Shown: positions 1 to 64,000 of the stretch, piece after piece
How positions within the stretch are numbered: position 1 is the first letter of the stretch
Layout: each line of letters starts with the position of its first letter
Source: Asterias rubens
Taxonomy: Eukaryota
Assembly (NCBI RefSeq): GCF_902459465.1
Contig: NW_022985714.1
Span: 1-64,000, forward strand
DNA: 64,000 nucleotides
Direction: 5' to 3'
The notes under the pieces: model-generated
Databases searched by the model: none
The model's input: only the letters and a program-made list of their open reading frames with translations
Told to the model about the DNA's origin: nothing
Translations under genes and position numbers: made by a program

Positions 1-421
1 TTTCTCTGGCTTGCGTCGTCGGCTGCTTAGGCCCAGGTGTAGATACCGGAGACGATGGCGTCATGGCAACTGTTGTTGTTGATGCGGGTTTAGTTATTGC
101 TGGCGTTGGTGTTGATGCTGTTGTTGTGGTTTGACTAGTAGTTAGAGTCAGATTTGTGTTAGCGATTAGAGTAATTTCGGGCAGTGTTGAAACAGAGGAG
201 TTCTCCATCGCTATCGATGTTGCATTTGACTGCGGCTCAACAGTTTCATGACTCTCTGTAGTCGGACCAGGTTCTTGAGACAGTATAGTGGGTATTGTCA
301 TGTTGGGTACAGTAGTCTGAGTGAAAGCTAAACCGAGTAAGCCCACAAACACCACAGATCTCCACAACAAATGATTGTGCAGTACATCCGCAGCAATTCG
401 AGTTAGGATTCGTCCATCCAT
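1..421 (-). CDS. 5' coding exon (runs off the window edge) of a secreted or membrane protein with a signal peptide and a Ser/Thr/Pro-rich mucin-like stalk; tentatively C3orf18-like
   Basis: ATG at 421 (ccacgATGg), open to position 1: MDGRILTRIAADVLHNHLLWRSGVFVGLLGLAFTQTTVPNMTIPTILSQEPGPTTES...TTTTASTPTPAITKPASTTTVAMTPSSPVSTPGPKQPTTQARE. Hydrophobic segment GVFVGLLGLAF; N-glycosylation sequons NMT, NAT, NSS, NLT. Acceptor ttttttttatgttcag gives an exon start at 542. Confidence 0.8.
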   Translation of the reverse strand, partial: MDGRILTRIAADVLHNHLLWRSVVFVGLLGLAFTQTTVPNMTIPTILSQEPGPTTESHETVEPQSNATSIAMENSSVSTLPEITLIANTNLTLTTSQTTTTASTPTPAITKPASTTTVAMTPSSPVSTPGPKQPTTQARE

Positions 422-1265
422 CGTGGTTTTTGTAGGATTTTGATTAGATTCAGTGAACCTTTAATCAAAGTGATGGTTTCTTGTTGGAGTCAAATGAATC
501 TTGGGATGCCACTTGATCGATGATAAACTCCATTACGGTCTCCTGAACATAAAAAAAACAGACAAAGCATGCAGAATTATTGCTTTAACTTTTAAAAATT
601 TAAATTAAACTGTTGTAATTACTTTATGTGTAGAGGCCCACTCGTTGAAGTTGGTAATAAAGTACTCTCTTATGATCACCTTATAGTGGCAGCAGTGGAA
701 TAAAAAATATGTCCTCCCACCCCCGTGTAATGGCATGAATGGACAAGCCCTGTTGTAAGCTGCAATAATGAGTGGCATTGAATGTGGTGCAAGGATTCAC
801 ATTTGGCCACCGTGGGGCGATGGTCGTATGATGGTCTTGACCACACTGCTCGCTAACATGGAGCAAAATATTGCTCCATGTCACGACACTCCAGTCCATT
901 TTACTTCCTTTGAGCATGAGACCGAGAAAGCGCATTCAGGTGGTAATTATTTATAGGTCAAAATGTTGTGAATAATCCATTTTCTCAAGAGTGTGAGGAG
1001 AGGCTCTGCAGACATGGCAGATCTAGAGCGAATCTTTACATGAGAAATAAAGATAAAATACAAAAATGCAACAATAAAATTAATGGTTCGATTTGATAAA
1101 AAAAATAGCACCCCTTCTAAATATCTTTTTTAACTTCCAAACCCCAATCAAATAAAAATCTGGGCCACATGAATGGTCCTACTAACTAAAGCTTTAAGGA
1201 AGGGATTGAGAGCATTTTATTCATTCTATGTCTCCCGACTACACATGTACTCTTACAAATAAGAA

Positions 1266-1337
1266 TGAGGTTCGTTCCGCTATCGTCATCATGTGGATCC
1301 CGACACATTCATGGAGACGATAGCGGAACGAACCTCA
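1266..1337. repeat. Perfect 22-bp inverted repeat (fold-back) with a 28-nt loop
   Basis: TGAGGTTCGTTCCGCTATCGTC (1266-1287) / GACGATAGCGGAACGAACCTCA (1316-1337). Confidence 0.9.
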
Positions 1338-1589
1338 GTAATTCTAGAGTAGAGTACCTGACCTCCCATAAGGTTTACCACGATAGCAAAATATCAAGAC
1401 GGCGTTGTTGAACCCACACAGAGATATAATGTAAGCCCCCTCCGACTACAAATAACACATTGCAGTACTGAATCGCGATAATAAACCATGTCAGACCCAA
1501 CATGCAGGTTGGTGGTCAGTTCATCATCCAAAGACCATGGTGGTCAGCCTGTCGCTATCGTCGTCAGCCAGGTCAGTCAGCATATTGCA

Positions 1590-1652
1590 TAGTTGCGATA
1601 ATGTAACCCTCCTGCCGACGGCATAGCCAGGAGGGTTACGTTATCGCAACTA
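1590..1652. mobile_element. 63-bp micro-MITE with a 9-bp target-site duplication (Mutator-type TSD length)
   Basis: 25-bp arms TAGTTGCGATAATGTAACCCTCCTG / CAGGAGGGTTACGTTATCGCAACTA (1 mismatch), flanked by the direct repeat CATATTGCA at 1581-1589 and 1653-1661. Confidence 0.7.
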
Positions 1653-1697
1653 CATATTGCAAAGAATGCAAGTGAAGTAAAGTCAAAGTCTGACAAC

Positions 1698-1846
1698 TTT
1701 CCATATGCCGCCACCACTTTTTCACTCATTTTCCCAAAAGGTGATAGGCCTATCTCATGTAAACTAAATACTAACTATAATGATGTAATTACTATATTAT
1801 TTCAAATCAACAGATCAAATGAAAAAGTGGTGGCGCCATACGGAAA
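1698..1846. mobile_element. MITE-like fold-back
   Basis: 27-bp arms TTTCCATATGCCGCCACCACTTTTTCA / TGAAAAAGTGGTGGCGCCATACGGAAA (2 mismatches). Confidence 0.6.
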
Positions 1847-2163
1847 CTTTTCCTCAAACTCAACCACAACCCCCCCGCCCCCCCTTCCAAATTCAACGGC
1901 TGAACTGATTGATTGTTTAAATAAACAAATAAACATTATTTACAAATATTAAAATTAAAATAAAATAAAAATAAAATGTTCATTTAAATAATTTTACGCC
2001 AAATAAAAACAAACCACGCAAAAGCTACCCAACAAAAGGCCAATCAATGTCCCTTCAAGTTAAATATTTCTACCTCAATGCTAAAATAAAAGGACGGCCA
2101 GCTAGCTAATCACTTCACTTCGTAATAAATTAAGAATTTAAGAAAATATAAATTAATACTCAC

Positions 2164-2340
2164 ATTGTTTTTTCTAGTTTTATTTAGGTCATCCCATTCT
2201 GTTCTCATCTCACAATCACATCGTTGCTGTTTTGTGTGCAAGTGATCTGTCAGTGTCATGCAGCAGCAGTCGTCGATCATCTGTGAAAATGAAAAGATCA
2301 TTATTTCACAAATTGTAAAAAGCGCCACCATTCGACCAGA
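2164..2340 (-). other. Non-coding first exon of the minus-strand mucin-like gene (upper boundary approximate)
   Basis: Strong donor AAT|GTGAGTA at 2164/2163 that can splice to the acceptor at 543; lies in a CpG-containing stretch next to the HEMK1 start. Confidence 0.55.
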
Positions 2341-2473
2341 CACGGCTAGTTTTTTCATCTATTTTATATATTTTCATATCAACAAGCTACTAGAGGGAGA
2401 GTTCCTTCCATCCAACTTGCATTCAAGTGTTATTTTCATCTGCCGATTGTCGAATTCTGAGACCATTGAAGAC
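2164..2473. promoter_or_regulatory. Compact bidirectional promoter (mucin-like gene / HEMK1)
   Basis: Only 310 bp lie between the minus-strand exon-1 donor (2164) and the HEMK1 ATG (2474). Confidence 0.6.
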
Positions 2474-5400
2474 ATGCCGAGATCCAAGGTTTTACAGTTT
2501 CTGTCTGCAGTATCCAGATCGAAGTTTTCAGTGCCTGGTGTTTTATTTCATGCACGTTGTGGATCGTTGATATTGTTTCAAAAAGTTTCGGAAAGCAGTT
2601 CTGTTTTTAATTGTTGTCTCGGCACCCAGCATTCATCATTACTGCATTGTTCTTCATCCAAACAAAATGTACTCGATGAAAGTTTTCGCAACCGCAGAGA
2701 CAAACATGCCGTAAAATTGACTCCGTTTCCCACTCCACGGTTTCCCAGAGCAACATCTCCGGCCAGTATCTTGGTTTCATTTCCCTACTTCACATGTGCC
2801 CGTCTGAGGGATAAAGATTCTTCAGCAGAGCCTACCCCTTACCTGGATGGACCGACCTTATTAGAATGTAGTACTCCACAAGCTGCTGTCAAGTGGTGGA
2901 ATGATTCATTTTTAAAATGGGGTGTTCCAGATCCTGAGGTGTCAGCAGAGTTTATTGTGGCACACGTTCTGGGATTCAAACAGGTGACAAAAAAGTTTTT
3001 GATTAGTTTGAATGATTTGCATGATTTAACTTTCCTGGGTAAAACTTATCAAAATAGAATATACGAATTAGTGATGAAAAAATAAACTTATTTAACAACT
3101 TCTAAAATTAAACTTTCTTATTAGTTATTCTAATTATAAGTAGGCCTAATTTAAGAATGAGATTAGAAAAGTTGTTTCTTCTGAAATTGTCATAAAAAAT
3201 AAACTACTTTTGCTTTTTATTCATTTGACAAAGTAGTTTTTCTTTTGGATGGATATTTATTTCAAAGCAAAGTAAATATTCTGTTAAAACATGAACCATT
3301 TAATTAAAATAAAAAAACAGAAACACTTAAAACTTAAAAAGCAATTATTTAAAGTTTAATTGTTTTTTTGTTTACTTGTTGAAAGATGGTGTGAGATTAA
3401 AAAATTACAGCAATAAATGGCCATCCCCGCCCCTTTTTCCACTTATAAAGTCCGACTAACTTTGAAGAATTTTAGTCTTGAATGAGAAATGTGTTTACTC
3501 AGAGGTCAGTTCATCATTTATTATCTTACTTGTGGTTTTGTGCGAGATGTACTTTTAACTCTTGTCTCCATGTTTATCTTCAGTTCCATGAGATGTTATG
3601 TCAAAGGTCACAGGGGTTGTTGACTGGGAACGAGCTCGACCAGATCAACAAGTTATGTAACAAGCGAAAGGAGAGGTAAGAACCGGTTACACAACCACAC
3701 GAGGGAGCTGTTGCATTATTATAGGCAAATGCGAACAGTTAACTGTTCCGAGATGTTTGGTTTGCAGTAACATCTTCTACTTGTTGGCCAGTAGATTATG
3801 TTCTTTTGAGATCTTGTCTTGCTTTATATTCTACAACCGCGAAGTAGATATACAGAATTTGGGAAACTTCCCGAGACATTATGAGTACTTTTGGAGCTAA
3901 GTTAAATTTATAAATATTGGGCGAGTACAATAGAGCAGAATATTATCTGGTGAATTCTGGACTGTTCCATTTGCAGAGATGAATTCTGGAATGTTCCATT
4001 TTCAGGAGGTAAAATCTGTACTGTTCCATTTCAAAAAGCAATGTTAATTGTCCTTCAAAATCTATTTCTTATATATTTATCAATTATTGTCAATTCTCAC
4101 TTGTCCCAATAGATTGATTCCAATAAATACAGATTTATTAATTTTCAAATATGTTGGCAGGGTACCAGTCCAGTATATTGTTGGCGATTGGGATTTCCGA
4201 GACCTTGAGATAGTCGTCAGACAACCTGTTTTCATTCCTAGACCAGAAACTGAGGTAAGGGAGTAGATGGCTGGGCTTCCTAAGCTTTAACGTTCTTGAA
4301 GATTATGAAAGGAACCCAGAAGGATGATGATAAGATGCTAGTCTCCCATTTTAGCCTTTTGTCAAGGCCTTCATAGACCTTATCGCAAATACTCGGTACA
4401 GAAATGGTGCGCTCATGTGATGAGACAGGGAGGCCTACCCAGCGCAGTTATAGATGTTATGCCTGCAGATACAATTTGAAGTAGAGGCCGCCCTTAGCTG
4501 CGCTGGATAGACAATGTGACAAAGTGGAGTGGTAGAAGACTAAAGCGTAGGAGAGCTGAGAAGAGCAGCGATTGATAGTCACCAGGGCCCAACTTCATAG
4601 AGCTTCTAAGCCCCAAAATTTGCTTAGGCTGAAATTTCTTCTTTGATAAAAACAGGATTACCAACCAAATTTTTTATTTGTTGCATATTGCTTGTTACTG
4701 GTATTCAGCTGCTGTTTGCTTATCCTAAAAATCACGTGGAAATTTGGTTAGTGATCCCGTTTTTTATCAAGGCAAAATTTCATGCTAAGCAAATTTTTGT
4801 GCTTACATGTAGCAGCTCTATGAAATTGGGCCCTGGTGATTCCATGGATGGCGGCGACTCAAGGATTGCACCCCAATATAGTTGGAGGATGAGGCAGTCA
4901 TTGACTCAAGTCTTTGCCGAATGATGATGCGCGCAGTAGGCATGGAATGAGGTGCATGCTGGTCTAGCGAGGGATCAACTTTGATCGCAAGCTAGACCAG
5001 CATTCACCTCATTCAACAGTTAGCGCTTGGGCAATGGGTATTTGCGAAAAGGTCTATAGCAAATTGCTTACAGCCTAAAGGACTAAGTAATACATATAAA
5101 AAAAGTTGATGTTGTGACATTGAGTCTTTATTGAAGGCTTTTATTTTTTTGTTTAGCCTTCTAGAAAGACTCGGCTAGGGTTAAAATGCCAGGCCATTAA
5201 CTATTTTTGCACGAAATTTAAACCTGCAAATTACTCACTGAAACAACTCTGCTGAATACTGAATGATCCTTTCTTTTTGCTGCAGATGCTTGTTGATGTT
5301 ATAGTGGGACACTACTCTGTTGATGAGGAACTACATTTTCTTGAGATCGGGAGCGGTAGTGGAGCGATCAGCATCTCCATCCTCAAAGAACTGCCTTGTG

Positions 5401-8400
5401 TAAGGGACATTGAAAAGAGAAAAATCAATTGAATGTCACTTTTCAATCTTAAAAACATAAAGCCTGTAATAAGCACCAGAACCTGCTAAGCCAAGGAAAA
5501 TCTTGCTTAGCAAAACCATGTTGCCAGCTAACATGTCGTAAAGTTTTCATTGTTGTGACTGGTGCCCTACTAACTTTTTGTTTTGCTTAGCAAGCCATTT
5601 GTTAAGCAGTATTTTCTGCTAAACAGCTTTATGAAATTTGGCACTGTTTCCCAAACCCTCCTCTAACAATCCCACAATCTTTATCGTTTAGGCCTAATTT
5701 GTAATCAACAAAAAATAGTTTAAACAAATTTAGTGAAAGAAATATCACCAAAGACCAAGGATTGCCTTTGAAACTAATAACACTCCACACTAATGACATC
5801 ACAATTGCTAAAAAAAGCCCGGATGTCAACATAAGCTTGGACATGTAGGCACCTGTTAATGAATTTGACACATTGCCTGAGATCTGGGAACTGAGCTTCT
5901 ATTATTAGCATTCGTGCAGAGGGATATTGATAAAAACAAATTCTTTTAAACAATATGTCTTATTTATTTGGCAATTTCACATATAAATTCCAAATTACAA
6001 AAAAAATTATACGAATAGGATACAACTCTTAAAAACCATATAATCGGTGTCATTGTTTGAAAACTTCGTTAAGTTGTTTTACCACAATTGTTTCATACAA
6101 AGTTTGAAGTAATGTCATTTTATATTTATAGGCTCGTGTAACTGCAATTGACTGTAATGAGGAAGCTGTGAAACTCACCATAGAGAATGCTATCAGGTAT
6201 ACATGCCAGGATCCTTGATCATGTATTTTGCAAACCATGAGTATACGTGTGCATAAAGCGCTCACCTCTCACCACAGTGGCCCTGGTTCGATTCCTGGCT
6301 AGGGCCATAATGGGAGTAGAGCTGTGTGTTGGTTCTCTCCTATGCCACAGGGTTTTATCTCTGGGCCCTTCGATTTTCCGCCCTTGGGGAAAAATCTAAA
6401 TATGTGGCTGTGCTCCGGGTTCATATAAAGGTTGATGGGGCTGGCTGCCAATGGCACCCTTGCATGCGTGTGACCCGAGCATGTAGCCCCGTTTTTCGTC
6501 CAATTCAGATTATCAGCTGTGTGCCAATAAAGGCGGATGGTATATATCCTTGTGCCAACTTGCACTTCTGGCGGCAAAATGAGGGAACATCGCGCCATTT
6601 TGTATTGGGCTGACAGTGGCGTGACGTGTGTCTGTGTGATTGCATAGTGCACAGTTTTATGACATTTGCCAACCAATCTGTACAATAACGAATCGATGCA
6701 CTTTACATTAGTGCCCTGCAGTCATTATGCCAATAATATTCCTTTAATCTTTTACGGCTCCCTGTGAAGAATACAGCCTGAGCTGCCGTGGCACTCCAAA
6801 ACCTTTTTTATTCACAGTATCAACCTCTACCCTCACAAGTACCCAGTTACACCCCCTGGGTGAAGAGAAGCTATTGTACTATAAGCATATTGCTAAAGGA
6901 CACAAGTGTTATGATCATAATAATAATAATAATAATAATAATAATATCGAAGTCTTATATAGCACACGTATACTACCAAACAAGGTACTCAAGGCGCTGA
7001 GTATATATAAACTTTCAGAAAGATAGGTAATTGCAGTGATGAATTTTGAGATCCAATTATTTAGCACCTTATAAGGGTTTACATGGTGCTATGGCACATA
7101 CAGCAGCCACAGCCAGGAACACTGGGGCGAACCCCTTCTCTTTTCGAAAAGTGCACTGGGTTCTTTTACATGCATTACACAACACATGGGACCAACGGCT
7201 TAACGTCCCATCCGAAGGACGAAGCAATGGTTAAGTGTCTTGCTTAAGGACACAAGTGTCACGGCTGGGGACACTCGGCTGACTTAATCACCAGAACTTG
7301 AATCCGATGCTCTAAAACACTTGGCCATGGCCCCCTAATAAAGCGAAGTCAGGTAACGCTCTCTTCACAATTTTAACAACAAAACTTTGTTCTTTGTGTA
7401 CCAGACTAGGTGTACAGGACAGACTATCAGTCCACTGTGCTACCATGATCTCTGAACTGCCCAATTGCCTCAAAGGGTTCTCTTTTGATGCCATCGTTAG
7501 CAATCCTCCATATATACCAACCCAAGACATGGGCAATCTGGATCCTGAGATAGTTCTGTAAGTTGAGTAGAGGACAAAGTTTGTATTATATAGTTATAGT
7601 TTGACTAACAGATGGGAAACCAACTCCCAAAATGATGCAACCAAGATTCACTTGATAACTCCGAGATGAATCCGGTCCAAAGAAGCAACTTTCATATAAA
7701 TTTTTATTTTAATAACTAGAATAGATTCTAAATAGTGGTTTGTCTTTGGGTGTCCCAAAGCAGATATCATTATTTACTTCAAGACAGCTTATTTAGGTGA
7801 GATATGAAATATAACATCTATTTGAAGGACAAAGAAATACATGTACGTGTCTGGCTTATGGACAAAAGTGCCATGGCCAGGACACGCAACACACTCAGCT
7901 GATCAGAACTTACACCGGAGCTCGAGTCTAGTGCGCTTCACCGCTCGGCCTGGTAAGGATTTACAAGGTGCTGCGGCACAATTAGCAGCCACTGCTAGGA
8001 AACAGCCGGGCAAACCCTTTCTCGTCAAACTAATAAGTGGTACTCGATTCATTTGCGAGCATTAGAAGACCAACAGCTTTACGTCCCATCCAAAGGACAA
8101 AAGTGGCTTGGCCAGGACATGAACCCACACTCTGCTGATCATAAATGCCAGGGCTCAGGTTCAGTGCGCTTCACTGCTCGGCCAAGACACACCAATAATA
8201 GTTTTAAAATGTTCTCTTTAGATATGAAGATGAGCGAGCTCTCTGTGGAGGGTCAGACGGTCTGGATGTAATCAGAGACATTTTGTCTAATGCAAGACAT
8301 CTTATGAAGTCTGGGGGTTTCATTTGGTTTGAGGCAGACACCAGACATCCAGAAGGAATCCAAGAATGGCTGAGGAATAACCGAGATACCTGCGTTGAGT

Positions 8401-8899
8401 TTGTCAGAACATTCCAAGATTATAATGACCGGTGAGTATGTATGCAGTCTAACAGAATCAATAAAGGAATGACACTAGACTTGGCACTTCATGGAGGCAA
8501 CAAAGGTGAATGGTCATTGCCTTGGTGCCTTTAAAATGCTCCAGTAGAAATTTACAATTGTCTTCTTAAAGGGGCTTTGTTGTTGTACTCAACGCAGACC
8601 CGTGGTTGCACATTGAACTATGAACTCACCCAGTTACTGCATGCACGCGCACACTCTCCCTAGGGAGGGATGGAGGGCACACACATGCAGTAAATTGGTG
8701 CCAGTTCATCCATGTACAGCTTTAATTGCCGAGGCCTTCATCCTGTAGAAATTTGACAGAGGCCTAATCACATGAAACCTTCCTTGCATATTACATACAT
8801 GAAACCATTTCTAGTATACCAAGTTATGTACAAGTGAATTTTATCAATTCCAGGTCCCGATTCTCTCAACTGAAGTACCAACATCCTACAAACAAGTGA
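2474..8899 (+). CDS. HEMK1: HemK/PrmC-family N5-glutamine methyltransferase (mitochondrial release factor methylase), 8 exons, 427 aa
   Basis: Exons 2474-2983, 3584-3675, 4161-4254, 5286-5399, 6132-6196, 7405-7557, 8222-8431, 8854-8899; all GT-AG, phases consistent, 1284 nt. Motifs VPVQYIVGDWDFR, VFIPRPETE, SAM-binding LEIGSGSG, catalytic IVSNPPY, YEDERALCGGSDGLD. First AATAAA at 9741. Confidence 0.95.
4373..5057. mobile_element. Non-autonomous DNA transposon (TAGACC...GGTCTA ends) with a nested CWG-type MITE at 4586-4832
   Basis: TIRs ATAGACCTTATCGCAAATAC / GTATTTGCGAAAAGGTCTAT; related ends at 22730-22904. Inner element GGCCCAACTTCATAGAGC...GCTCTATGAAATTGGGCC flanked by CAG/CTG. Confidence 0.65.
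6250..6420 (+). mobile_element. tRNA-derived SINE fragment
   Basis: B-box GGTTCGATTCC followed by a non-tRNA body (GTTGGTTCTCTCC...GGGTTTTATCTCTGGG...); no acceptor stem. Confidence 0.5.
6917..7330 (-). mobile_element. tRNA-derived SINE, near full length, with a (TAT)n tail
   Basis: Reverse complement of the 56399-56803 element; (ATA)n at 6917-6946. Further antisense fragments at about 7820-7930, 7940-8185, 46300-46540 and 52930-53190; a sense fragment at about 50510-50640. Confidence 0.7.
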
Positions 8900-8983
8900 C
8901 TTTAAATGAAGGGGTGTGCGTTAGTTTAGATGATCTTTCTGTTTAGCATTCAGCAGCCACCACCAAAAAAAGGGGGGAAACGT

Positions 8984-9340
8984 CAGAGCTTGGCCACGAC
9001 ACCTTGCATGTCAAGACAGGTGTCAAAACTGGGACCCAAACCCCGACATCGTTAGTCAGAAACACCAGAGCTTGGCAACGACACCTTGCATGTCAAGACA
9101 AGTGTCAATACCGGGACTCGAAGCCCGACTCTGCTGGTCAGAAACATCAGAGCTTGGCCACGACACCTTGCATGTCAAGACAGGTATCAAGACCGAGACT
9201 CAAACCCCGACTCCGTTGGTCAGAAACACCAGAGCTTGGCAACGACACCTTGCATGTCAAGACAGGTGTCAAGACCGAGACTCGAACCCTGACTCTGCTG
9301 GTCAGAAACATCAGAGCTTGGCCACGACACCATGCATGTC
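8984..9340. repeat. 82-bp tandem repeat, about 4.3 copies, derived from the SINE head
   Basis: CAGAGCTTGG recurs at 8984, 9066, 9148, 9230 and 9312; the unit resembles the SINE segment GTGTCAAGACTGGGACTC...TCTGCTG.TCAGAAACA. Confidence 0.85.
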
Positions 9341-12300
9341 ATAAGCAAAGCACTCCAGCATGGTAGCTTCCAAATGCTGTATAAATTTGATCTCTGTGAG
9401 AAGCATCTATCAGATATTTTGGAGTACAACAAAACATCACATCCTTATCTGTCAAATGTCCATTCTCTAAACACGAGACAAAATTAAACGATCAAAATAG
9501 TAATATCATCTCTCTATGTCTTCGTTTGGCAGCTGACTATGCAATAGTTTGGTTTTATTATATTTTTCATCAGTCACATAGGAAAAAATGGTGGCATTAT
9601 TTTTAAAAGTAAAATCATTCATACATAACGTCCATAGTAATATATACATACAGTAAAGAGGATAATATCGCATGTGGAACAGGCTAGAAAACTTTGTACA
9701 TAGGTGATGAAATTCATGACGAGTGCTTTGCACATCGGGAAATAAAGACACATTCTAAACAATATCTACAGATTAGGCGACTAGAATTTTAATGAAAGTG
9801 GTGCAATAGTTACGAGAAGTTCAACATGATTGGACTATAAAAAAAATTACTTAAAAAAAATGGATTGTCTTTAATTCATCTCGCTACAGTAATGTTTGAA
9901 ACTCATGTTTACATTAAGGCCTTTGGGAATATTTGATTGTTCTATAAAATAAAATTGATGTTTTAAAGTGTATAATAATTGCAATTCATTTATTATGTTG
10001 TCACTAGGAACGTGTAATAAGCATTTTACCTTTGTATTTGACAGTTAATACTACTTACAGAAACAATGGCTCCCCCAAAAGCTTTTCAAAATGTAGTCCT
10101 CTGTTAGTGTTTTGTTTTTCCTTTTAAAAAACTAATTTCTACACCGGTACCAATTTTAAAGCAACGCCACAGGCCAATTTTATGGGAGTGGAAAACTACT
10201 CCACAAAATCAGTCAACTTTACCAAAATGTGAAGCAGATGGTTTTGACACGAGGCCCCAGAATATTCAAGTCACGAAAACAAATCACCGGGCGGAGGGTC
10301 ATAGCTAGATCTGAAACAAACATTTGATATTTCAGCAGGTACCTTGTAAAGTAGTGCCGGCCAGTCAATTTGTTAGTTACTCCTAATGATTTCATTAAAT
10401 GAGCTTTTAGGAACATTATCCTCAGCGCTAGAAGTGAATTATTTTGATAGCCGAGGCAAATAACTGACATTAATTAAATACATGGAAATTTGCATCGGGG
10501 ATAAAGAATAATTGTGGTTATTACCCATTTACACCGATGTGTGTTAGCACTGTGTAATCGGTACTTTCCCCGAGTTCTGTGAAAAAAAAAAATCACAGGC
10601 ATATTACCTGGATGGGATTCGAACTAACGACCTTTGCAATTCTAGAGCAGTGTCTTACAAACTAAAACACAGAGATTGCCCGTTAGCTAGAGGCAGTTCG
10701 AATCGCAATGATTTAATAGATGGAAATTTGCATCAGGGATAAAGAATAACATAAAAAAAATCTGAATTCAGATAAAGGTCCGATATTTCTCATCCTCAAA
10801 AACAGCCAAACGTAGAAATGTCCTTGTGGAATAATATGGACAGATACACAGACTCGTTAAATAACCAATTAAAAACAGTTGAATAAAAAAATGCATAGCA
10901 GTAGGCACACAAATTAAAACAACAAAAAGTTTACATTTTTCCTTCAGCGTCTTATGGTAACCTTTTGGGTAAAATGATCCAAACACAAGTACGGGTAGCT
11001 GAATAAAAGGCTAATCAAACTTTTTGTCCCATCTTGATTACCTTCTTGAAAATTCCCTTGATAACGATTCTGCAAGTTCTGCTTATATTTTAGCATTTCA
11101 TCAACAACATCCCAAAGTGACAATCGGTCCCCTGCAGCCAAACCTTAATGTTGGGAGAAAACCGTGTTTTGAGAAAAGCTAATTTTGAAATTATTGGTTC
11201 GTAGACTGTTTGCTATTTCATCTTAGAAACTTTACATATTAAGAGCGACAAATAAGTTTGAAATTTTGTTCATAACAGGTTGAATAAGTTAGTAATTATT
11301 TAATTAACAGGATTTTTTTAATATAAAAACTGTGCAAACAAGGTGTTTAAACTTCTTGGCTGTTCGTAAAACACGCAACTGGACCAACAAGCCGCGTATC
11401 CTTTATTTTGGCACTTTGTGAAAACTTCATTCCAGGTTCTTGGTTTTATTTTTTGCCATTCATACAGTATTGTAGGTCAACAGATATGGCTCTTGGTGAA
11501 AATGTTTTTTGGCCGAAGCACTCTGATTTGGCACTGTGCCAGCTGTATAATCACTGCAATCACATGAACATTAAATGACAAAAGGTTTTTGGCACATCGG
11601 GAAATGCAGGCTTTCATCAACTTAGCATACTTAAGAAACTAGATGATTTTGAGACCTTATTGCTAAAAAAAGTCAAAATTTGTTTCCTACTGATTTTTAT
11701 GTTTGTGGCACTTTGTGATGTTGTCGACGATTTTGACTCGGTTAAAGAGACGGATTTGAAAACATTTTTTTCTTGGGTCTTGATTCCATATGTATAAAAT
11801 AAATCCGTCAAATATTCATTTTCGCCTAGTTGATTTAGAGTTCTTAACACAAACAAAGCTTGTAACTCTACATACAAATTAACACCCAAGATGTAATACT
11901 GGCAATCATGACAAACTCCAACTTTCCACAACGTTGCAAATTGGAGTCCGTTCTACCAAGTGCAGTTAATAAGCTACTCGTTTATATATATACTTTTAAA
12001 AAACGTTAAAGAATGCAGCTTAAAAAGAACCTGCAGCAGCTATTTATAATAAAATACAATGTGCACATTTGATGTTCACATTTGATGCCAACCTTTCCAA
12101 GGGGAAACATTTCTGAACATCTCTCCCTCAGAAATGCTACGTTTTAACATGTACTGTACAATATTAACGACTTCAAAAGACCCCCCCATTGACAAAAAGG
12201 TTAGGGTATTCGGCGCCCCTTCACTTTCTTTTCTCCAGGGGCTCCTCGAAAAAACTATTCTTTACATCTTGACGGCTTTATATACAGCAACAGGAAAACA

Positions 12301-13483
12301 AACGAAAAACCCCAGATGAAGTATTTACAATATAAGTTGCCATAACTGGTTCAGCTTAGGTAAGATATAGGCATGGAATTACTTAAAGACCATGGCCTTT
12401 GTTGCTCCCTGCTTTCCCTTAAAAGATATCAGAGTTTAATATTTGTCAATGTTAGTCGTCCTTGCAAAACGAGAATGACCTTGCTCTTACAAAAATTAAA
12501 TTCTAGGCCTGAAGTGGTTATACAACAACAAAAAAGGTGAAATAATGGATTTTGAAAAAAAGTTATACTTTATCCTTTTTATCAATAAAAATATTCTGCT
12601 GGGAATTGCCATCAGAACAATGTGCAAAAGTTTTGTTGTGTGGGGTGAATGGTTGTAAGACGCCAGAATGACTTACTACTTGGCATGACAATCCACTGAA
12701 GATCAAATTCCTACAGGATTCATGTTCCTCCTTGGGGATGCCGAGCAATTTTCTTGGGAATGCTAACACCCTCATACTGTCAGACCATTCATTATCATCA
12801 CTGTGGTTTTGAATGAAAGATAAACTACGCCAGCCTGTGATGCACTTGCCTTCATGTCTCGTCATGTGAGCCAAAGCATGCCTGCCAAAGCAGTACGTTT
12901 TGGCCCATTCAATTGAGTCTGTACTTACAAGAAAGAAGAAGTTTAAAGTGGTGAATGCATCGACACAGAACACACACAGCTATGTGCAGTTGTGTCAACA
13001 TACAGAACCTGTGTAGTTGAATGGTTTCAAAGAAATGGTCGGTCAAAATCAATTTTCTTTTTCTAAGTGTACCTAGAAAAGAGGTTAAGAATGGTGAGCA
13101 TTTTCTATGGTCGAAATTCAAAAGCTAGATAATCTTGAGATGCTCCCTCCTGCTTCAAGCTCTTCCTCAACTTCATCTTGTAACTTTTTTCTTTTTTTCT
13201 AAAGACCTGTTTGCTGGGAAAAGAAACTCAATTGTGAGGAAAGATGAATTCATTTCGATCTTTTTTTTTTGGGGGGGGGAGGTCAAAAATAAAAAGCAGT
13301 AGTTATCCCACGATGAGGTATTTTCAAGAAGTATTTACTCAAAAGTGAAAGAAAATAAATAAAAATCAGATCCATCGCCGCTACCCAAGCCACCTTCATT
13401 GGAATTATAGATCTTGAAGACGTCTCAGTTGCTGTAAAATTGTCCAATGTTTGGTGTAGTTCATGATCAACCCGCTCTGCATT

Positions 13484-16400
13484 CTACTGTCCAGCACTGG
13501 TGGCTATCGTGATCTGCGCGTTATAATCCGTCGTCTCCATCCGTAAGATATACGGAATGATGCTATCAATCTGGACGTTGCCGATGAGACCAGCGAAGAA
13601 CAGCTCCTCCATGATTCCTGGGTTGAGGAGACGCAATGCTGGCAGACGCAGGAGGAGCTTCCCAAAGCGGTCTGGGTCATTGGGGTACGTCTTGGTCTCA
13701 TACGCCCTCAACTCACTCACCGCTTTTTCCTGGAATTTCTCAATTTGCCGAGGGTTGGTGAGCCCAGGGTGATCTGGAAATATATTTGAGTACATGAAGT
13801 TAAGGCAGAGTCAAGTAGAATGGGAAAAAAGCACTCCAAGTAGAGAACTGGAGTTGAATAAGGGAGTAAGAATAGACGACCAGGTTTAAACAGCCGTTTT
13901 AAACCAGCAGGTTCATGGCCGTGCAATACATGATCCTGCAAGGTTTTAAAGGGCCATTAAAGACAAAGCCACCACTTATAAGTTCCCATTCATAAATAAC
14001 TTTCCTTTAAACACATCAAAAATACCTTTGAGATGTTGAGAATAAATCTGACAGTTAAGCCTCAGCTCGCCTCGACTCTTTATTGAAATGCTATCCATGT
14101 TGAGCACAAAGTAGCTCTTAGTGCAAGTTCAGTGCTGGCATGCTCAAGTCTCAAACTATCGGCGATCGCATACAAGTTTGGTAAGTATAAGTTGCCCACT
14201 TCTTTCAATTCCCGTTTCCTCAGGCCATGCTTATAAACACTCCACACTATGTTTATATCGCGATATGAATATATATTTTCATAAATACAATATGCAATAT
14301 TGACTTCCGACAACTGCCAACATTTGCACACAAAGAAAACGTTTGCACAAAAGAAAAACATCTCCCTGGGTATACTCGTCTACAGTGCTGTAATTTTCGA
14401 CATGAAACCTGTTCTAAACTGCTTGAACAAACCACACAAATAACCTCACTATAAGTAAGGGAAATCTTTTGAAGAATTTCTTTTCACCTGGACTGAAGAG
14501 GACTGCAGCCTTGAGGTAAGCAAACTCCGACGAGTCCATCTGTAGCTTGGTCGTTACCGAGACAAACTCTTGCAGCTTCCAAATGTGTTCCATGACAGCC
14601 TTGACCCTGTCTGCTGAGAGCTTGTCTGTGACAAGGAATAAAGCACATTAGAGGTTACAAGACCTGAGGCACAAGCCGCAACCCTTGAACGTTCGTCTTA
14701 ACAGAGTTTACAGTGACCCTCAATAGAAAAAGTAAAGGTTGGGTCATAGATTGGTAAGAACTCCAACAATTAATTACTATAAAAACTTGAATGGGATTTG
14801 AGGCATTGCATGGGGAGGCATCAATGTATATTTGGTTTGCAGACGCCATGTGCGTACCTACTTGATGGGAAGATTATGTTCTTTTGAGAACGTGTCTTTT
14901 CAAAAATTCAGGTGACTTCTCAACTATCGCGGAGTAGATTTGGGGTATTCAGGAGGCTTCTCAGTTCTGCAAAGAACTGTCCTGCTTTTTAGCTACTACC
15001 TGAGCAGAAGGTAGAAAATCGGTCGGGACTACTACTTCCGCTTAGTGGATCGGGGGGGGGGGGGGGGGGGACTTCTGGTAATGAACTTCACTACTGCAGT
15101 GAGTTCTTGCTCAAGTCATCATCATAAGACTGTGAGATATTATGAGCATTATATAAAAACTTACTTGATGAGATCCAATGCAGCTGTTGATAATATAAAC
15201 TGTTTTTAATTTTGAGACTGGAGAATCCCTTCGAAGTAATATAATTTGAAAATGTTTTAACCCCCACACACAGTTGAACCTGAGAACGGATTAATGCACA
15301 GATCTTTCCTCAGATTTTGGAAGTTTGGAGTTCGTTCGCGAATGCTGCAGCCAGAGATGCATGCCATTGGTACCCACTGTCACCTCACTGAACGCAGGAT
15401 GGATTAAATATTGATGAGAAAATATCACAATTTTTGGGGCTGTTTTCTCAGCAAGTAGACACTGTAGTCAGCTAAAGCTATTGACACTTTGACGTTAGTA
15501 AGCATTAAGTTGACAAAAACCAATCTATGACCCAACCATTAAAGAGATCCTGTGTGCCTTAATAATGATTTAGTATATCATTTCATGGCTGGCAGTAGTC
15601 ATCAGCACTTCCTGCTTTGGCTTGAAGGAAAACTCAAGCCAAATTTTGAAACTGGAAGTTCCCTTTACTCCCATTGAACCCTCTTTGCTAACTAACACAC
15701 CCCAACTGTTGAATATAACAGGAACACCCATACTTATACCCAATGATTAGTGTAATTTTAACCTCACTCTCAAGACTTTCAAGATGGATTAGCTTAAATA
15801 TATTTCTTATTAGTCTTACTGTAACCTTCACAGGTCTAGTCTTCATTTCCACACCAAGCAACCTTGGCCCAATTTCATAGAGCTGCTTAAGCACAAAATT
15901 TTGCTTAAGCAGAAAATTCATTGCTTAGTTAAATCAGATAACCGGCCAAGACTCCACTCAATTGTTATGCTAAGTAAACAACAGCTAAATACTAGTCATA
16001 AGCAATGTATATGGCATGAAATTTTGGCCAGTAACATGTGTAAAATAAGCGAGCTATTTTCGTGCTTAAGATTTTTTTTTGCTTAAGCAGCTCTATGAAA
16101 TTGGCCCCTGGGCCCAATTTCACAAAGTCTCTAAGCACAAAAACTTGCTAAGCACAGAAAACTCTTGCTTAGCAAAAATAGATTACCAACCAAAACACTA
16201 TACATTTATCATTGGTGTGATTAGTACCCCACTCATTTCTAGCTTAGCAAAGGAGTTTACCAAGCAGAATTTTCTGCTAAACAGCTTTATGAAATTGGGC
16301 CCGGTTCTTTGTGACAAGTTCACAGTGAATTCTGAGATGGGCTTGAAAGTTTTGGGGAGTAAAATTGTCTCCAAAATAGCTTATCACAAAAGTGTGTGTG

Positions 16401-19400
16401 CCCCCCCCCCCCCACCACAAACAAAATGAAATAATTTTAGCACAAACCACCTCTTAGATGAATGTAAATACAGGCCTTTCAAATTAAGGGTGCCTTTAAA
16501 GCAAGTTAATGAGATTGAAAGGTTAAGAATTTAATGTATATGACACGACAGTCAACAGGCCTGATACTTTACGGAGGCAGCGAAGGCGATTGCCTCCATG
16601 CCCCTTGGTGCCCTTTTGCCTTGGTGCACTTGGTATGCTCCAGTAGAAATTTACAATTTCCTCACAGGGTGCCCTTATGAGGAGAAAATGGAGAAAATGC
16701 CTTGGTGCCCCTTCCGTTTAAAAAAACAAGGCATATAGGCTTGCAGTCATGCCCCAACAAAATGGGGTGGTACCAAAAACTCCTTTGGAATCTGGATAAG
16801 TTTGAGATAAACAAACTTCTAGTCCGGTAAAATTCAGACTAAACGCTGTGTATTCTAATGGTATTTCCCCCAACCCATCAGTAACTCCAGCCTTGTGTAG
16901 GGTGTAGGTATAATTTTAACAAGTCTACGCATGATTCTAAACCTATAAGAAATGGGTGAGTTAAGTGGGAGGGGGTTGGGGTTTGGCAATGGGGACCAGT
17001 TAGTTTCAGGACAAACTCAGTCAAAGATTGAGCTGGATTAGCTTCTGCAGTGATGTTGTGAGCATGCTGGAAATAGTATCAGAGATCAAGATTATTTTGG
17101 AAAAATCTGTGATGAAAAAAAAACATCATCGGAACAAACCGAGATTGTAGCATGCTTGGTATATAATGTCAATATATTGTCTCTGCGTATTACAGTAGTA
17201 GGTATCGTCGTAAAACTTGTCAATTGCATGCAGTCCTTGAAGCGTATACAAAATGTTGTCTAGGCTGGTGTACTAGCTGAAACCTAAAACCATACTGAGT
17301 AGGATTGGTGGGTTGGTTACCAGACCCCTCTGGATCTCTCCATCCATCCACCTTTTTGAATGAAAACCTTTGATTGTACTTTTAATACTGACACAATTCC
17401 TACACAAATTGATAAGACTTTCATTACTATTCTCTCCTAACAATTTTGAATGCAGAGTCCGTTTAACAGTTAATGTTTCTGAATCTATGAAAATCCAAAT
17501 AATTTCAGCATGGCTCGCATGTATTCGAGCCAGTCAAATTCAAGTAAAATTTGCTTTTGGAATTTGCTAGGGCAGAGTATCACTGTATGCCCTAGGACTC
17601 AAACCAAAATTGATGCTATCAATCATACCACTCTCTTCTCTTGTGCTGATTTTTAAAGAAACTATTTTTTTGCTGCAATTTTTTTTTATTTAGATTTAAT
17701 ACCAGTTTTTGATTGAGGTTTTCAGGTAATACACATGGCCTTCAGGCTCGATGAATGTGGCTACGAAATTAGTACAGACTAAATGCTTCCAGGTAGCTAC
17801 TTCCCAAACTAGCATCTGGAAAATGAGCATGCATATATTCATGAGGCGAGGGGAAAAAAAGCATGCACGTCAGTTTGGACTGAGCCATTTGAAAAAATGA
17901 AAATTTGGTTTTCTTTGGGATGTCCAGGGTTTAGGGACATTCCTCCTCATCATCACCCTGCAGAAGCTACCTTGCTCAAGGGGCACAGCACACAAATTGG
18001 CTGCGGTACCTTGCTGCAGACTCGTCTGAAGGTGGTTGACGATCGCCGTCAGGATCGTTGAGAGCGCCATCGTCTGCGAGCACTGGGCCAGGCCGAGGGT
18101 GAACAGCTCACTCCAGCACTTCTGGACCATCGTTACGTTGGATTCCGGACTGCAGAAGAGGCATACACACACAGGTGTTTGGTTATATGGCTAAACTAGC
18201 TAACAAATTATTTTAAAAATTGTTTATTAAAAAGTCTGGTACAATGACTTGCTTACTCACAAGTTACCGCCTAAATATGAATTTAAAAAAAAATTAATGG
18301 CTTGACGTTTTGACCCAAGCAGAGTCGTTCCCGAAGGCTAAATGACAACACCACAAACATGAACGGAGAAGTAAGTGAAACATAAGCAGTGAAGTGGAAA
18401 TACACTAATAGAAAGAGAGAGAGTTAGTCAGAGAGCACACAGAAAAAAGCAAGGGGTAAACAAAGAATTGTAAATCTGAATTCCTCAGACTTTAGAGATG
18501 AAACATGGCTCAGGGCAAGCTTCCTTATAGCAACCTCCAGATGAGCAAACCTTGGTACCATTTGAGCCATACAAATTCATTCAAACTTATATGTTGACCA
18601 TCTCTTCCGTCACTCTGCAAAAACTTGCCCCTAATCGTGTGACGTAGCATCTGTCTCATTAGGCAGAGGAATACAAATTGAAACGGTCAATTGTGAGTAT
18701 TAAGCAAGTCATTTTGGTTTACGATATTTACCCTAATAGCTGAAATGCATGGATATTTCTAGCCCAGTGCATGGACAGGAAAAGCAGCCTTGAGGCCGAT
18801 TCACAGATGTAGTGCACGTTGAGGAACTGAGGCATGGGGGACGGTGTGGTCAACTTGAACTGCATATGGGATTCATTTAACATGTTCCCATCAATCTTGA
18901 GGAATTGTTGTTCTCCAGTGCCGCCTTGGTTGTTACCGCCATTGGCCTGGTCCGACAAACTGCACATGCGGAAGTAAATGAGTCGAGATTTAATTTAAGG
19001 ATGAAACGCTTGCCTCGACCCTAAATCTCTTCACAAATTTAAACAAATATTTCAAGGTGTTGGGCGAAACTTGTTTGCTTTAATTACCTTAATAAAAAGG
19101 AAACTTGCTGTTGAATCAAGAAAAAATGTGACCCGCTCTAACGAAATGAGGAATGTCTAGTGAATTTCACATTTGCATATTTCATAATATTCCAAACAAG
19201 CAAATCTTAATATTTTAAATGAAATAAAAATCAAGATCATACGACCTTCCTGTCTGAAATAATGTGGATTTTTCGACGCCCTTGACGCTTAATTTTACGA
19301 CCCGTTTTGGAAAACACAAACTCCATAAAAATTAATTTGAAAAAAACGCGACGTCTCACACACTCATTAAAATAATATTAATATTTTTGTTTACGATAAT

Positions 19401-22400
19401 GAAAACATCAATTTTTAACCCCCCGTAGTCAGGCAAACAAAATTACCAAAATGAATAAACAACTCAACGAGAAGTTAGATTATAATGTGTAGACAATTTC
19501 ACCAATAAGTTTGACAATGTTTACCTGAAATTTTAGAGCAATTTGCGTTGATATTTCCAACTTGAAATGCGAGTTTTGTTCCGTCAAGTCAAAACATAGT
19601 AAAGACAGCTGTCACTCAGCGCATAGCATCAACCCCCATGGGTATACTCGGCTTGAAGACCAGGGAACATTCGCAATTTCCCCGTGCATGTTTCTCATGA
19701 TTTTAGCGAAATTTCTTACCCAGCATGAAGTTTAACTGAAAGATTATTCCTTTAACATTCAGAATTATTTTGGTTTGGAACAATTCAACCTTGAAAAACC
19801 ACGAAACAATGATGGAAATTAGACACTGTTTTCCCAACGTTCGATAAACATTCCACTGTTCCATAAGTCGTACGTGTAGCAAAGTTTGTGCATGGTACCC
19901 GCGCAGTGTTCGTGTGTACATTGTCGTATTACCAGCGCTGCAACTAGCTATGGCAACAAGACCGGGTCGGGTGATCGGACTCTCACGCTGCATGGATAAA
20001 CAACGCCTCGGTCTGTGAGCCATACTAAATCTTGCGACGCAGATTTATGAATGAGAGATGTCATCGCTGATAAAACAGGGTTTGCCTTTGGTGACCTTTG
20101 AACCCCCTTTCAGTGTTGACACATGTTTTTGGTGGCTATATTTAGACACCTCTAATCTTTGGCTTTCCAATGGTACTCTTGGTGGCGCTATGCAAGTTGT
20201 GTGAAAAGTTTTGCGACGCTCGCCAAATTTGGTGTTTTCAATGAATGTTCGCTGTCTGTCCCGTGGGATTTGGAACATTTTTGGATAATTACGTCAAGAA
20301 CATGGCTCAGAAATCGTCTGTTTTTACATCTTTAGTAATCTTTTGACGAAAAGGTAAGACCATAGTAAGTTTAATCAAGATTTAGGCAACCTAAAAGTGT
20401 AGTAATAAAAAAATTAAAAAATTCAATAATTTTCATTAATTGTTTGTTATTATTATGTTCGGTGTCAAATTACACGAAATGAAACTTTACTAGACATTCC
20501 TCATTCCGTCAGAGCGGGTCACAAATGGTCTAAAGCGGACTTGAACCTGCAATGTTCATATTACATATTAAAGGAACACGTTGCCTTGAATCGGGCGAGT
20601 TGGCCTATGAAAAGCATTTGAAAACCGTTTGTTATAAATGCATATGGTTAGAAAGATATCTTAAAAGTAAAATATATTATACACACAAATATGCCTCGAC
20701 AGTGCGTGGTTTTCCATATATGTCGTGAACTAACACGGCATGCCATTTTGTGGAGTCAAGTTTTTGATTCCATAAAATGGCTGACAGTGTTAGTTTGCAA
20801 AGTAAATTAAAAACCACGCACTTTCGAGGCATGTTTGTTTGGATCATTATATTCAACGTTTAAAACATCTTGCTAACCAATGCATTTCATAACAAATGGT
20901 TTCAAATGCTTTTCCAAGACCAACTTGATTGCCCCAAGGCAACACGTGCCTTTAACAGACAGGACCTCTACAAACTGAGCTATCTAGCCATAATGTCTGC
21001 AGTCTAATCATTTTGTCAATATCTTTGTGAAGTGGTGCCAAAAAGTCATGGAATTGTGCACACTTTTTGACAAAACATTATGTTTGCTTGTTACAAAAAG
21101 ACTTAATCCTTAAAATTAGGTTAGTATCTCAATAGACCTTTTCCTTGTAATATACACCAAGTTGAATCTGTCCAGGGCTAGTCAATAACTTTTAACAGGC
21201 ATTTACCAGATTTGTTATTAAACTTCATGCGCACTTCTCTTGCTGTGCGCCAAGTGCATGTTTCATAAACACTGCACCATGGCATATTAAACATGGTACA
21301 TATACTATGAAAGGATCTGTTTGTCAGGCCGTATCTGTTTACATCAAAGGATCTTTTTTCCATACCAGAATGTATTCCCTGGTTTTGAATGAACGACAGT
21401 GTCCGAAAAGGTAGTTACAACTACGGATCTGGCTAGATCGCAGCCTCATAATGAGTTTAAAGGAACACGTTGCCTTGGATATTTTAAAAGTAGAATATAA
21501 TGATCCACACAAGTATTACTCAAAATTGCACTGTTTTCCTTTTATGTCGCGAACTAACATGGTCGGATATTTTATGGAGTCATCACGACGTTAAAGGAAA
21601 ACCGTGCAATTTCGAGGCATATTTGTGTGGATCATTATATTCTACTTTTAAATTATCTATCCAACCATTCGTATTTCATAACAAACGGTTTCGAAAGCTT
21701 TTCAAAGACCAACTCGACCAATCCAAGGCAACGTGTTCCTTTAACTACAGAACCTCCTGAGCAACACCCACAGCAACAGCCACAGCCATATCAATCATTT
21801 CAAATACAGCCGTAGAGGATGTGAATCTTTGAATACTCTTTTGTTACCTGATTTCAAGAGCAGAGCTACCATCGCCCCCTTCCACTCCTGGCGCTAGAGC
21901 TTTGGCAAGAGTATCAAAGGCTTTCGAGATCTGGTTCGGAGTCTGATTGACGCCCGACTGCACTGATGTTTCTCCATTCGGTACCATCTACAAAACACAA
22001 GTAAAGGAGTTCCAAATAAGCATAATAGACTTACAGGCAGGGTGTATAAGAACAACAGTAACCTCACTTGGTGTTTCCCAACATTTGCAATAAAATATAA
22101 AAAAACTGTGCAATTTTCCATCGAAGTTGATTGAATATAAAGAAAGAAAAAACACTCTTTTTGCAAAAAATTGTGTGCTTTCAGATGCCCGAGACCTGAA
22201 CGCTTTCTCAGATTCAAATGATTGGGTGAAAAATTGCCCCTTTCTCTAAAACTACATTTTCAAAGGGGGGTTGTATCTAACATAACAATGTTTTGTGACA
22301 TCAACAGCGCTCCTGTGCTCTTTACCAAGTAAGTTTCTATGGCCTTTAAATTTTGAAGTAACTACCCAAAATAAACAATGCCTTTTAAAATATCAAATAT

Positions 22401-25400
22401 TTGAGTAGTAGAAAGTAAGGGAAATAGATAGGGAGGTCAAATCATGATTTACATACCGTCTGTGCATCGCCTGCTTGTCCCGCTTCACCGGCTTTATTCA
22501 TATTAGCCAGTGACGTGACCACGCTGGCCAAGGTACTAAGGTCTGTGGTGGTGTCTGTGGAGGCTTGAGATACCACAGCAGGGTTCTGTACATTCAGAAG
22601 GAGACCCTCCTCAAACAGTTTGGTCTTCTGCATTGGGTAGGTTGGACTTCTGTCTTGAGCTGGGCCAAACAAATCAATAAAGATATGAACATGAACGACT
22701 GAAAATAAACTCAACCTTATTCCTGACTATAGACCTTATGCATTGATTTCATCCAGCCGCCATCTTAGAGGTAAAACGTTGACGCCACAAATAAAAACAC
22801 ACAGATATGTACGCGCGACGCATGGGTTTGGCCAATAAACGGCCGCTTTTTTGAACTACAGGTGAGGGGGCCCTACTGAGATGACATCATGTGCATAAGG
22901 TCTACTGGAATCATTACGTACATTATTACAGCCATTAGTGGGAACTATTAGACCAGAAAACATTTAAAAAGTGTTTATGACAAAATAAGACATACTAAAC
23001 CATTTTGTTCCTCAACTATTTATCACTACTTTGATTTCTCATAAAGTAAAATCTGAATAACTGGCTTTAGTAGTGGCTATGGTCACAATGCTGAAAGACT
23101 TAGGATACCACCTGGAAAGCGGCCATACCAAGGATCACCTTAAGGGGGATGCAACCTTTTGTTCTAAATATCAAGAATAAACCCAATCTATGCTTATCAT
23201 TCCCTACATGACTGAAAAAAGACCATTTGAAAATTCATATGGACAGGTCTGAAAACTGTCCAGTATTCTCATCAATAATAGATAAACTAATAAAGACAAT
23301 TCAACATGAATTAGAATCAAAGTTCACCAATAAACAACCAGAAACAAAACAAAAGCAGTAATCAATGTTAAAGCACCCTGTGGATAGTTGCTGGTTAAGA
23401 GAAAATGTTTTTAGACAAGCAATAAAACCATATCAGATTTAAAGACCAGCTTGAACGGAAAGGGCAACAAGTAATCTTCGATGTAACTCATTTCCAATAC
23501 TGTGTAATCAATTAAGGAAATAGAGTTCACATCAAAGTAAACAGGTTTTTCAGTTGTAGAAAACCCAATTCTTTTCTGGAGCTTTTCAGAATTTTTTTGA
23601 GAAAAGCCCTGTGAAATCTTCCCCCATCTTAAATCATTTGTTGGAGCTCCATTTTGTATAGCCGCTTTTTTGCAATCACAAAATGACATCCCACATGCGC
23701 GAGTATACTCCAGAGGAGGTTACTGCACAAAGTAGCAAGAAGGCATAGGAAGGTAATGACGCCAAAGTATTGTAATTTTGATGCAAAACCTTGAGGCCTA
23801 TTTGATTATTACAAAAATGCAAAAGTGTAATAATATCACAACAGTTAAATGATTATTTAACACATAAACAAGTTTAACTAGCATTCCAGTTATTAAAACT
23901 GCTCGCTCAAGTAGCTATTTATAAAATGCAAGAACAATTGATTATTGTTATCTAACGGTATTCCAATGAAATCTGTAAATTTGAGTTAGTAAAAAAAGAG
24001 CAAACATATTTTAACAACATATATTGGGAGTTGACTGAGAACGTGTTAGTTGAGAAAGAGAACAGCACAGCAAAGATAATTTTAATCAAGCCTTGTTTTA
24101 ATTGACATGACAACGGGAAAATGTATTAAAATTGTTGCAATGAAAAGAAAATGTAATTTAATTATTTTGGGGTTGGCGTAAAGGAAAAACTTACAACAAC
24201 AAAAAGAATTCCGGTTAAAAACAGAGTAATCACATCCCCCATACACACAGGTATAGCATTAACCAGAAAGCAGGATGATTTAAGCAGATAAACCCATACC
24301 AAGCCATGTTGAGGTATTGCGGACACAATACTAAGGCACTTTAGGTTTGGGTAAATCTAATCATAACTCCACCCAAACCAAACAGTGCAAACCAATAGTG
24401 TTCATAATTTTTCAAAAAGGCTAAAGGATGAGTCACACTCTAGCAATAACGAAATCGATCACGACGCAAAGAGAACGCATCCTATTGGTTGAATGGGCGT
24501 GTGCGTATTCTGCGTGAAGCAATTCAACAAATAAAATGCGTTCTCTTTGCGTTGTGATCGTTATCGTTTTCGTTATCGCTGCAGTGTGACTCGGCCTTAA
24601 TTCCTTTCCATCGAGATAAGTCATCCTACATTCCTACCTGTAATGAACGTCGGTGTCGCTGTCAGAGGACTCCTGATGTCCTTGCGGATGTAGATCTTCT
24701 CCGTCGAGGCGGCACAGTTGCCGGGCGACTTCTCTCCGCGAGCTTTGAGAGGTGTACGTTCACACTGCACTACTGGGGGAAGGAAGTGTCCCAAGAAAGT
24801 GACCAATTTTCAGACTTGGTTTGCACGACTGATGAAACTGACCAAGGGATACATTACATTGCATCAGGGACCAAAATCATAGAGCTGCAAAGGTGCTAAG
24901 CACAGTACTATTCTGCATAGCAGAAACCAGCCGGTGTTCCAACTAATATATGATGTTTGTAAACTTTTCAGCTCAGCAAAATTAACACTTCTACTAAGCA
25001 GCTCTTTTTCATATTGGTCCCTGACCCAAAGTGTTTAATAAATTCATACCAATTTTCTGTAATTTATAAAATTACTAATTGCACTGGGTTTTTTGTGTGT
25101 TTTTTTTTCAATTATAATGTGTGTCGATGGTTGCAATAAATGGAACCCTGAATGGTTCTAAATTCTCAAGAAAAGAATAGTAAAAATAAATAAATAAATA
25201 AAGCTAATCAAGTGACAGACATTCCACCCTTGATTATACTACTCACATTCCGATTTCATTCCAACGAGCAGGCATTTCTGAAGCCGGCAAAACTGGCACC
25301 GGTTGCGATGGTGTTTGTTGATTGGGCAGTCCTTGTTGCCGCGGCAACTGTAGCCCAAGCTTTTCCTGATGCTGCGCTTGAAGAAACCCTTACAGCCCTC

Positions 25401-28400
25401 ACAGCTGATGGCCCCATAATGCCGACCTTGATGGAGACATAACAAATTGATTAAAATCAATTCTCAATAAGTAGGATTTGAAATCTATGATGGTAACACA
25501 ATCTAGTGAGAACCAGGTGCCAATTTCACAGAGAGCTACGATTGATCTTAACTGCAATTCAATCGTAGTTGCTAAGTAAAGTGTGATGTCACAATACAAA
25601 TCACTTTAGTAATGCTGACATTTGATTTAACGATGGGTTTGACTGCTTTGTGAAATCTAGCACTGGGGCCAATTTCACAAAGAGCTAAGATAGATCGTTA
25701 CTGCAAATCAATCATAGTTCTAAGTAAAGTGTGATATCACAATGCAAATCACCATGGTAATACTGACAATTTTGTCTTGCGATGAATTTTATTGCTTTGT
25801 GAAATTGGCCCCAATTTCATTGGGTGCTTAACCACAAAAAGTAGTTAAGCATAACAAAATTATGCTTACCAGAATAAGGTTACCAGTCAAACTGCCATGC
25901 TACTCATTTCTAATTAGCAGACAATTGTGAAGCAATATATTTTGCTTAAGCAGCTCTATTGTCCCAATTTCATGGAACTGCTTCAGCACAAAAGCTAGCA
26001 AAGGTTACCAGCCAAAATACAATGTCACATGTACAATATATGACTGGTATCCTGCATACTTCTGCTTAATAGAAATTTGTTTAGCATACTTTTCTGCTTA
26101 AGCAGCTCTGTGAAATTTGGTCCAGGGCAGTTTTATGCCACCACAGAAATCTGCACTGACAAGGACCTGTAAAGACAAGGATCCTCAGGCTGAAAGTGCA
26201 GAATTCCGCAGTAAGCAGTGCTATGAAATTGGGCATAATACAATATGATTTTTAAAGGCAGTGGACACTATTGGTAATTACTCACTAAATGGCATAAAAC
26301 CTTACTTTGTAACGCTTAATGGGGAGCTGTTGATAGTAAAAAAACATTGTGAGAAACGGCTTCCTCTGAAGTAATGTAGTTTTCGAGAAAGAAGTAATTT
26401 TCAATGAATTTGATTTTGAGACCTCAGATTTAGAATTTGAGGTCTCGAAATCAAGCAACTGAAAGCACACAACTTCGTGTTACAAGGGTGTTTTTTTTTA
26501 ATTATCTCGCAACTTCGACGATCGTTTGAGCTCAAATTTTCACAGGTTTATTATTTTGTGCATATGTTGAGATGCACCAAGTGAGAAGACTGATCTTTGA
26601 CTGTGTGTGAAAAACAGGCACTAGCTGCAGAAAAGGCTGCCCTTATATGAGCATATTTCACAGATTAGCAAGGCTTTTTTAGCGCACATGCCTACACCAT
26701 GTTATTAAGAGCTCTTTTGTTTTACACGGCCAGCACAGATATTCAGCCCTTACTTGTCACACAAGCAACTTTTAGAGGCAACCAAGTGCAGTGCATCCTA
26801 CAGGGCTACTTCAGTAGCACTCAAGTAACTTTTCTAAAAATATCTTACAATCCCGAAGAACGACTTAGTGACCGTTTAAATGTGAGACTGCCTGGAACTG
26901 GTTGCCTGTAAATTGTCTCGGGTGACATGGGCCTCACCCTGTAAGTGGAGAATGGTGACCCTAAGTGCAGACTTCTGTCATTAGCCTTTTTGAGGTATGG
27001 TAGACACTATAGGAGTGCACTGTGTTGGTTTGGGTTAATTCAGTCAAATTAACAATGATGACAGTGATAATAATATTAGGCATTTATAGAGCACTCTTAC
27101 ACAGGGTACCACAGTGCTTTTCAAGACTCTAAACAATGAGCAACTAAATAAACCCAAACTTAATAGTGTCATAGGCTTGTATCCACCATATATCAAAATG
27201 GCTCATTAGCACAGCCATGACATTGGGCCCTGATTGAACTCACCTGATGCATTGTCTCCACATACCATACATGGTTCAATGGGGCGCTGTGCTGGCTTTC
27301 GATCCACACCCATGGTCTTCATTGCCATCTCATCAATAGTAGCCTGATGGTCAACGCGGACCAACTGCTCCACTGTGTGCTGGTTAATTTGAACCTGCTG
27401 CACCTACAAGACAAACAGCTCATTTCATTAACCCCTCCTTTAACAACTCGCTATCGGCCTTGGAATTTCATTATTGAGAAGGCAAGGCCATTTTTTTTTT
27501 GCAAAGGGCAATCAGGGGGACATTGTTTTTTAAATGTCTATATACCAATTCAGGCGAGCACTGGGCGCGCAAGTGTTGAGCACCGCGGCCATTGCTGAGG
27601 TAACATGTGCCTAGTTTTGTGCACAGAGACATGAGGAAATCACGTTCTTTTCACCCTTTATGGAAATTAAATGTTTTCCTCAACGACTATCACAATTTCC
27701 TTGCCAATATCCAATCACAACAGCATTATAAGGTGGGGATGTGTATTTCTGTATTATACCTTATATGTGTCAATGTGAACCTGTTGACCGGGTACTTGGT
27801 TGATAGGCTGACCAGAACTCACCATGTGACCTGGCATTTTGACCACTTGATGGACGGTACCAGGCGGCATCTGCTGCACGATGTGTTGAACAAATTGTTG
27901 CGACACCTTGGGAAATAACACACATTGAAGATTACATTGTGTATTCAGTAGACTCAGAATCAGAATAAGCCAAGCGTACACAGCTTTTCTTTTATAAATA
28001 TCTATCCGCAACAGACGACCGCTATTCCAATACACTCACAACTTACGTAACCAAACATAGCTCTAGCAGCAGAGTCATTGAGCTACATGTATCAACGAAC
28101 ATAACACGGGTGGGTTATAATGGGGTACACAGTGCTTGAGGGTAGCTCCCAAAATGTTCCAATACTTGAACCAGGCCTGTATGCTTCGTTTTTGAAAGAG
28201 CAAGGGCATCAAGGCATTTCCTCCATTGGCACCCTATGAGGAAATTGAAAATTTCTACTGAAGCATTTCAAGGGCATCAAGGCAATGACAAGGAAGAATG
28301 GCATGGAAGAAATCGCCTTCATTGCCTCCGTGAAGTATCAGGCCTACTTGAACACTCTTTTCCTCTTGCAAGCATTCAAGCATAGTTTATGAAACACAGT

Positions 28401-31400
28401 ACATTACTCTGCCCCCCCCCCTTAAAAAAAAAACAGGAAAAAATACGCTGCTCTTTAAAATGCAGCGTCACAATTCTGTTTTACAGACAGTGTGTAACAA
28501 CTCAGACATTTTACAAAATGTCTTTACCATGTTTGTTTTTGAAGTGATAACTCTGAAGTTGGAGAGTTGCAGGAATTATGCACATTTCTAAAAAGCTTAA
28601 AATTACAATTATCAGGAAGTAAGTGCCTTGCTGAACAATCCAAAGCATCAAAGCATATCGCTGCTTTACAATGTGTCACATTCGGCATGATAAACAAACA
28701 ATTACCTGCTGAACGTCCTGAACTTCATGTATTTGATTAGGCTGGGAGACCTGTCCAAATAATCAAAACACAAACACTTTAGCGGACGTATCATTCTGTT
28801 AAATATATTGGATGAAAGGTCAAACTGTACAGGGATGTGATAGGCTGTTGAAAAAAACCTGAACTTTGAGCCAAAAGCATGTGAGTGAAAAGCGTGAAAG
28901 CTTGGGAGTGTAAATGCGAAGCCTGCTTACATACATTTATATTTGGCTTTGAAAGCGCTGCTCTGCAATCTGGGGTATTCTATATGGGTTTATCTTCATT
29001 TTTTTATAAATTTGTTTTTAATTTTTTTTTATGGGCGTGACACACGACCTTGCACCTGTTCTTATAAGACAGTTTCTTCATTCCTATTGGTCGAGAGCAG
29101 CTGCTGAAACAGTTGTGCCACATCACGCAATACGCGCGACGCGCACAGCATTCCCTTAAAGGAGTTGTTTACCCGAGGGCGGCGAAGGGCTTTACCATTT
29201 CATAGCTGGAGGAGTGTTGTGTTGAAAGAAATCATTTAACAATTATAGTTTTTGCATTTATTTTACTTTTTGAACAAAAAATGATGATGTTTTTGACCGA
29301 AAAGGTATTTATGAATGGGAATCAAAGTGTGTTGAATCGGTTTTCAACTAGTGATTTAAAGGAACACGTTGCCTTGGATCGGACGAGTTGATCTATAAAA
29401 AAAGAGTTTGTAACCGTTTGTTATAAAATGCATATGGTTGGAAAGATGTTTTAAAAGTAGAATACAATGATCCACACAAGTTTGCCTCGAAATTGCGTGG
29501 TTTTCCTTTTACTGTGCGAACTAACACGGTCGGCCATTTATGGGAGTAAAAAATTTGACTCCCATAAATGGCCGACTGTGTTAGTCGACGAGGTAAAAGG
29601 AAAACCGTGCAATTTCGAGGCATGTTTGTGTGGATCATTGTATTCTACTTTTACAGCATATTTCTACCCATATGCATTTTATAACAAACGCTTCTCAAAG
29701 ACCAACTCGACCGATCCAAGGCAACGTGTTCCTTTAAACCTGCCGAGGCCTGGTTCTTTATAATTTATCAAGAACCAGGCCTCGTTGGGATTAAACCACT
29801 AGTTGAAAACCTCTTCAACACACATTGATTCCCTTAGTAAAGATGGCCTTTTTACCAATTCCAATCTATGTATGAAACGTCACTAAACAATTGTGAGCTT
29901 GATCTCCATTTTATAGCCATACATTAAAATTAGTAAAAATGAACATCTTTGCTGAAGCAATACAATACTGTCTAAACCAATATTGAATGTTAGTCCTACC
30001 TGTTCATTTGTTATTTGCTCAATAACATGATGCACCTCTTGCCCGCTGCTCTGTGGGACCTGCACAGGGAATGAAACAAATTGTCATAGGGCCTAATTTC
30101 ATAGTGCTGCTAAATGGTAAGCAAATTTTTGTGCTTACTGTAGCAGAACAATTTGCTAAGGTGCAAGCATATTTCGCAGGTTAGCAGAAAAACTGGGCGG
30201 ACATATTGTGCGTTTACCATGGATTTGCACTGTGACAGCTTTTATTTTCGTGCGGTAAGCACCAGAAGGTTAGCATGCCTTTTCGTGTGCTTACAGTTAG
30301 CAGCGCTATGAACATGAAATGGAAATCGCAGTTAGCACAAAATCAGCCGCTAAGCAGCTCTATGAAATTGGGCCCTGGTCGGCTACAGAGACCCTAATTA
30401 AGTTCCTATATTACTTCAATGACACCAAATGTAACCAGTCACAACTGTTAAACCAAGTTCACTTGATATGAAGATAATGTGAACGTAGAGTGTAGGGTAG
30501 CTATTTGCCAGTATGCAATAAACTCAGGAAGTCATCGTTAGAATTGCAGTCACCTGCTTCAGACCTCATTCAAAGGGAACTTCAATCAGAGCACACGCCA
30601 AATTACATACAACTGCTTCATCAAAAATAGTAAGCACAATAAAATTATGCTTACCAGAATAAGGTTACCAGGCCAGTATGCTCCGTTTCTGAAAGGGCAA
30701 GGGCTACAAGGCATTTTCTCGGTAAGGGGCACCCTATGAGGAAATTTCAAACTTATACTTGAGAATTTTAAGGGCACCAAGGCAATGACCAGGGCATGGA
30801 GGCAACTGCCTTTGATGCCTCTGTAAAGTGTCAAGCCTGGGTGACTGGCCAAGTACCATGTTAAACAAACCATCTGTGAGTGGTATTCTGCTAAGCAGAA
30901 AGTTGGTGCGATATTTTTAACTTGAGGCAAAAGTTGTGCCCTAATTTCAAGGGGATCATTTTCAAGTGGCACCAAGGCAACACTAGGGCAACAAACAGAC
31001 ACCATGGCCTCGCCATCCACTCACTCACCTGTTCCATATACATCACCTCCTGTAGTTGATTCTCTTGGGGGATCTTGAATAGGAAACACACACAGACAAT
31101 TACACAATACACATTATTAATATGGTCTTTCTTCACATAAAGATTCTCCAATAAGCCATTTGCGTGTTAGATTTGAAAAATATCTGGTACAATAACTTGC
31201 TTGGTCACAAGTTACCACTTAAGCTTGAATTCATCAGGTAGTCAAGACAGTTGCTTTGTCACATGATTAGGGCAAGCTTTTGCATAGTTACGTGAGAGAT
31301 GGTGAACTCCCATACATATTTTGAATGGATGTGTATGGCACAATGGAACCAGGGTCTGCTCATCTGTAGGTTGCTGTGTGTGGGTAACAACATTCTTTAC

Positions 31401-33177
31401 CATTGCCTAGGTGCCACTTGAAATGATCCCACTTCATGATCACACTGAAATGATCCCACTTAAGGTTTAGCAAGTACTTTTTGGAACAGTAAAGGATGTA
31501 TTTGTTGGGTTATGTTGGTTACAGTATTTATGATAATGGGTCACCCCTTTTTTCCGATGGCTGTTCGAACACACAGAATGACGTTTTTTTTTAAAGACCT
31601 TTTTGTTTTGGCAAATTGTTCTCAAAGCATGACTTTGATTGGCTAGACAACCTGCTTAAGAGTTTAACATTCATCACGATCGACAAAAATCTGTTAATGT
31701 AAATTTTAACATTACAACTTTAGCCTAAAACACCACAATGCAAAAACTTCATTACAGTGGCATAGACCAGGTGCCCCCTTTCACAACCCTTGCCCTCCAC
31801 TTGCCCCCACAAATGAGATTGATAAATCACAATAAATGGATCCATACAATTTATAGCCCCCTAAATTATGCCTTTGCCCGATCAAGTGAAAATGTTTGGT
31901 GACACAACTAATTCTTAACAGCTGTAAAAAAAACTTTAAAAAACGAACATTTAAACACTTTTCACACAACACAAATTCCCAGGTGAACGAAACCTAGGAA
32001 ATTTTGGGTGAATTTCAACCCTATAGCCACCCTATGTCTGTGTCACACCTGATCCAGTTTTTTTCCCTGAAACAAATGCACACTCAAGATGCTAGCCCCG
32101 GGTTACCTCGCTTAACCCCCACTCATCAGCAAGGGTAGCTACCTTCTGAGAAAAGTTTTTCCTGCAAGTCTGTTGTGAGAGGGTTAGCAGTTCAAGTGTG
32201 AAAAGATCAAATAAATGTTTCTAGGAAACTGTGTTGTTTGAAAGGGGCCGTTTGGGGTGACTATAGGCCACAACTACATTGTGTATAAGTGGCCCTTGGC
32301 CATGGGTAAGAGGTTGAAGAATACGCCTTTGTAGTGATGTACAGTAGCTGCAGCACAAGATGGTCTGCATTTTTGGGTACAAGGTTGAAGAGATCTCTGT
32401 AGTGTTCTAGCCAATCACATAGCTGCAGCGAAAGCAGCTAAATCCTGTGTTAGCTACGCAAATTTGGTGGTATCAATGAGAAACATTTGTCAATATTACA
32501 AAAACATTGATAGCAAAGTTCGTTGACTGAACAAACAAAAAGCAGGCTATGAATTGTGCCATGCAAAAGCAAAATTAATAAAATTTTTTCAGACAAGGAA
32601 ACAAATACAAACACAACAAAAAACACAAAACAAAAACAATGCAGTAGTACTAAAGGACATATATCTGAGTGTGCTTTGTGCCTCTCTCCAGTAGTGGTGG
32701 TGAGAATAGTCAAAAGGATAGTACAACATTACTTAAGGGCTTTCTGGTGGGGTTTTCACACTGGTCATATTACATGAGACATTTTACATTACAAGTCTTA
32801 CTTTCCAAATAAATTCAAGAGTTACAGCTGAACTCATTTTAAGATTTGCCTCCTTTCTTTAAATCAAAAGTTGATAAAATACAGGCAATGAAATCTCTCT
32901 TAAATATAACATTTAATGTTTTCCCTACAGTGCTTGCAGGAAGTCCAGGCTATGTGTTCGTTTGCAAATGCAGTGTTACAGGTTAAATGGTCTATACTGA
33001 ATGCTAACTTTATAGTTGATGTTGTACTATCCCTTTAGAATTGTGAAAACAAAAGTGATGTGTGCTTTCAATTTCAGGGTTTACCTCCTCTGCCACCTCT
33101 TCCTGTATTATTTGGTGTTCCACAACCTCCATCACAGGTTCTTCTTCAACCTCTTGACTAACCTGCATGCTGTCCAT
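13484..33177 (-). CDS. NR2C2: Orphan nuclear receptor TR2/TR4 (single NR2C1/NR2C2 pro-ortholog, SpSHR2-like), 14 coding exons, about 667 aa
   Basis: Exons 5'->3': 33177-33085, 31073-31029, 30059-30000, 28750-28706, 27906-27760, 27403-27244, 25426-25247, 24772-24638, 22659-22457, 21987-21848, 18959-18732, 18149-18010, 14625-14488, 13773-13484; GT-AG, phases consistent. [34 protein letters not shown]...[11 protein letters not shown]2C signatures [59 protein letters not shown] and [24 protein letters not shown]. Confidence 0.95.
15866..16301. mobile_element. Two tandem Harbinger-like MITEs sharing a CTG site
   Basis: GGCCCAATTTCA...TGAAATTGG(G)CC termini; junction GGCCC-CTG-GGCCC at 16103-16115. 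Confidence 0.7.
16556..16743. mobile_element. Dispersed MITE family (CAGGCCTG ends; GGTGCCCTT-rich)
   Basis: Inverted copy at 28172-28345; partial copies near 8490, 30690-30840 and 42660-42790. Confidence 0.6.
18232..18345 (-). mobile_element. Penelope-like element terminal remnant with a degenerate hammerhead-like motif
   Basis: Minus strand reads CCTTCGGGAAC-GACTCTGCTTGGGTC-AAAA-CGTC; shares its upstream part with 31183-31230. Confidence 0.45.
19127..20523. mobile_element. 1.4-kb non-autonomous TIR element (TGT...ACA ends)
   Basis: TGTGACCCGCTCTAACGAAATGAGGAATGTCTAGT / ACTAGACATTCCTCATTCCGTCAGAGCGGGTCACA; no transposase motif in the internal ORFs. Confidence 0.7.
20568..20955. mobile_element. 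TTAA-flanked MITE family A (Kolobok/piggyBac-type target)
   Basis: TTAA-AGGAACACGTTGCC...GGCAAC(A)CGTGCCT-TTAA; other copies at 21457-21744 (internally deleted) and 29356-29737. Confidence 0.8.
21457..21744. mobile_element. TTAA-flanked MITE family A, deletion derivative
   Basis: Same TIRs as 20568-20955, opposite orientation of the internal sequence. Confidence 0.8.
24430..24592. mobile_element. MITE-like long fold-back
   Basis: Arms GAGTCACACT..AATAACGAAA..CGATCACGACGCAAAGAGAACGCAT / ATGCGTTCTCTTTGCGTTGTGATCG..TTTCGTTAT..AGTGTGACTC. Confidence 0.7.
25515..26235. mobile_element. Stack of about 5 Harbinger-like MITEs
   Basis: Successive CCAATTTCA...TGAAAT(T/C) units at about 25515, 25666, 25811, 25962 and 26126. 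Confidence 0.6.
26252..26600. mobile_element. TTAA-flanked MITE family B (truncated)
   Basis: TTAAAGGCAGTGGACACTATTGGTAATT end; full copies at 58750-59122 and 63181-63859. Confidence 0.75.
29317..29833. mobile_element. Fold-back element with MITE family A nested at its TTAA (29356-29737)
   Basis: Outer arms GGGAATCAAAGTGTGTTGAATCGGTTTTCAACTAGTG / CACTAGTTGAAAACCTCTTCAACACACATTGATTCCC; inner hairpin CGAGGCCTGGTTCTT / AAGAACCAGGCCTCG. Confidence 0.7.
30088..30373. mobile_element. Harbinger-like MITE
   Basis: GGCCTAATTTCATAG...CTATGAAATTGGGCC followed by CTG. Confidence 0.65.
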
Positions 33178-33339
33178 GGTGAAACCCTAGTTGTCTTCAC
33201 CTCATGCGATGAACAGATTGCAAAATAGAACCAAACCCTGCTGGGGATGAGGGAAAACCGAGACATAAGGATTAGTGAGAAACTTACCTATTGTTTAAAG
33301 CTTTGCATGGTGTGGATAAATAGGAAGAAACTTTAAATA

Positions 33340-33562
33340 AATAAATAGTAAACTTGTGGGTACAACCATGTGTACATCTCTTTTTTTGTGGGAGTGTTAG
33401 ATCTGACGTTTCGAACAGTATACTCTGCTAGTCTTCACGAATACTGAAGACGAACAGAGTATAGTACTGTTCAAAACTCTGAGACCACACCGGTTCTTTT
33501 CAGAGCCACACTCCCCCCAAAAGAGATGCACATGGCTGTACGAGCAAGTTTACTATTATTTA
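33340..33562. mobile_element. Palindromic Penelope-like remnant containing two degenerate type I hammerhead motifs
   Basis: Arms of about 60 bp (AATAGTAAACTTG..TACA.CCATGTG.ACATCTCTTTT..GGGAGTGT and its complement); minus-strand motif at 33403-33438, plus-strand motif at 33444-33482. Confidence 0.6.
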
Positions 33563-36500
33563 TAGTTTCTTTCTAGTGAGAAACTTGTTTTAAAGACATT
33601 GGAATGATTTCTCAAACAGTGTACACACTGGGTACAAACGTTTATCATGTGTGTCATTTTTCTCCTTAATGGGTGTAAAGGTCAAAGGTTAAGTATTTGA
33701 CCTGTGTATCATCAGTAACTAAGTACTTGACAAAACAGACACTGTTAAAGGTTAACTTCACCACATGACCTTTAAGCTTGACCCAACCAACCCGACCAGC
33801 AGTCGCACAAAAGCAGATGCCTTGCAGCAAACTCAGATATATTTCAACTAAAAATAAGTCTTCATGCAATGTTTTGTAGTCTTTTAGAAAGTTCAATATT
33901 AACAGCCCCACTTCAAGATTGCCGAGTTCAGTTTCATGACGGGAAGAGATTATCAAACTGCCGACCCGTGATAAAGCAAAGGGTACAAGGACAATTTATT
34001 TCTGTGTGAAATAAAAAAAAAATTGAAAATGCAATGATGTGAAAACAATTGTTTACTGGTTTGATAAAAATACTGCACAAGGAAATATGATTCTGAGATA
34101 TTGAAGTCAATAATGTGCTCAGAGTTTCATATACAGGAAACTTTTGCCTCTCACCCATTCCATGAAGTCAAAAGTACATGTATTGTGTCCACAGAACAAC
34201 ATCTTAACTTTCCCCTAAAAAATCTCTCATTTAGCAATTTCACCAATACCTTGGCTTGTACATGACTACGAAGTACACAGTGCTCACCTAAAAGCTTCCT
34301 TTTGTAACACATTTTTAGGTAGACATGCAAACAATTGCCTCCATACCCGATAATATTCAGTGCCCTTTGAATAGTTTCTTTTTATAATAAAAAAAACTGC
34401 CTTGCACTTCCAAGAACAACATTTTACCATAGAGAACTGCCTTGCCCTACTAAATAAAACAAAGCACAAGGCGGGAATGGTTCTCATTACTGAGAATTAT
34501 CTCATCTCTCAACAATCTTACTGTCAAAATATTGTCTTTTCTGCACACTGGTAACTTCACCTGAGCATTTCTCAATGATAAAAAGTGTTTTGTAAAATTT
34601 CAGGATACAGACCATAACCTTTCTCAAGGTTTATCTCCTCTTTTTTTTTTTTTTTTCAAGATAACATTGTTCTGAATAGATTGGGATTAATGTTATTTCC
34701 AGTTAAGGAGGGAGCAATGGTAGTATCATTGAAACAAATGATTACATAACATTTAGTGTTTTTTTTTTATTGACTTCCTCTGCATCACTGAACATGTTAA
34801 TAATCATACATGTAGAATTTGAAATTTTGGAACGTCATTCGTTACTTAATTGCAAATGGGTTTATGGAATGTTATTTATTTCATCAACATGACTACAATG
34901 CAACAGGGGTTTTTGGAACGTATTTATTTTCATCATTTATGACTAAAATGAAAAGTGGTCTGTGAAAAACAAGTTTGTTCAATGTGATAAATTGCTTGTT
35001 TAAATTAAAAAATACAATGTACCAGAGCTCTCCAGTAATTGCTCTTTGACATTACAGTACTATCAGTTTCATCAAAGACACCACTGCATGAATGATTAAA
35101 AATATCTAGATGCAGACATTAAATAAAAGTCACAAAATGGATCAACACAATTTTCAAACCGGCTGGCCTGCAAATGATGCATTGACAAAGACTACACACA
35201 CTCAGACATAAAATGTACAGGGAAGATGGCAATGATGTTCCGTTACATAAACATTATTGAATGCGGACTCATCTCTGGGAAACCTTAGCCCACGCAACGC
35301 TACACAGTCCTGCTAGCTGTTTGCAGACAAACACCGCACAATGTCATAGGAGAGAAGCCAATGAAAGGCTACCCTCACTAGCCAGGGTCAATAGTTCACA
35401 CTGAATGCTATCTCTGTCCTCCTATTGGCAGCTGCTTGCTGCTTTGTATGGAGCCTTGTTTGCCAGGTCGCACATATAATTGACCTCAACGACAAGCAAG
35501 CCCAAGCTTCCTGCAGATATGAATGCACATACACACCATTACACTGTGTATATAAATGTGTGCAGTAACATGTACAATTAACTCATACTCATATTCTACA
35601 ATTATGTATGTTATACCTCATTAATAAAATCCCCATGCCACTACTTAAATAAAAACCATGTGTTTTTTAAATATCAGATTAGTTATGTCTCGCTTGTCTG
35701 TTGTAAATTAACCAGGATTCTTTTAGTTGCCATAACATTTGAATAGCTTTGTGACCTTTGGATCTAAGGAACTCTTACAGAGATTTCCTACGTTCTCAAC
35801 AAAGAGAAAATATATGAGTAAACTTAGTACGTATTCGGTATTCAGCATACTAACAAAGAAAGCAGTTTTCACAAGCCAGTCTTCATTCATCGTATTTGGG
35901 GTTCCCAGATGTTATTGCTTGAACAAAGAAATTTTGCTGGAAGGAGAATTAAACCAATAATTTAAAATGTTAGACTGAAATGTGTCTTCGAACTATCTAA
36001 TGATTATTTTCAGTCTAAATTTGCTGGCATGACCGTGACATTTACAGTTACACCTCCATGCCCCCGTCATTGCCCTGGAAGCTTTGAAATCTTCCATTGT
36101 TGGATTTAAGCCAACTCATCTTCAGACATTTATATATTTCTGGAGAAACTGACATTTCCCTGCAGCTTCCTTCAAACATTTGTGTTTTGTTTCATAATGA
36201 GCTTCTTTACTCAGGACATCTAAAATGTTTACAAAATCCTTTGGTCGTACAAAGTCACAGGGAGGGGGCATGTATCTTCTTTTGAGTTTTTTTTCACATG
36301 TTTTATAACCAACTATTTTTAGAACTTTGTCAATGATATGAAAAGAAAATGCTTGATGCAAAACATTTTCCAATGGATTTGAAAAGAAATGAACGTGTAA
36401 ATTGTGTATTGAGTATTCTGAAACAAACATTAAGCAAAATTTGTCAACTAGTTTTTTGTTTTTAATGACAAGTTATTTGTCAGCATTCACCAGACAAAGA

Positions 36501-36983
36501 TTGTTCTAGTCTTAAAAATTGTGGTCAAAGAATAGTATGACACAATGGGCTTTACAGTGAGTATTCTGAAAAAGCAGCAGCAACGATTTTCTGATAGAAA
36601 GTTTCTAATGTGTGATCCTGACTTAAGCGTAGTATCTGAGCATCCACACAAAAGGGTTTGTTGGTCTTAACGAATAGTAAAAGTGATATTTATTTCCTTA
36701 TCAAAATCTTTTCTTGAACATCTTTTGTCCAGTCGCCAGCTTCAACAGAGATGTTTGTATCCAGTAGGACTTTTTGTGATGTCAAATTTACTCTTAGTGT
36801 TTGCAGTCAACCCTCCAACTGTTGTTCCCATTTTCCAGTGAGTTAACCAACCATTTTGGAACCGATCAAATGCGTGGCTGCTGCACAGGCTGTGTTTTGT
36901 GTTAATAGTCAAGTTGGTGCCGACTTGCATAACACTGTATGTTTTAATCATCAAATAATTCCAAACCAAGGTGGAGGATATCA

Positions 36984-37635
36984 ATGGATGGGCCTACTAC
37001 TAGTAGTACTAGGAGGAGTTTACTCACTTCAATGGATAGTACTAGGAGGAGTTTACTCACTTCAATGGATAGTACTAAGAGGAGTTTACTCACTTCAATG
37101 GATAGTACTAGGAGGAGTTTACTCACTTCAATGGATAGTACTAGGAGGAGTTTACTCACTTCAATGGATAATAATGCATGGATGGGCCTACTACTAGTAG
37201 TACTAGGAGGAGTTTACTCACTTCAATGGATAATAATGCATGGATGGGCCTACTACTAGTAGTACTAGGAGGAGTTTACTCACTTCAATGGATAATAATG
37301 CATGGATAGGCCTACTACTAGTAGTACTAGGAGGAGTTTACTCACTTCAATGGATAGTACTAGGAGGAGTTTACTCACTTCAATGGATAGTACTAGGAGG
37401 AGTTTACTCACTTCAATGGATAATAATGCATGGATAGGCCTACTACTAGTAGTAGTACTAGGAGGAGTTTACTCACTTCAATGGATAATAATGCATGGAT
37501 AGGCCTACTACTAGTAGTAGTACTAGGAGGAGTTTACTCACTTCAATGGATAGTACTAGGAGGAGTTTACTCACTTCAATGGATAATAATGCATGGATAG
37601 GCCTACTACTAGGAGGTGTTTGCTCACTTCAATAG
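36984..37635. repeat. Composite minisatellite: about 13 copies of a 33-bp unit interleaved with 29-32-bp identical spacers
   Basis: Unit AGTACTAGGAGGAGTTTACTCACTTCAATGGAT; spacer AATAATGCATGGAT(G/A)GGCCTACTACTAGT; pattern A5-B-A-B-A-B-A3-B-A-B-A2-B-A'. Confidence 0.95.
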
Positions 37636-40274
37636 CTCACTAAGAATATTTTGTCTCCATAGTGTCAGCAACTTCGGTAATTAATAAATATCCATCACTG
37701 AATATTTGCAAACATTACTGTCTTGTAGTAACTAAGAATCTTTTGAGAGGGTCAACATGGAAATCGCCCCAGTTAAAAATTCAATCAACTTCCTAACCAA
37801 ATAATTGGGTCAACTTTAATTTAATTAAATAAGGTCTGGCCAATGTGGCAGCAAGTGAGGCTGCCTGCTATCTAACCCTTCTTGCGATATTGGAAGTGTA
37901 TCAAAGGACTGTCAAAAGCAATTTGCAGGTGGTTACTTGCTATACATGTACATTGAACATTAGACCTATACGATGATGGCAGATGGTTTTACATCTGAAT
38001 ATACTGCACCAACACAAAATCTAAGCAGTCTTGGGTCTTCGCCCACACTGATCATGCAGGCTCTGTATACATTACATTACTTTCTACGAGGCCATTCCAA
38101 TAATACTCATTTACAAAATGTAGGTATTCCACATATGTACGCATTATCTTGGTTCTCTTTCCTGTGCAGTGCAACCATCAATCATAGCACATGGACAACC
38201 TAATGTATTGACTGATTGAGGAAGTAAGCGAGCATTTTTGAAATGTTCAAATTACTTAGTACAATGTACAGTGTGTGAGAATGTGTACCGGTAAATATAA
38301 AATATTAGGCCTAGAGATTCTATTCAATTAAAGTCTCCAATACCAACACAAATATTAAGACAAAGATAACCAAATAATTCGTAGATTTAAGTTTCACTGG
38401 TCCAGGTTGTGAGTTTAATACTGGCCCGATACTAAAATCACTGAGTTGCAGTCCAGTGTGTACATTTTGAACCTGTAACGGTATAAAACTGTACTAGTAA
38501 CAACCTGAAAAGGCTTGTGGACCAGTTTATTGACAAGCAAAATGGTGCCTCTGTAAAGTCACGGAAAAACATGTATAATTTGTTCAACAGGTAACAATGT
38601 TACTGTAACATTTCCTACCTCCATGATTGTAGGTTGGATGGTGTGTTTGTTAAAAACATAGAGGATGGGCATTACAGGAATTATGATTCATTTTCTTCTT
38701 CCTTTTAAAAACTATATGTATTTTATATAGAACTTTACTCGACAAAGTTTTACCTTTTTTTGTAAAATAAATATTGAACCAATGCATTTGATCCACAAAT
38801 TATATAAAACAAACCAAAATAAAAATACAATGTTGGATAATATCCCAAACTATTTTTAAAATGTCTAAGGGTTTACCATATGAAAGTGAATTCCACTGTA
38901 CTGGCCTATTGATGATAAATGAATTGTTTGCTTTCATATTCAGTTAGTTTTAAAGAGACTTTCCATCCATGGTTTGAATTGTGTTGAAAAGAGGAGATAA
39001 AGAGTGGAAATGCAAAGTCAAGTGTGTGGTTGATTATATTTTCCAAGACACTTCACTTTGGGATCTCAGAAGTTAAAAAAAACCCAGTAAAAGTCCTTTT
39101 GATTTGATTTTTTGGGTCTGTTGATGATAATTACAAGAATACATTTTTACACATGACTTGTATAAACAAACGAAAATAAAATTCTATCTTTAGTTAGAGA
39201 TGCGAAAAACAATCAACTAACTAATCAATTGAAAAAAAATTAACAAACAGGGGGACATTATTTTTAGAAACCTTTTGAAGATGCAAATTTATTAATTTGG
39301 TAACAAAAAACAAGAACTTGTCATCTTTGTCAACAATTTATTAGAGGTGAGAAAATAGAATTGAATTTGAATTTTTAATTATATTTATTTATTATTATTT
39401 ATTTATTTAGTAGACTAGAGCGGTGTGCAGAATTAATATTTGGGAATGTAAATAAAATTAAATGCCAAATTGTTATTGTTTACATGCACAATTAGTGAGT
39501 TTCAAGACCAAGCCCTAGAAAAATGCACAATTTAATTTCATGGATGGTCTGCAAAACAGCAATAATCACAATCACGTACATTGCCGGCCCATGCCGCTTC
39601 AACACAGCTCGAGTCCCCGTTGCAACCGCACCCTTTTCCCCTCCGCGGCAGAGCTTTCCCATCCGAAACGGTAACTCGAAAACCGGCCTATTTTAGGTGA
39701 CAGAAACATGCTCAAAAATTCCATGTTTTGACCCAGCGGAAGCAGACATAAATAAGTCAAATCTTGAGGGGATAGGCTAGCGGTTAAGACAGGGTCTCGA
39801 TGGTTTGTCTGAGGCAACCGAGGGGTCATTTTGGTGCACAAAGCGTGCCGCTCCGCGCACAAAGGTCAGCATGTCAAAGTTAAAATGGAAAAGGACATAT
39901 CTAACAACAACAAATCGTCTGGACACGTTTTTCTCCCACCAAATCAACCGCTGATTACACTTAAAATACTACAAGATTATTAAAATAAGTATGGTGGCTA
40001 AAAAAATTGACGGAAAGTGTAACTATTGGATTTAATTCTATGGCTTTCGACATCCAGCTTTCCGAAAACGTCGAGACGTTTCGAAAAAAAAAACTGCTGC
40101 ACAACGCCAAGCATGCTAATCATGCACGATTCCACAAAAGTGTGTGCGACATATGCTTTTCGAAACTCACCGGATTTCGCCATTTTTAAGACACTCTTCT
40201 CGTTGAAAAATCACCAGAATGACAGTCAATGAAATAAGGAACACAAATACGCAAGAAAGATGTATTCTACTCAC

Positions 40275-40400
40275 CTTTTTAGGGTAAAAATGGAGGAAAA
40301 CAACGGCAGAAATGTGAATTAAAAGGTCAGAGTTCGTGACCTTCTCTGGAACCTGAATTTTCTGCAGCGGGATAAAAATTTAGCTGCGCATCAAAAATTT
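40275..40400 (-). other. Non-coding first exon of NR2C (upper boundary approximate)
   Basis: Consensus donor AAAAAG|GTGAGTAG at 40275/40274; no ATG in the exon; lies just downstream of two CCAAT boxes; matching acceptor at 33240/33237. Confidence 0.65.
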
Positions 40401-40428
40401 GCATGGCGAAGCCAACTCCTGCATTGTG

Positions 40429-40452
40429 ATTGGTTATCAATGACATCATTGG
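40429..40452 (-). promoter_or_regulatory. NR2C core promoter: two CCAAT boxes flanking a TGACATCA (CRE/AP-1-like) site
   Basis: ATTGG at 40429-40433 and 40448-40452; imperfect palindrome CAATGACATCATTG between them. Confidence 0.5.
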
Positions 40453-41351
40453 CTGGTCGACGCATTAGCAATGTTCTGATAGGTGCGCCCACCTGAGAGC
40501 AGACGTTTATGCTAATTTCAAATAGCAAATTCATTGTAAAGAAAATGTTGTTTATCAACGAGAAAGGAGTAATTTCTAATAATTTTGAAGATATTTTTAA
40601 AGATAAACAAATGTTGAGATGTAAGGTTTCTAGATGGTTGGGTTTTGGTAGTAGATACGTGGAGGAAAGATATATAAAAGCAGAATGGGCTAGGTGAATT
40701 ATTGGCGGCGGTGCAAATCACAGGAAGGGTACATGGGTATCTGGGGCAAGGGGTGGGGTGTAAAGAGTTTTCGAAGCGGAAGTTTGTGTAACCCATATTA
40801 TTTGTTTTAAACAAACAATGTTATTTTTTGTATTATATTGTGCTTGTTTACTTATACATTATTTTTTGCTCCTTTACTTTTATTTTATTTTATTCATATC
40901 TAGGGGGGGGGCCTCTGTTTGTGGTAGTAGTAGAGGGCTAGGGGTGGTGGGTCTTTAAATGAGTACCCCTTTAAATAAAGGTTAACTTTGGAATTCAGCT
41001 CAAACGAAAATTGAACCGATCAACTGACAAGCCTGGCAGGAAGTCGCACTAGTTTTGAAGACATTACTTCCGAGTTTGCTTATTTTATTCACAAAATCTG
41101 TACTTCTCGGAGCAAAAGTTGAGAATTATTATAAACTGGATCTAGAAATCAAAACTGGATTACTTGAACAGAACAACTGAGGGCGCTATTCTAGTTTAAC
41201 GGTGCACAATTTTATACACCGTGGATGATTGTGGATGATATAAACACGATCCAATGACCAAAACACACGCGTATTGATGATTGTTAATCGGGGCATGATC
41301 GGGGATTTGGGATTTGTGTTCTTTGGTGGTGGGGGTCAACAGGGTTTGTTG

Positions 41352-41462
41352 ACTTCCGGTCCGATCGCTCGAGCATAGAGGAGATAACCGCAGGGAAAGG
41401 TGTGGAATTGGTGAGAAAACCAGATTGTAAATTTGTTGTAGTGTTTGCCTACGACTACGTTG
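41352..41462 (+). promoter_or_regulatory. EOGT promoter ETS site and non-coding first exon
   Basis: ACTTCCGG at 41352-41359 in a CpG-rich patch; ATG-free stretch ending in the donor TTG|GTACGT at 41462; acceptor at 42097/42098. Confidence 0.55.
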
Positions 41463-42114
41463 GTACGTACTCGATCATCGCTGATTCACAGATGATTCAT
41501 GATTGAATAATAATAGTATTAAATACAACAATATTGAATGATTAGGCCTTGCCCTTGACGTTAACGTTAATTAATGGATGGTTTGAAATTAATCTGTGAC
41601 TGTGAATGTGATGTGGTGAGTCTGGTGACCACACTGACACTGCTATGTGACTGCTTGCGACTGATTGTGAATGCTAAAAATAAATTAAAAGTTTGGATTC
41701 CTATTTACTCAGTCATCTGCTACTCTAGAGAGTGCTAGATGCCTCTTTTATTTTTAATTTAAGCAATTGTTTTAAGGAATGATATGGCCCATGATCAGGG
41801 GTAATCATTTCGGAAGCGATTTGAGACGCACTTCGGGCTGTAAAGCACTATTTAAAAATGTATTATCATTGTTATTAATCATGTTAATATCAATTAGTAA
41901 TAATGAGTGTAAAAAAATAGATGCAGGGTTCGACATCTTTTTTGAGAGAGAGGATTTCGGGGCGTGGATTACGGGGTGGCTATTTTGTTTGGGATGTCCT
42001 ATAGTTTGCAAATCAAACTTTCAAAGTGTGATTTCTCACTTTGGATATAAAAAAAAGCAATTTACTAATCGTCTAATACAATATAACTCTGTTTCAGACG
42101 ACTGCATTACAAAC

Positions 42115-45100
42115 ATGAGATCCCAAGACTTCCAGACACTTCCAACAGTCTTACTGGTGCTATGCATAATTCCATCCAGCCATCCCAGTATGGAAACCGC
42201 AGATGTCAATGTCAAACCAGTTTCCTTCGATTCCAACATTGTCGCCTCGCTGCAAGACGAGGGCCCCAGACAAGAAGACGGCGAGTCGCGAGTTACATTC
42301 CAAGATCCCAATCTCCATCCAGACCACTACCGATACTTCTTCAACCGACGACCCGACCAAGCCATGGCCTGTCGGCTGGACAAGTCTTGCCCTTATAAGG
42401 TAGAAAAATATCAACTTCATGTGGATTCTGGTTTGGTGATGAAACCAAGGATGCCAAGACTCTGTCTCAAGGAAGATGTGAGAGAAGGGTTATTCTATTA
42501 TCCCGCGGACAAACACATCCAGTTGCATCTTGGAGGCTACCTCTTAATTGTCTGAAGGGCTAACCATTAGGGCGCAGGGAGCATGTGGCACCCTTTTGAA
42601 GTTCATGCCCCATGGTGCCCTCCGGCCCCCCTTCCCCTCCCCCTCCCTTATTTGAAATCTGGAGATTCTAGGTAACAGGCCTGGAATTTCAGATTTGATT
42701 ATGTTGAAAAAAGCACTTCCATTGGAAAATCTTAAAGTCAATTGGAAACTTTTGAAGGGGCACCAAGGCCAAGACCAGAGGCAACAAAGTGTTATTCCAG
42801 GCCTGAGGTAATGTGCACCACTTTTCAAATTGGAACCAGCCAAAACATCAATAGGTGGTTCCCAGGCCTGATGGAACATCATCTCGGAAAGGGCAAGGCC
42901 ATTTTCATTGGCAAAGGGCACTTCCATTGGAAAATTGTAAAGTCTAGTGAAAATTGTAAAGTGTAGTGGGAACATTTTGAATGGGCACTGAGACCAAGAC
43001 TAGGGGGAACACGAGCCATGGCCTCTGTGGCCCCCTTTGCAATTACATGACTGGGTTCCCTTAAGGGGTTTTGACTACAAATGATACGCAACAAATGTAC
43101 TGACATCTATTTCTTTCTTTATGGCAGGACCAACTTGATTCTTCAGCATGCTGGGGCTATGAGACAGGCTGCACTAGAGAGAACATGTCTGGGTACCCCA
43201 AGATGGGTAAACATCTCCTGGGATGGTAAGAATGGAACATGGGCATCATACCTCAGGCTGTGTACGTCAGAGGCCTCACACTATGGCGGCTTCACACCTC
43301 AGAACACTGCCATTTCAGAGGTCTCATACCTTAGAGGCCCCGTACCTTAGAGGCCCCATACCTTAGAGGCCCCATACCTCAGAGGTCTTACACCTCAAAG
43401 GTCTCATAATTTGGAGGCATCATACCTCAAAGGCATCATACATCAGAGGCTGTGTATGTCGGAGGCCTTGCACCTCGGTGGCTTCACACCTCAGAACACT
43501 GCCACTTCAGAGGTCTCATACCTTAGAGGCCCCATACCTCAGATGCCTCAAACCTCGGTATCTTACACCTCAAAGGTCTCATAACTCGGAGGCATCATAC
43601 CTCAGAGGCATCATACATCAGAGGCCTCAAACCTCAGAGCCCTCTAACCTCAGTAGTCTCATAATACCAAAGAGGCCTTACACGTTAGAGGGCCTAATAC
43701 CTCATAGGCTGTGTACGTCTGAGGCCTCACACTTTGGCGGTTTCACACCTCAGAACACTGCCACTTCAGAGGTCTCCTGCCACTTCAGAGGTCTCATATC
43801 TTAGAGTCCTATAACTCAGAGGCCTCAAACCTCAGAGCCCTCTAACCTCAGTAGTCTCATAATACCAAAGAGGCCTTAAACATTAGAGGGCTTCACACCT
43901 CAGAACACTGCCACTTGAGAGGTCTTATACCTTAGAGGCCTCATACCTTAAATGCCTGTAACTAGAGGACTTGCTTCTCTGGCTTCATACGTGTACCTCA
44001 GACTGGGCCTCCCACCTCAGAGGCCTTATACCTCAAAGACCTCACCTCTGAGGCTGTGTACCTGGGAGGCCTTGCACCTCAGAAGCCTCATTTATCTGGG
44101 GCCTGATGCCTCAGGCTCATACCTCAGAGGTATTGTACCTCCGAGGACACATACCTCAGAGGCCTCCATGCCCTGGTCAAATATTTATCTCGTACAGGTG
44201 ATATTTACCAATAAGGAACTACTGCTTTGCCCTATAGATCCAAAGCTTTTTTTTTAGAGTAAATAGTATACTGCCGTTGCAAAATGCTTACCAATTAAAA
44301 TGACCTATGGTAATACCATAGAAATTGCAAACAAGTTGTCCGACCCAAGCCTTCTCTCCCAAAGGCTTACTCATTTAGCCTGTGAGAAAGTCTCTGTTAC
44401 GGTCCAAACATGAGACTATTACCAGATTTCATAAAAAAGATATTCGGTCTGCAAGATGGTCCTTTAATTTGAAATTCAATTTCAATCAGAACTATTTACT
44501 TCCTTTCTCATGAAATTATTTTAAAAAAACAAGTTCATCAGCAGTTTCATTGCTCATCAGAGATCATTGATGGCGTTGACTCCACCGCACTCCTCCGACC
44601 AACAAAACTTCAATAAAAACATTAAACATTTATTACTTGTAAAATATTTCTCAACCGATTTCTTTCTGTAGGTTCCGCACCGAGGAAGCTCAGCTGGAAC
44701 AGTTCTGGACTGAAGGAGATTTTGGTTACGTTAAAAAGATTCTAGACGAGGGTTTCTATCAGCTGTGCTCGCCTAAAACAGAGGTTTGTTCAGGTTTTTT
44801 TTGTGATTCAAATCCTCTGTCTGACATTTAATTTTAAATGCTTGATACACTATACAAAAGCTATCAAGAAGGTACTCGAGTAGTACCCAATTAAAAGAAT
44901 CTATACAGTACACAGTCAACCCTCCTACTGACTGACCATTATCATCCACTGTTTAAAAAAAAAAGATAGATAAACCATGTAATGTGATATTGTGTGGTGA
45001 AAGAATCTACACAGTACACAGTCAACCCTCCTACTCACTGACTGACCATTATCATCCACTGTGTTTTTTTTCAATGACAGATAAACTATGTTATACTATA

Positions 45101-48100
45101 TCATGTGTTGAAAGATACTACACAGTATGTACAGTCAATCCTCCTACTGACTGACCATTCAATATCATCCACTGTGGTTGCTCAATGCTACATAAACTAA
45201 CCCAGCCTCTCTTTGTGTTGTTGTGGGAGTTATCATTTCCCAGTTGAAATCTTCAATGTATTTTGTGTGGATGTTTATTTCAGGGTGGTTCTTCCCTTGC
45301 TTGTATTGACAACACTCGATCCTGTCTCGCTAGGAATCTTTTCCTAGATCTGACAAATTTTGACGATCCATTGAGGCATCGAGGGAGGTAAGAGCAACGG
45401 GAAAGAGAGTTGGGATTTTATCTTAAAGTGTTTGCTAATTTCTCTTAATTTGCTTCAATTTTTAACCTCTGTAAAGTGTCTCGGTCCCTTTAGGGTTAAG
45501 GGAGCTTTCAAAGCTGTGTTTTTCTTATTATTTGTATTATTCATCTTCACCAAGGCCCTGCCATCTGAGTAGTCTGGTTCTTTTATGTATTTTAAACGAT
45601 GGTATTCATTATTGATAAATGCAGTCAAGGAACCTGGTAAATAATGACAAGGTAATAATCATCTTGTAAAGAGTAATTTTTATCCTCAAAACAAAACAAT
45701 TAAAGTAAAATGAAGCTGAAAACAAAACAAAAACTTCCCTGTTCTTTAAAATCAACAGTCCTATAGACCTTTCTATTGTAACATCACAGTGTGAGTTTTT
45801 GTCAACTGTGGTTGGAAAACCATAGAAAGCCATAAAAGAAAAACAAAAAAACATAGCCGCTGTTTTTAACAATGTAACACAAACATTCAAACAAAGTGTT
45901 AAATTTGTTGGTAACAAAGCATCAATTTTGGTTAAAACATATGTTGACACATTAAGTGTTTTACCAACATTCGGCCGACCATGCCATTCAGCTCGGTTTG
46001 TTAAGGTCAAAGGAAGACCACTCATATGCGGGAAGGATGTATTGCACTTACGTGGCCCTGCATTGTGTTTTACCTGTTTTATTTTGGTTCACTTTCTCTC
46101 TTAAAGGTTAGACTATGATTATTTTCAAATGCCCGGCAAAATAGGAGGATATTGTTCTTTGGATAAGGAACTTCTGAGGCAACATTCTAGCAGATTTTCT
46201 GAGTTGCAGTCATGGTGAGTATGACGCATCATGAATGCAATTGCCTCAATGTCCCACTGGTAATTGCCTTTGTGCCCCTAGAAGTATTCAAACACAAGAG
46301 TTTACAAGATGCTGCGGTACATTCAGCAGCCACTGTTGGACACACTTTGGTAAACCCCTTCTGTTAATGCTAAGTGTTACATAACACAACACACAGGACC
46401 ATCTTAATAATGAAGCAATAGTGGTTCAGTTTCTTGCTTAAGGACACAAGTGTCAAGACTGGGACTCAAACCCAAAACTCTGTTGATCAGAAACAGCAGA
46501 GCTCGAGTCCAGTGTGCTTGACGTCAGCCATGACACACCAGAAACTGTACTTCAACTTTACTTCAATAATGAGTTTGTACAGAATATTTATTTCACTTAC
46601 TTTGTCAATGGTTTGGTCATCAGGTATGGTGAGTTGATGGAATTCACTCCGATGGCTTCTGATCCGTTTGTGACTTCAAGCTGTGACGTCATCATCGAAG
46701 GCCGGACTTACCTGATGAAGTTAGATGCAGGTGAGATACGTTTGAAAATAAAGAGAACACCATTGTAATTAACCCTCCTACTAATTGACCATTTAATTTT
46801 AATTGCCCAATCATGTGGTGAATGCATCAACATAGTACACCGTCAGCCCTTGTACTGTCTGACTATTAGATATCATCCACTGTGGTTTTGAATAATAGAT
46901 AAACTATGCCAGCCTGCAATGATACCATGTGGGGAATGTGTGTGAACTATACACAGTCAACCCTCCTACTGTCTGGCCATTCAATATCATCACTGTGGTT
47001 TGCATGAAAGATAAACTATGCCAGCCTACAATATGATATCATGTGTTGGTACAGCTGCACAGAACACAGTCAACCCTCCCACTGTCTGACCATTTAATAT
47101 CATCCACTGCGGTTTGCATGAAAGATAGATAAACTATACCAGCCTGCAATATGATATCATGTGGTGGATGCAGCTACACAGTACACAGTCAACCCTCCTA
47201 CTGTCTGACCATTCAATATCATCACTGTGGTTTGCTTGAAAGATAGATAAACTATACCAGCCTGCAATATGATATCATGTGGTGGATGGTACACGGAACA
47301 CAGTCAACCCTACTGATGGCACTGTAAGTTCTGTGCACAGTTGTGCCACAGTACACAACCCATGTAGTTGAATGGTTTAAAATGGTTAGTCAGCCAGCTC
47401 ACTGGAAAATACCATCAAGTTTCTTGAAGTCTTTAATGAGGTGAGCCCGGTTCATTCTTCGCTGCGAATGTTTCGCAGGAGTTGAGCACAAGTCAACTGA
47501 TGTGAATTATTCATACCACATTCGCAGGAAGTAAAGACCTGGCTTTAGACTTTCACACCACAAGCTAGTTAATTTGAAAAAATTGTCTTTTGAATCAAGG
47601 TATCAACATGTTCCACCATTTCTGTGATTTCGTCAACTTGTACATCACTCAGCACTTATTGAATGACTTTTCTCTGAATGTGACGATAGTCATGTGGGAC
47701 ATGGTAAGTGAACAAAGATTTGTTTTCTTTGCAAATTCTAGATTCTAGACTTATCTTAATGTTGATTTACATGCACAATTACAAAGAAAGATGCAATAAT
47801 TACAAGCAACATGTGAACATTTCAGCTCAATAAGCCTTTTTGCGGTATGGCGGACATGATACGCGCGCGTCACACGCCGCGACTGATGCCATGCTCACCA
47901 TGTTGGTGGTCATTAGGTTTACGTGTAAACGCCGCGTCGCCTAAAATGCGCACTTCACTGAATAACATACGTTCTATTTCTATGGTCAATACGCACAAAT
48001 TTACCACAACTTTAAAGTGTTGTAGCATTGTGTCCGCCATACCTCAAAAAGGCTTATACACGGTGTCTACTTGTTGAAAAAACAACCAACAATTTTTACA

Positions 48101-51100
48101 GTAGATTCGCAAGAAAATTTGATCCATTCATTTCTAGTGAGGCGATAGCAGGTACCAACTGCATCTCTGGCCACAGCATTTGTGAACGGACAGCAACCCT
48201 CAGAAATGTTAGAAATGATTCATGCATGAATCATTTCTAAGATTCAAATGTTTTGGTTTAAAACTATCCAAACCATGTTACTTTGAAGAGAATTCTTCTT
48301 CAAAAAGTTACATTTTTAAAGTGCTTCGCTTCCCTCCAACTTTCCTTTCTTGCAGAGCAATATGAGGTACCTGGATTTATTTCAAGAGACCTGGGCAGCC
48401 TTCTCAAACCGACCTCTGTTTAGATTAAATGATTGGTCTGGCAAAAAAGTGAGTTATTTCCTTCATGGTACTTAACGAATTCAAACAACCACCATTACAT
48501 GAAAAACCTGAGATACCTTGTGGTTAGCATCAAGGTTCAAACAGGGTTCACACAAGGTATGCGCAGGGTTTACATAAGGTTCACACAAGGTTCACGAAGG
48601 GTTCACACAGTGTTCACACAAGGTTTTCACAGGTTCACACAAGGTTCATGCAAGGTTTACACAAGGTTCACACAAGGTTCATGCAAGGTTCACGCAAGGT
48701 TCACACAAGGTTCATGCAAGGTTCATGCAAGATTCACGCAAGGTTCATGCAAGGTTCACACCAGGTTCATGAGTTGAACATGCTTGATATCCTAGACTGG
48801 ACTATTCCACAAATCTAAGAGGTGGGGGTCAGTTCACAGGATTGCGATTTTACAGGCTGGTAAATAAACACAACCATACCCAGCCTTTCCAGCCATATGT
48901 TTATTGTATCAGGCTGTACCATTAATGTCTGGAAGGCATTCCGAGCAGCTCGATGGTTTCCTGCACCCCAACCACCACACCACCAGTAAAGGTCACTGTA
49001 TTCAGAGGTCACGAACAATGTTTGTGTTTCTCCTGAAGATGACCAACCACACCAGCTGTCCTAAAAGTTATATTACACATGGGTTTACCTGCAAATTTAC
49101 TAGTTACAGTAACTTCCTAGTGGTGTAATTTTCAGTGGACAGCACTCAGTCAAGCATTAAATTGATAAATTATTTGGTACCTACCGTAGGTGTGTTTCCG
49201 TGAAGCGGTGTTTACTCTCCCACCAAGAATGATCCGTGGATTCTTCTACAACATGCCCCTGACGCCAAACACACACGGCAGCAGCTTGATGAGGTCATTC
49301 TCCCAGCTAGTTGTTCACCGCCTGGGTGTCAAACAGAAAGGCCCACTGGTGAGTCAACTATAGAGTGGTCCTGGGCTCCATTTTACATCCTAACTTAGGA
49401 CTAGTCCTAACTTAGGACCAGTCCTAGGAGATGTTAAAAACATAAGGCTAGTCCTAAGCTCGAGATAACAGTAGTCTGAACTCTATTTTGAAATCCACCC
49501 CTGGGCCCAATTTAGTACAGCTGCTCAAGCACAAAAGTCACTAAGCACAACAGCATTTTGCTTTACATGGTATCCTGCTCATTTCTGCTTAGCTTGAGCA
49601 GCTATAAGAAATTGGGCCCTGGGGTGGTGGGGATGATGAGGGATTCAAGGGTTTGGGAGAGAGGTTGATTGGGAAGGTAGTGCAAAGGGAGGTGGTTTGG
49701 GAATGAAATATAAATCAATGGGGTGGAGGTTGATAGGAGGCTCAAAACAGACAGGGCCCAGCGCAATTGGGCTGTTTAAGCAGCATTGCTTAAGAAATGC
49801 GTGCTGAGCAAAAGTAAGCAGAATGCTGGTCATGGATTGTACATGTGACATGAATTTTTTGGCTGGTGAGTAATATTACTGGAGTGGGATTTGAACCGGG
49901 ATCTCGGGATTAACGTGCCAGCGCTCTACCAACTTGGCTATCCAGCCCTATGTTGGCAGTCTCACTATTTTGTCAACATCTTCGTTCAGGGTTGCCAATC
50001 AGTCAGAGAAGCCATTCAACTTAATGATACAACCCGGGAAGTGACAGGATAGGATTCACCTCCTGCTCTAGTAATTTTGTTCTTTACTCAACCCAAAATT
50101 TATATTTAAAGTTGTTGGCATTGCTTGATGTGCTTGCATCACAACAACACCAACACAAATTATACGTCTTGTGGCGTTTATGCATCTTCACACATTTTGG
50201 AGAGTTTGAAAAACGAAAAGTACAAATCTTTGTGGATAGTTTTGTCTTGCTCAAGTTGTGTTTCGTTTTCCCTTCCCTTTTTTGTTACAGAAAACAGGAA
50301 GAGTGAGAATTACCATCTTGGAGAGGAAATCAAAACACAGGAACATTATCAACCAAGCTGAGGTGAGGAATGAAAAAAGTTTTGAAATCTTGGCTCTTTC
50401 TGAATTAATCAACTAGGGGCTTTATTTCTAAGACGTGTGTGCGCCTTGTGGTATGTCTAACCATGGTATTGACTTTTATACAAACAAAAGTTTCTTGTAC
50501 CTGTCTTCATTAGGGCTTGTCATGGCTGATTGTTTAAGAGCAAAGGAGTCAAGCTCTGTTTTTTCTTATCAGTAGAGTGTGGGTTAGAATCATGGTCTTG
50601 ACACTTATGTCCTTATGATACTTTTCCAAAATTGCCTTGAGCGGTGTATGGGACGTTCCCATCCCATAGGTACTGTGAACTAGAATTTTTAGTGCACAAA
50701 AAGAGAACCCAGAACACTTATCGTGGAAGAGTAAGGGGCCAACCCTGGTGTTTGTGGTTCACAGAGCAAGCACTCTTATTTACAGGTTTCCTCAGGCTTG
50801 CAGGCTACAGTCATTAAAGGGTGGCTGCAGTGTTTTTTTTATTCATTTAAACGATTAAACATGACTTTTTAAACCTGAAATATTTTTTTCTATTTTTTAT
50901 TAAATGCGCAAGTATTTTAAAAATGGTTTTCAAGAGATTAGGGGAACCCACCCCGCCCCTAAAAGGGAGCCTTCATTTGCAGAAACATGACGTCATGTCG
51001 GTAACCCGAGCCGTCGGGCCCCCTGGCTATGTTCATATAGAGACGTGTGCACTGTGTGGCCTATACCTAGGCGCGTGTAGTTAGGGACCAGACTCTTTTT

Positions 51101-54100
51101 GCCGACGATATGTTTGAATTCCCGATGTGACGTCGATGGTGGGGGGGGGGGGGGGGGGGGGGGCGGTACCAATCCACAAAAGGGGGGGCATAACGCTTAT
51201 TACGCAAGTAAGATATGTTGGGAATAAACAAAACACATTTTATTGATGTTCAATACATATATCAGAAATAAATGATAGCAAAACTAACTGTTTTATTTGA
51301 ATTCACTGCAGCATCCCTTTAAGTTGACTAATGAGGCATGGTTTCATTACCATAAATATAATTAATAAGTCTGTGCTCATTTTTCGTTTCCTTTGTAGCT
51401 GGTACATGCTTTGAGAGAAGATCCACATTATGAAGTTCAAGTTGTGGAGTATAAGTGAGTTTTAAGATTAAATTAAGTTGGGTGTTGAGTTACTGAATTG
51501 TGTTGGACTGAGGACTGCACTAGTAAACTGATTATGCTTTACATGGGATCAGGCATACCACCATAATCAGAGTCTAACAGTTTGAGTGTTGAGTTACTGA
51601 ATGGTGTTGGACTGAGGACTGCACTAGTAAACTGGTTATGCTTTACATGGGATCAGGCATACCACCATAATCAGAGTCTAACAGTTTGAGTGTTGAGTTA
51701 CTGAATGGTGTTGGACTGAGGACTGCACTAGTAAACTGATTATGCTTTACATGGGATCAGGCATACCACCATAGTCAGAGTCCAACAGTTTGGGTGTTGA
51801 GTTACTGAATGGTGTTGGACTGAGGACTGCACTAGTAAACTGATTATGCTTTACATGGGATCAGGCATACCACCATAGTCAGAGTCCAACAGTTTGGGTG
51901 TTGAGTTACTGAATGGTGTTGGACTGAGGACTGCACTAGTAAACTGATTATGCTTTACATGGGATCAGGCATACCACCATAATCAGAGTCCAACAGTTTG
52001 GGTGTTGAGTTACTGAATGGTGTTGGACTGAGGACTGCACTAGTAAACTGATTATGCTTTACATGGGATCAGGCATACCACCATAATCAGAGTCTAACAG
52101 TTTGAGTGTTGAGTTACTGAATGGTGTTGGACTGAGGACTGCACTAGTAAAGTGATCATTCTGTACGTGGGATCAGGCATACCACTATAATCAGAGTCCA
52201 ACAGTGTTGAGTTACTGAATGGTGTTGGACTGAGGACTGCACTAATAACTGGTTATGCTTTACATGGGATCAGGCATACCACCATAATCAGAGTCCAACA
52301 GTTTGGGTGTTGAGTTACTGTATGGTGTTGGACTGAGGACTGCACTAGTAAAGTGATCATTCTGTACGTGGGATCAGGCATACCACTATAATCAGAGTCC
52401 AACAGTGTTGAGTTACTGAATGGTGTTGGACTGAGGACTGCACTAATAACTGGTTATGCTTTACATGGGATCAGGCATACCACCATAATCAGAGTCCAAC
52501 AGTTTGGGTGTTGGGTTTCTGTATTGGGTTGGACTGTTGGACTTAATTAATAATAAATTCTCTGTTCCTTTTTTTCTGCAGCCATTCATTGACCTTCGTT
52601 CAACAGATGGAGGTAAGTGTAATTAATAAGGTTAGAGACATATATGATATGGATGTGTTATGCAACCAGGAGTATCTACAGACAGTTTCATACGGGGAAG
52701 GGGGCAAGTGGGAAAGTGTAAATACGGGGAAGGGGGCAAGTGGGAAAGTGTAACCTTTATTTTGTTTTTCCAGAAAGTTTAGTTCAAGAAAATGAAGTAC
52801 TTTTGGCGTGGGTGTACCTAATAACAATATGATAATAAGCAGCTCCCAAGTAGTGCTTTATCTTGGATTTTAAAGTACTTGATTTTTTTCAAAACAGGTA
52901 TGCAAGGCTTTTTGATTGATTTCACACTGAAGTGGTTTACAAGGTGCTGCAGCAGCCACTGTCAGAAACACCCTGGCAAAACCCTTCTCTTAGCAATAAA
53001 TGTAACTGGATTCTTTTACTTGCATTACACAACACACAGGACCTACGGCTTTATGTCCCATCTGATGGACGAACGAAGCAATGACGGTTAAGTGTCTTGC
53101 TAAGGGATACACGTGTGAAGACTTGGACTTGAACCCACACTCTGCTGATTAGAAACAGCAGAGTTTGAATACAAGCCACTCTGTCACGACACAACAAAAT
53201 GATTTGATGTCTCTTTTTAAAGGATTGTTTTACCAACACGTGTTTTTATTTCTCACAGATCACACATAACAGCGATATTTTTATCGGAATGCACGGTGCA
53301 GGTTTAACTCATCTACTCTTCTTGCCTGATTGGGCCACAATCTTTGAAATGTAAGTTTCAGTTCTTTAACCCTTTATTTCATGATTAAATAAAAGGAAAT
53401 TGAAAACCTTTATTTCCTGTGGCCAATGTGCAGTTTCATAATAGGTACATTTTGGAGGCTTACAAACCTAGCTGCTTTTCCATTAATGTGCATTTTCATA
53501 ACTTAATGCACAAATGCGGCTAGTCATGCTAGTGGCAAACAAAACCTTTTTTGATGTCCAGGGCCAAATTTCTTAAAGCTGATTAGCAGAAAATTCTGCT
53601 TAGCAAGTTTCTTTGCTAAGCAAGAAATGAGTCGCAGCAATGGTAACTGTGTTTTGGCTGGAAAGCTATTGTTGCTTAACACAAATTTCTTTGAGCTAAG
53701 CAAATTGTAGTGCTTTCCCAGCCATTATGAAATTGGGCCCAGGGGTCGATTTCACAAAGAGTTAGGACTCGTCTTATCTCGAGTTAGGACGAGTAACTCG
53801 TCTTAACTTAGGATTAATTTTAAGGTCCGCATGCAACAGTGCAGGGTTGGGACTCGTCCCAAGTCCTAAGATTAGTCTTAAGTTAGGAAGAGTTTTGTGA
53901 AATCGACGGCTGATGTTTTAAAGATTGTGAGACTCCTGTAATTGTGTTTTCTTCCACTTGATTGAGCAGATGTAACTGTGAGGACAGGCATTGTTATGAA
54001 GACCTTGCCAACCTCCGAGGGGTACACTACATGACCTGGCAAAACAACGACCTCCTCAAGAAGCATAATGAAGTAAGTACTCAAGGAGCTCAGGCCTTGC

Positions 54101-55238
54101 TCTTAAGCTTGTTGTTAAGTAGTCAACCGGGCTAATAAAACTCTGGGTTTAACTTGCCCCAGGATGTTTTAGTAGGCTTGTATTTAAACATGTATTGTCA
54201 TAAATGTATCTTTCTGATGCATTAATGGTAGCAATCACAACCAGTATAATAGGCAAAAATTAACACGTAAAAACATGTATTATTCACATCTGAGTGGAAT
54301 AAATTTGAGCATTTTAAACAAGTAGGTTGCATAGTTTTTAGTAGACCACAGAGCAAGTTGAGGGGTGGTGTTTACTAGCCTGTGGCAGTTTTTACTGGAC
54401 AAAATACGCTGGGCTAGTGTTAAGGGGGAGCCCTGGAGCTCTATCTTAAATTTAAAGGGAAATGAAACCGTTTGGTTGTTTAAACTATGTATAAATGTAA
54501 TTGTTGTGTCTTGACTGAACAGTCTAGTGTGCAAGACTGTTGAGTTTGTGACGTCAGTATGCAAGAGGTCTAAAGTTGAACTGATGATCAGCAAATTTGT
54601 ATCTAAGTTTTTCAATTGAGAAGCTTACCTTGTTTGAAGTTAGTCTTGGGAATCCAGTCAATGTCAAAGGCTGTCTTTGTGTAGGAATTGATGTGTGGAT
54701 ATTGTATCTCAGACCTTGCAAAAATGAGAAAGCAGAAAGCAAATTTGTATAAGATTTGTGGGAGGGGTTCGTTTTTCCAGGAGCGTTTAATTCATTATCA
54801 ACCATCTTGTGACATTTGTTGTGTGCAATAACATACTTCTTATATAGCACTTTATCTAATTGGCCCAAGTATGCTCCGTCTTCACTAGTCTTGGTTCAAC
54901 ACTCTCCTATTATTATTATCTCTCCATAGACAGCTATCACAAGAGGGCGCACTCTCACCATCAACCGTTCTCACCCAACAAGAGCACCCTCTTGTGAAAG
55001 TAACAGGAGAGTCTTAAACCAAGACTACGTCTTTACAAGAAACCTTTATTCAATGTTCGGTTTATTTCTTATATCTTTGTAGATACTACACCCGAGCCTT
55101 GGCACGTACCACGCTAAATTCTGCGACTACTCTTTTGACAAGGGGGAATTTATTCGGCTAGTGAAAGAGGCTCAGCGTCACGTGGAAAGTAATCCAAAGT
55201 TTTGGGAAGGGGTCATTGCCAAACGAGATGAGCTATGA
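42115..55238 (+). CDS. EOGT: EGF-domain-specific O-GlcNAc transferase (GT61), 15 coding exons, 559 aa
   Basis: Exons 42115-42399, 43128-43225, 44672-44783, 45284-45387, 46107-46214, 46624-46730, 47600-47703, 48356-48448, 49190-49348, 50291-50362, 51399-51454, 52582-52612, 53259-53350, 53970-54072, 55083-55238; GT-AG, phases consistent, 1680 nt. Motifs [79 protein letters not shown]; signal peptide; ER-retention RDEL-stop. Confidence 0.95.
43240..44170. repeat. Degenerate tandem array built on a CCTCAGAGG module (EOGT intron)
   Basis: Dozens of CCTCAGAGG/CCTTAGAGG modules; higher-order block TTCACACCTCAGAACACTGCCACTT near 43292, 43482, 43741 and 43891. Confidence 0.85.
44900..45190. repeat. 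About 110-bp repeat, 3 copies (EOGT intron)
   Basis: CACAGTACACAGTCAACCCTCCTACTGACTGACCATT..ATCATCCACTGT core. Confidence 0.8.
46770..47310. repeat. Same ~110-bp repeat, about 5 copies (a different EOGT intron)
   Basis: CACAGTCAACCCTCCTACTGTCTGACCATTCAATATCATC..ACTGTGGTTTG...GATAAACTAT core. Confidence 0.8.
48531..48769. repeat. 11-bp minisatellite, about 22 copies
   Basis: Consensus CACAAGGTTCA / TGCAAGGTTCA. Confidence 0.95.
49372..49618. mobile_element. Two adjacent CWG-flanked MITEs of different families
   Basis: TAGGACTAGTCCTAAC-type element followed by CTG-GGCCCAATTT...AAATTGGGCC-CTG. Confidence 0.6.
50814..51322. mobile_element. TTAA-flanked MITE containing a G26 tract
   Basis: TTAAAGGGTGGCTGCAGTG / CACTGCAGCATCCCTTTAA. 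Confidence 0.7.
51480..52520. repeat. 104-bp tandem array, about 10 copies, filling the EOGT intron 51455-52581
   Basis: GTGTTGAGTTACTG recurs at 51482, 51586, 51690, 51794, 51898, 52002, 52106, 52204, 52308 and 52406; the last four units form a duplicated 202-bp dimer. Confidence 0.95.
52690..52753. repeat. Perfect 32-bp G-rich tandem duplication
   Basis: ATACGGGGAAGGGGGCAAGTGGGAAAGTGTAA, two copies. Confidence 0.9.
53572..53909. mobile_element. Two different Harbinger-like MITEs in tandem sharing a CAG site
   Basis: CAG-GGCCAAATTTC...GAAATTGGGCC-CAG-GGGTCGATTTCACAAA...TTTGTGAAATCGACGG-CTG. Confidence 0.75.
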
Positions 55239-56398
55239 TGATCGGCTGCACTAAGATTGTAATCATGTTTTTGTATTTGTTTTGTTGGCCTTTTGAAAAG
55301 TTCTGCCTTAAAAAAGTTTGTTTAATGTTTTTGGGTTTTTTCAGTTAGGTTTTGTCTATAAAATGTTTTATCGGTTATTTTAGGTTTTGTGTAGTGGGGA
55401 AAGATCGATATTAATGCTCTATAAAAGGTAAAAATGGTTTATTTAAAACAATCTTGATAAACATGAGATAGAGCTTCCTCTACATCTACATGCCTCTTCA
55501 TGCTTCCTTATTAAGTGAGGTTTGGAGTGACACCATGTGTAAATCTCTTTTGCGTAGTGGTGGTTTTTAAAAAAAATCAGTGGTTGACCAATTGACATTT
55601 TGATCATTATGCTCTGACTGTTTCAGGAGAACATTACCGCTAACCTCCCACCGTGCAATGTTTCAAAACCATTACATGTTTGCTATTCTTGCGTACTCAG
55701 ACCAAAGTTTAAATTAACGATTTGGTCCTTTTTGTTAGCATGAGGCCTCAATTCTCCCAGATCCTCTTCTTCTATGTTACTCAATATCAAATTGTTTGGA
55801 CTTGGGATAATATTAGAATGCCTGACCCTGTGATCAGCACAGGGCCAATTACGTTTATTTTTTGGTCCACTTGCCCCAGTCCTTTTGAATCCTTCACGTT
55901 GGCACTGAGTTGAATATAGAAGGATTTGCATGAAATATTCTCAACTTTTTTGTTATCAAATTTGTTTGGATTTGAACCAACGAGTATTTGCCTTAAAATT
56001 TGTTCGCCAGAAGGGTATCAATTAATGTAATTGGCCTTGACATTTCTTGGGTTTTCTTTTTTATTTTGTAAGTCTGTCTGAAAACTTCCTTGCCTTTTTG
56101 TATTATTTTGTCCGCTGATTTAGGATTTCCTTTTGTACACAAGTTTACATTTGTAATGGGTTTAAAGGTTGTGAAAGTACTTAACAGTTTGAATATTCAA
56201 GTGATTAACTATCAGGGTTGAGAGGACCAGTTTTGTATTTTATTTGTTTGTAATAATTTACGTTTGTTTATTTCTTTCACTTATTGTTTTTTTTTTGTTA
56301 CTCCTAGTTATTCCCACCTCGGTTGCTCAAGTGACTGCACTAACTAAACTTATAGAGAACAATAGAGCACTACTGGAAATAAGTTATATCATTCAGCA

Positions 56399-56803
56399 TG
56401 GCGAGTCATGGCCTTAGCAGTTAAAGAGCATTGGATTCAAACTCTTGTTTCTGATCAGCAGAGTGTAGGTTCGAGTCCCACTCGAGACACTTTTGTCCTT
56501 AAGTAAGACACTCGACCATAATGCTTCGGGTTGTGTAATGCACCAAGTAAAATAAACCCATTGCACTTATTGAAAAGAGAAGGGGTTCGCCCCAGTGTTC
56601 TTGTTTTGATTGGCATTATACTGTGCCACAGCACCTTGTAAAACCATTATATGGTGCTATGCATGGTGCTATGTCAAAAGATTAGGTCTCATAATTCAAA
56701 CTCAGTCCCACCCTTCCTTGCAAGATAATATTGTATGTTAAGGCGCCTTGGGCGTCACTAAGTGACGGATACGCACGCTATATAAGAAGCCACTATTATT
56801 ATT
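56399..56803 (+). mobile_element. tRNA-derived SINE, full length, downstream of the EOGT stop codon
   Basis: A-box-like TGGCCTTAGCAG, B-box GGTTCGAGTCC (56468-56478), about 300-bp body, TATTATTATT tail. Confidence 0.75.
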
Positions 56804-58749
56804 AATAACATCATTCAGGAAACACTGTCAAACAGAAATCTGTTTAAACAATTATTTTCTTAAAGTTTTATTTTTGAGAATTCTAACTACATGTATTTCT
56901 TTTTTGATACAGTGTGTGAATGGGCGTGTTGCCTTACTTTGAAAATGAAATAAAAATTCCGTACATAAGTAAATACATAAGTAATTAATTGAATCTGCAA
57001 GCTTTTTGATGAAATCTACTTAATCAAGTTATTTGACATATGGAGCAAAGTGCCTTGTTTTAGATAACTCTTACGTTTGCCAGGGTATATGATTTGTATA
57101 TGTATATATTTTATGACTTTAAAAGACTTCAAATAAAAAAAGGGCCAATGTATACAAAATAATTATTACTGCTTTCGGCGAATGTGGACATGCTCAACCA
57201 ACCTTGCCAAGCTTCAAATAATTCCATAGGGTTGCTAAGGGTTTGTACTTATACAACTTATTTGAGTGTTGATTATGATGTTTTTAGGCATTCAGTTTTG
57301 AGGCTTATCATGTCTCCTTTTTTGTTTGTGTTAGTACCATGTGTGCATAGTACCATGTGTAAATATGAAACTTTAAACTACTTAAACTTCAATGTTTTAC
57401 TTAAAAGCCAATTCATACTTTTAGTAATTTTCAAAGACCAGTTTTCTCACTTAATGCATGATTCCCAACGATTCATAATTTGTTGTATAACATTCGGGTT
57501 CAATTGGTCATCAAAGTTGACAGAAAATACTAAGAAGTACACCCTTTTGCATAATTATAATTGTGTGTTTTCAGATGCCCGAGAAAGGCTTCATGCCTAA
57601 AGCCTTTCTCAGGTTAAATTGTTGGGGTTAACCACTCTTTCTCTTAAACTACAGTACAATTGGGGTAATTTCTAACCATATTTAATAGTACCATCAGCAG
57701 CTCACCAGTGATCTTTACAAAGAAAGTTTTGGTAATTGATTTTTCTAGTAACAATCCCTTTGAACTACTTATTGTTTATTAGTACACGTGATGTGATTGT
57801 TATTATGGTTTAATACGATTATATCACTTTTAAATTATATTTTGGTGATTTTAATGTTTTATGAGTATTGTGTAATAATTTTTGTTATATATAGGACTTC
57901 GGTGACAGGTTTGAATTTATTATGCGACCAAAATTTAGTCTTTTATTTTTAAAAATTAATTTTGGAAAGGTATACAGCATTGGTCATTTTTGCTATACAT
58001 TTTACACCTTTAACAAAATACATATTGAATGCAGTTTTGTATATTAATTTTGATCGGCTTTACATGTAGTCTTGATCAGGGACTGTGTTTTGTGTATTTA
58101 GTCTCCGATAGAGGGCGCTACATCGACAGTTTTAGAGGCTGGCTCGAGAGACTAAGCTAGTTAAATCCGGATCGAATTGTTTGTGTCGTACAGATATCTT
58201 TTCTCCAGTAAATCGTGTTGTGATATCGGCAACTGGCTATGTTCCTGAGCGTCGCCATTCAAGGCTACATAACTGTTTCATTGAAAACAAAATGGGAACA
58301 GGTGTTTATTGAGTCAAAGAGAGTCAATACACCGTCATCTGTCTAAGTACAAATCTTCTAATATCCCATCAAGTTAATTATTAACTATATACAAAGACAA
58401 ACCTTTTTACATTTTTAAAAATAAATAAATGGATATTTTGTAATATAAAAAAACTATTTTAAGGTATCTTTGTAATAAAATATACGATTTTCATTTATTT
58501 AAGCTGAACTTGTTAATCATTGTTATCACACCAAACGGGTAATATGGGAAATAAAACTAATTGAAATGAATAGTTTTGCAGGTTCTCTTTTGACGTATTT
58601 GAGTCTGCATTAGGTTTAATTCTTCCTTGCAAACCGGAAACAATGAATTGGAAACTAAAGTGTGGCAGTGTCACAGCACCATCAGTGACAACAACAACAA
58701 ACAACCGTAGACATGTTTCCAAGCAAACATCCTAAACGAATATGGGATC

Positions 58750-59122
58750 TTAAAAAGGCAGTGGACACTATTGGTAATTGTCAAAGACTAGCCTTCACAG
58801 TTGCTGTATCTCAACATATGCATAAAATAACAAACCTGTGAAAATTTGAGCTCAATCGGTCAAAGAACTTGCGAGATAATAATGAAAGAAAAAACACCCT
58901 TGTCACACGAAGTTGTGTTTGTTAGATGGTTGATTTCGAGACCTCAAGTTCTAAATCTGAGGTCTCGAAATCAAATTACTTCTTTCTAAAAAAAACTACG
59001 TTACTTCAGAGGGAGCTGTTTCTCACAATGTTTTATACCATTAACCTCTCCCCATTACTAGTTACCTAGAAAGGTTTTATGCTAATAATTATTTTGAGTA
59101 ATTACCAATAGTGTCCACTGCC
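58750..59122. mobile_element. TTAA-type MITE family B
   Basis: GGCAGTGGACACTATTGGTAATT / AATTACCAATAGTGTCCACTGCC TIRs. Confidence 0.8.
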
Positions 59123-61624
59123 AAAAACCAGCGAAAACATTGAAAAGTTGGAGTTGGGTTATGATGAGTTGGATGTACATTTCAACCCATGTTTGGTAGA
59201 GTTTTATCTACTACTTGATCACCCGACTTTTAGTTTAGAGGGCACACTTTTAAAGTAAACCAACCACTTAGTTAAAAACATGTTTTGCCCACTTCATGAA
59301 ATCAAACCAAAACTAGGCGACTTAGTTAACCAAATAACTGTAAATCGGTGAAATTTTAACCAATGTTTTAAGAGTGCACGCGTGATTTATAGCGCTAAGT
59401 TCAGAGAACTGTCGGACGGTCAGTACGAAGCGGTTCCGGAACAACACACTCTCTACATTTGCTATTTTTATCTTTCTGAGAATACCTTAATTAGCTGCAG
59501 CGCTAGAAATAAAACTATGTGGCTCTTTTGGTGGTTATTTATTTTCTGAACATTGTGTGGAAAGCTATGGTTTCATTTCGTCATGTTTAGCTGGAAACTA
59601 AAGTTAAGAAAAGGTTGTTTGTCACAACTCCCCGGAAAGCACGTGGGTAGTTTTAACTACGTCACATATTCTTGCAATCTCACTCAGGATGCAGAACAGT
59701 TACTCCCAAGCGAAGGTAAACATTTCCATCATCACTCTTAAAATTGCGGGGGAGGGGGGAGGGGGTGGGGACTACAGAAGCCTTAAGCAGCATTTGATTA
59801 TTTAATAGTTTAAGGCATTTTGAGAATCATTCCATTTTGTCTTTATGTAAAAAGAAATAGTTTCTATATGCCCCCATATTTGAACCTCGTTACTGTAGTA
59901 ACGCTTCACGGAGTGCGTACCTGTTCAAGGGAGAACTCTTCCTGCTGGCAAATTCGCTCCGGATGTTCGACGATATGTCAAAAACTTTCACCTTTTGAAG
60001 TTACGTTTTAATACGTAAGTTTTATTGTGTACATCTAGATGATTAAAACAACCGAACGGTTCCATAAACTTGTCTTTACAATTATTCAAAGCAATTATGC
60101 TGTCGAAACCTCACAAAATTACTTCCGTGTCCAGACATTTGGAATGTGAGGCGCAAAAACTAGTTCTTTCAAGTGCCAGAGACAATAATATACGACCTCT
60201 CTCCTCCCACTTCACTGATTCACTGATGAAACATGGATCTTGGGGTCGAAGGTCATGCTGAGCACATGTGCCCTTTGAGACCCTTTTACACTAGGGGAAC
60301 AATGCAATACTTAACGGGGACTTCTGAAACAAAGAGTGTGTTATAGATACCTGGAACTATTTTGATAGCATTAGGAACAGGTGACAATTGAATTGTTTAA
60401 AGCGTTTTGAGGAACAAACTAAAAGTGAGTGGTTTAGTTTTGTACTCGAAATGTTGCTTTTAATGTTTTTAGTTGGTATTACATGGTTGGTAAGTGTAAA
60501 CACCTGCTAATTTTTAGTCTGAAAGCTATCTGATTATTAAGTTCCAATTGTTTTTGTGTATTTTTCTCCCTTTTTTCAAACAAGTTTGCGATCGTTTTTA
60601 GTATTTATTGATTTTAATGTGAGTTGTCTTTTGTAAATTTGGCACCGGGCCACGATCTCATCTGTGACAAATAAAACAAATGAAATGAAATAAAATGAAA
60701 GTTGATACCAGGACACTTTTCTGTCTTTGACTAAATCTTTGAAAACAACAGAACTCGGTTGGGTACATTAGGGACATCGATGGTTAAGTTAACGCTGAAA
60801 ATTTTGCGTATTTTCCAACTATTTTCTCCCGGCTCTCACACAACGGATAAACCCCAAACTTTGCACACAACAATAAATCAAAAACATCTCAAACAGTCCC
60901 AAAGCGACCTATTTGGATTAAGCACAAGTTTGTGAACATCTTTAAAACAAATTCCTGGGCTGGACTCATGCTCTCACACAGTACCCCCACCCAACTACAC
61001 AACAGGGTCAATAAACCTAGCAACTGGGTCGCCTTCTGTTGCGTCAAATTGAAACATTGCCGAATATTGGACCCCTAGGTGCGCGGTGTCGGGCATGGAT
61101 TGCGGTTTAAAGGGGAAGTCACATGACACAAAGTTAAATACGTCATCATGATTCTCCCGAAGCAGGGAGGAATCTACTAGTAATAATAATCAAATAAGCT
61201 AAAGATGAAGAGAGTATCTCGTCAAAATGGGTAAAATCACTGCTTAATTTGTGCATTTCTTACAAAATAATTAACATCTATTAAAATAATTAACACTAGT
61301 TATTAACATTTTAATAAACCTAGCTGACTATAAGTAAAGGCACACAACTTTATTCACTAAATGTACCTGGCTCGATTTTGTACAACTTCACATCTTTTAC
61401 ATTTCAAACAAATAAGTCAACCGGATAAGTTGATCATCCCAAAATGGGTGGGCGACAAGCTGCTTTAAAACTCAACCTCAGTCACGAACCACCCCTCATG
61501 ATCTTGACTCTAAGGAACACCTACACTTGTCATTATTTACATCGGCACATACCTTGAAAGACCAGACACTCTAAGCGACAAGTCTTAAGTACCCTATTGG
61601 ATTTACACGGAAGTGATCGACAAG

Positions 61625-61673
61625 TATAAACAAGTTGGTGGAGAACTATTTTCATTTCACAACAAGAGCACGG
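61625..61673 (+). promoter_or_regulatory. Candidate TATA/Inr promoter and 20-nt non-coding exon for CLCA
   Basis: TATAAA at 61625, Inr-like TCATTT with its A at 61654 (29 bp later), donor CGG|GTAAGC at 61673. Confidence 0.4.
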
Positions 61674-62343
61674 GTAAGCCTAGTTGTGCCGGCGATATCT
61701 TCCTGCCCCGAAGACAACTTCTAGAGGAAATAGTTGTAAAACTACGGAGTAATATATCTAATGACACTGAAACGCTATAACCGGTTCGGATACCAAACGC
61801 TTGTTTACATGTAGGTGCAACCAAAATGACAAGTCATGTAATACGGACATTGTTGACATAACATGCGACTTGGAAAACATTCTGACATTGAAACTTTACA
61901 CTTTCAGAAGGAACTGGTGAAATCAAGTACGCTTTTCGGATACATGAATCGGTGGTATTTAATTATCAAAGAAGTCGGGTAACATGAAGTAGAGCTTCGA
62001 AGGCAGGAAAAGACTCTGGTTTCCGTGGAATCGCGTGCAGTGCAACTACGCTTTAGGAAGGCTGCGGTATTTTTGACTTCGGTACCTTCATTCAACATTT
62101 CATTGTTTCTTTAGCGTGGTCTGAAACTTTTCGCACAGAGGCTCTCTTTTTGCATTATGAAAGGTTTGTGCAAATAACAAATCTCGTTTTGAAATTTGTG
62201 TTTCCTTTAGAGTGTGGCCTGGAACTTCGCATGACGACAGGTTTATGCAAAACACAAAATCTCCTTATTTGAAATTGGTGGCGGAGGAAAACGTTGTATG
62301 GAACATTTATGCAATTTGTCTATATATCAACAAGCCAGCCAAT

Positions 62344-62541
62344 ATGATGCGATGCAGAGCCTTCAGTATCACCGTGTTTGTCACACTGTTTGGCAGTGTC
62401 TTCACGATGGACATGCCACCCCCACGGCTGGGCAATTGGAACCGTGCACCAGTCACACTCATCGACAACGGCTATACAGGTCTGGTTGTAGCCATTGCTG
62501 ATAGCGTGCCTGAAGATCCTAAACTCATTGACGACATTAAG
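62344..62541 (+). CDS. CLCA: First coding exon of a calcium-activated chloride channel regulator (CLCA) family gene; the rest lies beyond the window
   Basis: MMRCRAFSITVFVTLFGSVFT (signal peptide) followed by VTLIDNGYTGLVVAIADSVPEDPKLIDDIK, matching the CLCA N-terminal motif L.NNGY.GIVVAI...VPED..LI..IK. Donor AAG|GTAAGT at 62541; acceptor at 62210/62211. Confidence 0.85.
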
Positions 62542-63180
62542 GTAAGTCTTTCAGTTGGTTACACCCCCCCCCCCCCCCCCCACCACCACCACTCATGGCC
62601 CTTTCACACTACTCTACTCCCGGGGTTGTCCCCGGGAATAACGGCCGGACTTTTCACACTTGTTTAGACATTTATTCCAATATTGGCAACAACCAACACA
62701 AATGTATCAAATGTAATTTAAAGCATTACATCACAGATTACAACAACAGTTGATCGCTTTACCTCCAGTCTGCCCTCAGTGTCTGCTCCGGCAAATTGGC
62801 ATTATCGGTGATATGCGGTATATAATAACTGTCTATTATTAGTAGTATCTATTAGTCATCACAGCATTAAACAACTTAATTGCAACTATGATACGTCAAT
62901 AGAGGTTCAATTTAATCATGTGAAATTGGGACAAATACTATTTTTTTATCGTAAAAGTTGAGTGTGTCAGGGTAAAGCTGTCAGTTTTGTCTGTGGTTTA
63001 AGTTCATACAAATATAGGCTAGCAATTTGGCTTGGTTTTGAATTACAACCTTCCAGACACCTGTCCTTCGCGCTGGAGCGGTATCGAAAACCCAAAGTGG
63101 ATTTTGCCTCAAGTTTCACCCCCTCTAGGTTCTGCCTTGGATTCACTTTAATCTGGACTTCATTCGCTCTGGGTGGCATA

Positions 63181-63859
63181 TTAAAGGCACTGGACACTAT
63201 TGATAATTACTCAAAATAAATGTAAGCGTGAAACTTATTGGGTAACGAGCAGTGGGGAGCTATTATAACACAAGTGAGAATTGACTCCCTCTGACGTAGT
63301 AACGTTGTTTTGAGAAAGAGGTAATTTATCATTAAAACAATAAAATACTTCAGTTGATGTGGTATTTTATTATGCATCTTAAACGCACAAAATAATGCAA
63401 TTAGTGCGTTTTTCGGTCAATATTCTCTTACAAGTTCGATGCCCAAAATGAGCCAAAATCTTCACAGATTTGTTATTTGATGCATATGTTGGGCTAGACC
63501 AAGTGAGAATACTGGTGTGTGACAAATACAAAAGATGTCCAGTAGTCTCACTTGGTGTATCCCAACAACAAATCTGTGCACATTTTGACCCAATTCATCG
63601 TCGCAGTTGCAAGAAGATAATGGGGGGAAAATACACCACAAGTTTGCGTGCTTTCAGATGCATAATAAAAGGCTCCAGCTGATGAAGTATTTTTTGTTTG
63701 TTGAGTGAGAAATAACTTTGTTTTCTTCTGAAAAACTACCTTACTTCAGAGGGAGCCGTTTCTCACAAAGTTGTTTACTAGGCCTACCAGTTGCTCGGCA
63801 GGCAGATTTTATACTTACAAATGTTTTGAGACGTAAGTAATAGTTTCCAGTGTCTTTAA
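63181..63859. mobile_element. TTAA-flanked MITE family B-related, longer variant
   Basis: TTAAAGGCACTGGACACTA...TAGTTTCCAGTGTCTTTAA; internal similarity to 58750-59122. Confidence 0.7.
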
Positions 63860-64000
63860 ACAAGTCCTATAGTTTGATTCCTTTGATCTGATTTCTTTGC
63901 GGAAGGAGTTGGGTAAATGTTAGATGAGGAGCAACAGTCACAACAATTGCTTGAAAATTAAGTGTCACGCGAGGGCGCACCACGAGAAAAGAGCACACGG

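What the first reader, a model, noticed from the sequence alone, without database searches (positions are those of the whole stretch)
11407..11711. Three miR-96-type 8mer sites within 190 nt of the NR2C 3'UTR, next to alternative poly(A) signals
Seen: on the mRNA strand GTGCCAAA occurs at 11407-11414, 11527-11534 and 11588-11595, plus a GTGCCA 6mer at 11706-11711. The first canonical AATAAA after the stop is at 11445-11450 and the next at 11402-11407, so poly(A) choice would include two or three sites. Known: GTGCCAAA is the 8mer match to the miR-96 seed (UUGGCAC), and the miR-96/182/183 sensory-neuron family exists in echinoderms. My rough estimate is about 0.04 chance copies per 3.5 kb at this composition. 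Inference: cooperative silencing of TR2/4 in sensory cells; I know of no report of this link.
Basis: partly seen in the sequence, partly recalled or inferred. Interest (0 to 1): 0.7.

Follow-up and report, generated by a model that had tools for sequence, protein, structure and literature searches.

The report
Transposon-derived miR-96 seed matches in NR2C UTR
The three miR-96-type sites are real and sit in the transcribed 3'UTR of the starfish NR2C (TR2/4) gene, but they are leftovers of one old transposon copy found only in Asterias and show no sign of being preserved by selection, so the finding is mostly ordinary.

Summary
Observation confirmed. GTGCCAAA occurs on the minus strand at 11407-11414, 11527-11534 and 11588-11595, with GTGCCA at 11706-11711. 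The first two AATAAA after the NR2C stop (13486-13484) are at 11450-11445 and 11407-11402. Spliced RNA contigs from two Asterias species run from the coding exons through all the sites to at least 10760. The genome encodes a miR-96 hairpin (UUUGGCAC...) beside a miR-183-like one.

The clustering is not evidence of selection. All three 8mers, the 6mer and both poly(A) signals lie inside one diverged, complete copy (about 11733-11095, both terminal inverted repeats present) of a roughly 750-nt MITE-like family. That family carries 6-7 internal copies of the motif TTTCACGAAGNGCCAAAA. Its consensus already holds GTGCCAAT and GTGCCAAA, and 14 of 17 young copies have both.

The element is present in A. 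amurensis, where site 2 is destroyed by two substitutions. Two of three sites kept matches the 61-69% background for any 8mer. Acanthaster and Patiria lack the element and have no GTGCCA within 3 kb of the stop. Diadema has one 7mer and Antedon none.

The site spacing (61 and 120 nt) is outside the usual cooperative range. Incidental, lineage-specific miR-96 repression remains possible but untested.

The parts
13484..13773 (-). Last coding exon of the NR2C (TR2/4; 'orphan steroid hormone receptor 2-like') gene, with stop codon TAG at 13486-13484.
   Evidence: ORF and translation. 95/95 identity to residues 585-679 of P0280, named for Asterias rubens. Splice joint 13773/14488 in RNA contigs of four runs.
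10760..13483 (-). Minimum extent of the NR2C 3'UTR shown by RNA contigs that are continuous with the spliced coding exons. The true 3' end was not determined.
   Evidence: X1 record 7 covers 10760-13773 joined to 14488-14627. X2 record 13 covers 10674-13226. Organism B contigs cover 10719-11749 and 11771-13773. All contigs break at a high-copy repeat at 10458-10845.
11095..11733 (-). Complete but diverged copy of a MITE-like element of about 750 nt that carries terminal inverted repeats. It contains every feature of the finding.
   Evidence: Local alignment to the family consensus: 76% identity over aligned columns, covering both ends. Family copies elsewhere in the genome. The terminal repeats pair in the predicted fold.
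11704..11733 (-). 5' terminal inverted repeat of the element. It holds the GTGCCA offset 6mer at 11706-11711.
   Evidence: Aligns to consensus ATATCGTCACCAATTTCACGAAGGGCCAAAA. Terminal-repeat variants with GAAGTGCC exist elsewhere in the genome.
11588..11595 (-). Site 1: GTGCCAAA in internal sub-repeat 2. The family consensus here is GAGCCAAA, one mismatch away. Kept in A. amurensis.
11527..11534 (-). Site 2: GTGCCAAA, homologous to the consensus GTGCCAAT inside the palindrome CTGGCACAGTGCCAA. Destroyed in A. amurensis, which reads ATGGCAAA.
11407..11414 (-). Site 3: GTGCCAAA, overlapping the second AATAAA by one base. It corresponds to consensus GAAGTGC...GGTGCCAAAAG after an apparent deletion of about 57 nt between two GTGC. 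Kept in A. amurensis.
   Evidence: The deletion reading is my inference from the alignment.
11445..11450 (-). First canonical AATAAA after the stop. It lies inside the element and aligns to consensus AAAAAATAAGC.
   Evidence: RNA contigs read through it.
11402..11407 (-). Second AATAAA, also inside the element.
   Evidence: RNA contigs read through it.
11095..11124 (-). 3' terminal inverted repeat of the element (GTCACTTTGGGATGTTGTTGATGAAAT).

Best explanation
The three GTGCCAAA 8mers, the GTGCCA 6mer and both AATAAA signals all belong to one old copy of a MITE-like, non-autonomous DNA transposon with terminal inverted repeats. It inserted into the NR2C 3'UTR in the lineage leading to Asterias, before A. 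rubens and A. amurensis split.

The element family is built from 6-7 direct sub-repeats of its own terminal-repeat motif (TTTCACGAAGNGCCAAAA) plus two TTGGC(N5)GCCAA-like palindromes. Its sequence is therefore full of exact or one-mismatch miR-96 seed matches. Two of the three UTR sites descend from seed matches in the family consensus, and the third differs from the consensus by one base. The cluster is explained by this ancestry, not by selection for miR-96 control.

The sites are exposed in the mature mRNA and the genome encodes miR-96. They could therefore give incidental, additive (not cooperative) repression wherever miR-96 and NR2C are co-expressed. Nothing indicates that such repression has been selected.

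Shown: site positions, transcription through the sites, transposon origin, lineage restriction, and neutral-looking conservation. Inferred: absence of a selected function, and the possibility of modest incidental repression.
For: Family and structure:
- The stretch 11780-11350 matches 12 or more other genomic places.
- The family has at least 17 full-length copies of about 750 nt with sharp ends and terminal repeats of about 30 nt.
- The terminal-repeat pattern occurs 71 times in the genome against 0 for the control pattern.
- The UTR copy aligns end to end with the consensus, both terminal repeats included, at 76% identity. The terminal repeats pair in the fold.

Seed matches come with the family:
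- The consensus holds GTGCCAAT and GTGCCAAA, and 14 of 17 young copies have both.
- The sub-repeat motif is listed. Variants with GAAGTGCC occur elsewhere.

The sites are in the mRNA and the miRNA exists:
- Spliced RNA contigs of four runs from two species include the sites.
- A miR-96 hairpin is present, with folding energy -43.1 kcal/mol and z-score -4.6, and a miR-183/263-like hairpin lies 850 nt upstream.

No conservation signal:
- A. amurensis has the element at about 92% identity, with site 2 hit twice.
- 2 of 3 sites are conserved, against a 61-69% background for all 8mers.
- Acanthaster and Patiria have no homologue of the element and no GTGCCA within 3 kb of the stop. Diadema has one 7mer and Antedon none.
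- Other UTR islands, at about 12300-12150, are conserved across the three starfish genera, so constraint is detectable when it exists.
Against: - Among 28 family copies examined, none but the UTR copy has three 8mers (distribution: 0 in 11 copies, 1 in 16, 2 in 1). The seven similarly diverged copies (67-80% identity to consensus) have none. The UTR copy is therefore at the top of the distribution. This could reflect retention or gain under selection, a different source subfamily, or the post hoc choice of this locus.
- Two sites have survived roughly 28 My (divergence date from PMC11090083).
- Non-conserved 8mers can still be biochemically active.
- No forcipulatid genome of intermediate distance could be examined, so the power of the conservation test within the lineage is low.
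Confidence: 0.8

Rival explanations
1. Lineage-specific exaptation. The transposon delivered seed matches that were then kept, and one was gained by a single-base change, because miR-96 repression of NR2C became useful in Asterias, for example in sensory or neural cells.
For: There are three perfect 8mers plus an offset 6mer in a copy that is only 76% identical to the consensus, while similarly old copies have none. Sites 1 and 3 are identical in A. amurensis. The sites lie in the transcribed UTR and miR-96 is encoded. Site 3 would lie close to a potential poly(A) end.
Against: Site 2 took two substitutions within 8 nt in A. amurensis, and conservation equals the neutral background. Family variants with GTGCC in the same motif exist, so a source subfamily can explain the T at the variable position. 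Both terminal repeats of this copy carry AAAGTG, including the one read in antisense, which points to ancestry rather than selection on the mRNA strand. There are no expression data.
Confidence: 0.12
2. One reading: an evolutionarily selected, cooperative three-site miR-96 module in the NR2C 3'UTR, coupled to alternative polyadenylation and shared among asteroids or echinoids.
For: Site positions and AATAAA positions are as described. miR-96 is present.
Against: The sites come from a transposon. They are absent in Acanthaster, Patiria, Diadema (one 7mer only) and Antedon. The spacings of 61 and 120 nt are outside the cooperative range. Contigs read through both poly(A) signals.
Confidence: 0.02
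3. The recurring motif serves the transposon at the DNA level. The TTTCACGAAGNGCCAAAA sub-repeats would be subterminal transposase-binding repeats, and the TTGGC(N5)GCCAA palindromes would be protein-binding sites. The miR-96 match is then a coincidence of that motif. This explains why the motif recurs and is compatible with the best explanation.
For: The motif is part of the terminal inverted repeat and is repeated 6-7 times inside every copy. Both seed matches in the consensus are the right halves of near-perfect palindromes, CTGGCACAGTGCCAA and TTGGCAAGGTGCCAA. Young copies are about 99% identical to the consensus, which implies recent mobility.
Against: No autonomous partner or transposase was identified, and the target-site duplication was not resolved. 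The resemblance to the NFI consensus is recalled from memory and was not tested.
Confidence: 0.35

Closest known systems
Transposon-derived microRNA seed matches in animal 3'UTRs (for example Alu- or MITE-borne sites; Made1/miR-548-type relations)
   Same: Seed matches arrive in a 3'UTR as part of a repeat copy. They are multiple per insertion, lineage-specific and mostly unconserved.
   Different: Here the miRNA (miR-96) is an ancient bilaterian one unrelated to the element, so the match is coincidental. It is not a case of miRNA and target sharing a transposon origin. No functional data exist.
Canonical conserved miR-96/182/183 target sites (8mer GUGCCAAA)
   Same: Perfect 8mer complementarity to nucleotides 1-8 of the genome's own miR-96. 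The location is in a transcribed 3'UTR.
   Different: No preferential conservation. The spacing is outside the cooperative window. No known NR2C link emerged: a literature search for miR-96 with NR2C2 gave 17 papers holding both terms, the listed ones with NR2C2 named only 1-6 times and in no title; none were read.
MITEs (miniature inverted-repeat transposable elements) with subterminal repeats
   Same: About 750 nt, terminal inverted repeats of about 30 nt, no coding capacity for a transposase, dozens of dispersed copies with sharp ends, some nearly identical.
   Different: The superfamily is not assigned, because the target-site duplication and the autonomous partner were not identified.

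Membership tests
Selected (conserved) animal miRNA target site cluster for miR-96 | 7-8 nt seed match on the mRNA strand within the 3'UTR | tested here: met
   Three GTGCCAAA at 1889, 1950 and 2070 nt after the stop.
Selected (conserved) animal miRNA target site cluster for miR-96 | Cognate miRNA encoded in the same genome | tested here: met
   Hairpin at G000:C2:10713437-10713458 with 5' arm TTTGGCACTAGCACATTTTGCT. Rfam mir-96 scores 31 bits, below the gathering score of 65. Folding z-score is -4.6.
Selected (conserved) animal miRNA target site cluster for miR-96 | Sites present in the mature transcript | tested here: met
   Contigs spliced at 13773/14488 run through to 10760. Poly(A) site usage is not resolved.
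Selected (conserved) animal miRNA target site cluster for miR-96 | Conservation above that of surrounding UTR sequence in related species | tested here: not met
   2 of 3 kept in A. amurensis against a 61-69% background. Absent in Acanthaster, Patiria and Antedon; one 7mer in Diadema.
Selected (conserved) animal miRNA target site cluster for miR-96 | Cooperative spacing of neighbouring sites (about 8-40 nt; from memory of published work) | tested here: not met
   Start-to-start spacings are 61 and 120 nt.
Selected (conserved) animal miRNA target site cluster for miR-96 | Seed-dependent repression and co-expression of miRNA and target | not testable with these tools
   Needs reporter assays, small-RNA data and in situ data.
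MITE-like non-autonomous DNA transposon with terminal inverted repeats | Terminal inverted repeats | tested here: met
   The consensus ends are reverse complements of each other. The UTR copy has both ends, and they pair in the fold.
MITE-like non-autonomous DNA transposon with terminal inverted repeats | Many dispersed copies with the same sharp boundaries | tested here: met
   At least 17 full-length copies on many contigs. 71 terminal-repeat matches against 0 for the control.
MITE-like non-autonomous DNA transposon with terminal inverted repeats | Small size without transposase coding capacity | tested here: met
   Elements are 713-750 nt long. Only short chance ORFs occur in the UTR copy.
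MITE-like non-autonomous DNA transposon with terminal inverted repeats | Target-site duplication of fixed length | tested here: inconclusive
   Flanks of 16 copies were inspected and no clear duplication was resolved.
MITE-like non-autonomous DNA transposon with terminal inverted repeats | Related autonomous element encoding the transposase | not tested
   Not searched for.
NR2C (TR2/TR4) nuclear receptor gene | zf-C4 DNA-binding domain plus ligand-binding domain, and orthology to NR2C1/2 | tested here: met
   DNA-binding-domain and ligand-binding-domain exons. Best hits are NR2C2 and 'orphan steroid hormone receptor 2' proteins carrying PF00105 and PF00104.

The most novel reading that the evidence does not exclude
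A MITE insertion rewired NR2C (TR2/4) in the Asterias lineage by delivering ready-made miR-96 sites. These sites are now used to lower the receptor in miR-96-expressing sensory cells. More broadly, this MITE family, whose consensus carries miR-96 seed matches, could have spread miR-96 responsiveness to many genes.
Probability: 0.1. Interest if true: 0.45.

Novelty: new member of a known kind. Interest (0 to 1): 0.15.

Why it matters
The result shows that a striking cluster of perfect miRNA seed matches can be fully explained by the internal repeat structure of a transposon copy. The apparent miR-96/NR2C regulatory link in starfish should therefore not be taken as a selected or conserved circuit. 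It also locates where real constraint lies in this UTR: islands at about 12300-12150 are shared by three starfish genera. Finally, it documents a recently active MITE-like family in Asterias rubens that carries miR-96 seed matches. If the sites do act, this would be a modest example of transposon-driven, lineage-specific miRNA targeting.

Tried and rejected
- Tandem-repeat origin. The 61/120/116 nt spacings suggested a period of about 60 nt. TRF found nothing at the sites, and aligning 60-nt units showed similarity only in a core of about 20 nt. This was replaced by the transposon sub-repeat explanation.
- Site state in organism B from read laying. This was resolved through the A. amurensis genome locus instead.
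- Orthologous loci for Lytechinus pictus, Apostichopus and Amphiura. The protein isoforms tried were not on record.
- Starfish of intermediate distance (other Forcipulatida). None appeared in the protein collection.
- Target-site duplication of the element. Not resolved.
- Rfam scan of 10600-13500. No RNA family found.
- Whole-element fold. It is no more stable than shuffled sequence (z = 0.49), although the terminal repeats pair.
- Literature. No paper found with miR-96 and NR2C2 as its subject; the listed hits name NR2C2 only 1-6 times and were not read. Echinoderm miR-96/183 reports exist.
- Earlier scan notes. None bear on the sites.
- A long 3.5-4 kb UTR ending at 9994 or 9559. Considered unlikely, because a convergent HEMK1-like gene ends at about 8433 and RNA depth at 9291-10506 is higher than over the NR2C UTR. 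Not excluded.

Full report
**1. The observation**

On the minus strand, GTGCCAAA occurs at 11407-11414, 11527-11534 and 11588-11595. GTGCCA occurs at 11706-11711.

The gene is an NR2C (TR2/4) orthologue on the minus strand. The last coding exon is 13484-13773, ending in TAG at 13486-13484. It is 95/95 identical to the C-terminus of a protein that NCBI names 'orphan steroid hormone receptor 2-like [Asterias rubens]'. The genome size of 417.6 Mb does not conflict with that species (no reference size was checked here).

Further ones are at 9994-9989 and 9559-9554.

A first-order Markov model expects 0.065 copies of the 8mer in the 2.1-kb UTR, giving P(>=3) of about 4e-5.

**2. Is it in the transcript, and does the miRNA exist?**

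Logan contigs of four runs were laid on 9100-14900. In all four, a contig joins 14488-14627 to 13773 and skips 714 nt that read GT..AG on the minus strand. This shows the contigs are RNA.
- In organism A, the X1 contig continues without a break to 10760. X2 contigs cover 13277-13773 and 10674-13226.
- In organism B, which is about 4-5% diverged, contigs cover 10719-11749 and 11771-13773.

The sites are therefore part of the NR2C mRNA, and transcripts read through both AATAAA signals. Contigs cannot show 3' ends, so poly(A) choice remains unknown. All contigs break at a very high-copy repeat at 10458-10845.

RNA at 9291-10506 has higher depth than the NR2C UTR. It probably belongs to the convergent HEMK1/PrmC-like gene on the + strand, whose last exon ends near 8433. 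The same tail-to-tail neighbour is present in three other starfish loci.

The genome encodes a miR-96 hairpin at G000:C2:10713437-10713458, with 5' arm TTTGGCACTAGCACATTTTGCT. Its predicted energy is -43.1 kcal/mol and its z-score -4.6. The Rfam mir-96 score is 31 bits, below the gathering score. A miR-183/263-like hairpin lies 850 nt upstream. GTGCCAAA is the exact complement of nucleotides 1-8 of this miR-96.

**3. What the stretch really is**

The spacings of 61, 120 and 116 nt suggested a period. TRF found no tandem array, and 60-nt units share only a core of about 20 nt, TTTCACAAAGTGCCAAAA.

A search of the window's own genome with 11350-11780 gave 12 other matches. Those loci contain the same core motif several times. 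A search with one of them found a family with these properties:
- at least 17 full-length copies of about 750 nt;
- the same sharp ends in every copy;
- a start that is the reverse complement of the end, giving terminal inverted repeats of about 30 nt (ATATCGTCA[C/G]CAATTTCACGAAGGGC).

Many copies are about 99% identical to their consensus, which implies recent activity. The terminal-repeat pattern occurs 71 times in the genome, against 0 for the reversed control. This is a MITE-like non-autonomous DNA transposon. Its target-site duplication and autonomous partner were not identified.

The consensus contains 6-7 direct copies of the terminal-repeat motif TTTCACGAAGNGCCAAAA. It also contains two palindromes, CTGGCACAGTGCCAAT and CTTGGCAAGGTGCCAAAA. 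So the consensus itself holds a 7mer-m8 and an 8mer miR-96 seed match, 146 nt apart. 14 of 17 young copies have both.

A local alignment of the consensus to the UTR shows that window 11733-11095 is a complete copy with both terminal repeats, 76% identical in aligned columns. The features map as follows:
- The 6mer at 11706-11711 lies in the 5' terminal repeat (consensus GGGCCAAAA).
- Site 1 (11595) is sub-repeat 2 (consensus GAGCCAAAAACC, one mismatch).
- Site 2 (11534) is the first palindrome (consensus GTGCC-AAT).
- Site 3 (11414) is consensus GAAGTGC joined to CAAAAG. The simplest reading is a 57-nt deletion between two GTGC, which would make it the homologue of the consensus 8mer. This is my inference.
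- Both AATAAA signals also lie in the element. The first aligns to consensus AAAAAATAAGC.

The T that turns GNGCCA into GTGCCA is seen in both terminal repeats of this copy (AAAGTGCC at the 5' end, AAAGTGAC at the 3' end). The 3' repeat is read in antisense on the mRNA, so the T there cannot reflect selection on the mRNA strand. The same T occurs in other diverged members (L007, L044) and in terminal-repeat variants elsewhere. A source subfamily carrying GTGCC is thus a sufficient explanation.

The terminal repeats pair in the predicted RNA fold, which would partly bury the 6mer.

**4. Conservation**

Protein searches gave orthologues whose genomic loci were then fetched.

A. amurensis diverged from A. 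rubens about 28 Mya according to PMC11090083. It has the element at about 92% identity. Sites 1 and 3, the 6mer and both AATAAA are kept. Site 2 reads ATGGCAAA, with two substitutions inside the 8mer. Since the family consensus has GTGCCAA here, this is a loss in A. amurensis. Across the aligned UTR, 69% of all 8mers are perfectly conserved between the two species (61% inside the element). Two of three is therefore exactly the neutral expectation.

Acanthaster planci and Patiria miniata show no homologue of the element between NR2C and HEMK1. They have no GTGCCA in the first 3 kb after the stop. Diadema setosum has one GTGCCAA at 1234, and Antedon mediterranea has none.

By contrast, islands at A. 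rubens UTR positions about 1186-1344 (window about 12298-12140) are conserved in Acanthaster and Patiria. This shows that constraint in this UTR is detectable and lies elsewhere.

**5. Reading**

The cluster is a by-product of transposon anatomy. It is restricted to the Asterias lineage as far as could be tested, and its conservation looks neutral. The spacings of 61 and 120 nt are longer than the roughly 8-40 nt range in which adjacent sites cooperate (established knowledge, from memory).

One point in favour of something more: among 28 family copies, only the UTR copy has three 8mers, and seven similarly diverged copies have none. This is weakened by the post hoc selection of the locus and by the subfamily evidence above.

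Perfect 8mers in an expressed UTR can repress without being conserved. Incidental miR-96 sensitivity of NR2C mRNA in Asterias is therefore plausible. My estimate is roughly 35-45% for a measurable effect where the two are co-expressed. A selected regulatory link is unlikely, at about 10%.

**6. Comparison and novelty**

Transposon-borne miRNA seed matches in 3'UTRs are a known phenomenon, and this is another instance. It fails the conservation and cooperative-spacing criteria of a selected miR-96 site cluster. It meets the structural criteria of a MITE, except that the target-site duplication and the autonomous partner were not established. Literature searches found no paper that has a miR-96/NR2C link as its subject (the listed hits were not read).

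Interest is low. The main value lies in removing a false lead and in documenting the element family.

Noticed in passing
window 12140-12300 (minus strand): 3'UTR islands conserved between Asterias, Acanthaster and Patiria: TCTGTTGCTGTATATAAAGC...GATGTAAA[G/C]AATAG and TTGTACAGTAC. The first holds UGUAUAUA, which matches the Pumilio-type UGUANAUA motif (recalled from memory). This is where real constraint in the NR2C UTR lies.
   Followed up: partly
MITE family consensus; L012:1502-2256 is a representative copy: Both miR-96 seed matches of the family consensus are the right halves of TTGGC(N5)GCCAA-like palindromes (CTGGCACAGTGCCAAT and CTTGGCAAGGTGCCAAAA). These resemble the NFI-type consensus (from memory). 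They may be protein-binding sites of the element.
   Followed up: no
window 10458-10845: A very high-copy, highly expressed repeat, with summed contig depth of 18,000-85,000 against about 30-140 in the flanks. It breaks all RNA contigs and hides the true NR2C 3' end. ATTAAA on the mRNA strand is at 10717-10712.
   Followed up: no
window 4048-8433 (+ strand): A HEMK1/PrmC-like methyltransferase gene lies convergent to NR2C, with its last exon ending near 8433. The tail-to-tail NR2C/HEMK1 arrangement is kept in A. amurensis, Acanthaster and Patiria. RNA at 9291-10506 may be its 3'UTR.
   Followed up: partly
window 11749-11771; L053 about 29620-29780: A. amurensis and the RNA contigs of organism B carry about 160 extra nucleotides just 5' of the MITE copy, where A. 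rubens has 21 nt. This is either an indel or a second insertion at the element's edge.
   Followed up: no
L001:642-720 and L001:1493-1568 (G000:C2, about 10712578-10713504): A miR-183/263-like hairpin and a miR-96 hairpin lie 850 nt apart on the same strand. This is the conserved miR-183/96 cluster arrangement in this starfish. Both score below the Rfam gathering thresholds.
   Followed up: partly
window 8984-9307: A tandem repeat array with a period of roughly 80-95 nt gives long repetitive ORFs on the + strand. In A. amurensis the homologous array is expanded (multiple offset BLAST hits).
   Followed up: no
G000:C10, C12, C5 and others (query positions 594-757): A second, shorter and more numerous repeat family shares about 160 nt at the 3' end and the terminal repeat (TGTCAGCAATTTCACGAAGGGCC) with the 750-nt MITE family.
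   Followed up: no

What the first reader, a model, noticed from the sequence alone, without database searches (positions are those of the whole stretch)
27760..33177. NR2C N-terminus is a cassette of homologous phase-0 Q/E/V-rich micro-exons
Seen: five consecutive symmetric exons of 93, 45, 60, 45 and 147 nt encode [31 protein letters not shown] / [15 protein letters not shown] / [20 protein letters not shown] / [15 protein letters not shown] / [12 protein letters not shown]..., followed by [13 protein letters not shown]. The three shortest start V/I-P/S-Q and end in Gln (CAG). An in-frame alternative donor at 27781 removes VHIDTYK. The 28706-28750 exon is invisible to the ORF track. Inference: serial exon duplication has built a combinatorially tunable low-complexity AF-1/condensate domain unlike the vertebrate TR2/TR4 N-terminus as I recall it.
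Basis: partly seen in the sequence, partly recalled or inferred. Interest (0 to 1): 0.7.

Follow-up and report, generated by a model that had tools for sequence, protein, structure and literature searches.

The report
Starfish NR2C receptor's small N-terminal exons
This stretch holds the first five coding exons of the common starfish gene for a TR2/TR4-type nuclear receptor. The exons are real and already annotated, and gene models drop two of the tiny ones in some isoforms, so this is a tidy but ordinary case of a receptor varying its N-terminal tail by splicing.

Summary
The window is Asterias rubens. [quoted passage not shown] All five RefSeq isoforms map base for base. The N-terminal A/B domain is encoded by six exons of 93, 45, 60, 45, 147 and 160 nt. 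They have AG/GT sites and are separated by phase-0 introns.

Alternative use is annotated already:
- Exon 2 is skipped in isoform X4.
- Exon 5 has an inner donor (ATG|GTGAGT, minus 21 aa) in isoform X5.
- Acanthaster models skip exons 2 and 4 singly and together. Lytechinus models skip its 2nd and 4th exons in all four combinations.

The three small exons were 45/45/45 nt in ancestral asteroids. Asterias exon 3 gained 15 nt when its old donor was lost. The three share residue order beyond composition (permutation p about 0.0007) and are under strong purifying selection (dN/dS 0.03-0.10). No intronic trace of duplication remains. A crinoid and a hemichordate encode the region without these introns, so intron gain is a live rival to exon duplication.

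Vertebrate NR2C2 also builds its A/B domain from phase-0 exons. The condensate/AF-1 function is untested.

The parts
33085..33177 (-). Coding exon 1 (93 nt; ATG at 33177-33175). Encodes the acidic/hydrophobic peptide [31 protein letters not shown]. Donor is GAG|gtaaac.
   Evidence: Exact spliced mapping of RefSeq isoforms X1-X5. Same 93-nt exon in Patiria and Acanthaster.
31029..31073 (-). Exon 2, a 45-nt phase-0 cassette exon ([15 protein letters not shown]). Weak acceptor ...caAG|, donor CAG|gtgagt.
   Evidence: Present in X1-X3 and X5. Skipped in X4 of A. rubens and A. amurensis and in X7/X8 of Acanthaster. About 20 nt of the upstream intron and the gtgagtgag donor region are conserved in three asteroid genera.
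30000..30059 (-). Exon 3, 60 nt ([20 protein letters not shown]). The ancestral 45-nt core is 30015-30059. The 15-nt extension 30000-30014 (ITNEQ) was gained when the old donor CAG|GTA became CAA|ATA.
   Evidence: Patiria and Acanthaster have a 45-nt exon ending GAACAG|gta. See the three-species comparison of the exon end. No model skips this exon.
28706..28750 (-). Exon 4, 45 nt, phase 0 ([15 protein letters not shown]). Included in every Asterias model. A cassette exon in Acanthaster models.
   Evidence: Closest in sequence to exon 2: 27/45 nt identical without gaps, codon-permutation p = 0.0014.
27760..27906 (-). Exon 5, 147 nt. Holds the conserved core ...[15 protein letters not shown]... 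and ends ...IDTYK. An inner alternative donor ATG|GTGAGT gives a short form, 27823-27906 (minus 63 nt, 21 aa).
   Evidence: Isoform X5 of both Asterias species maps with the exon ending at 27823. The core aligns with LPSG..QHV..SP of the sea urchin, sea cucumber and hemichordate.
27775..27786 (-). Not supported.
   Evidence: Matches the donor consensus only at GT. Absent from all ten Asterias gene models.
27244..27403 (-). Exon 6, 160 nt. Holds the conserved [17 protein letters not shown] motif (predicted beta-hairpin), a linker, and the first zinc-finger cysteines (CMVCGDNAS). It ends in phase 1.
   Evidence: The AlphaFold2 model has strands at 127-136 and 139-147 with pLDDT 62-83.
13487..25426 (-). 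Coding exons 7-14: the rest of the DNA-binding domain, the hinge and the ligand-binding domain.
   Evidence: Exact mapping. Pfam zf-C4 E = 2.2e-31 and Hormone_recep E = 3.3e-39.
30660..30845 (.). Dispersed repeat of about 175 bp in intron 2. A second copy lies at 28170-28345 in intron 4. This is the only similarity between the introns and is not a duplication scar.
   Evidence: The two copies are 77% identical, whereas copies elsewhere in the genome are 82-85% identical to the intron-2 copy. At least 1210 first-look candidates genome-wide.

Best explanation
The stretch is the 5' coding part of the Asterias rubens SHR2 gene, the single echinoderm orthologue of vertebrate NR2C1/NR2C2 (TR2/TR4).

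Shown:
- The A/B domain is split into six exons separated by phase-0 introns, so dropping any of the internal exons E2-E5 leaves the reading frame intact.
- Gene models use this. Exon 2 is a cassette exon and exon 5 has a strong inner donor. In Acanthaster exons 2 and 4 are both cassettes. In Lytechinus the 2nd and 4th exons are cassettes in all four combinations.
- The same layout (first exon, three small exons, the 'LPSG' exon, the 'VQQVQI'+DBD exon) is shared by sea stars and sea urchins.
- In asteroids the three small exons were each 45 nt. They carry a common pattern, [VI]-[PS]-[QH]-x-[NS]-x(1,2)-[QH]-E-V-x-x-[VM]-x-Q.

Inferred:
- The layout therefore predates the split of sea stars and sea urchins.
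- The three small exons most likely arose by old tandem duplication of one 45-nt exon, or of a repeat unit later cut by introns.
- They encode short acidic/hydrophobic, Gln-rich peptide modules in a disordered tail. Residue-level selection keeps them intact, which suits cofactor-binding or activation motifs.
- Splicing sets how many modules the receptor carries, tuning N-terminal (AF-1-type) activity without touching DNA binding or the ligand-binding domain.
For: - Identity: all five RefSeq isoforms map exactly on the window. Pfam finds zf-C4 and Hormone_recep. The best non-echinoderm, non-hemichordate relatives are vertebrate NR2C1/NR2C2 and amphioxus NR2C2.
- Isoforms: E2 skip and the E5 inner donor in two Asterias species. 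E2 and E4 skips singly and together in Acanthaster. Two cassette exons in Lytechinus pictus, one also in L. variegatus. N-terminal cassettes in Apostichopus and Amphiura too.
- Exon maps: Acanthaster 93/45/45/45/147/160, Patiria 93/45/45/45/144/160, Lytechinus 90/75/48/54/174/244, Apostichopus 126/63/57/57/54/102/217, with phase-0 introns between them.
- Asterias E3 extension by donor loss.
- Similarity beyond composition, with end residues held fixed: combined z = 4.4, p = 0.0007; E2-E4 p = 0.0013. At the DNA level E2-E4 gives p = 0.0014-0.014 in three genera.
- Constraint: pS 0.5-0.8 against pN 0.07-0.10, dN/dS 0.03-0.10, close to the DBD exon at 0.02-0.04.
- Disorder: pLDDT below 50 for residues 1-123.
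- No further hidden Q/E/V-rich mini-exons up to 41 kb.
Against: - No RNA reads could be laid. Exon skipping rests on RefSeq models. These were made separately for each species, but I did not see their read support.
- E3-E4 similarity alone is not significant (p = 0.06). In a 66-pair cross-class screen the best pair (Asterias E2-E4, p = 0.002) would not survive correction.
- Introns carry no duplication scar.
- The crinoid Antedon and the hemichordate Ptychodera encode the region in one exon. Antedon exon 1 aligns collinearly with Asterias E1+E2+E3 (E = 0.069). Both points fit intron gain or loss as well as duplication.
- The V...Q exon ends can be a by-product of the CAG|GT splice consensus in a Gln/Val-rich frame.
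- Activation-domain function is inferred from composition only.
- The structure model rests on 12 sequences.
Confidence: 0.8

Rival explanations
1. Intron gain, not exon duplication. The ancestral A/B domain was one continuous, internally repetitive Gln/Val/Glu-rich exon, as in crinoids and hemichordates. Introns later entered at in-frame CAG|GT (Gln-Val) proto-splice sites in the lineage leading to sea stars, sea urchins and sea cucumbers, cutting it into small phase-0 exons. Any similarity among the pieces comes from the older peptide repeat.
For: - Antedon has 3 exons and Ptychodera 2 for the A/B domain, against 6-7 in eleutherozoans.
- Antedon exon 1 aligns collinearly with Asterias E1+E2+E3.
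- Most junctions in this region, in every class examined, read Q|V or Q|I (codon CAG followed by G or A); the rest are E|V, E|I, A|V and K|V.
- Small-exon sizes differ between classes (45/45/45, 75/48/54, 63/57/57/54). Cross-class exon-to-exon similarity is not significant.
- No intronic duplication scar.
Against: - Three exons of exactly 45 nt in asteroids is what unit duplication predicts. Random intron insertion would need luck to produce it.
- Gar NR2C2 also has phase-0 introns in this domain. The first follows ...EQVAE, like ...EEVAEE in Asterias. Some of these introns may therefore be ancestral and lost in the crinoid and hemichordate.
- Large-scale intron gain is rare in deuterostomes (general knowledge).
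Confidence: 0.35
2. No common origin at all. The likeness of E2, E3 and E4 is convergence: splice-site consensus fixes the ends, and selection for similar short acidic/Gln-rich motifs fixes the middle. The exons are unrelated pieces of a biased-composition domain.
For: - E3-E4 p = 0.06 and E2-E3 p = 0.017 only.
- The units are short (15 aa) and were picked because they look alike.
- Composition is extreme: Q+E+V make up 58% of E1-E4.
- QEV/HEV-type triplets recur throughout echinoderm A/B domains.
Against: - The combined permutation test with end residues fixed gives p = 0.0007.
- E2-E4 similarity is also seen at the nucleotide level in three genera.
- The three exons have equal length and phase.
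Confidence: 0.2
3. The exons are all constitutive in vivo. The skipped forms are rare splicing noise or artefacts promoted to models by the annotation pipeline, with no regulatory meaning.
For: I obtained no read-level evidence. Patiria has no N-terminal variant among its three models. E4 skipping is not modelled in Asterias.
Against: - The same E2 skip is modelled independently in A. rubens, A. amurensis and Acanthaster.
- Every eleutherozoan class examined has at least one small phase-0 N-terminal cassette.
- E2 keeps a non-consensus AAG acceptor and conserved flanks in three genera, as regulated cassette exons often do.
Confidence: 0.12

Closest known systems
Sea urchin SpSHR2 / echinoderm 'orphan steroid hormone receptor 2' (the NR2C orthologue)
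   Same: Orthologous gene. Same domain order and the same six-exon phase-0 layout of the A/B domain in Lytechinus, with the 2nd and 4th exons modelled as cassettes. Shared motifs ...VEAYK|[15 protein letters not shown].
   Different: Small-exon sizes (75/48/54 against 45/60/45 nt) and sequences differ, and exon-by-exon orthology is not demonstrable. The Asterias exon 6 lacks about 30 residues of the linker present in the sea urchin and sea cucumber. From my own knowledge, unchecked here: the published SpSHR2 splice variants concern the C-terminal part, not the N-terminus.
Vertebrate TR2/TR4 (NR2C1/NR2C2) A/B domain and its N-terminal isoforms
   Same: In gar NR2C2 the A/B domain is likewise built from exons separated by phase-0 introns (60, 111, 201, 103 nt) with ...E|V and ...Q|I junctions. 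N-terminal isoforms exist: shark NR2C1 models with or without a 45-aa exon, and two human TR4 isoforms (PMC9943680). The NTD is flexible (PMC9943680).
   Different: Vertebrate exons are larger and carry RIQIV(T/S)D repeats rather than QEV units. BLASTP finds no significant N-terminal similarity to the starfish (E = 1.4). There is no trio of equal 45-nt exons.
Tandemly duplicated exons used as alternative modules (general class)
   Same: Adjacent exons of equal length and phase with related sequence, some optional.
   Different: Here the copies are used additively (cassette inclusion or skipping), not in the mutually exclusive way typical of many duplicated-exon pairs. The duplication itself is old and only statistically inferred.
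A/B-domain isoform diversity of nuclear receptors in general (for example RAR, ROR, HNF4, PPAR-gamma N-terminal variants; general knowledge)
   Same: The variable N-terminal activation region is altered while the DBD and LBD stay constant.
   Different: Those cases mostly use alternative promoters and first exons. This one uses internal symmetric mini-exons in combination.

Membership tests
NR2C (TR2/TR4; echinoderm SHR2) nuclear receptor | C4 double zinc-finger DNA-binding domain | tested here: met
   Pfam PF00105 zf-C4, E = 2.2e-31, residues 174-241.
NR2C (TR2/TR4; echinoderm SHR2) nuclear receptor | Nuclear-receptor ligand-binding domain | tested here: met
   Pfam PF00104, E = 3.3e-39, residues 441-647.
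NR2C (TR2/TR4; echinoderm SHR2) nuclear receptor | Closest relatives are NR2C proteins rather than other NR2 groups | tested here: met
   The top-ranked hits shown (echinoderm and hemichordate 'orphan steroid hormone receptor 2', amphioxus NR2C2, vertebrate NR2C1/NR2C2) all carry NR2C-type names in the profile search. The window encodes XP_033646799.1 exactly. I built no tree with other NR2 subfamilies.
Tandemly duplicated exons | Adjacent exons of the same length and phase | tested here: met
   45/45/45 nt, all phase 0, in Patiria and Acanthaster. Asterias has 45/60/45, and the extra 15 nt is explained by donor loss.
Tandemly duplicated exons | Sequence similarity beyond composition | tested here: inconclusive
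   Combined column-permutation p = 0.0007 and E2-E4 p = 0.0013, but E3-E4 p = 0.06. The units are only 15 aa and were chosen after inspection.
Tandemly duplicated exons | Similarity extending into flanking introns | tested here: not met
   The only intron-intron match is a dispersed repeat with at least 1210 genomic candidates. This is expected if the duplication is ancient, so it is weak evidence against.
Alternatively spliced cassette mini-exons | Symmetric short exon whose removal keeps the frame | tested here: met
   E2 and E4 are 45 nt, phase 0-0. They count as microexons only under the 51-nt-or-less definition, not the 27-30-nt-or-less one (definitions from general knowledge).
Alternatively spliced cassette mini-exons | Transcripts with and without the exon | tested here: inconclusive
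   RefSeq models lacking E2 (two Asterias species, Acanthaster) and lacking E4 (Acanthaster).
Alternatively spliced cassette mini-exons | Tissue-specific (for example neural, Srrm-dependent) inclusion | not testable with these tools
   No read data. Only E3, which no model skips, has a TGC directly before its AG.
Disordered AF-1 / condensate-forming activation domain | Intrinsic disorder | tested here: met
   AlphaFold2 pLDDT below 50 for residues 1-123, from a 12-sequence alignment. This is a prediction only.
Disordered AF-1 / condensate-forming activation domain | Transactivation and phase separation | not testable with these tools
   Needs reporter and in vitro or in vivo condensate assays. 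Strong residue-level constraint suggests specific motifs rather than bulk composition.

The most novel reading that the evidence does not exclude
Echinoderm NR2C carries an old, conserved splicing code in its N-terminal tail. The 2nd and 4th of three small phase-0 exons are optional in both sea stars and sea urchins, lineages I estimate (general knowledge) at roughly 450-500 million years apart, and the middle one is fixed. One receptor gene would then make up to four or more A/B-domain versions, with different numbers of a strongly conserved 15-residue acidic/Gln-rich module derived from an ancient 45-nt exon duplication.
Probability: 0.35. Interest if true: 0.5.

Novelty: new member of a known kind. 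Interest (0 to 1): 0.3.

Why it matters
In practice the result is a clean annotation check. Biologically it is a compact example of how the least conserved part of a nuclear receptor can be varied in modules without touching DNA or ligand binding. It may also be an example of a cassette-exon pattern (2nd and 4th small exons optional) kept in two echinoderm classes. TR2/TR4-type receptors have no agreed ligand, and their N-terminal domain is poorly understood. A set of natural variants that differ by 15-residue units, each under DBD-like purifying selection, would be a convenient handle for mapping what that domain binds. The case also bears on a general question: whether runs of phase-0 mini-exons in Gln/Val-rich regions arise by exon duplication or by intron entry at CAG|GT sites.

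Tried and rejected
There is therefore no read-level evidence. My scripts for intron comparison and the mini-exon scan left them out or masked them. The local exon-mapping scripts, and the local blastn (which used the window only as subject), read the window file as a whole.
- Run lists gave candidate RNA runs, which went unused for the same reason.
- A metagenome-contig scan for the E5/E6 junction found nothing.
- A search with the Asterias N-terminus found only the three asteroid clusters and no transcript-derived proteins.
- Sequence similarity of the starfish A/B domain to vertebrate NR2C1 is not significant. My impression of a shared 'HQII' motif is therefore only a lead.
- Exon-by-exon orthology between classes is not significant after correction.
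- Intron similarity as a duplication scar is rejected. It is a dispersed repeat.
- Extra hidden mini-exons: none.
- Amphiura exon mapping with my exact mapper failed or timed out. Only a partial tblastn map was obtained.
- Gene records for Apostichopus X2, Amphiura X3 and Branchiostoma P0001 were not on record.

Full report
[quoted passage not shown] A spliced mapper that accepts only perfect translation placed 14 coding exons on the minus strand, from 33177 down to 13487. The A. amurensis protein does not map exactly. The protein has a C4 zinc-finger DBD and a nuclear-receptor LBD. Its relatives outside echinoderms and hemichordates are amphioxus NR2C2 and vertebrate NR2C1/NR2C2. This is the echinoderm NR2C (TR2/TR4) gene, known in sea urchins as SHR2.

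| Exon | Window coordinates | Length (nt) |
|---|---|---|
| E1 | 33085-33177 | 93 |
| E2 | 31029-31073 | 45 |
| E3 | 30000-30059 | 60 |
| E4 | 28706-28750 | 45 |
| E5 | 27760-27906 | 147 |
| E6 | 27244-27403 | 160 |

- All have AG/GT sites, and introns 1-5 are all phase 0. The later introns have phases 1, 1, 1, 0, 2, 2, 1, 1.
- E2, E3 and E4 start I/V-P/S-Q and end in CAG.
- E4 is indeed missing from a 20-aa ORF list.
- The minus strand of 27404-41000 holds 368 open AG..GT phase-0 segments of 30-90 nt. The only Q/E/V/H/I-rich ones lie within the five known exons (the exons themselves or sub-segments of them), so no further unit is hidden in the introns.

**Alternative splicing: what is on record.**
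- A. rubens and A. amurensis each have a model that skips E2 (X4). Each also has a model that uses an inner donor in E5, ATG|GTGAGT after 27823, removing 21 residues (X5).
- Acanthaster planci has models lacking E2 (X7), E4 (X6) and both (X8).
- Lytechinus pictus has its 2nd (75 nt) and 4th (54 nt) N-terminal exons present or absent in all four combinations. L. variegatus shares the 54-nt cassette.
- Apostichopus has a 57-nt cassette. Amphiura has a 72-nt cassette and a 14-aa alternative extension.
- The hemichordate and amphioxus models vary only in the hinge and LBD.

**Evolution of the exon layout.**

| Species (group) | A/B-domain exon sizes (nt) |
|---|---|
| Acanthaster (sea star) | 93/45/45/45/147/160 |
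| Patiria (sea star) | 93/45/45/45/144/160 |
| Lytechinus (sea urchin) | 90/75/48/54/174/244 |
| Apostichopus (sea cucumber) | 126/63/57/57/54/102/217 |
| Antedon (crinoid) | 189/129/244 |
| Ptychodera (hemichordate) | 318/178 |
| Lepisosteus NR2C2 (gar) | 60/111/201/103 |

- All introns within the A/B domain are phase 0. Most junctions read Q|V or Q|I; the rest are E|V, E|I, A|V and K|V.
- The six-exon layout with three small middle exons is therefore shared by sea stars and sea urchins. It is not a recent Asterias feature.
- A multi-exon phase-0 A/B domain is a family trait, not something that sets echinoderms apart from vertebrates.
- The 60-nt E3 of Asterias is a 45-nt exon whose donor (GAACAG|GTAC in the other two genera) mutated to GAGCAA|ATAA. 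The next in-frame CAG|GT, 15 nt downstream, took over.

**Are the small exons homologous?**
- I used three-genus profiles, held the end residues fixed (because the splice consensus alone favours V...Q), and permuted the interior columns. The summed E2/E3/E4 alignment score lies 4.4 SD above the null (p = 0.0007).
- By pair: E2-E4 p = 0.0013, E2-E3 p = 0.017, E3-E4 p = 0.06.
- E2 and E4 share 24-27 of 45 nucleotides without gaps in each genus (p = 0.0014-0.014).
- The introns share only a dispersed repeat of about 175 bp. It has at least 1210 genomic candidates, and its other copies are closer to the intron-2 copy than the intron-4 copy is.
- Across classes, no exon pair stands out after correction.
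- Antedon's single first exon aligns collinearly with Asterias E1+E2+E3 (E = 0.069).
- My reading: a common origin of the three units is more likely than not, about 0.45 for exon duplication. Intron entry into an already repetitive Gln/Val-rich exon comes next at about 0.35, and pure convergence at about 0.2.

**What the peptides are like.**
- Q, E and V make up 58% of E1-E4.
- AlphaFold2, with a shallow 12-sequence alignment, gives pLDDT below 50 for residues 1-123. The one moderately confident element is a beta-hairpin over [17 protein letters not shown] at the start of E6.
- The domain is nevertheless not free to drift. Between asteroid orders, synonymous sites are near saturation (pS 0.5-0.8) while pN is 0.07-0.10. 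This gives dN/dS 0.03-0.10 for E2+E3+E4, against 0.02-0.04 for the DBD exon.
- That points to specific short binding or activation motifs, acidic and hydrophobic residues in a Gln-rich frame, rather than a purely compositional low-complexity region.
- E2 also keeps a non-consensus AAG acceptor and about 20 conserved intron bases upstream in all three genera.

**Comparison with what is known.**
- N-terminal isoforms are a familiar feature of nuclear receptors. Two human TR4 isoforms are on record, and the TR4 NTD is described as flexible (PMC9943680). The A/B region of TR2/TR4 is described as harbouring AF-1 (PMC12191391).
- Shark NR2C1 models differ by a 45-aa N-terminal exon.
- In the paper library I found no treatment of the echinoderm N-terminal exons. 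SpSHR2 is only mentioned in passing.
- BLASTP finds no significant similarity between the starfish and vertebrate A/B domains.

**Verdict.** The finding is real and correctly read at the level of sequence. The gene, exons and isoforms are already annotated. The duplication idea is plausible but unproven. The condensate/AF-1 idea is untested. One detail, the 27781 donor, is wrong. The most interesting residue is the possibly conserved '2nd and 4th exon optional' pattern in sea stars and sea urchins, which needs RNA data.

Noticed in passing
window 30660-30845, 28170-28345, 16556-16690 (fragments 8511-8559, 46223-46283): A SINE-like dispersed repeat of about 175 bp. It has at least 1210 first-look candidates in the genome, and typical copies are 82-85% identical.
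   Followed up: partly
window ~29360-29740 (intron 3); similar text at ~20552-20856 and ~21339-21760: A foldback, MITE-like element with long inverted arms. Mirror-image ORFs appear on both strands, and it recurs in other introns of the same gene.
   Followed up: no
window 24769-24772 (acceptor of exon 8): A NAGNAG-type tandem acceptor adds or drops one Val (X1 against X2). The same one-residue alternative is modelled in Patiria, Acanthaster and Lytechinus.
   Followed up: partly
window 17971-18009 (3' end of exon 12): An alternative donor adds 13 residues ([13 protein letters not shown]) inside the ligand-binding domain after ...LQTSLQQ. It is modelled in all three asteroid genera. Ptychodera has a 2-residue alternative at the same spot.
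   Followed up: partly
window 27352-27403 (start of exon 6): The motif [17 protein letters not shown] is almost invariant across echinoderm classes and is predicted as a beta-hairpin (pLDDT 62-83). The vertebrate motif RIQIVTD..SVERLL sits at the same place before the DBD.
   Followed up: partly
window 33160-33165: An unused donor-like site CAG|GTTAGT lies directly after codon 5 of exon 1 (MDSMQ|VSQ). It is in no gene model.
   Followed up: no
window ~4000-8450, + strand: Exons of a HemK/PrmC-type glutamine methyltransferase. ORF pieces include ...LEIGSGSGAISI... and ...SNPPYIP....
   Followed up: no
I worked beside them and sent none of their letters as a query to any search tool afterwards.
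   Followed up: no
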